A DNA stretch of 56,208 nucleotides. It comes from a virus. Its lineage: Duplodnaviria > Caudoviricetes. Shown in pieces: positions 1 to 56,208 of this stretch. A model generated the notes under the pieces. The model was not told the origin of the DNA. It did no database searches and saw only the letters and a program-made list of their open reading frames with translations. Position 1 is the stretch's first letter, and every line of letters starts with the position of its first letter. The DNA lies in the IMG/VR virus record IMGVR_UViG_3300017754_001331, positions 1 to 56,208 of that record. One strand, 5' to 3'. The translations under genes and the position numbers were made by a program.

Positions 1-123
1 AGATGCAAACACAGATACTGCAACGCCTCGGCAATATGGCTGTGTTTGTTCTTGTCGATCATCCCATCGGTCTTGGGTTTGTACCGGTAGCCCCCCATCA
101 TGGCAGCCTTGAGCGCAGTGCAT
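1..123. repeat. 123-bp direct terminal repeat, left copy (circular assembly overlap)
   Basis: Bases 1-123 (AGATGCAAACACAG...GCGCAGTGCAT) are identical to 56086-56208; the TerL reading frame continues across the junction. Confidence 0.97.
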
Positions 124-1313
124 CGCGGATCGAGCAGGAACCCCGGATCGCCATCGACCTGCCGCATGAGATACTCATCGACCGCGTTGATCCGCGCAGA
201 GACGTTGTTGGTCTTGGCCGCCATGACGCGCAGCCCCTCAGCTTTGATAATGTCCACAGCACTGCGCTCGTCAGTCTGCGCTCGCTGAATACCCGCCGGG
301 TCGGTCACCACCATCACAGGCACACCCGAGAAGCGCTCGTATAGCAACGGTTTGAGTACGGTGCGGACGAACCTCTGGATACCCATGTCGAAGCTGACAG
401 CCTCGGCGAGGATGAGCGCACGCCCCCTCGGGTCCTGTTGTCCGATGACAGCCGCAGGCGTTAGCCCCAAGTCCATCCCGATTATGATAGGCCGCACCCC
501 GTTGACGATGGGCCTGAGCATCTGCTTGGCCATGTGGTAGTCCGGCCTGAAGTATTTGTACACAGGCTGACCAGCGGAGCTAAGGCCGTAGTCCCCGTCG
601 ATGAACACCCGGACATATTCTTCCGAGCGACCCTGCGTGTCGTAATAACCTTCGGGCAGGTTCTCGATATTCTCGGCGTAGGGACTGCGACCCGAAGGCT
701 GTTTGAACACATCCCAGCCATTGTCGTTGGCCGACACACCGTCCTTGGGGTCGAGCTTCTCGAACTGGTAGTACCACCATGTGTCCATCGTCGGCGGGTT
801 AGTATCTCCCCACATCCCATGCCATGTGGGTCCACCATCCTTGGCGGAAGGGAAACGTCCAACACGCTTTGACATGGCATCCACGATATCAGGGTGGATA
901 TCCCGGCACTCGTTGAACCATGCGAAGGTAAGTTCGAGCGAGTTCAGGTTGGCCACATCGTCAGCATCATCAAGCGCACGGAACATAATCTCGCACTCGA
1001 CATCGCCCACTTTAAAGAAATAAGTCTTCTTGGTCCGCAGCCATGTGCCACACTGCCCCGGCGGGAACCAGTCGAGGAAGGTCTTGATCGTGGTATCTTC
1101 CAGCTGCCGGGCTGTTTCACGGACCACCGCTGCGCGTGTCCGCCGTTTACCCGACTCATCAGGCTCCTGCATGGACGCCCGGCGTATGATCTCGAAGCAG
1201 CAGGTCACCGACTTGCCCGATCCGACCGGCCCCATGAGCGCACGCATCTTGGCATTGCTCGACATGAAGCGTTTGCCGGTAGGCGGCGGCGTATAATTGA
1301 TAGTTAAAGACAT
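1..1313 (-). CDS. terL: Terminase large subunit, N-terminal and major part (continues at 56085..56010; about 462 aa in total)
   Basis: Missing from the ORF track because it crosses the window edge. Hand translation from ATG 1313 gives MSLTINYTPPPTGKRFMSSNAKMRALMGPVGSGKSVTCCFEIIRRASMQEP...RTRAAVVRET with Walker A GPVGSGKS. The C-terminal nuclease end reads ...DKNKHSHIAEALQY. It lies downstream of a TerS-like gene and upstream of the portal. Confidence 0.93.
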   Translation of the reverse strand, partial: MSLTINYTPPPTGKRFMSSNAKMRALMGPVGSGKSVTCCFEIIRRASMQEPDESGKRRTRAAVVRETARQLEDTTIKTFLDWFPPGQCGTWLRTKKTYFFKVGDVECEIMFRALDDADDVANLNSLELTFAWFNECRDIHPDIVDAMSKRVGRFPSAKDGGPTWHGMWGDTNPPTMDTWWYYQFEKLDPKDGVSANDNGWDVFKQPSGRSPYAENIENLPEGYYDTQGRSEEYVRVFIDGDYGLSSAGQPVYKYFRPDYHMAKQMLRPIVNGVRPIIIGMDLGLTPAAVIGQQDPRGRALILAEAVSFDMGIQRFVRTVLKPLLYERFSGVPVMVVTDPAGIQRAQTDERSAVDIIKAEGLRVMAAKTNNVSARINAVDEYLMRQVDGDPGFLLDPRCTALKAAMMGGYRYKPKTDGMIDKNKHSHIAEALQYLCLH

Positions 1314-1316
1314 GGC

Positions 1317-1523
1317 TTAGTGTTTCATCCTGTCTATCTCATAGTCCTCGCGATTATCCAACGCGTGGTGGACCCATATGCCAAGGTCATCGTCGTCTTC
1401 GTCAGGTCTGCACCAGCATTCATTATGAAGCTCATGCTCTCGCAGGTCGTTTACCGGCACGATATGGGAGTGCCGCTCCCCGCACTCTTCGTAGATTATA
1501 GCCGCTGCCCAACCGAAACGCAT
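1317..1523 (-). CDS. Small His/Cys-containing hypothetical protein (possible metal binding)
   Basis: 68 aa with HIVPVNDLREH...CWCRP...VHHALD; tightly packed between TerS-adjacent ORF and TerL. Confidence 0.7.
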   Translation of the reverse strand: MRFGWAAAIIYEECGERHSHIVPVNDLREHELHNECWCRPDEDDDDLGIWVHHALDNREDYEIDRMKH

Positions 1524-1526
1524 GGC

Positions 1527-1679
1527 CTACCCCAATATCATAACGATATATTCAAGTCCGTGCTTCTTGGTCTTGATGATCTTGGTCCGGTAGGACCGGC
1601 CTTCTCCACGGAGTATATCCTCGGCAGTCGCAGCGCCGCCAGCGGTTTTGAACCTCAGACAGGGCGTGCCCTCAAACAT
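1527..1679 (-). CDS. Hypothetical protein (50 aa)
   Basis: ATG 1679 (MFEGTPCLRFKT...) overlaps the TerS stop; fills the operon gap. Confidence 0.6.
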   Translation of the reverse strand: MFEGTPCLRFKTAGGAATAEDILRGEGRSYRTKIIKTKKHGLEYIVMILG

Positions 1680-2175
1680 ACTCGTCGGAGTCAGCGTCAT
1701 CAATGTCATCGGCGTCAACCTCAATCACTCGTGGTGTCGCGTCTATAACCTTCATATCAGCTGGAGACGAGCCAAGGTTGATCATGATCTTCACGCCACC
1801 GACACTGGCGTTCTGCTCCTCGTTGTTTTTCGGTTCGAGGCCAGCCCACTTCACAGTGCTCTTGATCAGGTCGGCTTTTACGGCAGGTGACACTGCCGGG
1901 TCGTGGATCAACATATAACTTGTTGTCAGGAGTTCTTCCGCCTGTGCCCGCGCTTTGAGTCGGAACGTCAGTCCTTTCTCTTTCACCTCCTCGCGGTAGG
2001 TCTCCACGCGCTTGAGGAACACAGGGTCACGATTGAAAACCAAGAGGTGATTGGCGTCTATCCTGTGCCGATCCTTGATCTCGTCGAGGCTTTCCCCACT
2101 GCCCTCAAGGCATAGCGCTATGTCGAACGCGAGGCGGTCGGTCCATTTAGTCAGGTGTAGGGGCAGGCTGTCCAT
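1672..2175 (-). CDS. terS: Probable terminase small subunit
   Basis: 167 aa, first gene of the late arm upstream of TerL; helical N-terminus and a C-terminal GGVKIMINLG beta strand plus acidic tail typical of TerS. Assignment is mostly positional. Confidence 0.7.
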   Translation of the reverse strand: MDSLPLHLTKWTDRLAFDIALCLEGSGESLDEIKDRHRIDANHLLVFNRDPVFLKRVETYREEVKEKGLTFRLKARAQAEELLTTSYMLIHDPAVSPAVKADLIKSTVKWAGLEPKNNEEQNASVGGVKIMINLGSSPADMKVIDATPRVIEVDADDIDDADSDEYV

Positions 2176-2181
2176 CGGGGG

Positions 2182-2209
2182 ATGGTAGCATTTTGGTGGG
2201 GTCCGTCAA
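2182..2209 (-). promoter_or_regulatory. Sigma70-type promoter for terS (probably leaderless transcript)
   Basis: TTGACG-N16-TACCAT with a TGn extended -10; only 6 nt separate the -10 from the terS ATG, and there is no SD. Confidence 0.6.
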
Positions 2210-2215
2210 GATATC

Positions 2216-2285
2216 GCGTAACTATACACGTTTGTTTTTGGGGCGGCAAAATTTTTGGCGTAACTATACACGTTGCTTTTTGGGG
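2216..2285. repeat. Two direct repeats GCGTAACTATACACGTT-g-Y-TTTT-GGG
   Basis: Copies at about 2216-2243 and 2258-2285, each containing the TAACTATAC motif. Confidence 0.85.
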
Positions 2286-2405
2286 GTGTTGGATTGTGAG
2301 GTTTACTACACTACGGGGGGCCTAGCTTTCGCTAGTCCATGTGCCCCCCCCATGCGCGCCCACACGCGCACACACCCGCACGCACGCGCCTGCGCGCATT
2401 GGCCC

Positions 2406-2430
2406 CGAAACTTTACATTCATGCCGAATT
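2406..2430 (+). promoter_or_regulatory. Putative early promoter, copy 1 (CGAAACTTTACAT...CGAATT)
   Basis: 19/25 identical to the element at 3882-3906; contains a -35-like TTTACA; lies upstream of the first + strand gene. Confidence 0.55.
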
Positions 2431-2470
2431 AGGCGATAAAGAATAGGCCAAAGCGGAACACCGCCTCGGC

Positions 2471-2505
2471 GACGGGACGCATCCCACCCCGTCTGATCTT
2501 TGAAA
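2471..2505 (+). promoter_or_regulatory. Hairpin plus boxA-like antitermination element
   Basis: GACGGG/CCCGTC stem (2471-2493) directly followed by TGATCTTTGAAA (2494-2505), which resembles boxA (YGCTCTTT-A-A). Confidence 0.5.
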
Positions 2506-2535
2506 GCCTCGGGATAGGCAAACTGGAGACTTAGC

Positions 2536-2823
2536 ATGGCTAAGGTTTATGAAGGTCGTTTTGGCATCAAGGCCAACGGCAAGGGTGAAGTGGTTCTCGG
2601 CAAGCTCGTGGACGGCAAGTATACCGCAGATGATGCGGCAGCGGTTCACAAGCGTGTTCAGGCTCTGGCCAAGGAACACAAGCTGGTTGCTCGGGTTTTC
2701 AAACCCGACGCAAAGGGCACCGAACCGGTGATTCTCGCCGACAAGTGGGGAAATCCCTATCTTGCCCTACTCCCCAAGCGGGACGGCGTGGTCGCCAAGC
2801 GCAAGAGCGCTTACTTCGATTAA
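2536..2823 (+). CDS. Early hypothetical protein (95 aa, basic)
   Basis: GGAGA SD, ATG start, coherent composition. Confidence 0.8.
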   Translation: MAKVYEGRFGIKANGKGEVVLGKLVDGKYTADDAAAVHKRVQALAKEHKLVARVFKPDAKGTEPVILADKWGNPYLALLPKRDGVVAKRKSAYFD

Positions 2824-2830
2824 CCTCAAC

Positions 2831-2866
2831 GGGAGGGACGCAAGTCCCTCCCACCTTCTTGGAGAC
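2831..2866 (+). repeat. Intergenic hairpin-RBS cassette, copy 1
   Basis: GGGAGGGAC-GCAA-GTCCCTCCC followed by ACCTTCTTGGAGAC. Confidence 0.85.
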
Positions 2867-2870
2867 GCAT

Positions 2871-3014
2871 ATGTTCCATGTAGTTTGGTATGAAGGCTGG
2901 AGCGAGAACATCCACTCGTTCGACACTCACGAGCAAGCCGCTCAATTCATTCTCGACACGGGCATGGACCCGGACGAGTTCGATATCATGGAAGGCCACT
3001 TCCCTGACGTTTGA
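2871..3014 (+). CDS. Small acidic early protein (47 aa)
   Basis: MFHVVWYEGWSENIHSFDTHEQAAQFILDTGMDPDEFDIMEGHFPDV after a GGAGA SD. Confidence 0.75.
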   Translation: MFHVVWYEGWSENIHSFDTHEQAAQFILDTGMDPDEFDIMEGHFPDV

Positions 3015-3019
3015 AACCA

Positions 3020-3055
3020 GAGAGGGACGCGAGTCCCTCTCACCTTCTTGGAGAC
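3020..3055 (+). repeat. Intergenic hairpin-RBS cassette, copy 2
   Basis: GAGAGGGAC-GCGA-GTCCCTCTC followed by the same ACCTTCTTGGAGAC; compensatory change relative to copy 1. Confidence 0.85.
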
Positions 3056-3059
3056 AATC

Positions 3060-3149
3060 ATGAAGCAGTTGTTTGAAGCTACCCTAGTTGCTCTTGGCAC
3101 AGCCCTATTCGTGGTCGGCATCTTCGGCCTATGGGCAATGTCCCACTAA
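3060..3149 (+). CDS. 29-aa single-TM microprotein
   Basis: MKQLFEATLVALGTALFVVGIFGLWAMSH; GGAGA SD; followed by a terminator; below the ORF-track cutoff. Confidence 0.7.
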   Translation: MKQLFEATLVALGTALFVVGIFGLWAMSH

Positions 3150-3155
3150 CTCCCC

Positions 3156-3188
3156 ACCCCACTGGCTCCGGCTGGTGGGGTTTCTTTT
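3156..3188 (+). terminator. Rho-independent terminator
   Basis: ACCCCACTGGC-TCCG-GCTGGTGGGGT stem followed by TTCTTTT. Confidence 0.8.
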
Positions 3189-3759
3189 CGCCTGCGGCGC
3201 GTAACTGTCGGGCATAGCCCTCCCATACGTCGGGGGTTTATAGCTGTGCTAACGCCGTTATCATGCACTATGTAGGGGGGCTGTATAGTTATATCAGAAA
3301 TGTGTATAGTTGCATCAATACTTGTAATAAAATCAATAACTTAATTTTTAAATAATATACTTTTTTTGGAATCGGCCTAACTTTACATTGTTAGGTAACT
3401 ATACAAACTATACGTATAGTTTGGCAAAAAGCCACGGAAATCCAAGGATTATTCTTACTCTATCTATTCTAAGTGATATAAATAATATAAAAAATATAGG
3501 AAAAAATTGAATAGGTCGCGAAATGTTTTGACCCCTGTGGATAACTTTTCTAAATACGTGTATACTTCCCAATAATCTCCCCTCCTTACCCCCCGCGCAG
3601 CTTATTATTCCCAAAAACCTATATTATTTATATCATCCGTTATATTTCAAGCACTTACAGTAGATTATTTGGCTAACTATACTATATCATTGCGATCTGT
3701 ATACTTACAACTTTATCGTGGTTTATCAAACATTTATCACTAACTATACACAATCTAAT

Positions 3760-3819
3760 TAAATTTCAAACACGTTTTTATTTTGATTTTAAATTTCAAA
3801 CACGTTTTTATTTTGATTT
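3760..3819. repeat. Perfect 30-bp tandem repeat x2 (third variant copy at 3936-3964)
   Basis: TAAATTTCAAACACGTTTTTATTTTGATTT at 3760-3789 and 3790-3819; 29-nt copy with one mismatch at 3936-3964. Confidence 0.95.
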
Positions 3820-3881
3820 AGCCCTAACTATACGCTCTGCCGCGTCTCGCCGAAAAACTCAACAAAATCAACGGCTTGCGG

Positions 3882-3916
3882 CGAAACTTGACATCCCCGA
3901 CGAAATCGACCAAACT
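3882..3916 (+). promoter_or_regulatory. Putative early promoter, copy 2
   Basis: CGAAACTTGACATCCCCGACGAAAT; TTGACA-N17-CAAACT; upstream of the long + strand operon. Confidence 0.6.
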
Positions 3917-4000
3917 CGGAGCCGAGCCGCCAAACAAATTTCAAACAAGTTTTTATTTTGATTTGGTTGTTCAGTTACCCACTATATAGGAGTGATGGCA

Positions 4001-4282
4001 ATGAGCCGGACCAAAGTATACACCAGATTTGCTGACCTTACAGACATCTATACACCACGTTTCAACCCCATAACTATACGTCCTATACGCCGTCATTATC
4101 TGTCGGCTTCTGATGCAGTGTATGATTTCACCATTGGTCATGACTTCGCTGTCAGTGACCACAACTCCCCTTTCCATGGCTGCCTGATATCGGTTCTGGA
4201 TAAGCGGACCCTTATTCAACATGGCTATACCCATGCCACCATCAGCTACAACTATGACCGTGAAGTGGAGATCAAGCTGTGA
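4001..4282 (+). CDS. Early hypothetical protein
   Basis: AGGAG SD at 3988; resembles small phage early proteins with an R-x-Y-x-S...D-F...G-x-D-F pattern. Confidence 0.7.
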   Translation: MSRTKVYTRFADLTDIYTPRFNPITIRPIRRHYLSASDAVYDFTIGHDFAVSDHNSPFHGCLISVLDKRTLIQHGYTHATISYNYDREVEIKL

Positions 4283-4554
4283 ATTATATGGAACGTAATA
4301 TCGAACTGTCTATCGACGCTGACCACCATGTCGAGATGGCTGAGATCACTGGTAACAAGGAACTGTTCGCTACCATCGGCTATCTGAGCCAGTGGAATAT
4401 GAACCTGAAGAAGGTCCGTATCTGTGGTGGTGTCTATGACGGTAATCCTGAGCTTATCGCTACCTATTGGAGACATGATACCACTGAGCCGCAGCCTATT
4501 GCCTATCAGATCGGTGCTGTCTGGCACGGTGATCACTTTGGTTTCCACAGTTAA
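4279..4554 (+). CDS. Early hypothetical protein (91 aa)
   Basis: GTGA overlap with the upstream gene; GGAG SD. Confidence 0.75.
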   Translation: MNYMERNIELSIDADHHVEMAEITGNKELFATIGYLSQWNMNLKKVRICGGVYDGNPELIATYWRHDTTEPQPIAYQIGAVWHGDHFGFHS

Positions 4555-4616
4555 GCCGAAACAGGGACTACGGTCCCTGTCCAGTGGGGTGGTCCCCTAC
4601 TGCTGATGAGGCAGCC
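4555..4616 (+). ncRNA. Type II hammerhead ribozyme
   Basis: GCC-GAAA-[CAGGGAC-UACG-GUCCCUG]-UC-[CAGUGGGG-UGGUC-CCCUACUG]-CUGAUGA-GGC. All core nucleotides (CUGAUGA, GAAA, GUC cleavage triplet) and stems I, II and III are present, and the element is intergenic. Confidence 0.9.
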
Positions 4617-4638
4617 CCCTCTACCGATGGAGACAGCA

Positions 4639-4983
4639 ATGTCTAAGAAATCTACTCGTGTATCTGGCTGGAAATGCCGGACCTATGTCCAGAATAAGGA
4701 ACCATTCCACAACTCCAACAAGCAACTCTATGGGCAGTGGGTGACCAGTGACCGCTATGTAGTGTATAGTTACGGTGCTCACTGGCCGTTGCTGGTATGG
4801 GATGACACTGTCCAGCGTTGGTTCGGGAACTATAACAAGACCAGCCGGACCACTACCAAACATGCCAGTCAGACTCATCCCCTGACCGATCTCCACCCTC
4901 TGTCACTGCAACAGATACAGGTCTTGGCAGAGCGTGGTTACCAGACCTTGGCAGCTAACCGGATAGGAGGGTTTCAGCCGTGA
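4639..4983 (+). CDS. Early hypothetical protein (YVVYSYG...KTSRTTTKH family)
   Basis: GGAGA SD; the YVVYSYGxHxP...SxTTxKH pattern recurs in phage early genes. Confidence 0.8.
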   Translation: MSKKSTRVSGWKCRTYVQNKEPFHNSNKQLYGQWVTSDRYVVYSYGAHWPLLVWDDTVQRWFGNYNKTSRTTTKHASQTHPLTDLHPLSLQQIQVLAERGYQTLAANRIGGFQP

Positions 4984-5207
4984 GACAGGATATATTCAGA
5001 ACCGTAACTGAGTTGTTAGACAGCCGTGACTGCGTGATAATGGGCAATGCCGTCAATAATGAGGGCAAACTATACGATGACAGTGTCGAGAACCTCAATG
5101 CACTGCGGATGTTGGAGCCATCACTGCGTGAGCTTGTGGCTATCTGTGAAGCGGAGGGTATCCAAGCGATAGCTCTGTATGAAATTATCGAACTTATAGG
5201 GGAGTGA
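4980..5207 (+). CDS. Hypothetical protein (75 aa)
   Basis: GTGA overlap; GGAGG SD. Confidence 0.65.
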   Translation: MRQDIFRTVTELLDSRDCVIMGNAVNNEGKLYDDSVENLNALRMLEPSLRELVAICEAEGIQAIALYEIIELIGE

Positions 5208-5208
5208 T

Positions 5209-5790
5209 ATGAACATCGACCTTATTGAGAAACACCGTGATATCAACACTGAGCACTTTGACTGGTGGGACTGCACCTATGACCACTTCGCAGAGGATAT
5301 GCTGGCCAAACATATCACTGTGGACAAGATGCTTTTCAGTGGCTTCTGGTGTCAGGGGGATGGTGCATCGTTCACTGGCCATATCACCAACAGCAAAGCG
5401 TTCATGGAAACCCATGACCTGACAGAAACCTATCCATGGGTGACAAAACTGCTAGCCGCAGGGGGTGATTTCGATCTGCGTATCGAGCGGACTAGCCATC
5501 ACTATGTCCATGAGAACACTGTCAGCGCTGATATCGCTTCCGCTGATATGTTCTGTAATTTGCTGGATAGTGACGAGTTCCGTGACCTGATTACCACTCA
5601 GTGGGATAAAAACCTCGACAAGGAATATGACCAACTTGAGAGCCATGTCACCGAGATCATACGGGACTATTGCGTGGACCTCTACCGCCGACTCGAAAAG
5701 GAATATGATTACCTGACCAGCGATGAAGCTGTGTGGGATGCCATAGTGGCAAACGACCTCGACGTTATCGAGGAAATGGAGACTGCATAA
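5209..5790 (+). CDS. Acidic protein of the FSGFWxQGDGA family (often labelled antitoxin-like)
   Basis: Motifs FSGFWCQGDGASF and LYRRLEKEYDYLTSDEAV; strongly D/E-rich. Confidence 0.75.
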   Translation: MNIDLIEKHRDINTEHFDWWDCTYDHFAEDMLAKHITVDKMLFSGFWCQGDGASFTGHITNSKAFMETHDLTETYPWVTKLLAAGGDFDLRIERTSHHYVHENTVSADIASADMFCNLLDSDEFRDLITTQWDKNLDKEYDQLESHVTEIIRDYCVDLYRRLEKEYDYLTSDEAVWDAIVANDLDVIEEMETA

Positions 5791-6074
5791 TGGAAGAAAC
5801 TGTAATCAAACGCGGCATTGAGCCGGTGATGATCCGTGTTGGTGGTGCTGAAGTCAATGGTGACAAGGTGGTTCGAGTAACCATCAACATCTTTTCCCGT
5901 GATGGACAGACTACCAGCGATATCGATCTAGCTACGGCTAGCTTTGTCCATGCTCAGGAGTTGTTCACTGCGCTGGATAGGCTGACTGACCTGACTTCAG
6001 AGGGTGACCCCGAAATGCGGGATGCTCTCGAAGAAGCACAAGAACTTATCAACGACATTCGGAGGTATTGGTAA
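5790..6074 (+). CDS. Hypothetical protein (94 aa)
   Basis: TAATG coupling with the upstream gene; GGAGA SD. Confidence 0.7.
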   Translation: MEETVIKRGIEPVMIRVGGAEVNGDKVVRVTINIFSRDGQTTSDIDLATASFVHAQELFTALDRLTDLTSEGDPEMRDALEEAQELINDIRRYW

Positions 6075-6244
6075 TGCGTTTATTTGCCCTTCGACGACAG
6101 AAGCGGGGGCCGCTGGTCACCGACCAGTTTGGTGAAGTGATTTACCACGACAGTAAGATGGATGCCAAGCGACATCGGGATCGTTTGGCTCGTGGTGCCG
6201 TTGTTACATTTGGTCCCGACCACAAGCTATACACAGGAGAATAA
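6074..6244 (+). CDS. Hypothetical protein (56 aa, basic)
   Basis: MRLFALRRQKRGPLVTDQFGEVIYHDSKMDAKRHRDRLARGAVVTFGPDHKLYTGE; TAATG overlap and GGAGG SD; not in the ORF track. Confidence 0.7.
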   Translation: MRLFALRRQKRGPLVTDQFGEVIYHDSKMDAKRHRDRLARGAVVTFGPDHKLYTGE

Positions 6245-6248
6245 GTTT

Positions 6249-7244
6249 ATGCGTGCAGAACTTCTAAAGGGAACGCTCAAAGCACTGTTCAACATCCAAC
6301 GCACTGTCTGCATCATCGGCCCTCCCGGCGGTGGTAAGACAACCATTGTCCACGAAGTAGGCAACGAACTCGATGTTCCTGTCATTGTCCGCCATATGCC
6401 AACGGCTCTGGTCGAGGACTTTGGTGTGCCTGATATGGGCACTAGTGATGCGTCATTCAGCTACAAGCTACCTGACTGGTTCCCCTACAAAGGCAAGCCG
6501 GGCACTGAGCGCGGTGGTATCCTGTTGTTCGATGACCGTAACCAAGCAGGTCCTGACCTCCAGAAAGTGCTAGCCAATATCTGTCAGGCTCGTGAGTTGC
6601 ACGGTGTCCCCATGGCTGATGGCTGGCAGGTTGTCTCCACTGGTAACCGACAGTCAGACCGTGCTGGGGCAGTGCGTATCCTGAGCCATCTGGCTAACCG
6701 TGAGACCACACTAGAGTTTGAGACCGACCTTAACGACTCGACCAAGTGGATGCTGGACAATGCAGTCAAGCCAGAGGTGGTTAGCTTCATCCGCTTCCGT
6801 CCCGGCCTGTTGCATGACTTCGATGCCCAACGTGACCAGAACCCTACACCTCGCAGCTGGGTCGAAGGTGTCTCCGATGTGCTTGGTGCTGTGCCTTTCG
6901 AGGCTGAGTATGAGTGCTTCAAGGGTGCTGTTGGCGAGGGTGCAGCGGCTGAGTTTGTCGGTTTCATGCGGATATGGCGCAAGTTACCCAACCCTGATGC
7001 TGTGCTTATGAACCCGTCAACTGCGGACGTGCCGACCGATCCGGCTACGCTCTATGCCTTGTCTGGTTCACTTGCTGCACGGATCACTGACAGCAACATG
7101 GACCGTGCTGTTACCTACGCCGAACGTATGCCTGCTGAGTTCTCTGTGCTTATGATTAGCCAAGCAGCACGGCGTGACCCTGACCTGACCACGACACAAG
7201 CGTTTGTTAAGTGGTCTTTGGCGCATCAAGATGTACTTTTCTGA
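6249..7244 (+). CDS. MoxR-like AAA+ ATPase
   Basis: Walker A GPPGGGKT, Walker B variant GILLFDD, sensor TGNR, NPTPRSW; AGGAG SD before ATG 6249. Confidence 0.88.
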   Translation: MRAELLKGTLKALFNIQRTVCIIGPPGGGKTTIVHEVGNELDVPVIVRHMPTALVEDFGVPDMGTSDASFSYKLPDWFPYKGKPGTERGGILLFDDRNQAGPDLQKVLANICQARELHGVPMADGWQVVSTGNRQSDRAGAVRILSHLANRETTLEFETDLNDSTKWMLDNAVKPEVVSFIRFRPGLLHDFDAQRDQNPTPRSWVEGVSDVLGAVPFEAEYECFKGAVGEGAAAEFVGFMRIWRKLPNPDAVLMNPSTADVPTDPATLYALSGSLAARITDSNMDRAVTYAERMPAEFSVLMISQAARRDPDLTTTQAFVKWSLAHQDVLF

Positions 7245-7452
7245 GGCTAAAGCCGCAGGCGAGTGGCTGGAGTTTCTGTGGGAGCACCAGCCACATAAGC
7301 GCTTGGAATTACAACACAGACGTGTCCAGTTAATACGGCGTGACACCAAAAGAGCAGCCATGGATAGGCTGGAGACCTTAGCCATGCAGTATCCCCAAGA
7401 CTATCTCGTTTTCAGAACCCGGCAGCGTTTGCTGGGCAAAAGTGGAGTGTGA
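7231..7452 (+). CDS. Hypothetical protein (73 aa)
   Basis: ATG 7231 overlaps the AAA gene end; fills the operon gap. Confidence 0.55.
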   Translation: MYFSEAKAAGEWLEFLWEHQPHKRLELQHRRVQLIRRDTKRAAMDRLETLAMQYPQDYLVFRTRQRLLGKSGV

Positions 7453-7455
7453 ACT

Positions 7456-8307
7456 ATGAAACTCAATGACCGTGCCCTTCTCGTCAGCCTGTCCATATCA
7501 CAGTGGACGGCTCGTAAACTTGACAAGAAAGCGACCAAGGATGTCGCTGACATTAACCGGGCAAGCACCAGTGCAGGACGCTACAACAAGTCTCTGCTTC
7601 CTCTCAATGATCTGTTGGCCAACGTGCATCAGAAAACCGGTGTGATCCGTGAGAAATTCGCCAAGAACACCCTGCCTTGGGGTATCGACGGCACACGCAT
7701 CCTACCCAGTGCCAACTATCTCCAGTTCATGCAGGATTTCCGTAAGGAAAAGGCCGAGTGGCAGACGCTGGTCACGACATTCCTCGACAACTATGAGTAT
7801 CTGGTAGCTGAAGCCAAGCGCTGGCTGGGTGATCTGTACGATGAGAAGGACTATCCCAGCAAGGACAGCATCACTGGTAAGTTTAACATGGACATGGCGA
7901 TCCTGCCTGTACCCAGCAATGACTTCCGTGTGGCGCTATCCAGCGATGAGTTGACCCGCATCCAAGAGGACCTCGAAAGCCGCATGACCAGTGTGCAGCA
8001 AGAGGCGATGAACGATTGCTGGCACAGACTATACAAGCATGTAGAACATATCACCGAGAAGCTGTCCGACCCCAAGAATATATTCCGGGACAGTATGCTC
8101 GACAATGCAAGGGAGACATGTGACCTACTGACACGTCTGAATATAACAGAGGACCCGAACCTCGAATCCATGCGGCAAGCGGTGGAGCGCAAGCTGTTGG
8201 ATCATCACCCTGATACACTGCGTAATGACTTCGATGTCCGTCAGGATACCGCAGCAGAAGCGCGCAAAATCATGGACGCAATGTCCGTATTCATGGGAGC
8301 AAACTAA
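7456..8307 (+). CDS. DUF3150-like helical protein
   Basis: LLVSLSISQWTARKLD...TLPW...G.RILP...YPS...KF pattern; family found with AAA/vWA pairs. Confidence 0.7.
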   Translation: MKLNDRALLVSLSISQWTARKLDKKATKDVADINRASTSAGRYNKSLLPLNDLLANVHQKTGVIREKFAKNTLPWGIDGTRILPSANYLQFMQDFRKEKAEWQTLVTTFLDNYEYLVAEAKRWLGDLYDEKDYPSKDSITGKFNMDMAILPVPSNDFRVALSSDELTRIQEDLESRMTSVQQEAMNDCWHRLYKHVEHITEKLSDPKNIFRDSMLDNARETCDLLTRLNITEDPNLESMRQAVERKLLDHHPDTLRNDFDVRQDTAAEARKIMDAMSVFMGAN

Positions 8308-9452
8308 TGCAAGTTGCAGTCAAGAAACGTGCTTATGAGGGCGACATCACCGCCCTCAACCGCCGTCTGGCCAAGGCCAAGACATCCCTCATCCTTGAGC
8401 ATCCCTTCGTCGGGACCATCGCTCTCAACATGCCGTTCATACTAGACGAGTCTGTCTCCACTGCGGCAACCAACGGCAAGTATGTCAAGTTCAACCCGGC
8501 TTTCATCGACCCGCTGTGTGACGAACAGCTTAAGTTCCTCGTGGCTCATGAGTGCTTTCACCCCATGCTGGAGCACAACTATCGGCGCGGTGCGCGTGAC
8601 CAGAACCGCTGGAACAAGGCCGCTGACTATGTGATCAACGAGTTGCTGACACGAGAAGGGATCGGCAAGTTCATCCAAGGCGGCTGCCTCGATCCCAGCC
8701 TGTACAACGCAGGCAATGGGTCCACAGAGGGCATCTATAACCTGTTGCCTGATGAGGACGATGACAGCGGTGGCGGTGGCGGCGAAGCCTATGATGACTG
8801 CCTTGATGCAGATGGTGGCCCAGCTGAACAGGCACAGGCCGCTGCCGAGATGAAAGTGCAGGTCGCTCAGGCAGCACAGGCTGCCAAGATGATGGGTAAA
8901 CTGTCTGCTAACATGCAGCGTCTGGTCGATGAGGTACTTCAACCCAAGGTCAACTGGGCCGATGTCATGTGGCGGTTCATGCAGAAGGCTCGTAACGATA
9001 GCCGGACCTTTGCCCGTCCCAACAGGCGGTTCATATCGCAGGGTATCTATCTGCCCAGCGTGTCCGGCGAGACCATGGGTGAGATGCTGTGGGCCGTTGA
9101 CTGTTCCGGTTCAATCACACCACAACAGATCAGTCAGGCAGCGGCTGAGGTGACCAAGGTGTTCGAGCACTTCCGTCCTACCAAACTGCATGTTGTCTAC
9201 TTCGATAGCGAGGTGGCTCATGCCGAGGTCTATGAACCCGGTGACGTGCTGGATATCAAGCCGCATGGTGGTGGCGGCACTGCGTTTAGCCCAGTGTTCC
9301 GCTACGCTGAGGAGCATGGCATCGAGCCTGTTGCCTGCATATTCCTGACCGATCTGTATTGCTCCGACTTTGGTCCGGAGCCTGACTACCCCGTGCTTTG
9401 GGTCAGCGATGGCGCTGAGAAGGCACCCTTTGGAGAAGTGATCAAATGGTAA
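8307..9452 (+). CDS. DUF2201-type metallopeptidase-like domain plus vWA domain protein
   Basis: AATNG...HECFH (HExxH)...WNKAADYVIN; acidic Gly linker; MIDAS DCSGS, GGGTAF, FLTDLY. Confidence 0.88.
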   Translation: MQVAVKKRAYEGDITALNRRLAKAKTSLILEHPFVGTIALNMPFILDESVSTAATNGKYVKFNPAFIDPLCDEQLKFLVAHECFHPMLEHNYRRGARDQNRWNKAADYVINELLTREGIGKFIQGGCLDPSLYNAGNGSTEGIYNLLPDEDDDSGGGGGEAYDDCLDADGGPAEQAQAAAEMKVQVAQAAQAAKMMGKLSANMQRLVDEVLQPKVNWADVMWRFMQKARNDSRTFARPNRRFISQGIYLPSVSGETMGEMLWAVDCSGSITPQQISQAAAEVTKVFEHFRPTKLHVVYFDSEVAHAEVYEPGDVLDIKPHGGGGTAFSPVFRYAEEHGIEPVACIFLTDLYCSDFGPEPDYPVLWVSDGAEKAPFGEVIKW

Positions 9453-9685
9453 TTGATGAACATGACGATGAACCCGAGGGCCTTAGTGCCCTCGTTATCG
9501 AACTCGGTACGGTATGCTCTGGCTATGAGATGGGTACGGTAGTGACCGCACTGTTGTACCTTCTGGCTGACTGCGCCGCACAGAGTGATGTCCCCAAGCA
9601 TGAGTTTCTGGCGCAGGCATATGAGAGCCTCGACAATTTGTATGATGATATGGAGAACGACAATGGCAGTAGTACGTATAACTAA
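9446..9685 (+). CDS. Small acidic hypothetical protein
   Basis: Overlaps both neighbours; GGAGA SD. Confidence 0.55.
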   Translation: MVIDEHDDEPEGLSALVIELGTVCSGYEMGTVVTALLYLLADCAAQSDVPKHEFLAQAYESLDNLYDDMENDNGSSTYN

Positions 9686-10298
9686 GCAGCTGACAGAGAA
9701 CATCCTCGACAATGCTAGGTGTAAGTTTACCGACCGGATCAGGGCGGCAGAGGAGAGCGTCCCCAACAGCGAACGCTGGGGTGACTATGTCTATGAGAAG
9801 CTACTCGGCAAGCACATCCCCATCATGGAGCAGCTTCCGATGGAGTTCTTTAGCACCGCGAACAAGCTAAATGTAAACCGCATTGGCGGTCAGGGTATCA
9901 ACATCCAGTTCAAACTATCCACGAACAAGCGTTGGCCGGTACAGTTACCATCTGATGCACCTGTGGATAGGAGCAGCTATAGCAGTTACATCGCGCTTAA
10001 TGATGACCCTGTGTGGGAAGAACTCCATGCAGAGGTTGCCGCGTGGAGGACACGCTGTTCTGCCGTCCGTGCACAGGCATCGGAGTTTGCCGAGGGTGTA
10101 TCCAAGGTGCTTAGTTCTTACTCGACACTGGCTCCTGCCCTGAAGGCATGGCCTCCGCTGTGGGAACTGCTGCCTGAGTACGCCAAGAACAAACACAAAG
10201 AGATCGTCGAGCGTACGAAACCAGATCGGGAAGCGCCCACTTTGGATACCAATAAGTTAACCGCCATCATGGCAGCGAGTAAGATAGGAGGACTATGA
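9663..10298 (+). CDS. Nmad5-like protein (nucleotide modification-associated domain 5)
   Basis: N-terminal VRITKQL and C-terminal LSSYSTLAPALKAWPPLWELLP match the Nmad5 pattern as I recall it. Confidence 0.65.
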   Translation: MAVVRITKQLTENILDNARCKFTDRIRAAEESVPNSERWGDYVYEKLLGKHIPIMEQLPMEFFSTANKLNVNRIGGQGINIQFKLSTNKRWPVQLPSDAPVDRSSYSSYIALNDDPVWEELHAEVAAWRTRCSAVRAQASEFAEGVSKVLSSYSTLAPALKAWPPLWELLPEYAKNKHKEIVERTKPDREAPTLDTNKLTAIMAASKIGGL

Positions 10299-10762
10299 TG
10301 TTTAAGAGAACCAAAATCATTCGGATGTTTACCGATTTCCCGCACCTCAACAAGTTCCAGATCGCCGACCGCGTAGGCTGTCATCCTGCTTACGTAACTC
10401 AGGTCCAGAAGGAATGGCGCAAAGAACTAGACGAAGCAGAGAGACAGGCAGAGATGTTTACAGAAGTTGAGCCTGCCGATGTACAGAATCTAAGCATCGA
10501 TACAGTGCTAGCCGAACGCGGCTCACGCTATGGTAAGTTCGAGGACCATGCGCGGATCACGCAGGAACTGAAACGTGTAAGCTACGATTTTTTCATAGGG
10601 AAGAACAAGCAGCTTGCCGACGACCAACAGGAAGCACTGGATATGATCTTCCATAAGATCGGGCGCATCCTCAACGGTGACCCTGACTATGCTGATAGTT
10701 GGGTGGATATCGCTGGCTATGCCAAGCTGGTGGCTGATCGGCTGGAAGGTAAGTCTGTATGA
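10295..10762 (+). CDS. HTH plus DUF6378-like (all-alpha NTP-pyrophosphatase-like) protein
   Basis: HTH-like QIADRVGCHPAYVTQV; ERGSRYG...KIGRILNGDPDYADSWVDIAGYA. Confidence 0.75.
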   Translation: MMFKRTKIIRMFTDFPHLNKFQIADRVGCHPAYVTQVQKEWRKELDEAERQAEMFTEVEPADVQNLSIDTVLAERGSRYGKFEDHARITQELKRVSYDFFIGKNKQLADDQQEALDMIFHKIGRILNGDPDYADSWVDIAGYAKLVADRLEGKSV

Positions 10763-10965
10763 CCGAGGCACAGAGAGCGATGATGGAGCGCGCTGTCGCA
10801 GTGCTCAAAGTCGAGGATGAAATCCGTAAAGCACGGCGTGAGAACGATGCGGAACTGCGTGTGCTGTGCCGCGAGTATGACAAAGAGTTCGGTGTGTGGG
10901 GCAGTGCGCCCCACCACCTGCGTTTGGTCGCAGAAAATTACGGTCTGCTTGACAAGGCTGTATAA
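10759..10965 (+). CDS. Hypothetical protein (68 aa)
   Basis: ATGA overlap with the upstream gene. Confidence 0.65.
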   Translation: MTEAQRAMMERAVAVLKVEDEIRKARRENDAELRVLCREYDKEFGVWGSAPHHLRLVAENYGLLDKAV

Positions 10966-10976
10966 TAAGCTAGTCT
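10949..10976 (+). promoter_or_regulatory. Sigma70-type promoter upstream of the DNA polymerase
   Basis: TTGACA-N16-TAGTCT preceded by GC. Confidence 0.5.
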
Positions 10977-11004
10977 CATTGACGTAAAACATAGGAGTAC
11001 CCCG

Positions 11005-12888
11005 GTGCACATCTACACAATCGATTTCGAAACTTACTATTCACGGGAGTATAGTCTCTCTAAAATGACTACTGAGCGGTACGTCCGTGGTCCTCAGTTC
11101 GAAGCGATCATGATGGGCATCAAGAAGAACGACGGCCCGACCAAGTGGATACCCAAGAACCTGATCGGGCCGTTCCTCGACGCTGTCGATTTCACCAAGT
11201 CAGCGATCCTCTGCCACAACACTGCCTTCGATGGGGCCATCCTGTCTTGGCACTATGGCGTGAAGCCTAAGCTATGGTTGGATACTCTGTCGATGGCACG
11301 GCCCCTCCATAATGTGACCGTAGGCGGTAGCCTCAAGGCACTGGCTCAATACTATAAGCTGGGTGCCAAGGGTGACGAAGTCATCAACGCACTGGGTAAA
11401 CGATACGCTGACTTCTCTAAGGAAGAACTGGAGCGCTACGCTGCCTACTGCGTCAATGACGTACAGATAACATACCAACTTTTCCAGAAACTGAAGAAGG
11501 AACTACCGCCCTCTGAGTTGTTGGTGATTGACCAGACCCTGCGGATGTACACTGAACCCAAGATCGAACTGGACATACCCCTGCTGGAGAAACATCTCGG
11601 TGAGGTGCGTCAGCGCAAGGAGGATATACTCAAGGAACTGGCCGGTGTTGTCGGTATGGGTGAGCAGTTCGATCCTGCTGCCCTCAAGACCCTGCTTATG
11701 AGTAACCCCCAGTTCGCTACCATGCTGGACTTGATGGGTATTGACCCGCCGATGAAGACCAGTCCCCGCACTGGCAAGTCAGCCTATGCTTTCAGTAAGA
11801 CAGACCAAGCGTTTCTCGCCCTGCTTGAGCACCCTGACGAACGTGTCCGGGCTGCGGTTGAGGCACGGCTAGGGACCAAGTCCACCCTCGAAGAGACCCG
11901 CACCGATGCGTTCATTGGTATCGCCGACCGTGGTCCACTGCCTATCATGCTCAACTATTATGGAGCACACACAGGTAGGTTCTCAGGTGGCGACAAGGTG
12001 AACCTCCAGAACCTACCAAGCAGAGGCAACACCACCATCCGGCAGGCGCTCAGGGCACCAGAGGGGTATGAGATTATCGCTTGTGACTCCAGCCAGATCG
12101 AAGCACGCACAGTGGCATGGCTGGCAGGACAGGATGATCTGGTGCAAGCGTTCCGCGAGGGGCGCGATGTCTACTCCGAGTTTGCCAGTGACGTATATGG
12201 TAGGCCAATTACCAAGGCTGACACAGTGGAGAGATTTGTGGGTAAGACCTGCATCCTTGGCCTTGGCTACGGCATGGGGGCTGAGAAGTTTCGCAAGACA
12301 CTGGCCCTTAGCAAGATCACCATCGATGAGCATGAAGCCGAGCGCATTGTCCGTCTTTACCGCCAGAAATATTGGAAGATCGTCCAGCTTTGGCAGACCT
12401 GTAGCCAGATACTCAAGGACATGGCAGGCAACCGGAACGGTATGCTGAAGGAGGTCATCTCCTACGATAAGGACGGCATCATGCTGCCGAACAAACTGCG
12501 CATCACCTACCCTGCACTGCGTCAAACCAAGGACGGTTTCCAGTATATCAATGACGCACGGACATATCGCAAGGCGATCAAGGACAGGGTCACAGGTGGT
12601 AACCTCGACGACCTACCATGGGTCAAGATTTATGGTGGGAAGGTCACTGAGAATATCGTGCAGGCTCTGGCTGGTATCATCGTGCGCTGGCAGATGACCT
12701 TGATCGGACAGGCCGGGCACTTCGTCGCCTTCCAAGTGCATGACGAGAATGTCTGCGTAGTGCCTATTGATACGGCAGAGGCAGCCGAGACCGAGATCAT
12801 AAAGATCATGTCAACACCACCAGCATGGGCACCTGACCTACCTGTAGCTTGCGAGTCAGGACGTGCTGATAACTATGGAGATTGTTAA
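11005..12888 (+). CDS. Family A DNA polymerase with 3'-5' exonuclease
   Basis: ExoI IDFETY, ExoII HNTAFD, HTGRFSG, NLQNLP, motif A DSSQIEAR, motif B RFVGKTCILGLGYG, motif C VHDE; GTG start with AGGAG SD. Confidence 0.95.
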   Translation: MHIYTIDFETYYSREYSLSKMTTERYVRGPQFEAIMMGIKKNDGPTKWIPKNLIGPFLDAVDFTKSAILCHNTAFDGAILSWHYGVKPKLWLDTLSMARPLHNVTVGGSLKALAQYYKLGAKGDEVINALGKRYADFSKEELERYAAYCVNDVQITYQLFQKLKKELPPSELLVIDQTLRMYTEPKIELDIPLLEKHLGEVRQRKEDILKELAGVVGMGEQFDPAALKTLLMSNPQFATMLDLMGIDPPMKTSPRTGKSAYAFSKTDQAFLALLEHPDERVRAAVEARLGTKSTLEETRTDAFIGIADRGPLPIMLNYYGAHTGRFSGGDKVNLQNLPSRGNTTIRQALRAPEGYEIIACDSSQIEARTVAWLAGQDDLVQAFREGRDVYSEFASDVYGRPITKADTVERFVGKTCILGLGYGMGAEKFRKTLALSKITIDEHEAERIVRLYRQKYWKIVQLWQTCSQILKDMAGNRNGMLKEVISYDKDGIMLPNKLRITYPALRQTKDGFQYINDARTYRKAIKDRVTGGNLDDLPWVKIYGGKVTENIVQALAGIIVRWQMTLIGQAGHFVAFQVHDENVCVVPIDTAEAAETEIIKIMSTPPAWAPDLPVACESGRADNYGDC

Positions 12889-13037
12889 TGTTTAATAGAA
12901 TATTTTGTATGGTCATGGCTGTATTGTGGGCCGCAACAGCTATCGCCCTTAACGAACCCGTATACCATACTTGCGCGGCGGTATGGCTTGCCGTTCTTAT
13001 TATTCTTTTAGATAAGGATACCCCCCGCAATGGCTGA
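12888..13037 (+). CDS. 49-aa two-TM membrane microprotein
   Basis: MFNRIFCMVMAVLWAATAIALNEPVYHTCAAVWLAVLIILLDKDTPRNG; TAATG coupling to the polymerase; GGAGA SD. Confidence 0.6.
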   Translation: MFNRIFCMVMAVLWAATAIALNEPVYHTCAAVWLAVLIILLDKDTPRNG

Positions 13038-13359
13038 TTTTGTAGAGTGGAACCCGAAGCATCACGGACATAAGCCGCTGCACTGGACGCCTGACATGCT
13101 GACCAGCGTGGATGGTAAGAACTTCGTGCGCCAGCCGAACTGGGCATGGATCGCTGGCTCTACCTACTACGTGCCGCATGAGGCTGTGGGGATGGTGCGC
13201 AAGGATGTGGGAGAAACGATGACCGAGATACCGCACGTTGAAGACTTCTCTTACGCACTTGTGGACCTAATAGAAGATTACAAAAAGCGGGGTATGGAAG
13301 ATGCTGCGATTGTCGCGGCTCTCCTCGCCGCTGTTATTACTGAGGGGGCGGAACAATGA
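13030..13359 (+). CDS. Hypothetical protein (possibly two fused small genes)
   Basis: AAGGA SD; internal GGGAGA...ATG before MTEIPH. Confidence 0.6.
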   Translation: MADFVEWNPKHHGHKPLHWTPDMLTSVDGKNFVRQPNWAWIAGSTYYVPHEAVGMVRKDVGETMTEIPHVEDFSYALVDLIEDYKKRGMEDAAIVAALLAAVITEGAEQ

Positions 13360-13622
13360 CAACACCACCCGATTGGGTTCTGCTCGAAGCTGCGAAACGG
13401 AGTGGCATGAAACAATGTCCTGACTGGATCAAGCGATGCTACGACCACCACGCGGTTCTCGCCTTCCGCGCCCTCTGCGACATGATCCAGAAACACGAGA
13501 AAAAACCAGTGGATCGTAAGCTGCTTTGTGCGCGTGAGGCAATCTCAGTGGCTTATGGTAGACATGAAGAATGGATCGCCATCCGAGCGATTGAGCTTTA
13601 CGAGGAAGGCTTTGGGAAATGA
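13356..13622 (+). CDS. Hypothetical protein (88 aa)
   Basis: ATGA overlap chain. Confidence 0.7.
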   Translation: MTTPPDWVLLEAAKRSGMKQCPDWIKRCYDHHAVLAFRALCDMIQKHEKKPVDRKLLCAREAISVAYGRHEEWIAIRAIELYEEGFGK

Positions 13623-13801
13623 GCGAGATTAAGAAAGAACCTATTATAGTCCCTCCGAGTTGGGAGTGGGTGAACACCAGCGACGATGACGCAGTGATTT
13701 TTACCGATCATAGCCACCGAGACATCCTTCGGTTCGTGATTAGCGAGCTTGGCGAGGAGATCAGGTTCCATGTCGATGATTTGCTGAAAGACGACACATG
13801 A
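13619..13801 (+). CDS. Hypothetical protein (60 aa)
   Basis: ATGA overlap chain. Confidence 0.6.
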   Translation: MSEIKKEPIIVPPSWEWVNTSDDDAVIFTDHSHRDILRFVISELGEEIRFHVDDLLKDDT

Positions 13802-14043
13802 CCCTGCACTATAAACTGCACAGCTTGTGGCGGCGGAAGACCTACCCCATCAGGGCCGCAATCTGGAGGCTGCGGCTGCGCGCCGCGTACCATCTGGTCG
13901 GGGATTACTCGTTCGTTGCAAACATCGAGGTCGTCGGCGCATTGTACATGCCGAAAATCCGGTTTTACTGCCCAGCGGTCCGAGACATTCACATATTCGA
14001 GACCGAAGCCCATAGGGAGGCTTGGAAGAACGGGGGATCGTGA
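13798..14043 (+). CDS. Hypothetical protein (81 aa)
   Basis: ATGA overlap chain. Confidence 0.55.
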   Translation: MTLHYKLHSLWRRKTYPIRAAIWRLRLRAAYHLVGDYSFVANIEVVGALYMPKIRFYCPAVRDIHIFETEAHREAWKNGGS

Positions 14044-14120
14044 TGACCCTACGGCAATTCCTCTGGGATAATTTTGGCTGGGATTTATATGACTGGAACG
14101 AACATGACATCAGGTTCTGA
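14043..14120 (+). CDS. 25-aa Trp/Asp-rich microprotein
   Basis: MTLRQFLWDNFGWDLYDWNEHDIRF; TGATG coupling; GGGGG SD-like. Confidence 0.5.
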   Translation: MTLRQFLWDNFGWDLYDWNEHDIRF

Positions 14121-14790
14121 AGACAAAGGTATCCGGCTGGCGCACTCATACTCAGCGCTCAAGCTGTTCGAGAACTGTCCGCAACGGTACTACCGACAAC
14201 GTATCCTGAAGGATATCAAGGACGAAGGCGGCGAGGCCAGCAAGTATGGAGAGCGGGTCCATGAGATGCTGGAGCGTAGGCTCAAGGAAAATCTGGAGTT
14301 ACCACAGGAAGTCGCCCACTATGAAGCACTGTGTAAAGGTGTGGAGAAGCTGGCTACAGGCGGTGAATTACATATTGAAAAAGAGCTAGTGCTAAACGAC
14401 AACCACACACCGACAGGTTGGTGGGACAGTGACGCATGGCTCAGGTCCAAGCTCGATATCCTTGTGATAAAGGGCAGCGATGCTGTCGTAATGGACTGGA
14501 AAACTGGCAAGCGTAAGCCGGACTTCTTTCAGATGGAGATATTCGCAGGCCAAGTGTTCAAGCATTTCCCTGACGTGCAGCGGGTCAAGACCACACTTGT
14601 CTGGCTGAAGGATATGAAGATGGACAGCGAGACCTACACACGCATGGACATCACCGGCATCTGGGGCGGCATCCTGTCTGCAACTAGCCGCATTGAACAG
14701 GCGCTGCACTTCGACAACTGGCCAGCCAGACCCAGCGGTTTGTGTGGTTGGTGCCCTGCACAATCCACATGTAAGTGGGCGCGGCGCTGA
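14104..14790 (+). CDS. PD-(D/E)XK (Cas4/RecB-like) exonuclease
   Basis: HSYSAL..FENCP, KLD...DWKTGK, C-terminal CGWCP...C cysteine cluster. Confidence 0.88.
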   Translation: MTSGSEDKGIRLAHSYSALKLFENCPQRYYRQRILKDIKDEGGEASKYGERVHEMLERRLKENLELPQEVAHYEALCKGVEKLATGGELHIEKELVLNDNHTPTGWWDSDAWLRSKLDILVIKGSDAVVMDWKTGKRKPDFFQMEIFAGQVFKHFPDVQRVKTTLVWLKDMKMDSETYTRMDITGIWGGILSATSRIEQALHFDNWPARPSGLCGWCPAQSTCKWARR

Positions 14791-14798
14791 TTTAATAC

Positions 14799-14826
14799 TT
14801 GACACCCATGTATCGTATGGTAGGAG
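14799..14826 (+). promoter_or_regulatory. Putative sigma70-type promoter before VRR-NUC
   Basis: TTGACA-N16-TAGGAG with TGG extension, 6 nt before the ATG (same geometry as the terS promoter). Confidence 0.45.
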
Positions 14827-14832
14827 CCACAT

Positions 14833-15135
14833 ATGGCAGCACTGACCCCCGAAGGAAAGGTTAAGAAGCGCCTGACTGACATGCTGCGTAAGCATAAAGT
14901 CTGGTATTTCTACCCCGGCAACAACGGATTTGGGAAGTCTGGACTACCCGACATCATCGCTATCGTGCGGGGTCGGTTCGTAGGCATCGAGGTGAAGGCA
15001 GACAGAACAAAGAAACCAACAGCCCTGCAATGGAAGACAGGGCGCGAGATCAAGGAAGCAGGTGGTGCATGGTTCCTTGTATGCGACGACGACACCATCG
15101 CCGAAGTGGAGGCATTGATCTGTGCTAGTAATTGA
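14833..15135 (+). CDS. VRR-NUC nuclease / Holliday junction resolvase-like
   Basis: TPEGKVK...GLPDII...FVGIEVKA...PTALQ...AGG. Confidence 0.9.
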   Translation: MAALTPEGKVKKRLTDMLRKHKVWYFYPGNNGFGKSGLPDIIAIVRGRFVGIEVKADRTKKPTALQWKTGREIKEAGGAWFLVCDDDTIAEVEALICASN

Positions 15136-16675
15136 AAAAGCCAAGGCCCTTGCGCTGAAGCTGAACAACCCCAACCGTATCCTCGATACGATCCCCACTG
15201 CTAAACATATCTCTGTACGTGGCATGGACCTCGTAGTCGCACCGCACCGGCTTGATGAAGTGCGTGTCCTCAACAACATGGGGATCAAGGCACCCTCACC
15301 GATCCTGCATTATTACGACTGGCCGGGGCGGTTCACTCCGTTCGACCACCAGAAAGAGACAGCTGCGTTCCTCACCCTGCACAACAAGGGTCTGGTGCTC
15401 AACGATATCGGTACTGGTAAGACCCAGTCTGCCCTCTGGGCAGCGGACTATCTGCTCAAGACCAAGCAGGTGAAGAAGGTTCTGATCCTGTCTCCGCTCT
15501 CCACGCTGGAACGTGTCTGGGGTGATGGTATATTCCTCGGCTTCCCGCATCGCAAGTTCGCCGTGCTACATGGTACGGCAGAGCGTAGGCGCAGGCTGCT
15601 CCAACAGGACGTGGACTTCTACATCGTAAACCATGACGGCTTCTCGATCATCGCTGATGAAGCAGAGGGTATGTTCGATCTGGTCATCGTCGATGAGGCA
15701 GCGGTGCTGCGTAACCCCAGCACGCAGCGGTTCAAGTTCTTCCGCAAGTGGATGGCTAACAATACACAGGCACGTCTGTGGTTGATGACCGGTACGCCTA
15801 CCCCTAATGATCCGACTGACGCATGGGCACTGGCCAAGCTGGTAGATAGCCCCAACTGCAAATCCACATTCACTTCGTTCCGCGAGACCGTGATGATGAA
15901 GATCGGGCAGTGGAAATATGTGCCGCGCCCAGAGTCCACTGATATTGTGAAAGACATCCTGCAACCTGCCGTCCGCTTTACCCGTGATGAGTGCTTCGAT
16001 CTGCCTGAGACCATCATCCAGACACGTCAGGTTGCGCTGACACCCGAGCAGCAGAAGCATTACAAGGCGATGCTCAAGGACTTCATCGCCGAGGTCGGTA
16101 GCGACGGTACGATCAGCGCTGTCAACGAGGCGGTCAAGGTACAGAAGCTAATCCAGATCGCCTGTGGCGTGGCCTATGGTGATGACGGGCAGAATATTGA
16201 GATCGATGCCAGCCCACGGGTCAAGGTGGTCAAGGAGATCATCGAGGAAGCAGGGGAGAAAGTGATCGTTTTCGTGCCGCTGACCGGCACACTGCACATG
16301 CTGGAGAAAGAACTATCGAAGCACTGGACTGTCGGCGTGGTCAACGGTCAGGTGTCATCCTCCAAGCGTGACGTGATATTCAAGGACTTTCAGGATAGCA
16401 AAGACCCACATGTCCTGATCGCCCACCCCGGAACTATGGCCCACGGGCTTACGCTGACGACTGCGTCAACCATCATCTGGTACGGACCTGTCAACAGCAA
16501 CGAGACATACGTCCAAGCAAACGGGCGTATCGAGCGGATCGGTAAGAACAAGACTTCGAATGTCATCCATATCGAGGCAACCGATCTTGAACATAGAGCG
16601 TATGAGCGGCTGAGGAATAAACAAAAGCTACAAGGTCTGCTGCTCGACCTAATCCAAGAGGAAACAAGACGATGA
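15122..16675 (+). CDS. SNF2-family (SF2) helicase
   Basis: PFDHQ, DIGTGKT, VIVDEA, MTGTP, AHGLTLT, QANGRIERIG. Confidence 0.92.
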   Translation: MLVIEKAKALALKLNNPNRILDTIPTAKHISVRGMDLVVAPHRLDEVRVLNNMGIKAPSPILHYYDWPGRFTPFDHQKETAAFLTLHNKGLVLNDIGTGKTQSALWAADYLLKTKQVKKVLILSPLSTLERVWGDGIFLGFPHRKFAVLHGTAERRRRLLQQDVDFYIVNHDGFSIIADEAEGMFDLVIVDEAAVLRNPSTQRFKFFRKWMANNTQARLWLMTGTPTPNDPTDAWALAKLVDSPNCKSTFTSFRETVMMKIGQWKYVPRPESTDIVKDILQPAVRFTRDECFDLPETIIQTRQVALTPEQQKHYKAMLKDFIAEVGSDGTISAVNEAVKVQKLIQIACGVAYGDDGQNIEIDASPRVKVVKEIIEEAGEKVIVFVPLTGTLHMLEKELSKHWTVGVVNGQVSSSKRDVIFKDFQDSKDPHVLIAHPGTMAHGLTLTTASTIIWYGPVNSNETYVQANGRIERIGKNKTSNVIHIEATDLEHRAYERLRNKQKLQGLLLDLIQEETRR

Positions 16676-17076
16676 CTATCACGGTGGATCAGGCCGTCGC
16701 GGCCTATATGAAACTCCGGTTGAAGAAGGCAGAGATCGAAGCCCAGATCAAAGACGAAGTATCCCAGATCGAAGCCAGCATGACCAAGATCGAAGCGTGG
16801 ATCAAAGGACAGGCTGACACATTGGGTGTTACCTCATTCAAGACCAAGCACGGCACAGCATTCCTGACTACCAAGGACTATGCCAATGTCGAGAACTGGG
16901 ATGCGACACTGAACTTTATCAAGGATACTGGTGCCTTCGACCTGCTCAACAAGGCGGTGAACAAGACCGCAGTGCGTGGCTACATCGAGCAGAACAAGGC
17001 TGTTCCGCCGGGTGTAAACTATGGCACCAAGATCGAAGTTAGCGTACGTAAACCAACTGCCAGAGTGGAGGACTAA
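16672..17076 (+). CDS. Conserved replication-module hypothetical protein (coiled-coil N-terminus)
   Basis: GVTSFKTKHGT...W...LL...VPPGVN pattern common between helicase and SSB genes. Confidence 0.8.
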   Translation: MTITVDQAVAAYMKLRLKKAEIEAQIKDEVSQIEASMTKIEAWIKGQADTLGVTSFKTKHGTAFLTTKDYANVENWDATLNFIKDTGAFDLLNKAVNKTAVRGYIEQNKAVPPGVNYGTKIEVSVRKPTARVED

Positions 17077-17445
17077 ATGATCAAACGATTTTTGCGACGA
17101 TGGCTCGGCGTCGAAGGCGCGATTGCGCCGGATAACTATGAAGCGGAACTGAAGCGGAACCAGTACATCGGTGCTTCTTTGGCTGAGACGGCGGCATCCG
17201 TCACCGCGTACAAGATCAGCAACGGTTTTATCATAAGGACCACGAACAAGATGCTGATAAACCAGACCATGACACTGCCGACATATACATATTGCAAGGA
17301 CGCTGAGGCAATCGCCAACCATATCGTGGCTGACGCAGCGCGAGAAGCCATTGGTGTCGGGTCTCAGTACGAATTATTCAACACCGCCAGCACTAACATC
17401 ACCGGAACTGGCTCCCTCGCCGCTCAGATTAAAACCAACTACTAA
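17077..17445 (+). CDS. Hypothetical protein (122 aa)
   Basis: GGAGG SD; abuts the upstream gene. Confidence 0.7.
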   Translation: MIKRFLRRWLGVEGAIAPDNYEAELKRNQYIGASLAETAASVTAYKISNGFIIRTTNKMLINQTMTLPTYTYCKDAEAIANHIVADAAREAIGVGSQYELFNTASTNITGTGSLAAQIKTNY

Positions 17446-17469
17446 TCAACGCTCAACACAGGAGAATTT

Positions 17470-18471
17470 ATGAGCACGTCCCTTATACCTACCAACATCC
17501 AAGTACCTGCCCACCTCGCTGCCCGTATCGGCCAGCAGTCGGCATTGGCAGCATCACTGGCCGCTGGCCTTGCGGCAGGCGACTCGTACCCCCGCATCAG
17601 CCTCAAGGGTTCGCGGTTCCGCATCGTCGAAGGTAAGACTGAGACGGTCCTTGACCAGACCAAGCTGAACGTGGTGATCGTCGGCGCTAACCCGCGCCTG
17701 TCCAAGACCTACTATGCCAAGCAGTGGGACCCCAACGACGAACCGACTGGCCCTGACTGCTTCTCGCTGGATGGTATCGGCCCTGACGCCGCTGTCCAAA
17801 ATCCTGAGAACGATCTGTGTGCGTCATGCCCCATGAACGCATGGGGTTCCAAGATCAGCCCCAACGGCCAACAGATCAAGGCTTGTGCCGACCAGAAGCG
17901 TCTCGCCATTGTGGCAGCTGAGGACCCCACTGGTCCGGTCTATCTGCTTCAGGTTACACCTGCCGCACTGAAGGGTCTCAACCAGTACCAGAAGGAACTG
18001 ACCGTCCGTGGCATCCCTGTCGAGGTGGTCAAGACTGTGCTGTCGTTCGATACCGATGCGTCGTTCCCCAAGCTGAAGTTCGGCTTTGGTGGGTTCCTCG
18101 AAGCTGAGACGCAGGGTGCAGTCGATGGTCTGTTTGGTAGCGACCAAGTCCTTGAGATCACTGGCGAGAAAACTAATAGCCGCCCTGTTGAAGTTCCGGT
18201 TCAGGCCGCACGGCCTGCGCCTGTTGCACCGAAACCCGCCCCGGTTGAAGTCGTGGAAGAGCCAGTTGCCCCTGCGCCTGAAGCGACCGCTCCGAAGCGT
18301 GGTTTCGGTGCAGCAAAACCTGCGGAAGAGGAAGCCCCAGCACCGGCTCCAGCACCAAAGGCTGCGCCCAAACCGAAGGCTGCCCCTGCGGCAGTAGCTG
18401 CGGAAGGCGATGCTATGTCTCTGGCTGACGAGATCGCCGCGCTGGTAGGAGGTATGGATAGCGATGACTAA
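17470..18471 (+). CDS. Putative ssDNA-binding/annealing protein
   Basis: RISLKGSRFR, PDCFS..G, CASCP, KAC; Pro/Ala linker and acidic C-terminal tail (MDSDD). Confidence 0.65.
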   Translation: MSTSLIPTNIQVPAHLAARIGQQSALAASLAAGLAAGDSYPRISLKGSRFRIVEGKTETVLDQTKLNVVIVGANPRLSKTYYAKQWDPNDEPTGPDCFSLDGIGPDAAVQNPENDLCASCPMNAWGSKISPNGQQIKACADQKRLAIVAAEDPTGPVYLLQVTPAALKGLNQYQKELTVRGIPVEVVKTVLSFDTDASFPKLKFGFGGFLEAETQGAVDGLFGSDQVLEITGEKTNSRPVEVPVQAARPAPVAPKPAPVEVVEEPVAPAPEATAPKRGFGAAKPAEEEAPAPAPAPKAAPKPKAAPAAVAAEGDAMSLADEIAALVGGMDSDD

Positions 18472-18745
18472 GTCCGCCATCGACTTCACCAAGGTGGAGG
18501 CGCTGCGGAAGCACATGCTCCTGACAATTCAGGACATGGCCGATCTCTTTGGTATAACCCGTGCGACATACTATGGTTGGTTACGCGGTAAACCGATCCG
18601 TAAATCCAATGACGAGGCTGTCCGGGTTATGCTAAAGAGGTTGCTCGGGGTTATGACAGAGCACGCATGGCCCATGCCGGAGGTGATCGCCGCAGATCAG
18701 AAGCAGAGGAAGGAACGCCTCCAACAGATACTCAACCAAGATTGA
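18464..18745 (+). CDS. XRE/Cro-type HTH DNA-binding protein
   Basis: LRKHMLLTIQDMADLFGITRATYYGWLRG. Confidence 0.85.
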   Translation: MTKSAIDFTKVEALRKHMLLTIQDMADLFGITRATYYGWLRGKPIRKSNDEAVRVMLKRLLGVMTEHAWPMPEVIAADQKQRKERLQQILNQD

Positions 18746-18748
18746 AGA

Positions 18749-18770
18749 GTGGGGGGAGCAATCCCCCCAC
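18749..18770 (+). other. Stable intergenic hairpin (GCAA tetraloop) before the primase gene
   Basis: GTGGGGGGA-GCAA-TCCCCCCAC; no U-tract. Confidence 0.7.
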
Positions 18771-18785
18771 AGACGCAGGGGCAAC

Positions 18786-21647
18786 ATGGACATAACAACA
18801 TTTTTAGAGAGGGTGCTCCCACCGGAAGGTGTGTACGTCAGTGCACAGCTGACCCCAAGAGGGATGATCCACAAGTTCTACGACTCGGTAGAAGACCTAG
18901 CAGTAGCAGCACAATCGGCAAGCCAGCGGGGAGGTAACGTATATTACGCCGTCTCCTCAATGCAGGACAACTCAGAGCGCAGTCAGCGCAACACCCACCT
19001 TACCCAGACCCTGTTCATCGACGTGGACTGTGGCCCAGATAAACCTTACGACACATGGAAGGACGGGCTACTCGCCCTCAGTCAGTTCATCGCTGACCTG
19101 AAGCTACCCAAACCTATGATCGTGCACTCCGGCAACGGCCTGCATGTCTACTGGGTACTGGCCGAAGCGCTTGCGCCTGCGCAGTGGGGACCACTGGGTC
19201 TCGCACTCAAGGCAGCAGCCAAGGCGAAGGGCTTTGCAATCGATATGAGCGTGCCGGGTGACAGCGCCCGGTTGCTTCGACCTGTAGGCACCATCAACCC
19301 GAAGGGCGGGGCCGAGGTCAAACTGTTGATCGACGCACCGATGGTCGATGCTGACACACTGCGCAATGCGCTCAGTGGATTTATCGTCAACACAAGCGTT
19401 GCAGGTATTAGTAGTCCGTTCGGCGGTTCAACACGCACAAGCATGTTGTCACAAGCTCTCTCTACCGACAGCGAGTTCCCAGACGCCAACCCGGATGCCG
19501 TCGCATCCAAGTGCCAACAGATCAAGTGGGGCGTCGAGAACCAGAAGGAAGTCAGTGAACCGTTCTGGTACGCCATGCTGGGTGTCGCTGCCTTCTGCAT
19601 CGATGCTGAGAACACGGCAGTGTCATGGTCCAACCAGCACCCAGACTTCGAGCGCAGCCGCACCGTCCGCAAGATGGAGCATTGGAAGCAGTCGGTCTCT
19701 GGTCCTGCCACCTGTAAGAAATTCCTAGAGGAGCGCCCCGCAGGATGTAAGGGGTGCAAGTTCGCCGGTAAGATCACAGCGCCGACGCAGATCGGCACAC
19801 AGTTCAGCGCAATCGAAATATCCGAAACGGCTCCAGATAAAGTCGGTGCCGCAGTACCGATGCCACGGAGTTACAAGCGCACTTCATCGGGCATCAAGCA
19901 GACTGTGGATGGCACTGACATCGATATCTGCCCGTTCGATATCTACCCCGTTGGGTACGGCAGGGACGAAGCACTCGGGTATGAGACCGTCCGCTACCAC
20001 TGGGACCGCAAACACATGGGGTGGCAGGAACTGTCACTCCGACAAGCATACCTCACAGACACACGTCTACGTGAGTTCACAACCGCCGTCGCTGATCAGG
20101 GGATCGTCCTCAAAACAGAAAAACAAACCGCGAGTTTTCAGTTTATGCTTCGCACCTACATGGACAAGCTGCGCGAGATGCGCGCAATGACCAACCTCTA
20201 TAACAGCATGGGCTGGAAGGATGACTACAAGCAGTTCGTCCATGGCAACACGCTGCTCCGCAGGCTCGAAGACGGCACAGTCGTCGAAGAGAACATCACT
20301 CTGTCCTCGGGCAGCCAACGTCTGGGCGGTGAGCTTTACGGCACCGCTGGCACCGAGCAGGGATGGATCGACTTCACCTCGGTACTGCAAGCTGCCAATA
20401 TGCCAGCGCAGATGTTCGCGTTGGGGTTCAGCCTCGCCACACCCATGATCGAACTGACCGGCCTCAACGGCCTCACGCTGTCGCTGTCTGGGCAAACAGG
20501 TACTGGTAAGTCTCTGGCCCAATTATGGCAGCAGTCCCTGTGGGGTGATCCGCAGAAGCTACACTTCGCAGCCAAGTTCACGATGAACAGTCTGTACAAC
20601 CGGCTTGGTTTCTACTGCAACCTGCCAATGACCATCGACGAAGCCACGGTGGTGACAGATAAAGAGGTCGGTGACTTCCTGTACATGGTCACACAGGGCC
20701 GGGACAAGACCCGCCTGAGCCGCTCGGCAGAGGAGCGGGAGACCAAGCGTTGGGCAACCAGCGTGACGATCTCGACCAACATCCCGTGGGCTACCAAGCT
20801 GGCTGCCATGAGCAGCGCTACAGATGCACAGATGATGCGCCTTCTAGAAGTCACAGTCGATCCACACCCCGTCTTCGCAGATGGCACCACAGGTGGCCGC
20901 AAGATATTCCAGTTCATCACGGGTAACTATGGCTGGGTCGGACCCCGGTTCGTCAAGCACCTGCTTGCCTTGGGACCTGTCGCGATCAAGGAGATGATCG
21001 ACGAAGCGATGACCACATTTCCACAGAGATATCCTGCCGAGTTCAGCGGTGAGGAACGCTACTGGGAAATCGCTATCGTGCTGACTGACTTGGCACTGCG
21101 CATAGCTAAAGAACAAGGCTGGATTAAGTTCGATCCGGCCATGGCCATCCGCTGGGTACTCCAACAGACCGGGACCATCAGGGAGAACATCGCTGCCAAC
21201 AAGATGGACAGCTTCGATATCTTCTCAGAATATCTCAGCGACAACACCAGACTTGCGCTCACGGTCATGCACACGGCCAGCCAGCCACCGACCCCATTGT
21301 TCAACCGGATGCCGCAGGGCGAGGTCAGGATACGGTACGACATTCGACGTAACCAACCGAACGGTGTCTTCGACCATGGCACTGTGATGGTAGACCGGAC
21401 GCACTTCCGTAGTTGGTTGGCAACCCACCAAGTGGATTACCGCCAGCTTGTCCGGGACCTTGAGGTTGAGAACATCGTCATCCCGGTGAAGAACAACAAG
21501 GCGTATCTGGGTAAAGGAACCGACATCAAGATGGGGCAGTCCTATGTGGTCCAGATCAACCTCTGCCACCCGAGACTGCGTGGTATTCTCGACGAAGCTG
21601 ATCAGGCATTCGACACGCAAGTGCTCGGGCAGTTGAAAGTTATTTAG
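18786..21647 (+). CDS. AEP/RepB-like primase fused to a Cys-rich domain and a DUF927-type helicase
   Basis: FIDVD, HSGNGLHVYW, DSARLLRPVGT; C...C...CKGC cluster; Walker A GQTGTGKS, Walker B TIDE. Confidence 0.88.
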   Translation: MDITTFLERVLPPEGVYVSAQLTPRGMIHKFYDSVEDLAVAAQSASQRGGNVYYAVSSMQDNSERSQRNTHLTQTLFIDVDCGPDKPYDTWKDGLLALSQFIADLKLPKPMIVHSGNGLHVYWVLAEALAPAQWGPLGLALKAAAKAKGFAIDMSVPGDSARLLRPVGTINPKGGAEVKLLIDAPMVDADTLRNALSGFIVNTSVAGISSPFGGSTRTSMLSQALSTDSEFPDANPDAVASKCQQIKWGVENQKEVSEPFWYAMLGVAAFCIDAENTAVSWSNQHPDFERSRTVRKMEHWKQSVSGPATCKKFLEERPAGCKGCKFAGKITAPTQIGTQFSAIEISETAPDKVGAAVPMPRSYKRTSSGIKQTVDGTDIDICPFDIYPVGYGRDEALGYETVRYHWDRKHMGWQELSLRQAYLTDTRLREFTTAVADQGIVLKTEKQTASFQFMLRTYMDKLREMRAMTNLYNSMGWKDDYKQFVHGNTLLRRLEDGTVVEENITLSSGSQRLGGELYGTAGTEQGWIDFTSVLQAANMPAQMFALGFSLATPMIELTGLNGLTLSLSGQTGTGKSLAQLWQQSLWGDPQKLHFAAKFTMNSLYNRLGFYCNLPMTIDEATVVTDKEVGDFLYMVTQGRDKTRLSRSAEERETKRWATSVTISTNIPWATKLAAMSSATDAQMMRLLEVTVDPHPVFADGTTGGRKIFQFITGNYGWVGPRFVKHLLALGPVAIKEMIDEAMTTFPQRYPAEFSGEERYWEIAIVLTDLALRIAKEQGWIKFDPAMAIRWVLQQTGTIRENIAANKMDSFDIFSEYLSDNTRLALTVMHTASQPPTPLFNRMPQGEVRIRYDIRRNQPNGVFDHGTVMVDRTHFRSWLATHQVDYRQLVRDLEVENIVIPVKNNKAYLGKGTDIKMGQSYVVQINLCHPRLRGILDEADQAFDTQVLGQLKVI

Positions 21648-24600
21648 TAGGACAGGGCGTCGAACGCCTTCTCGATATCCTCGCGGCCAGCTTTGGGGGT
21701 AGTCCTCAGCATTCGCTCCTTGGCGGGTCGCTGGGCTTCCTTCAGAGCACGCTGCGAACGGCGGCGGAAGTCGGCGATCTCAAGACCAGTGCCCTTAGCA
21801 CCCTTGTTCCACTCATCCACTGCGTCCTCGATGTCTCGGGCGCGGCCAGTGTCGCCTTCCATCGTGGCCTTGATCCATGCCTGACGGAAACCTGCCACAA
21901 CATCTCGCTGATAGTCGGTCACGCGGGTAGCGACGCGGATCGCGCTATACTGTTGTGCCGCTTCGCTAGGATAGAACCCAAGCAAACGAGTGGCGATAAC
22001 TCCAGCATTGGCTTCGTCAGCCACAACATACCCACGGCGGTCGACGATGGCATCGGACTTGGCGTAAGCGACAGCATCACCGGCTGCACGGAGCATGGTC
22101 ACCGGAGCCTCACGAGCCACATCGATCAGCTGGATACGGTCGGAGAACGGTACGCGCATCAGGTCAGCGAAGAACTGAGCCGAACCCAGCAGGGCGGACG
22201 GAGCAGGACCAGCGATGTCAGTAAGTTCGCGGCCAACATCAGCGCCCGACAGGAGGATGCCAGTGCCGGGGAACAGGTTACCGATGGAGACACGACCAGC
22301 GATATCAGCAGGCACTGCCGAGTTCACCACACCTTGCAGGAAGTAAGGCGACATGCCGGGGAAGACACCGTCGATGAACTTGGCGATCTCCATGCGGATG
22401 CTGCCGACCTTGAACCCAAGAGCCTGAGCCAGTGTGTCGATCAAGTCCTCAAGGTCCTCGGCGAACGGTAGACCCTGCAAGCCAGAGAGCAGCCACAAAG
22501 ATGCCAGCATGGCGATCTTACCATTGCGCGACATGTTTGAGAACAGCTGGATCGAGGTGGTCGGGAAGACCTTGTACATGTACAGGAAGGACTGGATACC
22601 CGAACGCCATGCCGGAGGACGGTTAAGCACTGAGTACTCACCCATCGTTAGGCTTAGAGCATCGACGGCGAAACGCCGTGCTGCGTCTTTTGCCTTGGCC
22701 TCGCTGCGACCACCGGCAATCTGGCGCTCATACTCAAGGCGATAGGCAGCCAGACCCAACGTGCGGCGAGATGCCTGCTCCGTAAGGTTAAACGGCAGCA
22801 TCCAACCATCGATAAATTTGCGTGCGAAGCCAGACGATATTTGCCCACGGGCAGTGTTGATCAGCGCGTTGGTCTGCGCCGGGATCATGGCACCCTCACG
22901 GATTTCTCGTGCGATGAACTCAGCCTCGTGCACTGCCAGTCCATACTTATCCTGAAGCTGCTTGCTCTTGGCTACCTCATCATAGAACTCAGCCGTGTTG
23001 GCTTTCATGTTGGCGATACCCAGAGCACCGACCTGCTTGGCAGCGATGTGGAACTGAGCAACCGAGGGACCGATCCCGAAGCCACCGCCGAAGCCATTGC
23101 TAGGATTGTAGCTGGCGAGGAACGGCAAGCCGTTGGTGTACGCACTGATCAGGTTGAGCGCACCCGTAGCGATAGAACCACCAAGCTGCATGATGCTGGT
23201 GGCAGCACGGACCTGCGAGACAACCTCACCACTTTCGAAGTTGGACTCGGTCACGCTGCGGTTATCGTCGAGGAACGACACGGTACGAGATGCTTCATTG
23301 TAGAACTGGTTCGTCCGCTTGGGCTTACCCTTCGGATTGGTCTGATCGTACATGAACTTGTACCGCTCGTACTCACGCTGGGCGAGAACACGCTCATCAG
23401 GCGACAAGTTGGTGTTTTCTGCTGCGGCCTTGAGTTCAGCCAGCAAACGAGCGTCACCATTCCACAGGCGCTGGGTCGACTCCATGCTCAGGTTCATCAG
23501 TTCGCTCAACTGCGGACGCATCATGGTCTTGGAGATGGTCGAAGCACGCGAGTCGATATGCCGCGAGATCGCTTTGATGGCATCCGGATCAGCGCCGGGA
23601 GTGAACGCACGCAGTAGTCGGTTACGAGCTGAACTGTTCTGCTTGGTCAAGGCAGTGACCACACGCTCGACTTCCTTCGGAGTCAAAACAATATCAAGCT
23701 GACGCAAACCATACACAAACTCGTTGAGGTTTAGTTCCGGAGGACCGGCGATGGCGTCGAGTGCGGTCTCAGGTACAGCCCGGAAGACCACGTTCTGCTT
23801 GACGAAGTCACCACTCTCTTGGCTGTATGCGTCGACCTCGTAGGTCTTATCCTTAAAGATATTGTTGATGCCAGCGGCGATCTGCTGTGCCTCGCTCTGC
23901 TTCTCCACCTGTGAGTAGATAAGCTGTTCGCGATAGGCATCAGCCAGACGGACGACCTTACCCGTGCGCGGGTTAACCGCCTCGACACGGACTTGGAACT
24001 GACCTTCACGCAGCAACGGAGTATAGCCAGTGGCCAGTGTGCGGCGGGTGTAGAGGTCAGCGTCAGCGTTCGATACCTCCAGCATCAGGATTTGCTTCAC
24101 CCGGTTCTGGATGGTGAACTTGTTGTCGGCCCCGATCTTCAGTCGTGTACGGAACTCACGCAGCTTGGCGACCATATCGTCAGCCATTCTGCCTTCGAAG
24201 AACCGCGCAACCTCATTGAAGTCCCGGTCCTGACCGAGGGTCAGTGCCTTGTTGATAGCCACGACGAAGTCGTTACCGTTCTCCATGGCTTCAGCGTTGA
24301 GCTTGGGATAGCCGCGCTCGTCGAAGGTAATATCCGCCGTGTAGAGATCGTTATAGGTCTTGATGATGCGGCGCAGCAAGTCACGCTCGGCACCGGTCAG
24401 GCGCTTGTTCTCCACCAATTCGTCGAACTGCTTGAACGCGATCTGCTGGTCTTCGAACAGGCTCTGGTAACGGGCACGCAGAAGCTGAAGTTCCACATCG
24501 TTGACCGTCTCACGCAGGCTGAGATATCCACGCCACTCGATGCTCTGCTTGGTAAGACCGGGGATACCAGCGAAACGCTCATCCCGCGTGGTTCCGTCAG

Positions 24601-27600
24601 GAAGCTGGACTTCATAGGTAAACCCGTCCCGCGCTTGCTCGAAGGTGACCATACCCTGTTTGATGAGCTTGTCGATCTCAGGCTGGTTGGGTGTGAGCAC
24701 ACCGTCCCGGAAGTCATAGAGCGGAGCGCCACGAAGCTGACGGATGTCCTTGATCTTGCCCACTGCAAAGCGCTGGGCTGAGTACATCAGCTTGTTGATC
24801 GAGTCAGTCTGCTCCTCGGTGACACCGAAATACTTCCCGAAGACAGCGGCGTCGAATACATCTGCGTTGCGCTCGTTGCTGGACACTCGGATGCTGGACG
24901 TAAGGTCACGCGCTGCTTCGAGGATTTCCTCCAAGCGGTTGAGACCGGGGTTATTGCGGGACCGGAAGTTGGCGAGGCTGAGGAACTCAGCTTTGAACCG
25001 GTCGAACCGGTCGGTACTGTTACCAGCGACACCCTTAACCGTGGCCCATGCCTTCTCCCAGTTCAGCGGAGCATTAGCGATGTTGTCGCGTACCAGTTCA
25101 GCCGTGCGATTGTCTGCGTAGATATCTCCCACTGTGCTGAACCGCCCGGTGGATGCGTACCCCTTGCCATACTCCACGTCTTGGAGATCGGTGAAGACCT
25201 TGGCCACGTCGAACATGCTCGACTTGCCACTGCGGACGTAGGATCGTGACTGCTTCAGGATGTAGCGCACCATCTCATCACCGAACTTGACGCCCAGTTT
25301 GTTGAGAGCACCCTTGATAGCATTCCAGATACGGGCCACGACACTGGTGTCCAGCACGCCAGCAAAGTCAGCGAGATATTCCTCGACAGCTTCTGAACGG
25401 GACTGGTCGCGGTCTGCCATGGCAATATCCACATCGCTGCGGATAGCCGGACTGGATTTGTAGATCGCTTCCATGACGGCGTCGAACTGCTTGGTCGGGA
25501 TGATCCCGCGCAGACCGAAGTGGCCGAAGGTTTCGTGTGCCAACACGAACTTGAGATGCTGCTCGTTGGCAATACGATCCGAGAAGATGATGACGTTGCC
25601 GTCGCCGAACGAGTAACCCGCAGCCAGTGCAGTATCGAAGTCGCCTTCAGGACGTGCGGCCACAGCCTCCCGGTAGAGTGCCGGGTTCTGCTCTTTCATA
25701 TCCCCTTGGTTACGGAACACCGAGACCTTGGGTTTAGTCGTCAGCTTGGACACGAACTGCTGCGCCTTGAGCTTAGTTACCCCCAAGGTTTGGGTCTTGT
25801 CCGGCATGTCGAACTGGTTCAGGATGTTGATATCCGCAGGCACGATCTGGTCGGCCTTGAATGTTATGTAGATATCAGCAACTCGATCTGCCGTGGCCGC
25901 AGTCGCACCGTCTGTAATGCCCTTGATGATAATCCCATCAGCGTCGGTGCTACGGGCGAGGTCGAACATGGCTGGGTTGACAACAGTCCACCTGTTCCAA
26001 GGGATTTCTTTTTCGGTATAGGTACGGGTCTGCCCGTTCGGCAGCGTGGCAGTCCGGGTTTCAGCATCGTAGATAACAGGACGCTGGATATTGAGATAGA
26101 CTTCTCTGACGTTGGGTCCGTAACCTTCAGCTACCATGCGGTCAGTCGTAAACCACGAGGCACCAAGCTCCGGCGTAATTCGTTTTTTCTGGGCCGATAG
26201 TTTCTTGTAGTAGTCCCGCAACGCACGGAAGTACCCAGCCACACCTGTATAGTCGTCACCCCACGCAGGGCGTATCTTGAGATTTTTTCTCTGTTTGAAC
26301 TGAGGGAGCTTATACAGAGACTTATCCCACTTTCTGCCTCCCCATGTGGAGAAGATGCCCGAGGTACCATGCAGCACCTTGAGTGGAGCGCCATTGGCGT
26401 CCACTACCTTCGTGCCCTTCACCGATACACGAGCGAAGCGACCAGTATCATCCTTCTTGGCAGACGGAGTGTTGAGGCCGCTGGGTGTGGTCTCGAACTT
26501 GGCTTCACCGTCCGTGGTGAAATAGTCCTTCAGCGGGTAGCCATTGACCAACACATTACGGTCAGCCTCGTTGGTCTCCGCAAAGAGGTCCTCCAGTGCG
26601 AACGGCAAGTTCTCATACTGCTCCTGACGGAACACGAACGGGCGGTCCAAACTCATAACCTTGGGCATCGAAGCCAGCAGAGACGTCAGCTTATTAACAG
26701 CGGCTTCGACGTTCACAAACCTGCTCTGGTACGTCGCTTGCGTAGCGACCGCAGGCTCTTTCTCTACCACGAACATCTCTTCGGCCTGCGCCCGGAGCGC
26801 AGCGTCCTTGATCTTGTCGATGTTGGTGACCTTGGCTTTCGCCTTAGCCGGGAACGCATCAGTCAGATCGTTGTCCAGCATGAACTGGAACCAAGGACCA
26901 TCAACCGGGAGCGTATCCTCACGCAGCACGATATCGCGGAACGCCTTAGCCAGTAGAGGCTGAAGCCACTTCGAAGTGGGTTCCTCAAGAAACTTCCGGG
27001 CCTTGGTCTGGATCGCCTTGCGGCCCTCGACTGTGCCACTGGACAGGCGCTCAAAGAACGCAAGCTCCAAGATATCGTAATATGCGTCACTGACATCAGT
27101 GCGAATTGCTCGGGTCGTCGCCTCCTCCACAACACGAATGGCAGCATCCACCCGGTCGGCATCGGTCATCTCACTACGATCTTCGGCGAGAGACGGAGCT
27201 TGCTTGCGGGGCTTACGTTTCTCTTCGGCCTGTGCCTTGCCCTTCTTCAGAACTTGAACAGCTTTTCCTTGTCCCTCCTGAACAGGTGCGGCTGTGACCT
27301 CGGCTTTTGTTTCTGGCTTGGCGGCAGGCTTTCCGGCAGGTTTTGCAGCTGCTCGGGCAGCAGGTCGCTTGAGAGCTTCTCCGCGAGTTGCGGGTTGTTT
27401 CGCTGGAGGAACCGCAGCTGCTTTTGGCTTTTTAAGGGCACGGGCTTTTCCTCCCTTCGGCGGGGTGGGTGGCGTGATGGTACCCGTCACAACAGTGCGG
27501 GGCGATGTCTTCGTAAGGCGCGCAGCATTCTCTGCGGCCACCAGTTCAGTACGGATGGCCCTGAGATCGTCGACAGTAAGCTCACCTGCCTGCGCCATGT

Positions 27601-29629
27601 TGAGTGCATCGATCCACTGGTTCTGGATTTCAGGTAGGAAGCTAGCGAAGGGTTTGGGGCGACCGCGCCCGGCCAGTGCACGCCATTCTTCAGCGGCCTG
27701 TGCAGGAGTAGTGCCATAGATAGGTTCTGGTAAGAGTGTGCCCTCGGTACCGACAACGTCTATGAACGGCTGAGACTCAGCCAGTCGCTGCTGAAGCGCG
27801 TCGACTTCAGGGATAGGAGCACGGGCAGCCAAGGCTTGTTCAAACTCAGCTTGGCGCTGGGCAGCCATGGCCGCTTCCTGTTGCCGCTGCTGGATTGCTC
27901 GCAGCACAGGGTTATCCGAGAGAGTACCCGGCGCAGCCTCAGTGGGTGCGATATAGCGAGGTGCCAGACCCGACTCGAACGGTAGGACATCTTGGATTTC
28001 AGGCAGACCAGCCTGCTGCGCGGGTACAATCCCAGTGCCGAACGGTAGTTCGAGTTGGCTAGTGTCAACTTGAGGAGCAGTGCCAAGGGGAGCACCGGGG
28101 AACATTTCCATCTGACCAGCGGCGGGCGGCGCGGGCGGCACAATGACATTCATACCACCACCTGTCAGTGGTAGTGTGCCTTGGTTACCCATGGGTGCAG
28201 GAAGCAGCGGCGGTCCGCCCATGCCGGTGGGTGCAGTTGGCCCAGCCAAACGCAGAGGAGGCGCAGGAAGTTGTTTCGCAGGCGGGGGTAGCGCCAGCAT
28301 TTCGGCTTCCCCGCCCAGCAAGCTGGCAGGTTTGGTCCCTCTGAGGTTGACGACAGCACCGATGGGTGCGCCGATGGCAGCACCGGCAGCAAATGAGTTG
28401 ATGAGGCGCTCGATATTCTCAGGCTTACCGAAGTCCTGATCGGACAGACCTAGGAGTAGCGACTCCTGCGCAAGCTCCGTACCGCCCTCGGCGACGCCAC
28501 CCACTGCACCGCCCACAGCACCACGGCGCAAAAGTTCAGCACCACGACGAGGAAGAGAAGTACCAGTAGGAATGGCACGAGGAGCAGTAATCCCACCAAA
28601 GATACGGCCAACCAACAGATACTCAGTAGCGCTTTCCGCAGCTGCATAAGGAAACGCCCCTGCAAGTGCGAGCATCTTGGCTGAGATGTCATCTGGGTCA
28701 GCGCCTTGTTCACGCAATTCTCCATAAATATCAGCCGCGCCTGTGCGGTAGCTATTAGCGAATGTTGCCGCTGTGGCCCCCACGAGAGCGCCTGCGTTGC
28801 GGAGAATTTTCTTCTCGGCTTCGTCGAGGACCTCACCGGCTGCCTTCTTACGGGCAGCAGAAAGAACTTGCTGCTTAAATGCAGACTTACCAGCGAGGCC
28901 AGCGAGAGCACCCGCAGCTGTACCGACACCGGGGCCACCAGTGAATGTACCGCCAATGGCACCAGCGCCTGCGACAGCGACGGACTCAAGAAGGTTAGGT
29001 ACCTGTTCACCGAAGCCTGCGACGAACCACTCAAGCGCATCACCGGGGTCCTCGATGTCAGTGAACTGACGTGAGTACGGCATCCCACGGCGCAGGTCTT
29101 CCGCCTGTTGTGCGACAATGCGACCGCCAGTTTCTTCTGCTCCAGCAAGCTGAAGGCCGCGACCGATCAGAAGCTGGGTAGTGTCGATACCACGACCGAT
29201 GCCCTTGGAGAACAGCGTGCCGAGGCTCGGCTCTTTTATCCCTTGGAGATAACCGGCATAGGCTTGTGGGTCCACAGAGACCCAGTCACCAGCGGGGAGA
29301 GGAGCGCCCGGCTGGCTAAGGAGAGCCTCGCTCTCAAGCGCGCTCTGCGCGTCGTCCTCGGAGAATGTGCGACCTTGCACAAAGAACTCGCCACGAGATG
29401 GGCTGAACGCAATAGTAGGTCCGCTCGCTTGCTGCACCGGAGGAGCCGCGATCTGAGGAGCACGCACCTGCGCACGGGCTGCTTCGCCCATGGCCGTGAT
29501 ATCAGCCATACTCTGCTGGAGCGCATCAAGACCGGACATGGCCGGAGGTGTGCGGTTGACCAAAGGATTAAGGTCGGAACCCGCCGAGGGTATTAGCGGG
29601 TTCAAATTCGACAGACCGGCCTGAGCCAT
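21644..29629 (-). CDS. Giant internal virion / ejection polyvalent protein (2661 aa) with ART-like and zincin domains
   Basis: Last late gene; Gly/Ala-rich hydrophobic N-terminal region; ART-PolyVal-like VVDANGAPLKVLHGT...WFTT...VYLNI...DGIII...YITFKADQI; HETFGH metallopeptidase; long helical C-terminus. Confidence 0.85.
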   Translation of the reverse strand: MAQAGLSNLNPLIPSAGSDLNPLVNRTPPAMSGLDALQQSMADITAMGEAARAQVRAPQIAAPPVQQASGPTIAFSPSRGEFFVQGRTFSEDDAQSALESEALLSQPGAPLPAGDWVSVDPQAYAGYLQGIKEPSLGTLFSKGIGRGIDTTQLLIGRGLQLAGAEETGGRIVAQQAEDLRRGMPYSRQFTDIEDPGDALEWFVAGFGEQVPNLLESVAVAGAGAIGGTFTGGPGVGTAAGALAGLAGKSAFKQQVLSAARKKAAGEVLDEAEKKILRNAGALVGATAATFANSYRTGAADIYGELREQGADPDDISAKMLALAGAFPYAAAESATEYLLVGRIFGGITAPRAIPTGTSLPRRGAELLRRGAVGGAVGGVAEGGTELAQESLLLGLSDQDFGKPENIERLINSFAAGAAIGAPIGAVVNLRGTKPASLLGGEAEMLALPPPAKQLPAPPLRLAGPTAPTGMGGPPLLPAPMGNQGTLPLTGGGMNVIVPPAPPAAGQMEMFPGAPLGTAPQVDTSQLELPFGTGIVPAQQAGLPEIQDVLPFESGLAPRYIAPTEAAPGTLSDNPVLRAIQQRQQEAAMAAQRQAEFEQALAARAPIPEVDALQQRLAESQPFIDVVGTEGTLLPEPIYGTTPAQAAEEWRALAGRGRPKPFASFLPEIQNQWIDALNMAQAGELTVDDLRAIRTELVAAENAARLTKTSPRTVVTGTITPPTPPKGGKARALKKPKAAAVPPAKQPATRGEALKRPAARAAAKPAGKPAAKPETKAEVTAAPVQEGQGKAVQVLKKGKAQAEEKRKPRKQAPSLAEDRSEMTDADRVDAAIRVVEEATTRAIRTDVSDAYYDILELAFFERLSSGTVEGRKAIQTKARKFLEEPTSKWLQPLLAKAFRDIVLREDTLPVDGPWFQFMLDNDLTDAFPAKAKAKVTNIDKIKDAALRAQAEEMFVVEKEPAVATQATYQSRFVNVEAAVNKLTSLLASMPKVMSLDRPFVFRQEQYENLPFALEDLFAETNEADRNVLVNGYPLKDYFTTDGEAKFETTPSGLNTPSAKKDDTGRFARVSVKGTKVVDANGAPLKVLHGTSGIFSTWGGRKWDKSLYKLPQFKQRKNLKIRPAWGDDYTGVAGYFRALRDYYKKLSAQKKRITPELGASWFTTDRMVAEGYGPNVREVYLNIQRPVIYDAETRTATLPNGQTRTYTEKEIPWNRWTVVNPAMFDLARSTDADGIIIKGITDGATAATADRVADIYITFKADQIVPADINILNQFDMPDKTQTLGVTKLKAQQFVSKLTTKPKVSVFRNQGDMKEQNPALYREAVAARPEGDFDTALAAGYSFGDGNVIIFSDRIANEQHLKFVLAHETFGHFGLRGIIPTKQFDAVMEAIYKSSPAIRSDVDIAMADRDQSRSEAVEEYLADFAGVLDTSVVARIWNAIKGALNKLGVKFGDEMVRYILKQSRSYVRSGKSSMFDVAKVFTDLQDVEYGKGYASTGRFSTVGDIYADNRTAELVRDNIANAPLNWEKAWATVKGVAGNSTDRFDRFKAEFLSLANFRSRNNPGLNRLEEILEAARDLTSSIRVSSNERNADVFDAAVFGKYFGVTEEQTDSINKLMYSAQRFAVGKIKDIRQLRGAPLYDFRDGVLTPNQPEIDKLIKQGMVTFEQARDGFTYEVQLPDGTTRDERFAGIPGLTKQSIEWRGYLSLRETVNDVELQLLRARYQSLFEDQQIAFKQFDELVENKRLTGAERDLLRRIIKTYNDLYTADITFDERGYPKLNAEAMENGNDFVVAINKALTLGQDRDFNEVARFFEGRMADDMVAKLREFRTRLKIGADNKFTIQNRVKQILMLEVSNADADLYTRRTLATGYTPLLREGQFQVRVEAVNPRTGKVVRLADAYREQLIYSQVEKQSEAQQIAAGINNIFKDKTYEVDAYSQESGDFVKQNVVFRAVPETALDAIAGPPELNLNEFVYGLRQLDIVLTPKEVERVVTALTKQNSSARNRLLRAFTPGADPDAIKAISRHIDSRASTISKTMMRPQLSELMNLSMESTQRLWNGDARLLAELKAAAENTNLSPDERVLAQREYERYKFMYDQTNPKGKPKRTNQFYNEASRTVSFLDDNRSVTESNFESGEVVSQVRAATSIMQLGGSIATGALNLISAYTNGLPFLASYNPSNGFGGGFGIGPSVAQFHIAAKQVGALGIANMKANTAEFYDEVAKSKQLQDKYGLAVHEAEFIAREIREGAMIPAQTNALINTARGQISSGFARKFIDGWMLPFNLTEQASRRTLGLAAYRLEYERQIAGGRSEAKAKDAARRFAVDALSLTMGEYSVLNRPPAWRSGIQSFLYMYKVFPTTSIQLFSNMSRNGKIAMLASLWLLSGLQGLPFAEDLEDLIDTLAQALGFKVGSIRMEIAKFIDGVFPGMSPYFLQGVVNSAVPADIAGRVSIGNLFPGTGILLSGADVGRELTDIAGPAPSALLGSAQFFADLMRVPFSDRIQLIDVAREAPVTMLRAAGDAVAYAKSDAIVDRRGYVVADEANAGVIATRLLGFYPSEAAQQYSAIRVATRVTDYQRDVVAGFRQAWIKATMEGDTGRARDIEDAVDEWNKGAKGTGLEIADFRRRSQRALKEAQRPAKERMLRTTPKAGREDIEKAFDALSY

Positions 29630-29631
29630 TA

Positions 29632-31785
29632 TTATCCTCCAGTACCAATACCTGCACTACGTTGCGGCAAATTGCCGATGGTCTTAGCAGACGGACCGCT
29701 CAATAGACCTTCGCGTGCGCCCTCTATTTGTACACCACCCTTATCAATAAGCAACGTCTGACCTTGCACCTGAAGGAATGCCTGTCCGCTACCATCGCTA
29801 TTCACCGTAAGTTTCCCGTTCGGGTCCATCTGCTTGACTATCTCAAGTGCCTGCGCGTTCTGGCCTTCGAGGAGTTTGAGTTGGATATCGGCAGCAAATT
29901 TAGCCGACGCCTTGGCTGCTTCCTCAGTCATACGAAGCTGGCTCTTGAAATATTCGGTGGCCTGTTCCGCAGCGGCTGCGGACTGCGTCTGCACATACTG
30001 CTTATCAAACGACGACCTAGCTTGATCGATTATAGAACTACGAGCAACACCGCGCTGTGTAACCCGGCCATTGACTAGGATGTTGAACGAGCCATCCGTC
30101 TGCGGCTGAAGCTGGACAGGAACGCCAGCATAGTCAGACCACACTGCGGCAAGACGGCGAGGGTCATTGGCCAGAGCCAACTCCTGTAGGCCCTGCATAC
30201 CCTGAAGATAGACCAGACTGTTATCCAGTTCGATGAGCTTTAGCCGTGCAGCTGTGAACTCGTTACCCATACCAGCACGGCGGTACATATCGGCCATCCG
30301 GGCAAGTTCCTGCCGGTTCTGAAGCGCCATGCGAGTGTCCCGCGAAGTAGCGTTCGGGTTGGCAAGATAGAAGTTCGACGGATCGATGCGAACCGGGACA
30401 GGCGTATCCTGAACACTGGCCACTTGAACACCAGAAGGGACCGCGCCGCCAGCGGAGGCTTTTGCACGTAATGCTAGTGACGCATTAGTAGCTGGGTCTC
30501 GGCTCTTTGCAAGTTGCGGACCTACCGCAGCGAGAACCTGCTGCGCATCCCACTGAAAACCGGAAGTGATATCCCTTACCACTGGGGCCATAGAGGTTAT
30601 GCCTTTTTGCGACAGCGCACCCTTATACCGTAGCAAAGCATTACGGTAATCACCGCGTTCGTTACGTAGGTTCTGGGCAAGATGCGCAGCAGCAAAGTTA
30701 ATCGCAATCGCGGGATCACGGGCCTGTGCGTCGGTGATAAGTCCTTTACGTATGTGGTCCGGCATTATCTGGGCTAGCCCGAGGGCGCCAGACTCAGTGT
30801 TTACAATATTCGGGTTAAAGCTGGACTCGCTGGCAATTAACCGCTTCAGTATGGTTGCGTCTACGCCGTACCGCGCTGCGGCTTGCTGCACGATAGCATC
30901 ATATTGTGTGCCTTGGGTGTCGTACCTTTTCGCTTTAGCTGTAACCGCTGCGGCCTGCCCGGGAGGGGCAGAACTTCTAACACCCGCCGTAGGTTCAACA
31001 GCAGCGGTGGCCGCAGGCGTAGCCACACCGGCACGTCTGGCACGCTCGACTTCAGCCGCCTGTAAGTTCGCGGCCCCGACCTTCTGGAAAAACTCAACTG
31101 GGTTCTTCTGCGCAACGGCCAACATCTCAGGGTTGCGGCTGAAATACTCGCGAGCAACGTCACTCCTGTAATAATTGCTCGCAGCGTCGGACATCTCCAA
31201 ACTACGTTTCTTGTCCTGCTTGACAAATGGCTTGAAAATAGTTGTAACATCTGAGGCTTTCATCGCCAACCCGTAGAGATAACGGTTAAGGCGATCCGTG
31301 TTATCATTTTTAATTAGACTGCGCGTAACGTCCGATGCGTTGGGGTCCAACTTTTTGAAGCCTGCGACACCATCATTGAGGCGTACGGGTTTACGAGAGT
31401 CGAAACCGGGAATGGTAACGCCGCCAAGTTTTACAGGCTTAGGCGCAGCAGGGGCAGCACCAGCGGTAGGAGCGGGAGCAGCACCAGTAGCAACTCCAGC
31501 TGTGGGGGCAGGAGCGGCAGCGGGAGCAGCGGCAGTACTAAGACCAGCCAAATTGAACTCAGGCTCAGTAACCTGCATGGGTGCACCGAGAAGGAGACCC
31601 TGCTCCGGGACTTCGACGGTCGGTGCTTCAAGCTGCAACTGACGGAACTGTTCCTGACGGGCCAGTTCTCCACGGGTTAAGGCAGCCTGCTGTTGCTGCA
31701 AGCGGCGCAGTTCGCTCTCAGTCTGGTATCTCTCGATACCTTCACCAATCCGGCCAGCGCTAGCGAGAAACGAACCAATCGCCAT
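29632..31785 (-). CDS. Internal virion protein with lytic transglycosylase (SLT) domain
   Basis: AAARYGVD...IASESSFNP...GALGLAQIMP...DP...ALLRY at about 30600-30905. Confidence 0.87.
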   Translation of the reverse strand: MAIGSFLASAGRIGEGIERYQTESELRRLQQQQAALTRGELARQEQFRQLQLEAPTVEVPEQGLLLGAPMQVTEPEFNLAGLSTAAAPAAAPAPTAGVATGAAPAPTAGAAPAAPKPVKLGGVTIPGFDSRKPVRLNDGVAGFKKLDPNASDVTRSLIKNDNTDRLNRYLYGLAMKASDVTTIFKPFVKQDKKRSLEMSDAASNYYRSDVAREYFSRNPEMLAVAQKNPVEFFQKVGAANLQAAEVERARRAGVATPAATAAVEPTAGVRSSAPPGQAAAVTAKAKRYDTQGTQYDAIVQQAAARYGVDATILKRLIASESSFNPNIVNTESGALGLAQIMPDHIRKGLITDAQARDPAIAINFAAAHLAQNLRNERGDYRNALLRYKGALSQKGITSMAPVVRDITSGFQWDAQQVLAAVGPQLAKSRDPATNASLALRAKASAGGAVPSGVQVASVQDTPVPVRIDPSNFYLANPNATSRDTRMALQNRQELARMADMYRRAGMGNEFTAARLKLIELDNSLVYLQGMQGLQELALANDPRRLAAVWSDYAGVPVQLQPQTDGSFNILVNGRVTQRGVARSSIIDQARSSFDKQYVQTQSAAAAEQATEYFKSQLRMTEEAAKASAKFAADIQLKLLEGQNAQALEIVKQMDPNGKLTVNSDGSGQAFLQVQGQTLLIDKGGVQIEGAREGLLSGPSAKTIGNLPQRSAGIGTGG

Positions 31786-31799
31786 GAAGTGTTCCTATC

Positions 31800-32882
31800 T
31801 TAAGTGGTGGTCGGACGGTTCAGTGCCTGCCCGAATAGCGCAGCAAGACCGGCTTCCTGACTACGACGGGCTTCATCAGCCCTGAACCTATCCGCAAGCG
31901 TCATACTGCTTTCGCCTGTGGTCGTCGGATATTCTGTTGGGATCGACTGAATACCAGCCTGACGTGTCTGTGTACGTGCGCTAACCCCAGTGCCGTAACC
32001 CTGCTGATATGCCGAACCCGCAGTACGGGCAGTGCCGAGGCGATAGCGACGACGTTCGGCGGCAAGCCGCTCACCAGTCAGGCCACGGGTTCCTTCGGTC
32101 TCTTGGATACCACCACGGATTTTGGCTGCTTCTGCTGCCTGCCGGGCCATATACTCAGGATCGTAATAGGCTGCTTCGTCGATCAGCTTGTTGGCTTGGT
32201 CAAGACGCTGCTGCGTAAGGGCTGCGTTTACATTCTGCGCACGCGCAAGTTCAGCCTGCTGTGCCCTAGTGATCGCAGCACCCGGAGTACCAACGAGGCC
32301 AGCAGCGGCCAAGCCGGGAGCGACAGCGCCAAGGTTAAGGCCACCCGCACCGATAGCACCCATTGCGCCACCCAGACCCCTCGTTATATTCGAAATGCCC
32401 CCAGTCAGAACACTTGTCGGTCTGGCTGCTGCGCCTGATAACGCTTGGCCAATAGTCTGAGGCGCGGCAGCGGCACCAGTAGCGCCAGCGGCGGCAGCTT
32501 CGCCAGCGGCAGCGGTTGTGAAACCCGGCGTAGCCATATAGGCTTCGACGCCCGGAAGAGCGGCACCAGCAGTACCAGCGGCAGGAACACCGGCTGCGCC
32601 AGCGGTTGCGGGGGCCGCACCAGTAGTACCAGCGGCAGGAGCAGCGCCTCCAAATAGGCCGGAACTATTCGCGCCTCCTAGTCCCCCAGCTAAGACCCCG
32701 GCTTTCCACCCAACACCAGATAGTTCGCCCATACCTGCGCCAATGGCAGAAGACAGGGCCGTAGTCGCAAGAGCAGAAGAGACCCCGACAGAACCCAGCG
32801 CGGCACCCGCCAGCGGAGGAGCGAAGTATGCGATAGCCGCTACCGCAGCGACCTTCAGAACCGTCTTTACAACTTTACCCAT
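31800..32882 (-). CDS. Ala/Gly-rich internal virion (DNA transfer/pilot) protein
   Basis: Hydrophobic Gly/Ala N-terminus, Gln/Arg helical C-terminus; located in the ejection-protein block. Confidence 0.7.
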   Translation of the reverse strand: MGKVVKTVLKVAAVAAIAYFAPPLAGAALGSVGVSSALATTALSSAIGAGMGELSGVGWKAGVLAGGLGGANSSGLFGGAAPAAGTTGAAPATAGAAGVPAAGTAGAALPGVEAYMATPGFTTAAAGEAAAAGATGAAAAPQTIGQALSGAAARPTSVLTGGISNITRGLGGAMGAIGAGGLNLGAVAPGLAAAGLVGTPGAAITRAQQAELARAQNVNAALTQQRLDQANKLIDEAAYYDPEYMARQAAEAAKIRGGIQETEGTRGLTGERLAAERRRYRLGTARTAGSAYQQGYGTGVSARTQTRQAGIQSIPTEYPTTTGESSMTLADRFRADEARRSQEAGLAALFGQALNRPTTT

Positions 32883-32883
32883 A

Positions 32884-33321
32884 TCAATTCCCCAGAGACA
32901 TCCGGATGTGTGCGCAGGATTTATCAAACCCGAATTTATTCATGTATAACATAGCGCGATTAATCGGAACATAGCTATCAACAAACTCTACATTGTTGGC
33001 TCGTAGCCATGCTATGATGGCTTCCCAATATCGCCGCTTAAACATGGTCAGGTGTCGACCTGCCAGTGCGATGATATCGGCACACTTGTGTCCATTGGCA
33101 TCAGCAAACTGAAATCCTAGGACCATCTCCAACTTGCCGTCTATAAATCCCGCAAAGATCACAGCCTCGTCAGCGCAAATGGCGTTGAAAACATACTGTG
33201 CATCCATGTCGGAAGCTGACATATCGTTACCACGGACGGACTTCTCCGCCAAGGGGGCGATCTCGGGCCACAGTGCGATGGCCCTATTCGTTGACAAAAG
33301 TTCTATACTTACTTCACTCAC
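32884..33321 (-). CDS. GNAT-like small protein preceding the ejection proteins
   Basis: IIALAG...W...YMNKFGF pattern; positional analogue of podovirus gp13-like genes. Confidence 0.55.
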   Translation of the reverse strand: MSEVSIELLSTNRAIALWPEIAPLAEKSVRGNDMSASDMDAQYVFNAICADEAVIFAGFIDGKLEMVLGFQFADANGHKCADIIALAGRHLTMFKRRYWEAIIAWLRANNVEFVDSYVPINRAMLYMNKFGFDKSCAHIRMSLGN

Positions 33322-34127
33322 GCTTTATCCTTGTACTGCTCGACCAACCGGTCGAAGAACTCGCGACCCTTCATCTGCACCACATTCTTCGGGATCACAT
33401 ACTCACCTTCATGCGCCATGATCGGAACCGGAGCGTCGGACTTGCCCTTCACCGTGCCGCCTTCTTTCATCGACGGCATCGTGGCTTCGAGTTCACCGGT
33501 CATCGGCGCTTCGCCGGTCGCCATAGGCTGACCGCCTTGTATCAACTGCTGTGCAGACTTGGCAACCGTGAGCATGGCAACCAACAGACCTTCGTCATAC
33601 TGCGCAGGCAGGTCCTCTTCGGCAGCGATACCCTGCTGGATCGCGAACTGGCGGACATAAGGATACATGTCGGGGTTCTGCGCTGCCAACTGCGTAAGCT
33701 GGATGATCATGTTCAGTTCCTGCGGGGTCACTTCCCCTGACTGAAGGCCAGCCATGAGGGTTGCTTGGATTTCCTGAACGACCTGCGGGTTCTGCTGCAT
33801 CGACTGGTTGAGTAACTGGTCACGTTGCGCTGGGTCCATCGGAGGAGCAGGCTGAGTAGGTTGAGCGGGTCCACCCATCGGCATACCGCCGGGACCGATC
33901 ATGCCGCCCTCTTGGAAGCTAGGGAGTGGCTGCTGCGCAACCGTAGCCTGACCGCCCAGTGCGCCGCCGAGTGTGGGTGATGGACCAGCAGGGGCCATCG
34001 GAGCCATAGGGGCAGGAGCCGCGCTAGCCGCAGGCATAGCCAATATACTGGCCAGTGCCGGAGGAAGGTCCAACGAAGTGGTCGAGGCCACCTGCGGGTT
34101 CAGTGCTGTCATCACAGGATTTTCCAT
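33318..34127 (-). CDS. Pro/Gln/Met-rich virion-associated protein with two [FM]xEGG motifs and a C-terminal EGEYVIP domain
   Basis: SFQEGGMI, SMKEGGTV, SDAPVPIMAHEGEYVIPKNVV; GAGGG SD before ATG 34127. Confidence 0.75.
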   Translation of the reverse strand: MENPVMTALNPQVASTTSLDLPPALASILAMPAASAAPAPMAPMAPAGPSPTLGGALGGQATVAQQPLPSFQEGGMIGPGGMPMGGPAQPTQPAPPMDPAQRDQLLNQSMQQNPQVVQEIQATLMAGLQSGEVTPQELNMIIQLTQLAAQNPDMYPYVRQFAIQQGIAAEEDLPAQYDEGLLVAMLTVAKSAQQLIQGGQPMATGEAPMTGELEATMPSMKEGGTVKGKSDAPVPIMAHEGEYVIPKNVVQMKGREFFDRLVEQYKDKA

Positions 34128-34128
34128 A

Positions 34129-34476
34129 TTACCCTCGTAACTGTCCAATAAGCGTGTTTAGTGTATTCCGTAATGCTGCTACATCGTTAGCGAGCGATTG
34201 TACATTCTTGAGTAGTTCCACATAGTCATCCAATGCGGGAACCACTGCACCTTCGATGTTAACCCCAGCCCCTTGGGCCGTGACCTGCCGCATAGACTGC
34301 GCTGGTACTGGAGCAGTCGTGATCGCTGCCTTGGTAATCGCCCGGCTTGCAGCGTCTTTCTCGCCACGCGCACCGGTCAGGAGGTCCACATTCTCCTTGA
34401 GTGCGTTGAGCATATAATATTGCCAGCCCGTCATCTCGGACTGTGGTGGATTAGGTATTGCAGAAAACCTAGCCAT
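34129..34476 (-). CDS. Hypothetical structural protein (coiled-coil C-terminus)
   Basis: TAATG coupling to the nozzle gene. Confidence 0.75.
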   Translation of the reverse strand: MARFSAIPNPPQSEMTGWQYYMLNALKENVDLLTGARGEKDAASRAITKAAITTAPVPAQSMRQVTAQGAGVNIEGAVVPALDDYVELLKNVQSLANDVAALRNTLNTLIGQLRG

Positions 34477-36896
34477 TACGCTTCCTTCAGACTGAGCGGA
34501 GTTTCGCCAAGGTGGATAGCCCGAACCCGGATATCGCCAGTGACGCCAACCTCAAATGTGTCGGAGCGGTAGCCGGTCGGGAGGCGGAAAGTACCTATGT
34601 CGGTGACCGTGGTAGTCATCAGCAACTGCTTATCCACCCAGAACTTGAACGTGATGTTGTTCGCCGTAGCCCATGGAGACGTGTCGTTTTGCCACTCTTG
34701 CGACGCACTATCCCAAGTCGTTGTCACTTCGACGAAGTCAGCGATAACCCGAGCCGCCCCGAGATTGATCATGTCCGGTGTCTTGATGACCTTGGACTTC
34801 CACTCTTGAGTGAGCGCAGGCTGGTTGAGATTATCCCACTCATACACGTCGCCGTTGGTGCCGGTAACGCAGAAGAGCCGCCCACTGATGGAGTCGTACC
34901 ACGAAGCGGTATAGGTAAAGTCGAGGTCGACATACTGACCACCGATGTTCCTGTCCGGCTCAAAGGCAAAGCCACCAGTAGAGTGAGACGCCAGATAAGC
35001 GTCCCCGTAGAACTCGCCCACGATGGTGTTGGGGTCCAGTTCCACTAACCATGTGTCGTTGTTGAAGTTCGACCGGGTGATGATCGTCGGACCGCTGGAC
35101 GGAGAGAATACGGCCATGCCGTCGTGGGTGGGGTAGACCACGCCATAGTTCATAGCGACAATCCCCTTGCGGTTGAGGCAAGGATAAAGCGCGTCGATGC
35201 GTTGCACGCTCATACCAGCAGCCGGGTCGCTCCCAGCCACAAGATAGGGATACCCCTTGGTAAGGACCAAGATCGAGCCGTTGACCGGAGCCAGACCGAC
35301 GATGTCATACTCGAAGGTGATTGCGTATGCGATTGGCCATGCGTGCGGAACCGCAGGATCAGTCAGGTAGAGCTTATTCCCGACGAAGCCTGCGAGGATG
35401 TTGTTCTGCGCAGCGATCAAACCTTCAAGGTTATCAGGAGGCGCGTCATACTCATCCGAGGTCAGGATATCGATCAGGTTCAGCGGATCGAAGTCGTCGA
35501 TGAAATCATAGTTGCCACCGTCGCCCCAGTATCGAGCAGTTGTCGTGGGCGGGTTTTCTGATACGTCATAGTAGAGCGTACCCGCAGCGACAGCGGTAGT
35601 GGCCACATCGGCAGCAGCCTGCGCATAGGTAAACGTATAGTCATCAGGGATATCGACGACGATGCCGCCCGTGATGTCGAACGAAGCATCAGAGCATCCG
35701 CTGATTTTGAACCGGTCCCCGATACCAAGATTGTGCGGGAACTCCAGCTTGACGGTCGATACACTGCTAGCCCGGCTGACAGTGGCCAGATCGGTGGGGA
35801 ACCACAGCGTCTTGAGGCGGAAATACTCTGTGCCAGTAGCAGTGGCGAGCGTGCGATAAAGCCGGATACCACGCACAAAGTTATCGCCTGATGGCTTCGC
35901 AGTCGGGAGACTACCGACCGTGATGGTCACCCCCTCCTTGACGAACACATCATCAGTCGGGTCGGACGCGATGCTCTCTTCTTCCCACGGCGTATACCAT
36001 GTGTAGACATATGAGCGTGACTGTGTCGGACCGCCGAGATCGATATTACCACCGGCAAACGCAGTCGTTGCGATCTGCGGACCCGGACTGAAATACTCGA
36101 TGGTCGAAGCGTCGATGACCGTAGCCTGTATACCCGTCACGTTGAACGAGGTCATGCTGAGGCGGACAGTGCCGACAGCGGTTGGTGCCACAGGGACATT
36201 GACTGTGAAGGTGTTAACCCCCGTGACCGTAGCCGTGTAGACGCCGTCGATAGCGTCACCGGAAGTGAAGTCGAGGATAACCTGCGGAGTACCTGTGAGA
36301 CCGTGGCTCGCGATAGTGCACGTCACCGTGGTGCCGACATAGGTATAGGACCCAGCCAGATAGCTGAACCCGGTTACCGTGATGTAGGCACCCTCTTTCA
36401 GGCCATGAGGTGAGCCAGTGGTCAGGGTCGCGGTGTTGTTATTGTCGCGCTCGTAGGTCGCAGTCATCGCCGTAGTGAATGGCGTAACCACCACAGTCGG
36501 CTTGGTTGTGGGGAGCGGCAGCCCGAGTTCGTAATAGTTAGTGGGGTACGGACCTGTCCCTTCGAACGCCAGCGAGTAGTTGCTGACCTTCGGCGTACCG
36601 TCGCCGGTATAATAGAACCGCTGGTCCGATATGTCGGACGATGTCACGACGGCAGTGTCCACGTCAGTGGTCCATGACAGCCACTGGTTTTCGCCAAGGG
36701 AGTCCTTGAGCGCGTAGAGTGTTTTGATCGTACCGGTGCGTCCTGTGTTACCAACTACGACAGGTTGCGGGTATGGAATGAGGTCGCCAGAATAGAGCTT
36801 CGTATTGCGTGCGATCTGCCCGGCAGTCTCCGGTAGGAGTTCCGGTGAAATCTTTGGTGCAACACCAAAGAAGTTTGTGATCTTCACGCCAGCCAT
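34476..36896 (-). CDS. Tail nozzle / stabilization protein (tail tubular B-like)
   Basis: 806 aa; FFGVAP N-terminus, propeller-like repeats (LAGFVGNKLY...PHAWP), WKSK, FRLP..YR C-terminus. Confidence 0.8.
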   Translation of the reverse strand: MAGVKITNFFGVAPKISPELLPETAGQIARNTKLYSGDLIPYPQPVVVGNTGRTGTIKTLYALKDSLGENQWLSWTTDVDTAVVTSSDISDQRFYYTGDGTPKVSNYSLAFEGTGPYPTNYYELGLPLPTTKPTVVVTPFTTAMTATYERDNNNTATLTTGSPHGLKEGAYITVTGFSYLAGSYTYVGTTVTCTIASHGLTGTPQVILDFTSGDAIDGVYTATVTGVNTFTVNVPVAPTAVGTVRLSMTSFNVTGIQATVIDASTIEYFSPGPQIATTAFAGGNIDLGGPTQSRSYVYTWYTPWEEESIASDPTDDVFVKEGVTITVGSLPTAKPSGDNFVRGIRLYRTLATATGTEYFRLKTLWFPTDLATVSRASSVSTVKLEFPHNLGIGDRFKISGCSDASFDITGGIVVDIPDDYTFTYAQAAADVATTAVAAGTLYYDVSENPPTTTARYWGDGGNYDFIDDFDPLNLIDILTSDEYDAPPDNLEGLIAAQNNILAGFVGNKLYLTDPAVPHAWPIAYAITFEYDIVGLAPVNGSILVLTKGYPYLVAGSDPAAGMSVQRIDALYPCLNRKGIVAMNYGVVYPTHDGMAVFSPSSGPTIITRSNFNNDTWLVELDPNTIVGEFYGDAYLASHSTGGFAFEPDRNIGGQYVDLDFTYTASWYDSISGRLFCVTGTNGDVYEWDNLNQPALTQEWKSKVIKTPDMINLGAARVIADFVEVTTTWDSASQEWQNDTSPWATANNITFKFWVDKQLLMTTTVTDIGTFRLPTGYRSDTFEVGVTGDIRVRAIHLGETPLSLKEA

Positions 36897-36907
36897 GATA
36901 TACTCAT

Positions 36908-37498
36908 TTACTCCATTTTCATCGGTTCTGGTAGTAGGTTGTTGAACTCAGCTATCTTTCGAATATGATTGATAAATGTGTCGACAGACATACTGCGCTT
37001 CATCATATTGCAGGGCGCACAGCAGGGGACGGTATTTTCCGGTGAATAGCCTTGTTCGTTATCCACACGGTCAACCCCATTGTAGCGAAATACTTCGTCA
37101 CTGAAGCGGTGGTTCCAAATATTGTTCGGTGGTGAACCGCAATAATGACAGTCGCTGGTAATCATTGCGAACCATTGATCTTCCGTGACTTCGAATGAAC
37201 GACCCATCCTCCTAGCATTTACTTTATAATGGTGTATTGTATTATTTCGAACTACTTCCCATAACGGTTTGCGGAAAGTTTCAGAGGCTATCTGCGCCTT
37301 AAGATGCCCACAAGACCTAACCTTAGTGTTACGTAGGGTCGTACCTAGTACGGCTTTCTCCTTACCGCAGGAACATTTTATTAACCACTTGGGGCGAGGT
37401 CTACCGCTACCCGGGGTACTGTACCCGGCGAAACCGAGCACTATCATTTCTCCAAAAACCACTCCGGTTAGGTCCTTAATGCGTGGTGGTATATTCAT
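36908..37498 (-). CDS. Free-standing HNH homing endonuclease
   Basis: DLTG..FG.M.V, W.IKCSCG, SCG; CHYCG...NGVDRVDN..GYSPENTVPCCAPCN..K; ATG 37498 overlaps the spanin stop; visibly AT-richer than its flanks. Confidence 0.88.
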   Translation of the reverse strand: MNIPPRIKDLTGVVFGEMIVLGFAGYSTPGSGRPRPKWLIKCSCGKEKAVLGTTLRNTKVRSCGHLKAQIASETFRKPLWEVVRNNTIHHYKVNARRMGRSFEVTEDQWFAMITSDCHYCGSPPNNIWNHRFSDEVFRYNGVDRVDNEQGYSPENTVPCCAPCNMMKRSMSVDTFINHIRKIAEFNNLLPEPMKME

Positions 37499-37710
37499 TG
37501 TTTTGGGCAATCTGGTGGATCGCCGCAAAGGCAGGCCCATTTGCTGTTATGTTGCTCGATCAGTTTTATCGTCTCAGCCGTGTCTTTCGTGCTATCGTAA
37601 GAGATCGGCTTGGCAATACGACAGTACTCACCTTGTGTCACGGCTCCGGTCAAATCGGTTACGCAGCCGTTCGTCGCGCTCAGGATCAGGGATAGTGATA
37701 GCAGCTTCAC
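37495..37710 (-). CDS. o-spanin (Rz1-like lipoprotein)
   Basis: GTG start gives MKLLSLSLILSATNGC (lipobox-like); Cys-rich; overlaps the i-spanin in another frame. Confidence 0.75.
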   Translation of the reverse strand: MKLLSLSLILSATNGCVTDLTGAVTQGEYCRIAKPISYDSTKDTAETIKLIEQHNSKWACLCGDPPDCPKQ

Positions 37711-37849
37711 CAAGTTCGATCTGTCGGTTAATCGCATCGTTCATCTCCTTGACGGTTTCCTGACGACCCTGCCGCTTCCAATGCTGCTGGTCGAAGAATG
37801 CAAACAGCCTGTCGATAACAGCCAGCAGGGCCGTCAGGAACTTCATCAT
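37628..37849 (-). CDS. i-spanin (Rz-like)
   Basis: N-terminal hydrophobic segment then a charged helix; follows the holin and overlaps the o-spanin. Confidence 0.65.
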   Translation of the reverse strand: MMKFLTALLAVIDRLFAFFDQQHWKRQGRQETVKEMNDAINRQIELGEAAITIPDPERDERLRNRFDRSRDTR

Positions 37850-38028
37850 TCAGACTTCTCGGCGCGGTCAGCCAGAACAACAGCGACCAGACCAGCAACG
37901 CCAGCGAGTGCGGTGGAAGCCGCAGTGTACACTTCGTTGGATACACCGAAAGCCAGTGCGAGACCGGATAGGCCAGCATAGGTGCTCGGTTCTTTCAGTC
38001 GGGCCAAAAGCCAATGCAAAAAGTTCAT
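37846..38028 (-). CDS. Putative holin (60 aa, two TM segments)
   Basis: RLKEPSTYAGL motif plus two hydrophobic helices; directly after the endolysin. Confidence 0.7.
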   Translation of the reverse strand: MNFLHWLLARLKEPSTYAGLSGLALAFGVSNEVYTAASTALAGVAGLVAVVLADRAEKSE

Positions 38029-38029
38029 A

Positions 38030-38422
38030 TCATTTCCCCTTCGGATATTGCTTCCAAGGAAGCTCCCAATGCGGACCATCTTTGAAGGTACGCCAGTCAC
38101 CGCCCCATTGGAGCGGAACTTTCTCTAGGTTGGCAGCAGACTTCACAGTCTTAGCCAGCCGGTGGTATAAGGGCCAATCCCATGACACCTTTCCATCGAG
38201 CATCGGTGCCAGATCGACAGCGTGCCCGGTCAGGTGGCGTGAGTTCAACGTCTTGGTCGCGCCCTGCTGCATCAACTGCTTCTGCCGCGCTTCGGTACGC
38301 AGACCTTCCAGCACGGTGAAGTCAAGATCGGACATAGCCGCAGCACGCTTGACGACGCGCACCAAATCAGGGTGCACGCCTTCGAGACGCATGAGTGACC
38401 GGCTACCTAACGTAATGCTCAT
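38030..38422 (-). CDS. Endolysin, peptidase M15 family (L-Ala-D-Glu peptidase type)
   Basis: LEGVHPDL, EGLRT..RQ, SRHLTGHAVD, WGGDW..FKDGPHWEL. Confidence 0.93.
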   Translation of the reverse strand: MSITLGSRSLMRLEGVHPDLVRVVKRAAAMSDLDFTVLEGLRTEARQKQLMQQGATKTLNSRHLTGHAVDLAPMLDGKVSWDWPLYHRLAKTVKSAANLEKVPLQWGGDWRTFKDGPHWELPWKQYPKGK

Positions 38423-38424
38423 AA

Positions 38425-38712
38425 TTACCCCATCGATGGATCGAACCCATCAACCTTTCGTGCAGGTCTAAACTGGCCGAGCATGGTCGGATCGTAGTCT
38501 GAAGGACCACGGAAAGAACCGAACCCGGTGGTCGGACCCTGCGTTACCTGCTTGCCCATCGTGAGCGTACCCATAGCAGGAGAGCTAGGAGCTACTGGGC
38601 TTTTGCCAGCGCGGAAACCGGGACTCACTTTCATGGCACCAGCATAGTCAGCCGCAGCAGCACTACCCGCCGCCTGCTTACCCGCCTTGGTATTCCAGTA
38701 GCTCTTAGCCAT
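38425..38712 (-). CDS. Small low-complexity basic protein (95 aa)
   Basis: ATG 38712 (MAKSYWNTK...) immediately after the upstream stop. Confidence 0.6.
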   Translation of the reverse strand: MAKSYWNTKAGKQAAGSAAAADYAGAMKVSPGFRAGKSPVAPSSPAMGTLTMGKQVTQGPTTGFGSFRGPSDYDPTMLGQFRPARKVDGFDPSMG

Positions 38713-38713
38713 G

Positions 38714-38842
38714 TTACTTACCTTTCGCTTTGGCCATGCACTTGCCCATAGCCCGGCACTTGGCAGGCGACGGGCACTTGGCGCAAGGCTTGAAAACCAT
38801 TCCACCCTTCTGATACGACATCATCTTCTTCTTACCCGGCAT
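38714..38842 (-). CDS. 42-aa Lys/Cys-rich microprotein with YQKGGMV motif
   Basis: MPGKKKMMSYQKGGMVFKPCAKCPSPAKCRAMGKCMAKAKGK; AGGAG SD; not in the ORF track. Confidence 0.75.
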   Translation of the reverse strand: MPGKKKMMSYQKGGMVFKPCAKCPSPAKCRAMGKCMAKAKGK

Positions 38843-38854
38843 AATAACTCTCCT

Positions 38855-39163
38855 TCACAACAAACCCAATTTCGCACCTGCGAAACCCATGACAGCCATG
38901 ACCATACCCAAGATGAACCTGTCCACCCAAGCACTAGTCTCCTTCGCCTTAGGCGCTGTCAGTTCTAATTTGGAAAGCCGGTCCTCAACCTTACCGATAG
39001 CTTTGAACGCACGCTCCATCGCGTCGGCAGTCTGTGCCTGACGTTCCTCAACAAGCGCCAGCTTGGTGATTGCCTTCGATAACTCGTTCAGCGCGGTTTT
39101 CATATCAACCACGTCGCTATGCAGCATATCCAATTTGACAGTCAGGACATTCTCTTGGTTCAC
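38855..39163 (-). CDS. Coiled-coil protein with C-terminal TM (lysis-associated/holin-like)
   Basis: Heptad helix followed by a hydrophobic C-terminus; GAGGG SD, GTG start. Confidence 0.7.
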   Translation of the reverse strand: MNQENVLTVKLDMLHSDVVDMKTALNELSKAITKLALVEERQAQTADAMERAFKAIGKVEDRLSKLELTAPKAKETSAWVDRFILGMVMAVMGFAGAKLGLL

Positions 39164-39175
39164 GGTAGTACCCTC

Positions 39176-39514
39176 TTACAGACCTTCACCGGGCGTAACA
39201 TAGATTACAGATGTACCTGAAACTGTGTCGCCAGTGAAAAAAGAATTGGCGGGGAAACCGAGAATTTCCACGGCACCGGGAAGGATGGGCACAGCGCCAG
39301 CGGCAACAGAGACCGCAGCAGCTTTAGCGGCGGTGTCATCGACACCCACGCCGAGAAGTACAACCTCTGTACCTGCGTTGACAATGCGGAACTCCCGCGC
39401 CGGGCGCGTAGTCGGGGTTGTAGACACAGCCTGTACCGAAGTCGGGGCTGTAGCCGCAGCAGTGAACGTCACTGTGAGGCCAAGTGGGCTAAATGCGTTG
39501 GTGGTCATAACCAT
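39176..39514 (-). CDS. Small beta-rich structural protein
   Basis: Thr/Ala/Val-rich; ends VIYVTPGEGL. Confidence 0.7.
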   Translation of the reverse strand: MVMTTNAFSPLGLTVTFTAAATAPTSVQAVSTTPTTRPAREFRIVNAGTEVVLLGVGVDDTAAKAAAVSVAAGAVPILPGAVEILGFPANSFFTGDTVSGTSVIYVTPGEGL

Positions 39515-39519
39515 TACTC

Positions 39520-41181
39520 CTATGCCATGAGTCGCTTGGACTTGCGGGTGCTATACATTGTCCTACCTATCTGTGTGAGGAAGCTCCAACCAGTATTGCC
39601 ACTCACGTTTACACTACCTCCGCTTAATGGTGCCAGCCATGTAGCGCCACCTGTAGCAGTGATATCTCGAATCGATGTATAGTACAATGTGTTTGCCCCG
39701 CTACTATCGCTCAGTGTAGCTGCGGAACCCGCGCTGCTGCTGTTCAAAGTAATAAGATTACCGGACGTACCACCTAGATCGACGGCGGTTACAGTCTGCG
39801 TAGTACCAGCTGTAAGCGTGACCGTCGCAGGCTGCACCGTGTTGGTGATGTTCGCAAAGGTGTTGCTCTGTTGGATAGTCAGCGCGCCGGAACCGCCCTG
39901 ATTAAGTGTCGGCCATGATTTTGCGCCGCCAGCAAACGTCTTACCACTCGCACTAGTCATGCTGATGGTGCCTGTAGACGCACTGACAGTTAAGTTTGCT
40001 ACGTTAGTGTTTGCATCCCACGCAGTCCCACTGCCAGTGATAGACCATGTGCCAGACCCTAAAGTCAGGGTCTTTGTTCCCGCGCCGAGTGCAAACGAGC
40101 CTAGGCTTGCGTTCTGACTGTTTCCGTTTAGCGTGCCATTGGTCAAGGTTACAACTCGTGTTGAACCTGCTGCAAATGCGTCTGCAAACTGCCAAGTGCC
40201 GCCCACCCCGTTAAAGGTGATCGGAAAATCTAAAGTCTTCCCGATGCAAGTGATGGAATGCGTGCCGGACGTAGCTGCGAACGTCGAGACGCTTGCTCCT
40301 GCACCGACTGTGGTTCCGGACGAGAGTGTTAAGCTACCATATATATTTCGGCCATTGTTCGCGAAGGTACCCGAAAATCCGGTAAGATTTATGTTCCTAG
40401 CATTACCGATGGTAGCCGTGTCTGTCCCCGCAGTCACAAAAAAGTCGGGCGTGTTGGCCTCGGTTGCCCCTGCGGTGGTACCGTGGAAAAGATTGCGGCT
40501 ACCGACAGAGCCGGAGTACGTGGCTTCAACGATAGGGACACCAGTATAGCTGAAATTAGTAGCTGTCTGGACGGCCCATACGTTTACAGCATTTCTATAG
40601 AGGGAAATTTTCCCCCCGTTGAACGCAATGCTGCGGACATTCGAGTTACTCGACGCAAGCGAAGAGGAGTAAAGGACTTTCCCATTCAGATTTATGGAAC
40701 CGTTGGTTAACGTCACTGATAGGTTTGTTTTGGCAGGGTTGTTAGCGCCAAGATCGCTCAAAAGCTGCCAAGTGCCGCCGACGCCATCAAACGTGATAAA
40801 ATTATCTAAGTCGTACCCATTGAAGTCAATGGTCACAGAACTTGTCGCCGCAAAGGTTATGCTTTGGAATCCTGCGCGAGTCAGACGCGTTGATGGAAAC
40901 GACAGCGATCCATACACAACCCAAAGATTGCTGTGCGTTAGGGTCATCGTGAAATCTAAGTTAGAAACCGTTATGTTTCGGCAAACTGCGCCAACTCCAA
41001 GTGTAACGTTGAATGTGGTTCCGTTATCAGAAGCGGCGTCGAAGACAACATCATCTGCCGAGGTAGGCGCAGACACAGCAGGTGTAGTGCGACCAACATC
41101 GGTAAACCAGTTCGTTGTGCCTGCCGCGCTCCATGTGCCCGTAGATGTTCCTCCAGATGGCCCCCAATAATATGTAGCCAT
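39520..41181 (-). CDS. Beta-helix-like fibre/adhesin protein (553 aa)
   Basis: YYW.....GTWS...NW...P...DDVVFD start; Gly/Thr/Ser/Asn beta repeats with an internal duplication (ITFxGVGGTWQ x2). Confidence 0.7.
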   Translation of the reverse strand: MATYYWGPSGGTSTGTWSAAGTTNWFTDVGRTTPAVSAPTSADDVVFDAASDNGTTFNVTLGVGAVCRNITVSNLDFTMTLTHSNLWVVYGSLSFPSTRLTRAGFQSITFAATSSVTIDFNGYDLDNFITFDGVGGTWQLLSDLGANNPAKTNLSVTLTNGSINLNGKVLYSSSLASSNSNVRSIAFNGGKISLYRNAVNVWAVQTATNFSYTGVPIVEATYSGSVGSRNLFHGTTAGATEANTPDFFVTAGTDTATIGNARNINLTGFSGTFANNGRNIYGSLTLSSGTTVGAGASVSTFAATSGTHSITCIGKTLDFPITFNGVGGTWQFADAFAAGSTRVVTLTNGTLNGNSQNASLGSFALGAGTKTLTLGSGTWSITGSGTAWDANTNVANLTVSASTGTISMTSASGKTFAGGAKSWPTLNQGGSGALTIQQSNTFANITNTVQPATVTLTAGTTQTVTAVDLGGTSGNLITLNSSSAGSAATLSDSSGANTLYYTSIRDITATGGATWLAPLSGGSVNVSGNTGWSFLTQIGRTMYSTRKSKRLMA

Positions 41182-43172
41182 TACAACGCCCCCAAAACAA
41201 ACATTGCAAGCTCTTCGTAGCGTACGCCGTAGCGAGACGAACCGTCGTCGAGGACGTCGTGGCAGAACATGCCGTAGCGAGAAGCATCTAGCCCTTCGGC
41301 TTCAAACGCTGCTGCCACGTCCTGTGCGATAACGCCCACATGGATGCGCGCATTTTCGCCTTTAAGTTGTACCGCATCTTTAAGGCGGAATTTCTTAACA
41401 AGCCCTTTGATCCGCAATGCTACTCGTTTTTCAGCAGCGTCAAGATCAGCGATATCCTGCTTTGCCTCGCGGTCAGAGGTATTGATCGTGCCAGTCGAAG
41501 CATAAACGGTGGACCACCGGTTTGAAGCCCCGCCCAGATTTACAACGCCATCAGAAACTGGCCTAAAAACACCGGTAGCACACTGGACTACAGAAGCTCC
41601 TTCTGGAGCTAGGTATATGCCGCCGCTCCCAGAAGTGATATTCATAAAGTTTGCGCCAGTATCAGAGCCTATGAACCAATCATCGCTGGAACTAAGCGCC
41701 ATTCCGTTTTTCGCTGAACCAGCGGAATCATTAAAGTAGATATTTTTATTGTTGGACATGTGGAAAGCACTGTCCAAGAAAAAAATCTGGTTCGAGTCAT
41801 ATCTCACACGGACATTACTAGAGTCTTGCCCATACTGAAGTATGATGCCGCCGGGTGAGCCGGTACCAATGCTTTTCACTATAACGGAATTGGCATTTCC
41901 ATTATTTACAATGGTGGAATTTATCGTATTGTTTGACGCATCCAACGTGTGTTGCGACGTACCCAACGCGAAGGTAATGGTCTGTGTGCTGAATTGATTG
42001 CCACTGAAGGTAGAGTTAGAGAACTCTACAGTAACATCCCCTAGGATACGAGCGTTAGTCGTCATACCGCCGTTTGTGCCAGCGGGGCCGGTTCCTTTTT
42101 TGACGTTCAGCTTACCGAACTGACCGCCGGAAATAACATGTGACCCAGTGTCGACCAGCAAAATCCCACCGGTTGCCTGCGAAGTATATATACCGACAAG
42201 CTGGTGATAGAGTGTGGCTGTCCCGGAAACGCCGATCTCAATATCGTAGCCGGAAGCGGTGCCATCTGTAGTGGTATATGTACCACAAGTACCCAAAACT
42301 TGGACGTGAGCGCCGGTTGCTTTCAACGCCCGCCCCGGAGTGCCGTAAGACGAACAGTTGATGAAGCGCGGGTTGCTTCCGGTCGAGTTTATATTGTCGC
42401 CAGTGAACCCTGTCCCAACAAACTGAATGCCGCTGAACTCGACATAAATGCCTGTTGATGTAAGCAAAACGCCATTGGCGTTTTTAACGATGTTGACTTG
42501 GCCTTGTGCGTGGAACCGTTGAAAATTGGTCGACTGCGTAAGCGGACCGCAGGCATAGTTTCCGGCGGGGAAATAAATGTCGCTACCCGTGTCAATTGCA
42601 GCCTGAACGGCTGCAGTGTCATTGGCCACACCGTTGCCGACAGCACCGAAATCTTTGACTGAAACGAAGTCGCGTAATTTTGCCTGAAGCGTGCGCGCAG
42701 TCGCGCCAGTACCTGATGCGATGTGACCGACGAGCGACGATCCGGAAGACGCAGCCAGTGCAGAAAGTGAGACCTTCTCGCTATCGAGTTCAGCAATCGC
42801 GTCCTGCACGTTGGTCGAACTGATCGCGCCTGTCGGAGCGAAACTAATCTCACTCGCCTGATCGTGCTCATCAACCATATCAGTGATGGATGCAGCCGTG
42901 ACGCGGACCTCGATGCGTGAACCAGAGACGAAACTCTGTGCCGTGGTGCCTTCCTGAGCACGAACAATGGTCATCGTGTCGCCGACACGCGCCGTTACCT
43001 TAACCACTTCATAGGTGCCGCCAGAGCTTACCAGCGTGGCGTAAAAGTAATCACTCGCGCCGAGAGTAGGAAACAGCGACCCGGTGCCAGCAGCAACAGC
43101 CAGACCAACGTCAGAGGCACTGATCGCGGTGGTGATCGTGCTAGTTGCGTTGTTCTTTAGAATGACACCCAT
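41181..43172 (-). CDS. Tailspike with pectate-lyase-like beta-helix and C-terminal S74 intramolecular chaperone
   Basis: KLRDFVSVKDFGAVGNGVANDTAA; TINTSDREAK...HVGVIAQ...YGVRYEEL; GAGGA SD before ATG 43172. Confidence 0.88.
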   Translation of the reverse strand: MGVILKNNATSTITTAISASDVGLAVAAGTGSLFPTLGASDYFYATLVSSGGTYEVVKVTARVGDTMTIVRAQEGTTAQSFVSGSRIEVRVTAASITDMVDEHDQASEISFAPTGAISSTNVQDAIAELDSEKVSLSALAASSGSSLVGHIASGTGATARTLQAKLRDFVSVKDFGAVGNGVANDTAAVQAAIDTGSDIYFPAGNYACGPLTQSTNFQRFHAQGQVNIVKNANGVLLTSTGIYVEFSGIQFVGTGFTGDNINSTGSNPRFINCSSYGTPGRALKATGAHVQVLGTCGTYTTTDGTASGYDIEIGVSGTATLYHQLVGIYTSQATGGILLVDTGSHVISGGQFGKLNVKKGTGPAGTNGGMTTNARILGDVTVEFSNSTFSGNQFSTQTITFALGTSQHTLDASNNTINSTIVNNGNANSVIVKSIGTGSPGGIILQYGQDSSNVRVRYDSNQIFFLDSAFHMSNNKNIYFNDSAGSAKNGMALSSSDDWFIGSDTGANFMNITSGSGGIYLAPEGASVVQCATGVFRPVSDGVVNLGGASNRWSTVYASTGTINTSDREAKQDIADLDAAEKRVALRIKGLVKKFRLKDAVQLKGENARIHVGVIAQDVAAAFEAEGLDASRYGMFCHDVLDDGSSRYGVRYEELAMFVLGAL

Positions 43173-43179
43173 ATCGTCC

Positions 43180-43509
43180 TCACAAAAGCAGGAAGTCGTA
43201 GTTCGAGACAAACGACTCCAGAACACTAGCAGCAGTAACCCGAAGCTCAAAGCGGCTGTTAGTAGGGAAAGGTAAAGCAAGGGTCCCCTCCTGAGCGCGC
43301 ACGATAGTCATCACGTCGTCGGTACGGGCCGTGACCTTGACCACTTCGAAGTTGTTATTGGTGTCGCTCAGGGTGGCGTAGAAGTAGTCGCCCGTGCTGA
43401 GAACCGGGAAGATCAAGCCTGTGCCGGTAGCGACCGTGAGGGATAGCGCAGTACTGGAGACTGCCGCCGCCGTGGTGGTCGTTGCGTTATTGGTTACTTT
43501 CACACCCAT
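43180..43509 (-). CDS. Stand-alone paralog of the tailspike N-terminal attachment domain
   Basis: 56 of 96 positions identical (hand count, ungapped) to the N-terminus of 41181..43172. Confidence 0.85.
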   Translation of the reverse strand: MGVKVTNNATTTTAAAVSSTALSLTVATGTGLIFPVLSTGDYFYATLSDTNNNFEVVKVTARTDDVMTIVRAQEGTLALPFPTNSRFELRVTAASVLESFVSNYDFLLL

Positions 43510-43511
43510 CG

Positions 43512-44285
43512 TCAGGCTCCGAACGGTTGCATCTTGGCGCGATATGTACCGCGCACATTACCAAGGTTGGCACGAGCGCGACGCTCGGCGATCTGATACG
43601 TATATTGCTTGGCGTGATATGCCGCCAGTTCCCGGTCAGACCAGTACTGATTGGGTAGGACCAGCAGATGCTGGAGCGCCCCGTGCATGATGACTTCTTC
43701 GAGGTCGTCGAAGATAACCGAGTTCATACCTGAAGCATCGCGCTTGGGCTTGAGCGCCAAGAACATCCGCATCGTGTACGGCTCGTTGTTATCCGGCAAC
43801 GGAAGCACGACAAACTTGTCAGGAGTTATCTGGCAAATCGAACGCGGCGTGCTTGCGTCAGCGACCACGGAGTCGGGTAGGACGAACGGTTCACCGTCGT
43901 TGAACAGCGCCTCGTTATACTCATAGTTGTTGTAGCTACCCGGAGGAGTTAGGCTCCACAGGACACTGGGGTCTTCGCCCGAATAGAGATCAGCCCATTG
44001 CGGATAGAGCCGCAGGGCGTCGTCGAGCGTTAGCTTTTCCAGATGGCTGCCGTTGACGATAGCAGCAAAGACTGCGTGTGCGTCCGTGTTGACCGGTTTG
44101 TCGTAAACATATTCGTGAACCCCCGGCAGGAGGTCGAACAGCGGCACCTCGTAACGCCACGCCAGCGTACGCTCGCAAGTCCGGATCGCCGCGTCACGGA
44201 TATACTGGATCATCGTCGCAGTCGGACAGCCCGGAACGCTCGGGTTGATCTTGGCAGCCAGAGTGGAGAACGCACGATCAGCCAT
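43512..44285 (-). CDS. Head-tail adaptor / tail tubular A-like protein
   Basis: PGCP...IR.AAI..CERT..W; HGAL..L..LP...WS; position in the tail block. Confidence 0.7.
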   Translation of the reverse strand: MADRAFSTLAAKINPSVPGCPTATMIQYIRDAAIRTCERTLAWRYEVPLFDLLPGVHEYVYDKPVNTDAHAVFAAIVNGSHLEKLTLDDALRLYPQWADLYSGEDPSVLWSLTPPGSYNNYEYNEALFNDGEPFVLPDSVVADASTPRSICQITPDKFVVLPLPDNNEPYTMRMFLALKPKRDASGMNSVIFDDLEEVIMHGALQHLLVLPNQYWSDRELAAYHAKQYTYQIAERRARANLGNVRGTYRAKMQPFGA

Positions 44286-44929
44286 CAGATCACCTGCCTC
44301 GGGTTAAGCCCAGCGTCTTCCGTATCGGTAATGGTCCGGGTCTGGAGACCAGCCGCAAGCGTCTGGTTGAATGAGTCTTGGAACAGTTTGGCCCGGCCCG
44401 AATTGACATGCTCGTTATCGACCGACTCGGCGAGGAACACGACGCCGTCCGCAGCCACAGGGAGATATGCGTCGGGAAGCGCCACAATCGTCTGGTTCAG
44501 CGTATAGGCGGGAGGGACCTGTGCGTACTCACCGACGAGCACGACCCCCGTCGCAGGGCGGGGGTATAGGAAAAACTTATTGGGGTTGCGGACATGCCGC
44601 ATGAAGTTCAGCGGCGTGCCTGCCGCTTCGTTGACCCATCCGGGACTCATCTGGTCGAGAACTTCCCGATTGACCTCGGTGACAGCATCACCGTTCTTGA
44701 TCTGGAAAATCTCGACGAGACGTAGCGAGTCGCTCGGACAACTCTGGATAACCGTGTTCGCGGTTGTGGGGATATCACCGATGACCAAGAATAGATCGGG
44801 TCGCAGGATCGACATGCGGCGCAGCGTCTGATTGACGAAGCCCAACAGTACCGTGTCGCTATAGCGATACGGTGTCCGCGAGTCCTGAACAAGTACTCGT
44901 GCTTCAGCGATGATATCCGCAGGCGTCAT
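44285..44929 (-). CDS. Head-tail adaptor protein (DUF6682-like)
   Basis: II..AR.LVQD...RYSD..LL.FVN...RPD...FFLYP.P. Confidence 0.75.
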   Translation of the reverse strand: MTPADIIAEARVLVQDSRTPYRYSDTVLLGFVNQTLRRMSILRPDLFLVIGDIPTTANTVIQSCPSDSLRLVEIFQIKNGDAVTEVNREVLDQMSPGWVNEAAGTPLNFMRHVRNPNKFFLYPRPATGVVLVGEYAQVPPAYTLNQTIVALPDAYLPVAADGVVFLAESVDNEHVNSGRAKLFQDSFNQTLAAGLQTRTITDTEDAGLNPRQVI

Positions 44930-45207
44930 TCAGGCCAACCCCGTACAGCTTCAGCAGCCAGTTCGGGATCAGTATACACAGGTTCTACGGGAATGTCAGT
45001 AGTAAGATCGAGACCCTTGCTCGGCTTTCTCGTGCGCTTAGGTTTGGCGATCTCTTCGATCTTCTCGGCTACCACGGGGGTGATGAACCGCTCAGGATAT
45101 GCTTCCTGCTCGGTGACCACTTCGCAGGCAGGGTGAACCGCCATGCGCTCGTTATATTCGTAGATGAACCCGTCAGCCTTGACGCGGATATATTGTTTCT
45201 CGGTCAT
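44926..45207 (-). CDS. Hypothetical protein (93 aa)
   Basis: AAGGA SD; ATGA overlap with the adaptor gene. Confidence 0.75.
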   Translation of the reverse strand: MTEKQYIRVKADGFIYEYNERMAVHPACEVVTEQEAYPERFITPVVAEKIEEIAKPKRTRKPSKGLDLTTDIPVEPVYTDPELAAEAVRGWPE

Positions 45208-45230
45208 TGCTTTTCCTTATCGTGAAGGGT

Positions 45231-45392
45231 TTACTTTTTCGGGCGACCGCCACGGATGTTAGTGGTGCCTTCTCGCGCCAGTATCTCCATTGCACGGCGT
45301 GCACGGGCTGGATCACTATTGGCCTTAGCTGCCTTCTCGGCCTTGACTGTGCCGGGTTTGTGTAGGCTTCTGGTGTATTTATCAGCAGGCAT
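45231..45392 (-). CDS. 53-aa basic microprotein
   Basis: MPADKYTRSLHKPGTVKAEKAAKANSDPARARRAMEILAREGTTNIRGGRPKK; AAGGA SD; not in the ORF track. Confidence 0.65.
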   Translation of the reverse strand: MPADKYTRSLHKPGTVKAEKAAKANSDPARARRAMEILAREGTTNIRGGRPKK

Positions 45393-45405
45393 CTCAGTAT
45401 CCTTT

Positions 45406-45573
45406 CTACTTCTTCTTTGCTTTGCCAGCTTCGCTCAACGCGATAGCTATGGCTTGTTTGCGGGATTTGACAAGTGGGGCTTTCTTCGGACCCTTGGGGT
45501 CCCGGCCAGCGTGGAGCGTGCCGCGTTTGAACTCACCCATTACCTTGGCTACTTTGTCGGGTTTCTTGGCCAT
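45406..45573 (-). CDS. Small basic protein (DUF6496-like)
   Basis: KVAKVMGEFKRGTLH...VKSRKQAIAIALSEAG. Confidence 0.8.
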   Translation of the reverse strand: MAKKPDKVAKVMGEFKRGTLHAGRDPKGPKKAPLVKSRKQAIAIALSEAGKAKKK

Positions 45574-45574
45574 A

Positions 45575-45811
45575 TCAGTTCCTCGTATTTCCATAGCCGG
45601 TACCGGAACTACGGATGGTCTTATTACTCCGCACCACCATACTATCCAAGTTTTCTTGTCGCCGCAGGTTGCGCTCACCTCTATTACGCTGCGCAGCGGA
45701 TGCTGCCTCCTGTTGCGCCCACCGTTTCCTCACCGCTGCGTCACTTTCACCGGGGTTTCGGCGTATCCACTCTTGGGGGGATACTTGGACAAGGTTAGAC
45801 TTCTCAGCCAT
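45575..45811 (-). CDS. Small Arg/Gln-rich protein
   Basis: Packed 1 nt from both neighbours. Confidence 0.65.
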   Translation of the reverse strand: MAEKSNLVQVSPQEWIRRNPGESDAAVRKRWAQQEAASAAQRNRGERNLRRQENLDSMVVRSNKTIRSSGTGYGNTRN

Positions 45812-45812
45812 A

Positions 45813-46049
45813 TTACTTCCCTCTACGTTTGCCAGACGGGGACACAGGCCATGACTGCCGTGCAGGTCCCGTCTTCTTGGTACTCATGGTCTTGCGCTCA
45901 CTGGCGGTCAACTTCTTAGCAGCAGCTGCCGGTCGACACGCAGGATAGCCTCTTGAAGACTTCTCCGATCCGGACCGCCCACAGGGCTTACCGGTCTTTA
46001 CATCGACCCACTTCTCGCCGAACCATTTGCCGAGACCGCCCTTACTCAT
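45813..46049 (-). CDS. Small basic protein (DUF5872-like, W..EKW)
   Basis: GLGKWFGEKWVDVKTGKPCGRS...YPACRP. Confidence 0.8.
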   Translation of the reverse strand: MSKGGLGKWFGEKWVDVKTGKPCGRSGSEKSSRGYPACRPAAAAKKLTASERKTMSTKKTGPARQSWPVSPSGKRRGK

Positions 46050-46216
46050 GACTTCTTCACCCGGTTGTCTGGACCCTTCCAACCGCCGCCGCGCTTCTTG
46101 TACTCCTTAGCTGCCCACGCGTTTGCATAGGCGCTGGGATACACGTCGAACTTCGCTTTGGCCTGAGCTTTTACCGAGGACCACAGCGACGGGTTGGTGG
46201 GCTTCGGGCTGGCCAT
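46046..46216 (-). CDS. Small basic protein (YPSAYANAW...YKKRGG family)
   Basis: PTNPSLWS.VK..AK.KF.VYPSAYANAWAAKEYKKRGGGW. Confidence 0.8.
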   Translation of the reverse strand: MASPKPTNPSLWSSVKAQAKAKFDVYPSAYANAWAAKEYKKRGGGWKGPDNRVKKS

Positions 46217-46476
46217 CAGCAGTTCCATGCCTTGAGAGACAGCGCTTTGCGTGTCGGGCGACCCTTCTCGTCCTTCATCGGTCCGGGCATTCCGGACATA
46301 CGCGCACAGAAGGATTTGCGACGACCCTTGTCCTCTTTGGTCTTCGGGTTAGGAGCAGGCGGCTTGAGGCCCGGCTTGCCGGGATTGGCCTTATTGTAGG
46401 ACGCACGACCCTTGGCGTTCAAACCGCCTTTGGGGTCCTTCCCTTCCTTACGGGTCCACGCTGGGGTCTTAGGCAT
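46216..46476 (-). CDS. Small basic protein (DUF6321-like)
   Basis: PAWTRKEGKDPKGGLNAKGRASY...RRKSFCARMSG...SLKAWNC. Confidence 0.8.
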   Translation of the reverse strand: MPKTPAWTRKEGKDPKGGLNAKGRASYNKANPGKPGLKPPAPNPKTKEDKGRRKSFCARMSGMPGPMKDEKGRPTRKALSLKAWNC

Positions 46477-47579
46477 TACGCGATCCTTTCAACCGACATA
46501 ATTGCCGATGGAATAGCAGGTATCGCCGGAGGTCCGGTTACCGCTGCGGTGTGATCGAGTGTAACTGCGGTGTTTTCCGGGAGCCAAAACACTTGGACAT
46601 ACTGCCCTGCGGTCACAGTGACATAGAGCGATATCTGGAAGAACGCGCTGCCGCCATCGGTGGACTTCGGTACGGACATTTTCGTTGCAGACCGAGTAAT
46701 GTTCGTGCCATTCAGCGCAAACCAGATGGTTACGTCGTGGTCGCTGGTATCCGTGTTAGTCAGCTGCAAGTTTGGCGTCAGAGCATATGTGCCTGCCGCA
46801 GCAAACGTCAAACGTGTGAGGTTAGTACCGTCCGTCACCATCGTGATACCCGCGCCAGCGACTTCGACTGTACCGAACTTCACAGCAGCCGGGACAGTTG
46901 TGCTACCCGTCTGGTCGGTGATGTCAGAGAACGCAGCATAAGCGCGGTTCGTAACTGTGCTGAACGGAACCTTACCACTTAGGATATCGACGTTGGTGAT
47001 GTTCACCTCGCCCGTACCCTTTGGTGTAATGTTGACATCGATGTTCGTGTCAGTGCCGTCAGCAGCAAGTGTGTTACCGTTTAGATTGCACCCAGCCGCA
47101 GCATTCCCAGTCGCAAGTGTGGTCGACTCCACCAAAGTAAGCCCAGTGAACGAACCGGTGAAGGTCACACCCGAGATCGCGCCGCCTGTGATCGAGACGT
47201 TGTTCGAGTTCTGCGTGGCGATAGTACCAAGACCGAGGTTCGACCGAGCAGTTGCGGTGTCCGAAGCACCCGTGCCGCCATCAGCGATAGCAAGGTCAGT
47301 GATCCCTGTAATTGTACCGCCAGTGATAGCAGCCCTAGCGATGGACACCGAAGCCGTCCCACCGGGGGTCAGAAGTAAATTACCGTTGTCCAGCGTCGTG
47401 ATGGTGTTGCCGTTGAACTGGATGTTATCCACCGAGGCAGACACGGTGCCGAGCTTCATAGCCGTCGCTACACCAACGCCGCTGTAGACCGTCTGCTCGG
47501 TCGCAATCGGACCGCCGTCGATATGCAGCAACTGATCATACGTAGCGTTGATCGCTGATCCGGTTAGGTTAGTTGGCAT
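46476..47579 (-). CDS. Fibre protein with triple-beta repeats and C-terminal C1q/TNF-like domain
   Basis: LAIADGGTGAS...ARSNLGLGTIATQN; C-terminal jelly-roll-like AGTY...LQL...IWF..NG...GQYVQVFW. Confidence 0.72.
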   Translation of the reverse strand: MPTNLTGSAINATYDQLLHIDGGPIATEQTVYSGVGVATAMKLGTVSASVDNIQFNGNTITTLDNGNLLLTPGGTASVSIARAAITGGTITGITDLAIADGGTGASDTATARSNLGLGTIATQNSNNVSITGGAISGVTFTGSFTGLTLVESTTLATGNAAAGCNLNGNTLAADGTDTNIDVNITPKGTGEVNITNVDILSGKVPFSTVTNRAYAAFSDITDQTGSTTVPAAVKFGTVEVAGAGITMVTDGTNLTRLTFAAAGTYALTPNLQLTNTDTSDHDVTIWFALNGTNITRSATKMSVPKSTDGGSAFFQISLYVTVTAGQYVQVFWLPENTAVTLDHTAAVTGPPAIPAIPSAIMSVERIA

Positions 47580-47591
47580 TTGTCGCTCTCC

Positions 47592-50312
47592 TTACGCTCT
47601 CGGTACTACTTGCGTCCGGTACGCAAACAGCGCCTCTGACGCTTTACCCATCGCGTCATACCCTGCGGCGCTGGGATGAATATAGTCAGTCGGTATATTG
47701 AGCGCATAACTATTTCCATCGAGCAAACTCACGTCAGCCGTGTTTGCTGTCTTAAAGCTATCAAACGCCGTGCGGATATAACCCAAAGCAGTAAGTCGGT
47801 TTACGCCCGTAGTGTTGTTGGGATAATCAGGGTCACCCCCACCAAGACCGCCAGATGGCTCATGCGGTTTAATAGCAATCATTTTCAGGTTGCTGATCCC
47901 GGTCATGGCCTCCAATTTATCATAATGGTTCTGGATATAGCCTTGGTATGTTGCAGCATTAGGTACTACGGTAGTCCCGACGAAAGCATCGTTAAGACCC
48001 TCGTTGTATATGACAGAAACGGAAGTGTAGCCGACGCCTTGGTTTCGTGCGATGTTCTCCATGCGCCGCAGGTTGCGGATTTCTAGCATGTACAACATCC
48101 CTGACGTTTCCACCTCGGTAGAGTTACGAGAGAAATTCGCCGCTATCACCGTTGTCCCACCTGCTGCGTTACTATAAGTACCGCTGGGAACCAACCAAGT
48201 TGACCCAGTAGCAAGTTTTAGGATGTGGAGTGGACGACCGTCGTTTGACCGCTCAATACGTGCATTAAGCAAACCTACTTCGAGGCCGCTGTCGCTTGCG
48301 CGACTCGGCGGGTTGTTGTTGGCCGCAGCTGCCGACAACATTAACCGCTGCATGACACGGCCAGTCGTAGCGCTACTCGTGTTGTTCCGTGCGTCGATCA
48401 GGACTGCCTCGTTAAACGCGGCTCGCTGTTCTGCCGATAGACTCGTTAGCGGGAACGTGCCCTCTGAGGTACTTTCCCCGATAACCGCTGCCAAATGTGC
48501 TTGGCGCGGGCAATGCCACGGGGTCAGAAAGATGTTGCGCGGGCGGTTTCGCTCCGCCGCAAAATTTAGGATTTGCCGCAGTTGTGCGTCAGTAGCCGTA
48601 CCAGATAAGATGGCGATACCTGCTACTTCCATACTTGAAATTGGCCCGGCACCGGCAAGATTTCCAGAACCAATCGCTGTCACGTTGTTAGTCGCTGCTG
48701 CGATCTGTAAGGAAACCATGCACCAACCGCCGGAAAACACATCGGTTGGGCCAGCTGCCGTCGTTCGGCGCGGAACCTCCGATATACCCCACCCATGCAA
48801 GGCGCGGATCGTCGATCCGGAGGAACCATAAAACTCCTGTCCAACCGCATCGTTATTTGGCGCAGCAAAATAATAGCCGCTGTGACCTTCTGGGCAGCGA
48901 AACAGTAGAGCAATTGTCTGCGTTGATTGCGCCGGAGTCTTGAACCAACCACTAGTTAGCCGCAGCCATCCATCTAGCGTCCACGCGACAGTACCACCGC
49001 CGTTGGTGATGTCTGCCGTTCTTCCCCCAACGATATCGCGCAGAGCGGTACCTACGCCTTCGTCGCAGGGATAATATGAAACCACGTTTGTGGGTAACTT
49101 AAGTCTGGCGGCAGCGTCGATTGTGTTCGATAAAACCTCGGTTAGACGCGCATAGCCGTCGACAATAGCCTTGCTGGTCTTGAACTCAACCTCTTGTATC
49201 CACGGGGCACCACTGGCTGTACCAGAAACGCCCAAAAGCCGGTAGTACCGGAAAGCATAGATATTACTGCTAAGTACCGTCTGGACCTGCGTCGTAGCGC
49301 CGCCCAACGTGAACGATGCGCCGACATCGGACCAGCTGCTATTGTCGTTTGACCCCTGCCATTTCCATGTTCCGTGAGCCGCAGTCGAACTCTGTTTCCA
49401 CGTTACTTCTGTGATTACACGAGCCGACGTCTGTCCGAAATCAAACGATATCACCAGTCCAGAAACAGATACGGCATTAAACGAAATGCTGTCGGATGTA
49501 TTATTAGCAGTCAGCCCATCAACCAGATTGGGTGCTGTTCCAGCCGCTAGAAGGGTGGGACTAACGAACGCAGTAACGCTCGCTGTCCGGTCTCCTTGTC
49601 CGCTGGTATTGGTATATGATGGTGCGCCTTCGGCAAGTCGTGCAGTTGAAGCTGCGTTCGGGTAGCGAGCTATTTCCGTCGCTACAGGACCAACGTCGTT
49701 TCTGTAGCGGATGATGTCGTTACCAGAGACAACTTGGAACTGCTGACCGGTTGTCGTTGCAGCCAGTCCGGCAGCTGTATCAGCATAGACCGCAGCGTTG
49801 ACGTAAGCTGCGTCACGGGCAGTTTCGGCGGCAGTCTGTGCAGCCTCTGCATTTGTCTCGGCAAGCTGCGCTGCGTTACGCGCATTTTCCGCCGCGAGTT
49901 GGGCGGCTTCCGCATTGGTCTCAGCAGTTTCTGCATTGGTCTCAGCAGTCTCTGCGTTGGTCTCAGCGAGTTGCGCTGCATCCCGCGCTGCTTCAGCCGC
50001 AGTCTGTGCTGCGATCACGCTAGCATATGAACTCCACCCAGAACCGTTATAGACTGTGGTGTATTTGGTAGCTGAGTCGAGGTAGTAATCCCCGATTTGT
50101 AGCGCATCGCCGTTCAGCCGAGCCGAAGGGGCGCTGTTCAAAACGCCAAGATAGTACTGGAGTGGTAGGTCCTCAACCATACCTTCGGCAAGCTGAGACC
50201 GATCAATGCGCTTCGTCGACGCCGTCGAGGCATCATAGATGACGAGCTTGTCGTCGTTTGATGATGCTGCGCCAGAGAGCGGATCAAGGTCGGGAATGCG
50301 TTTGCCAGCCAT
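47592..50312 (-). CDS. Multidomain fibre: anchor, coiled coil, discoidin-like, LamG-like and SGNH/O-acetylesterase-like domains
   Basis: AETN heptad repeats; WKWQGSNDNSSW...FRYYRL..EVEF; YYPCDEG.G; GESTSEG / EGLND / DYIHP SGNH-type blocks. Confidence 0.75.
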   Translation of the reverse strand: MAGKRIPDLDPLSGAASSNDDKLVIYDASTASTKRIDRSQLAEGMVEDLPLQYYLGVLNSAPSARLNGDALQIGDYYLDSATKYTTVYNGSGWSSYASVIAAQTAAEAARDAAQLAETNAETAETNAETAETNAEAAQLAAENARNAAQLAETNAEAAQTAAETARDAAYVNAAVYADTAAGLAATTTGQQFQVVSGNDIIRYRNDVGPVATEIARYPNAASTARLAEGAPSYTNTSGQGDRTASVTAFVSPTLLAAGTAPNLVDGLTANNTSDSISFNAVSVSGLVISFDFGQTSARVITEVTWKQSSTAAHGTWKWQGSNDNSSWSDVGASFTLGGATTQVQTVLSSNIYAFRYYRLLGVSGTASGAPWIQEVEFKTSKAIVDGYARLTEVLSNTIDAAARLKLPTNVVSYYPCDEGVGTALRDIVGGRTADITNGGGTVAWTLDGWLRLTSGWFKTPAQSTQTIALLFRCPEGHSGYYFAAPNNDAVGQEFYGSSGSTIRALHGWGISEVPRRTTAAGPTDVFSGGWCMVSLQIAAATNNVTAIGSGNLAGAGPISSMEVAGIAILSGTATDAQLRQILNFAAERNRPRNIFLTPWHCPRQAHLAAVIGESTSEGTFPLTSLSAEQRAAFNEAVLIDARNNTSSATTGRVMQRLMLSAAAANNNPPSRASDSGLEVGLLNARIERSNDGRPLHILKLATGSTWLVPSGTYSNAAGGTTVIAANFSRNSTEVETSGMLYMLEIRNLRRMENIARNQGVGYTSVSVIYNEGLNDAFVGTTVVPNAATYQGYIQNHYDKLEAMTGISNLKMIAIKPHEPSGGLGGGDPDYPNNTTGVNRLTALGYIRTAFDSFKTANTADVSLLDGNSYALNIPTDYIHPSAAGYDAMGKASEALFAYRTQVVPRA
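49840..49975 (-). repeat. 21-bp coding tandem repeats (heptad AETNAET)
   Basis: TCTGC(A/G)TTGGTCTCAGCAG repeated within the 906-aa fibre gene. Confidence 0.8.
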
Positions 50313-50330
50313 ATCTCTATCCTATGTTGA

Positions 50331-50350
50331 TGGGGGCGCGAAGCCCCCAC
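50331..50350 (-). other. Intergenic stable hairpin
   Basis: GTGGGGGC...GCCCCCAT around TTCG on the - strand; no U-tract. Confidence 0.55.
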
Positions 50351-50353
50351 CGT

Positions 50354-50668
50354 TTACGCCGGGGTGACTGCGTTAGAGCCGTCAGCACGAACCCAAGTCG
50401 AGTTGGCGTTGGCCCCTGTTGCAATCATCAGGCGACTGTTAGTCGTATCGAACACGATGGTTCCGGCAGCCTTGCCGGTCGTATTCACTGCATTGCCGAT
50501 AGCACCGATCTCAGCAGCCGTGTTAGTGCGAAGCTGGATATAACCAGTGGTCGCATCAACATTGCCAGTGAGCGTGCCGCCAAGCGTAGCGCCGGACAGC
50601 GTGACGTTATAGAGCGTGCCGCCCTGAATGGTCACATTGTCCTGAGTAATACCGCGATAAACACCCAT
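50354..50668 (-). CDS. Small structural protein (head decoration/fibre-base-like)
   Basis: Thr/Gly/Asn-rich; AGGAGG SD; follows the capsid decoration gene. Confidence 0.75.
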   Translation of the reverse strand: MGVYRGITQDNVTIQGGTLYNVTLSGATLGGTLTGNVDATTGYIQLRTNTAAEIGAIGNAVNTTGKAAGTIVFDTTNSRLMIATGANANSTWVRADGSNAVTPA

Positions 50669-50673
50669 GATAA

Positions 50674-50732
50674 CCTCCTAAGAAGGAGGGGCTGCCTTCC
50701 GACCGGGAACCCCCAATCCAGCCAGCAGCCCC
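50674..50732 (-). promoter_or_regulatory. Structured intergenic RNA element overlapping an SD-sequestering hairpin
   Basis: GGGGCTGC/GCAGCCCC stem with an inner stem and G-rich loop, followed by CCTCCT-TCTT-AGGAGG. Confidence 0.5.
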
Positions 50733-50738
50733 AAACTA

Positions 50739-51191
50739 TTAAGCGCAGTTAGCGACGATAGCCCATGCCTTCACAACAGCGTTGGCCGGAACCGCCGTAT
50801 TGAGAAGAATGTCAATGGTGTCAGCCGTCTTGATAACCGTGGGGTTAGCAAGGTTGTCCGAGTCCATTGCTACAGCGTTCGATGCGAAGTCATCGCAGTA
50901 GACGTTGGCAGCGGCAGGCGAACCACCGGTATAACCGAAGTCGAACGTCGCGGTCGTGTTGGTCGTTTCCGCCGAGACGACGTTCAGACCAGCAGCGAGA
51001 ACTACCGAGTAAGCCGGGAGGTTGATAACCTGAAGGGTATCGGTAGCAGCCAGAGCCGTAGCACCAGCAGCAGCACGCGCTGCGACAATCGCAGCAAAGT
51101 CGAGTTCGACTTCAAACTTGTAGACACATGCAGTGTCCGGATACGCAGCGGTACCCTTATTGAAGCCGAGAGAGTCAGTATAAGCAGCCAT
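50739..51191 (-). CDS. Capsid decoration/cement protein
   Basis: 150-aa beta-rich protein directly after the MCP (DTLQVINLPA..VV...ADTIDI). Confidence 0.72.
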   Translation of the reverse strand: MAAYTDSLGFNKGTAAYPDTACVYKFEVELDFAAIVAARAAAGATALAATDTLQVINLPAYSVVLAAGLNVVSAETTNTTATFDFGYTGGSPAAANVYCDDFASNAVAMDSDNLANPTVIKTADTIDILLNTAVPANAVVKAWAIVANCA

Positions 51192-51211
51192 CTTTAAATC
51201 CTTTCGAGCAA

Positions 51212-51235
51212 GACAGGGGGCCGAGGCCCCCCGTC
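51212..51235 (-). terminator. GC hairpin after the major capsid gene (attenuator or stabilizer)
   Basis: GACGGGGGGC-CTCG-GCCCCCTGTC followed by a weak U-tract. Confidence 0.5.
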
Positions 51236-51239
51236 AAAA

Positions 51240-52163
51240 TCAGAACTGAACCACAGAAGTCGAGAGCGCTTCGCCCTTGACGACCTTGTAGCCATACACC
51301 TGAAGACCACGGATGATGTTACCGAAGGTCGTTTCAGAGCGGATGGTTTCCATGTTGGTCATCTGCGAGGCAAAGGTGAAGCCCATCTTGTGCCCAGCGA
51401 TGATGTTGTACTTGCCCGAAGACACGTACAGGTTGTGGCTCACATAGAGGGTGAACCGGTCAACCATGCCGAGACGGCCATTGCGGACAATCGACTGGCT
51501 GTCGCCGGTCAGCGATGCGTCCTTCAGTTCCGACTTCTTGATCAGACCAGCCATCTTGGCAGGAATGACGAGGAAGCGGTCGGCTTCCGGAGCATTTGCT
51601 TCATCGAGGACGGTGCCCATGTCGACGATCAGGTCGATCACCGAGGTGGTGCCGCCAGCGCCGTCCTTGGTCACGGTCAGCGGAGCGCCGGTCGTACCGA
51701 GGTTGAACGAAGCCGACTGCTCACCGGCAGTTGCGCCCTTGTTGGTGGCAGCGATGTCGGGCAGCAGGTCAGTCAGGACGCGCTGGTCGATCTTGATCTT
51801 CATACGCTCGGAAGCGTCCTTCGACCAAGTGTCCATCAGGTTGATGTCCGACTGCACCTTATCTACGTCGTCTTCGACGCAAGCAAAGTATTCGCCCTTG
51901 TCGATGACAAGCTGGAGCTTCGGCTTGTCCGGATTTTCGACGGTCAGGCTCTGGCCCTTGACGTAGTCACGGATCGTGATTTCCGGCGTGGTGCGGATGT
52001 TGACGGTGTCGCCATACTGGCGGATTTCACCTTCATAGTCGGTGTTCGAAATTGCTGCGAGCACGGTGGCGTCGTAGAAATTTTCGATCAGCTTACCCGA
52101 CCAGATTTCGGGAATGAAGTTGCCCGAGTAATTCGGACGACCGGGAGAAACAGGATACGACAT
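51240..52163 (-). CDS. Major capsid protein (P22 coat-like HK97 fold)
   Basis: FIPEIWSGKL...DYEGEI..YGDTVNI...NGRLG.VDRF..YVSHNL...RGLQVYGYKV; strong codon bias. Confidence 0.92.
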   Translation of the reverse strand: MSYPVSPGRPNYSGNFIPEIWSGKLIENFYDATVLAAISNTDYEGEIRQYGDTVNIRTTPEITIRDYVKGQSLTVENPDKPKLQLVIDKGEYFACVEDDVDKVQSDINLMDTWSKDASERMKIKIDQRVLTDLLPDIAATNKGATAGEQSASFNLGTTGAPLTVTKDGAGGTTSVIDLIVDMGTVLDEANAPEADRFLVIPAKMAGLIKKSELKDASLTGDSQSIVRNGRLGMVDRFTLYVSHNLYVSSGKYNIIAGHKMGFTFASQMTNMETIRSETTFGNIIRGLQVYGYKVVKGEALSTSVVQF

Positions 52164-52179
52164 AGTGAACTCTTTCTAA

Positions 52180-53208
52180 TCAAGCATTGATAACAATACG
52201 ACCTTCCCGCTGCGCGGTAAAGATGTCGCGTTCGATACGGCTCCGCTCCTGTTCTCGACCCTTGTACTTACCAGACCGGACGTCGTCGAAGAACTTCTTG
52301 ATGTCGTCAGGTGAGTAGGTCTTGGGCTGCTTGGCAGAGGATGAACCAGTGCCGCGTGAGCGACCCGGAGCAACCTGCTTTTCAAGCTCGATAGCAGGGT
52401 TAGGAGAGGATTGAGCAACAGGGGCTTGTCCAGTAGACTCAAGCCAAGTCCGGAAAAATGCACTCACCCGATGGGCATCGAGGGAGCGTTGGGCGTCTTC
52501 GAGGTAGGTCTGACGATTTCCACCAGTAAGCGGATCAGTTTCCAGCAACCAAGACTGGAACCCGTCGTCATCGTTAACATCGCGCCAATTGGGTACATAG
52601 TTAGTCAGATCAGACCAGAACTGCTGTTCCGCCGACACCTGCTGACGCTGCGACACCGCTTGAACTTGCGGTACCACGGTTGCCTGCATTTGCTGGAGGA
52701 GACTCTCGATCTGGGCAAGGCGTTGAGCCACGGGGACAAGTTCCTCGCGGCTTACCTTGCGCATCACATCAATCGACTCACCATATTCGCTGGTTTCCTG
52801 TTCGGTGACATAGCGCACAGGCTCTGCCTCCTTCTCAGTCTGCCCCGGCGCAGGTGATTGTGACTGTGAGAGCGTAGCAAGTAACTGCTCCATCTGCTGC
52901 ACTCGCTGCTCAAGTTCACCTTTCTGGCGAACCGTCGCATTGTATGAACCCTGAAGGGAACGCCACCTCTGAGCATAGGTCTCAGAGTTTTCATTTTCCG
53001 TATCTGACGCACCGGAAGTGTGCTCGTCTGCCGGTGCCTGAGCGGCATTGTCATCCACATTCGCGTCAGCCGAGTGGTCCATATCTTCGCCGCCCACGTC
53101 TTCACCCTCGGTCGGATTGGTATCCGCCGGTTCAGGATCGCCATTAAGCTGCTTGTACAGTTCCTGTACGGCTTCGGATTGCTTACGAACTTGCGCTGGA
53201 ATTGCCAT
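52180..53208 (-). CDS. Scaffolding protein
   Basis: Acidic/Gln-rich coiled coil upstream of the MCP; C-terminal AQREGRI. Confidence 0.82.
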   Translation of the reverse strand: MAIPAQVRKQSEAVQELYKQLNGDPEPADTNPTEGEDVGGEDMDHSADANVDDNAAQAPADEHTSGASDTENENSETYAQRWRSLQGSYNATVRQKGELEQRVQQMEQLLATLSQSQSPAPGQTEKEAEPVRYVTEQETSEYGESIDVMRKVSREELVPVAQRLAQIESLLQQMQATVVPQVQAVSQRQQVSAEQQFWSDLTNYVPNWRDVNDDDGFQSWLLETDPLTGGNRQTYLEDAQRSLDAHRVSAFFRTWLESTGQAPVAQSSPNPAIELEKQVAPGRSRGTGSSSAKQPKTYSPDDIKKFFDDVRSGKYKGREQERSRIERDIFTAQREGRIVINA

Positions 53209-53244
53209 GTTAATTGCTCCAATCTGTGAGCTTGATTAGTCGGC

Positions 53245-53460
53245 TCATATATCAGCCGCTAGGTTAGGGGCATCATTGGCGAACTTAGTGAGTTCGCCCA
53301 ACACTTGGCATCTGCCCTGATAAATACCAGTGTTGTCGACCGCGTGCGGTAATCTACGGAGTTCTTGCATCTCCCACTCACGCAGCCAGTCCAGAAGGAC
53401 AGGAAACTGCCTGACAGAAGCGGCAAGCGCCTTGATTACTTGAGGTTCGGGGCGGTTCAT
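53245..53460 (-). CDS. Small conserved protein between portal and scaffold (Bbp19-like)
   Basis: YQGRCQVL motif; ATGA overlap with the portal gene. Confidence 0.7.
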   Translation of the reverse strand: MNRPEPQVIKALAASVRQFPVLLDWLREWEMQELRRLPHAVDNTGIYQGRCQVLGELTKFANDAPNLAADI

Positions 53461-55514
53461 GCTGCCCCACTCACGCGGTTAGTGACCGTGTTTCCTTCCA
53501 TCCCACCTTTGGGAGCGCCGCTTGCATCAGTCGGAGCAGGGAGGGCTTGCTGGGTCTGCTGTGGCATCGCAGCCATGGCAAGCGCCGTCTGTTGCTGATC
53601 ATATACGGACTTCTCCCGAGACGGGACGACGTCATCCACGGACATTTGCAACCCTTTGGCCACTTCGCGAAGGATCGCGGCACGACCGTCCTTACCAATA
53701 ATTTCGATATCGAAGGGATTGGCGGTTGCGTTAAGGAACTCGATGCGGCGCACGTTGACGGTCTCCTTGACCGCGAGGTTGATGGCACCCTTGGCCACTA
53801 CCTCAACGTCGCCCTTAATGGACTCATCCTCGTCATATCGCATATTATACACGAACTGGCGCTGGACGATGGGTTTTACGATGTCGCTGTCAATGTGCAT
53901 GACGACCTGACGTATGCCTTTGCCTGCCGCGCCCATCAGCATCGAGAGACCTGATGAAGTACGCCCTGCCCCCTGCACATTCAGGTCGCCATAGACATAA
54001 GCCGGAATGCCCGAGTGATCATCAGCAAGTCTGGAGAACTTCTCGTAGACTGCCATAAGCTCACTGGCGCGTGAGTCCGGCTGCGTGAAACGGATCGCTG
54101 GCGCGGATGATCCAACGGGATCGTTGACCGTCTGCCAGATTTTCCAAGGTGATAGCTGGGTGATATCTTCGTTGGGTGGAATGCGTTCGAGATTAACCTC
54201 GACCTGCGGCCCTGAAGCAATACCCATATTGTTGACCAGTGCACGAGCAGCTGCGTTGCAGACACCCTGAAGGTCTTCGATGATCTCGGGGATACCCTTA
54301 CCCCAGAAAGCGCCGGGGCACTTGATGAAGCTAGTCTTCGAGTAAGGCTTCTCACCCAGCGGGTCGTAATTCAGAACCGCCTTGATGGCATAGTTACCCA
54401 CGAGCCAGACATTGGCGTCATACTCCCGAGCAGGATCGGGGACCTCGTCCTCGCTCATCCCCCACTCGATAAGCATCTTACCGCTGATCTTACCCCAGAA
54501 CTCCAGTGCATCGAACTCGGTCGTCGGGCGCATATAGCTATAGTATTTGCGCTCTTCCTCGTCCTTCTGGAGTTCCACATCCTCGTTGATCCACGACTGA
54601 CCGTTGCCGATCTCAAGGACTTTGCGGATGGCGTCGTCATCATACCCCGGCACACCGATAAGCTCAGATAACTCTGTGCGCGACAAGCGGTGATGCTCGA
54701 ACAGATACCCCTCGTTGAGGGTGCTGATACCCGGCTCAGGATAGATACGGAACGGATCGACCCGCTCACACTCAGGACCGAGACGCTCGATGGCCTCAAC
54801 CCGTGTGCGACCGCCGGTCGTTTTCCAGCCCAGTGCACGCTGCCTACGGACAACCGGTCCTTTGATGAACGCAGCCGGGAACGTGACAAGATCAGTGATG
54901 AAGTCGTTGAACGCTGTGGCCCAACCGCCTTGGGCGAACTGATCCTCGATCTTCATCTTCATACGGTCAGCCCTGATCTGGGTCTGACGCAGAATTGCAA
55001 AGCGATAGTCCTGACTGACCATCTCGCGCAGTTCCATCATCTGCGCCTTGGTCGGAGCCTGCCCCGAGTTCTGCACGATTTCGAGAACCTTCTCAGCGAA
55101 GGCACTCTGCACTTCGGCAGACTGAGCGGGTGACAGATCAGGAATGGGTGTAGCGTCAAGGTCCCACGGGGGACCGCCACCGGTCTCAAGGAGAATGTCA
55201 CGCAGCCAACTCTCGGCAGCACGGCACTTCACCTCGGTGATCATCATGTAGATTTCGGAACCGCCTTGGCTCCTGATCTGCTGGAGTTTGTCCGCGTCAT
55301 ACTCGCCGTTGCGCTGACGCATGGCCCGGAGCATGATCTGCTCGATGGGACGCTTGGCCATCTCGGCCACATCCCAGCACTGCCGGAGGTACCCTGTCAA
55401 ACCAAGGATGACGGGTTGGTTCTGCCGATCCTGAAGAGCGCGGTCCGCCGCTTCTTGCTCTTGCCGAGCAAGTTCATCGTTGCCGACAACTCTGAGGAAC
55501 GTAAGACCTGCCAT
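53457..55514 (-). CDS. Portal protein
   Basis: 685 aa between TerL and scaffold; FWGKGIPE, RTSSGLSMLM, Gln-rich C-terminus typical of podovirus portals. Confidence 0.9.
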   Translation of the reverse strand: MAGLTFLRVVGNDELARQEQEAADRALQDRQNQPVILGLTGYLRQCWDVAEMAKRPIEQIMLRAMRQRNGEYDADKLQQIRSQGGSEIYMMITEVKCRAAESWLRDILLETGGGPPWDLDATPIPDLSPAQSAEVQSAFAEKVLEIVQNSGQAPTKAQMMELREMVSQDYRFAILRQTQIRADRMKMKIEDQFAQGGWATAFNDFITDLVTFPAAFIKGPVVRRQRALGWKTTGGRTRVEAIERLGPECERVDPFRIYPEPGISTLNEGYLFEHHRLSRTELSELIGVPGYDDDAIRKVLEIGNGQSWINEDVELQKDEEERKYYSYMRPTTEFDALEFWGKISGKMLIEWGMSEDEVPDPAREYDANVWLVGNYAIKAVLNYDPLGEKPYSKTSFIKCPGAFWGKGIPEIIEDLQGVCNAAARALVNNMGIASGPQVEVNLERIPPNEDITQLSPWKIWQTVNDPVGSSAPAIRFTQPDSRASELMAVYEKFSRLADDHSGIPAYVYGDLNVQGAGRTSSGLSMLMGAAGKGIRQVVMHIDSDIVKPIVQRQFVYNMRYDEDESIKGDVEVVAKGAINLAVKETVNVRRIEFLNATANPFDIEIIGKDGRAAILREVAKGLQMSVDDVVPSREKSVYDQQQTALAMAAMPQQTQQALPAPTDASGAPKGGMEGNTVTNRVSGAA

Positions 55515-55517
55515 CTA

Positions 55518-55868
55518 TCAGTAGCCCTTGCCGCCCTTGGACATCTTCTTGATGACCTTGGCCCGTGCTTTGACTTCGTCAACCTTGTCGGGCATCCACA
55601 TACTGTCTCTACTGACGATATCGAACGCATGGTCACACGACATGCCTTGGTTAACATACCCAGCGGCAGCGCGCATATTGGCGCTGGAAGTCAGCGCCTT
55701 GGTCTTACCCATGCCGTACTCGTCGGCCTGTTCCTTGATAGCTTCCATATACAGGTCACCACCAGTCTTAGTTTTGGTGCCGATCTTATTCCCCATATAG
55801 CCGTACACAGGCTGTTCGCCCTTAACGCCAGAGGTATCCATCTTGGGGTTTGTCGAGTAAATCGTCAT
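55518..55868 (-). CDS. Hypothetical protein ending in KMSKGGKGY
   Basis: First gene after the putative late promoter; start at ATG 55868 or GTG 55874. Confidence 0.7.
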   Translation of the reverse strand: MTIYSTNPKMDTSGVKGEQPVYGYMGNKIGTKTKTGGDLYMEAIKEQADEYGMGKTKALTSSANMRAAAGYVNQGMSCDHAFDIVSRDSMWMPDKVDEVKARAKVIKKMSKGGKGY

Positions 55869-55896
55869 ATCCACACCTATCTAAGATATTTGGCTA

Positions 55897-55925
55897 AACT
55901 TAGCATGGTATGTTTGTGCCCGCAA
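55897..55925 (-). promoter_or_regulatory. Putative promoter for the structural operon
   Basis: TTGCGG-N17-TAAGTT with a TGC extension, just downstream of the TerL terminator. Confidence 0.5.
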
Positions 55926-55930
55926 CACAC

Positions 55931-55975
55931 AAAAAACCCCGGAGCAGCACAGTGGAGAGGATGCGCTCAACGGGG
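55931..55975 (-). terminator. Rho-independent terminator after terL with a CU-rich loop
   Basis: CCCCG-TT-GAGC-GCAT-[CCTCTCCACT]-GTGC-T-GCTC-CGGGG-TTTTTT. Confidence 0.65.
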
Positions 55976-56009
55976 GATAAGTTGCGCTCGGTCAAGCAAG
56001 AAATACGTA

Positions 56010-56208
56010 TCAGGTCCAGCCAGCAGACGCAACCCGTTTGATGTCACGCCGCTGCGTAACCATGGCCCCTTCCCCAGCACTGTGTAGATGCAAACACAGA
56101 TACTGCAACGCCTCGGCAATATGGCTGTGTTTGTTCTTGTCGATCATCCCATCGGTCTTGGGTTTGTACCGGTAGCCCCCCATCATGGCAGCCTTGAGCG
56201 CAGTGCAT
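56010..56208 (-). CDS. terL: Terminase large subunit, C-terminal end (joins 1..1313)
   Basis: In-frame continuation ...HSHIAEALQYLCLHLHSAGEGAMVTQRRDIKRVASAGWT, then TGA at 56010-56012. Confidence 0.9.
   Translation of the reverse strand, partial: CTALKAAMMGGYRYKPKTDGMIDKNKHSHIAEALQYLCLHLHSAGEGAMVTQRRDIKRVASAGWT
56086..56208. repeat. 123-bp direct terminal repeat, right copy
   Basis: Identical to 1-123. Confidence 0.97.

Follow-up and report, generated by a model that had tools for sequence, protein, structure and literature searches.

Between two small genes on the plus strand of an uncultivated tailed phage lies an element (4554-4620) which almost certainly belongs to the type II hammerhead family of self-cleaving ribozymes. 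On balance it probably serves as a functional, cis-acting ribozyme which processes or insulates cistrons of the plus-strand early transcript. It is an added member of a ribozyme class which is already known and is abundant in phages. The window, that is the whole stretch of 56,208 bp which was analysed, represents a complete virus record with direct terminal repeats.

The initial annotation of this DNA had recognised the motif by its letters and had suggested a search with the Rfam hammerhead models. In cmscan the model RF02276 (Hammerhead_II) matches the plus strand at 4554-4620 with 46.0 bits against a gathering score of 37 (E 2.7e-6), and the model is covered in full (positions 1-66). This is the only Rfam match at gathering level in the 56.2-kb genome; the single further match at E≤1 in the window, IRES_Bip with an E of 0.28, is meaningless, and no tRNA genes were found in the window. 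The letters quoted in the initial annotation for a complete hammerhead core on the sense strand, directly after the stop of 4279-4554, are exactly those of the window, and the stem III with its C(UACG)G cap, the 8-bp stem I and the 3-bp open stem II are all present as described. The parts of the element and its immediate neighbours, all on the plus strand, are the following.

3992-4282, plus strand: small open reading frame before 4279-4554
4279-4554, plus strand: upstream open reading frame of 91 amino acids, of no known family, with a conserved C-terminus ending in IGAVWHGDHFGFHS
4554-4620, plus strand: type II hammerhead, full RF02276 match (cmscan; three-way junction as MFE fold)
4555-4557, plus strand: 5' strand of stem II (GCC), adjoining the stop codon TAA (4552-4554) and pairing with G4610-C4612 (3 bp)
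4558-4560, plus strand: core G12 A13 A14, invariant in 7 of 7 orthologous variants
4561-4580, plus strand: stem III hairpin of 8 bp (A15.1-U16.1 and 7 bp; A4561-C4568 with G4573-U4580), loop UACG
4581-4582, plus strand: predicted cleavage site C17 (4581) / C1.1 (4582), from the comparison of GUC with the Rfam consensus
4582-4602, plus strand: stem I hairpin of 8 bp including one G.U (C4582-G4589 with C4595-G4602)
4590-4594, plus strand: loop I, UGGUC
4603-4609, plus strand: core CUGAUGA (C3 U4 G5 A6 U7 G8 A9), invariant in 7 of 7 variants
4610-4612, plus strand: 3' strand of stem II (GGC), pairing with 4555-4557
4613-4616, plus strand: 3' tail AGCC, of which G4614-C4616 can pair with G4591-U4593 of loop I
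4629-4632, plus strand: ribosome-binding site GGAG, placed 6 nt upstream of the start codon (ATG at 4639)
4639-4983, plus strand: downstream open reading frame of 114 amino acids, weak match to phrog_19962

The catalytic core is complete, with C3 U4 G5 A6 U7 G8 A9, G12 A13 A14, the pair A15.1-U16.1 and a non-G (C) at position 17, and the cut that had been predicted after C4581 of the GUC would fall at the right position relative to the Rfam consensus. Both the Rfam alignment and the MFE and centroid folds give the type II permutation, in which stems I and III each end in a loop, the UACG loop of stem III being closed by a C-G pair, and stem II is open. Folded in isolation, the 67-nt RNA (4554-4620) adopts the canonical three-way junction as its MFE and its centroid structure, with -30.1 kcal/mol. 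Its stability is ordinary (z -1.93; 12 of 200 shuffles are equally stable), so that what speaks for a ribozyme is its conservation and the covariance-model score rather than energy. Stem II has 3 bp in the window as opposed to 2 bp in the Rfam consensus, and one base is inserted in the Rfam alignment. The pairing of GGU in loop I with the GCC of the tail, which the initial annotation had proposed as a pseudoknot, exists, with 3 bp only, one of them a G.U. The AUG contained in CUGAUGA was considered as a possible start codon (ORF 4606-4983) and discarded; it is without a ribosome-binding site, and its counterpart in the related locus L016 is, by eye, out of frame.

The ribozyme occupies the gap between the stop codon of the upstream gene and the GGAG and ATG of 4639-4983. 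Upstream of it, a terminator-like hairpin with a T-run (3156-3181) is followed by an A+T-rich, non-coding stretch filled with repeats (approximately 3200-3990); of the small genes beyond it, 3992-4282 and 4279-4554 come first, and the ribozyme comes next. The 9-mer TAACTATAC is present in nine copies in the window, all of them between 2219 and 4772, where 0.11 would be expected. The sizeable open reading frames from about 2536 to 21647 are all on the plus strand, and this arm includes an AAA ATPase, a DUF2201 metallopeptidase/VWA-like protein, an Nmad5 protein, a DNA polymerase, an exonuclease, a helicase and a primase; portal, tail, internal-virion and terminase genes are on the minus strand. 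The ribozyme is thus in sense to the early/replication arm, and we infer the "early" status of the region from its position. The AAA ATPase (6162-7244) and the DUF2201 metallopeptidase/VWA-like protein (8307-9452) that had been named among the downstream genes are both confirmed, and the label "anti-host" given to these downstream genes is not sustained, 4639-4983 matching weakly a PHROG which lacks a functional label. Sequence searches of Pfam, PHROGs and the PDB with the two flanking proteins (4279-4554 and 4639-4983) gave nothing usable, and offer no reason why the two genes should be expressed differently.

The element had also been placed in a wider system of RNA processing, together with hairpin cassettes and boxA. 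Two intergenic hairpin cassettes are indeed found, at 2833-2866 and 3022-3055. The 6-bp stem AGGGAC/GTCCCT of stem III occurs also in these intergenic hairpins, at 2834 and 3023, with different loops; its three matches compare with 0.12 expected, for a pattern which was picked after the matches had been seen. For boxA, taking the E. coli consensus, there are four matches at up to two mismatches against 3.09 expected, none of them near the element; the boxA component of the proposed system is without support.

Contigs of four RNA-type sequencing runs were compared with positions 3500-6500, and none of them lies over 4549-5160. Sequencing runs in which the phage occurs come from freshwater, wetland and soil. 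The run X17 contributes one partial piece of 40 nt at 4509-4548, the run being "probably DNA", and an identical 249-nt contig at 3966-4213 is present in two metatranscriptomic runs of one sample, where it is indistinguishable from DNA carry-over. By DNA polymerase the closest cultured phages, at approximately 37% identity, are the Pseudomonas phages KPP25 and phiR18 and the Rhizobium phage RHph_TM3_14A, and the hammerhead is absent from all three. No match to GenBank phages was found at the DNA level, nor by tblastn with the upstream protein.

Relatives were sought among viral contigs; the queries were the two proteins that flank the element and an alignment of the upstream one. Twenty-four related viral contigs bear the upstream gene; a hammerhead is present at the equivalent site in eight of them, and cleanly absent in sixteen. 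Among sixteen related loci scanned with Rfam, nine (corresponding to the eight contigs) have a hammerhead at gathering level, in all nine directly behind the stop codon of the upstream gene, the syntenic hammerheads of the relatives scoring 37.5 to 54.5 bits. The remaining seven scanned loci have no hammerhead and show a short plain spacer at the junction; in two of them, L012 and L013, whose upstream protein is 85% identical, stop and start are 16 nt apart. Thirteen further loci, including ten more distant relatives, gave no Rfam match at E≤0.1, and the locus L008 has a distant homologue of the downstream gene only. Whole-record searches of three complete related genomes gave one hammerhead each, so that it is single-copy in four out of four complete genomes which carry it; two incomplete related records have no hammerhead, the syntenic site being present and empty. 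A second ribozyme, by which a circular or spliced product might be given, was looked for and dismissed, as none is found at E≤1 in the window and there is a single hammerhead per complete genome. The single copy per complete genome likewise disfavours excision of a segment by paired ribozymes.

The hammerhead is clearly dispensable in relatives. In a maximum likelihood tree of the upstream protein, the ribozyme-bearing loci group together, and the ribozyme-free loci L012 and L013 nest beside the window and its close relative L010 with a support of 86/88. The tree would fit a history of a single gain and a single loss better than one of repeated insertion; with 90 columns and such weak support it is only suggestive.

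Seven distinct sequences of the orthologous ribozyme are available, that of the window included, and in these CUGAUGA, GAAA and GUC are invariant. Each of the seven folds by itself into stems III and I. Starting at the core and moving outward, one finds pairs changed on both sides at one of three positions in stem II, four of six in stem III and six of six in stem I, in a table which uses each sequence's own fold and in which the paired state is thus given by construction. In a second test, a covariance model was built from the seven variants and pairs were counted on the fitted alignment. Here 81.5% of the cells are paired as compared to 67.5±2.2% in shuffles, nine pairs have changes on both sides (4.6 expected) and the covariation score is 0.429 (0.186 in shuffles), none of 500 shuffles reaching any of the three values, and these covariation figures are inflated by the model-fitted alignment and by the kinship of the sequences. 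All slid registers of this alignment have at most 46.8% paired. The changes on both sides concern seven of the eight pairs of stem I and one of the three pairs of stem II, whose second pair is C-G in the window and U-A in L017 and L018. Stem III scores poorly (61.7%) because its length (6-8 bp) and its loop (3-7 nt) vary and are misaligned.

The pseudoknot shows the same type of change. Its pairs are GGU:GCC in the window and L002, GGUU:GACC in L005, UGGUU:AGCCA in L014, UGGU:GCCA in L015 and UGACC:GGUCA in L017 and L018; the 3 bp of the window, one of them G.U, thus correspond to 4-5 bp in most relatives, with covariation. Compensatory change and an invariant core across the seven variants show continued selection for a fold which is predicted to be competent for cleavage.

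Two pairs of close relatives document how the locus varies. Between the window and L010, about 1% of the positions differ over 3279-5200 (30 differences), and eleven of the 30 are within 16 nt of stem III. Stem III is wholly replaced, reading AGGGAC-UACG-GUCCCU in the window and GCCCUG-AAC-AGGGC in L010, and is still fully paired; one more difference turns a G.U of stem I into G-C. A donor for the stem III variant of the window was not found, there being no exact match in the viral contigs or in 171 loci besides the window's own. The loci L017 and L018 match at 176 of 177 positions of an alignment that spans the upstream gene and the ribozyme, and their similarity stops directly after the pseudoknot tail, where different genes follow. 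The upstream gene and the ribozyme thus travel together, and a mosaic junction coincides with the 3' edge of the latter.

A sequence pattern for the subtype with a 3-bp stem II is found in at least 119 stretches of viral contigs, with up to six copies in 4.4 kb of one stretch (L066) among the matches listed. The counts which follow refer to this subtype only, are drawn from the matches listed and represent unique sequences, not independent events. Out of 122 unique copies for which the upstream sequence is long enough, 110 lie at most 20 nt after the stop codon of a sense frame of at least 60 codons, compared to 72 of 650 positions picked at random and, for the antisense strand, 20 of 123. By script count 94 of these 110 stop-adjacent copies are 0 to 4 nt from the stop, and in 65 of the 110 the stop ends 0 or 1 nt before the motif CCGAAAC. 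A stop in this position ends at, or one base into, the 5' strand of stem II. A start codon opening a frame of at least 60 codons is found up to 60 nt downstream of 97 of 123 copies and of 238 of 620 controls. In the open-access literature we found no statement on the adjacency of hammerheads to stop codons. Among GenBank phage genomes, Dulem virus 39 has three hammerhead matches, two of them above the cut-off, and no annotated feature at the best one.

In the processing model, the ribozyme would be transcribed within the early/replication gene block of the plus strand. Closure of stem II together with the short pseudoknot between loop I and the tail would lead to self-cleavage between C4581 and C4582, and the two genes 3992-4282 and 4279-4554, which form a leader module, would be severed from the mRNA of 4639-4983 and later genes. 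Since stems III and I are the ones capped by loops in the type II arrangement, both products would be hairpin-ended, and the predicted folds of both are hairpin-terminated. The upstream product would carry at its 3' end the stem III hairpin and a C with a 2',3'-cyclic phosphate. The downstream product would begin with a 5'-OH on a nucleotide already paired in the 8-bp stem I, its predicted 5'-terminal hairpin, and would precede the start codon by 57 nt (4582 to the ATG of 4639), which is the figure given in the initial annotation. Hairpin, 5'-OH and cyclic-phosphate ends should resist 3' exonucleases and the entry of RNase E or J, which depends on a 5'-monophosphate. Because such ends would resist these enzymes, the likely effect would be an uncoupling of the decay, and possibly of the translation context, of the two mRNA segments. 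We infer both self-cleavage at 4581/4582 in vivo and an effect of it on stability or expression.

A functional analogy, and that only, may be drawn with the early mRNA of T7, where RNase III cuts between cistrons by means of a host protein enzyme and long double-stranded stems, and with RiboJ, an engineered insulator based on a satellite-RNA hammerhead. In these systems too the cut gives each message a defined hairpin-bearing end. The phage element differs in being, as far as can be told from its sequence, a natural type II self-cleaving motif, and its stems of 8 bp each do not reach the approximately 20-bp stem of T7-like RNase III hairpins.

Natural type II hammerheads with a pseudoknot between loop I and the tail were described by Perreault et al. 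(2011; PMC3088659), who report them to be active and often placed around genes in prophages, and who proposed that long phage transcripts may be processed in this way into operon- or gene-length mRNAs; the hypothesis of an effect on transcript stability is restated in PMC6765202. As transcript processing was proposed in 2011, the mechanism offered in the initial annotation is the standard hypothesis and not a new one, and a role in stabilising the mRNA of the downstream genes is plausible and, as a hypothesis for bacterial and phage hammerheads, already published. The element resembles the RF02276 class in its full core, capped stems I and III, open stem II, possible loop I-tail pseudoknot and intergenic site in a phage. 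It differs in a stem II of 3 bp (consensus 2) and a pseudoknot of 3 bp, where according to PMC3088659 most type II members have 4 bp or more. It differs also from the type II hammerheads described there for prophages, which flank genes in multiple copies, in having one copy per genome.

In the haloviruses HF1 and HF2 a hammerhead variant is located 13 nt upstream of an early helicase gene, and a mapped transcript 5' end no more than 3 nt from the cleavage site is suggestive of processing in vivo (PMC3088659). This HHphage ribozyme (see also PMC7230728) is likewise virus-encoded, in an early region and upstream of a gene in a polycistronic transcript; in these accounts HF1 and HF2 are archaeal viruses with a core-variant ribozyme, and there is no common sequence or synteny with the phage element. 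Three type II hammerheads of Desulfovibrio vulgaris, of the same ribozyme type as the phage element, cleave in vivo, and at least one of them (loc 1) is beside phage-derived genes; cyPhyRNA-seq recovered both fragments of the cut from total RNA (PMC8782182). Theirs are on a bacterial chromosome and their cleavage has been captured, while the phage element is known from sequence.

Several points count against the processing model. Shortening of the pseudoknot is reported to lower the rate of cleavage 20- to more than 100-fold at 0.5 mM Mg2+, and a lengthened stem II to lower it as well (PMC3088659); the 3-bp pseudoknot and 3-bp stem II of the window may thus make for a slowed ribozyme. In longer sequence contexts, the predicted fold pairs the 5' strand of stem II and G12-A13 with upstream Phe-Gly-Phe codons, and such competing pairings, if they form, would weaken the model. 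The absence of the element from sixteen of the 24 related contigs, and from KPP25, phiR18 and RHph_TM3_14A, is against it too.

It is very improbable that the hammerhead likeness is incidental and that the element is a non-catalytic structure, such as a terminator, an attenuator or a site for RNase III or a binding protein. The recurrence of the 6-bp stem of stem III in the hairpins at 2834 and 3023, a pattern chosen post hoc, and the unexceptional stability of the fold would go along with this, but such hairpins would not need an invariant CUGAUGA, GAAA and GUC, a covarying stem II and a pseudoknot, and the stem III sequences are quite different among relatives. The sequence following stem I is CUGAUGAGGCAGCC, with no T-run, and a search for terminators over 1300-7500 shows none at 4555-4620. 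RNase III substrates need roughly two helical turns, about 20 bp of double-stranded stem, and the 8-bp stems are far below this length. A neutral or selfish module of approximately 70 nt, which cleaves itself without benefit to the phage and spreads or hitch-hikes by recombination at gene boundaries, is unlikely, if less so. It would account for the clean presence or absence in close relatives (eight of the 24 contigs), for the similar downstream junction of L012, without the ribozyme, and L014, with it, for the homology of L017 and L018 which stops exactly after the pseudoknot tail, and for the occurrence of the subtype in at least 119 viral-contig stretches, with up to six copies in 4.4 kb among the matches listed. 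Neighbouring genes vary, as is also said by Perreault et al. (PMC3088659). The compensatory changes and the invariant core in seven variants, however, point to continued selection, and the protein tree, for what its 90 columns and weak 86/88 support can suggest, fits a single gain and a single loss. Moreover, we know of no DNA-level mobility mechanism for single hammerheads, and phage genomes are compact and tend to shed useless sequence.

The position behind the stop codon leads to a further reading, which we regard as quite unlikely, namely that the ribozyme is conditional, gated by the terminating ribosome or by a competing hairpin, and that processing depends on translation of the upstream frame. 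A candidate for the gating hairpin pairs the last codons UUUGGUUU with AAGCCGAA, that is with the 5' strand of stem II and G12-A13. The stop codon directly adjoins stem II, as it does within 0 or 1 nt of CCGAAAC in 65 of the 110 copies among the matches listed, but compaction of the genome by itself would give such tight spacing. For the 181-nt context of the window, for the 5' product expected from the cut and also for L005, L017 and L018, the predicted MFE structure is the competing hairpin; yet in 128 viral hammerheads of the subtype among the matches listed the 5' part of the ribozyme finds no better complement in the 30 nt upstream than in windows lying 30-150 nt further up (means -4.7 against -5.0 to -5.1 kcal/mol; Wilcoxon p 0.19-0.33). 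An upstream competing hairpin as a general feature was consequently rejected, not being enriched in this set, and since the Phe-Gly-Phe codons are conserved also in relatives without the ribozyme, the competing complementarity is probably incidental. Equally doubtful is the proposition that the hammerhead is a portable cassette of approximately 70 nt which is gained, lost and exchanged exactly in the interval from a stop codon to the ribosome-binding site that follows, although the stop adjacency (110 of 122 copies among the matches listed), the breakpoint of L017 and L018 and the stem swap of L010 all fit with it. If it were true, hammerheads would be processing signals coupled to translation termination, and also conserved "linker" sequences where phage gene modules recombine.

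Returning to processing in cis as the preferred reading, the element is a further, well-documented natural member of its class, and it is a reminder that such ribozymes go unannotated in deposited phage genomes, as in Dulem virus 39. The lineage offers natural controls, with relatives which do and do not carry the ribozyme at the same junction, the replacement of a stem and a breakpoint at the edge of the element. A demonstration that the ribozyme uncouples the two mRNA segments would support the long-standing idea that phage hammerheads process polycistronic transcripts.

The hammerhead of the window (type II, 4554-4620, + strand) differs from that of L010, the locus of a near-identical relative, in one stem. 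Stem III is wholly swapped (window 4563-4578 vs L010 3285-3298), while only about 1% of positions differ in its flanks; in the comparison over 3279-5200, the 16 nt of stem III hold 11 of the 30 differences between the two. A second kind of discontinuity is found in the related viral loci L017 and L018 (approximately 3150-3480), where 176 of 177 positions are identical as far as the end of the hammerhead's pseudoknot tail, beyond which the two are unrelated. The mosaic breakpoint falls exactly on the 3' edge of the ribozyme.

On its 5' side the ribozyme is predicted to interact with the preceding gene, as within window 4537-4560 the conserved Phe-Gly-Phe codons (UUUGGUUU) can pair with AAGCCGAA, which takes in the last part of the stop codon together with the 5' strand of stem II and the core nucleotides G12-A13. 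A like pairing of upstream codons is predicted in the three related loci L005, L017 and L018; among 128 viral hammerhead copies of the same subtype such pairing is not general.

Other features of the window, upstream and downstream of the ribozyme, are as follows.

2216-2243 and 2258-2285: 28-nt repeats, each with one copy of TAACTATAC, where the + strand gene arm begins
2833-2866, 3022-3055: pair of intergenic cassettes, each 34 nt long, with 94% identity to one another
3156-3190, + strand: strong terminator-like hairpin of 11 bp (7 G-C) with a T-run
3759 and 3789 (tandem) and 3934: A+T-rich direct repeat of 30 nt, present three times and spanning 3759-3963
5209-5790: gene for a 193 aa protein, phrog_5162 (unknown function)
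6162-7244: AAA ATPase (AAA_5-like, phrog_1297)
8307-9452: DUF2201 metallopeptidase and VWA-like protein
21644-29629, - strand: giant ORF of 2661 aa

Each cassette is composed of a GNRA-capped hairpin (GAGGGAC-GCAA/GCGA-GTCCCTC) followed by CACCTTCTTGGAGAC, with a start codon directly 3'. The 6-bp stem AGGGAC/GTCCCT is common to both cassettes and to stem III of the window hammerhead, and one such cassette hairpin is also carried by L010 and by the related locus L016. The 9-mer TAACTATAC occurs nine times in the window (7 on the + and 2 on the - strand, against 0.11 expected), all copies lying within 2219-4772, and may serve as a phage promoter or as a binding motif for a regulator. The terminator-like hairpin is located directly 3' of a small ORF ending at 3150 and suggests that the + arm consists of more than one transcription unit. 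The gene 3992-4282 is preceded by some 800 nt of non-coding sequence, in which the 30-nt repeats lie; the segment 3759-3963 looks like an origin or regulatory region.

Downstream, the gene 5209-5790 shows a DNA identity to L010 of only 85%, with flanks at 97-98%, and is locally fast-evolving or has been exchanged. The AAA ATPase and DUF2201-VWA-like pair, about 1.5 kb 3' of the ribozyme, resembles a MoxR/VWA pair. In the giant ORF, PHROG matches are confined to the C-terminal 500 or so residues and concern families of unknown function which contain very large proteins; it probably encodes a giant virion or ejected protein.

In Dulem virus 39 (PP511791.1) three type II hammerhead matches are present at 49653-51926 (59.2, 53.7 and 32.7 bits), the last falling under the cut-off; the best is placed between two annotated CDSs, at a site without annotated feature. 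Among the matches listed, the viral contig L066 (IMGVR_UViG_3300036851_000550) carries six hammerheads of the window's subtype, with a 3-bp stem II, inside 4.4 kb, and the contig L032 three inside 1 kb. Both series are gene-by-gene punctuation arrays, like those reported by Perreault et al. (PMC3088659).
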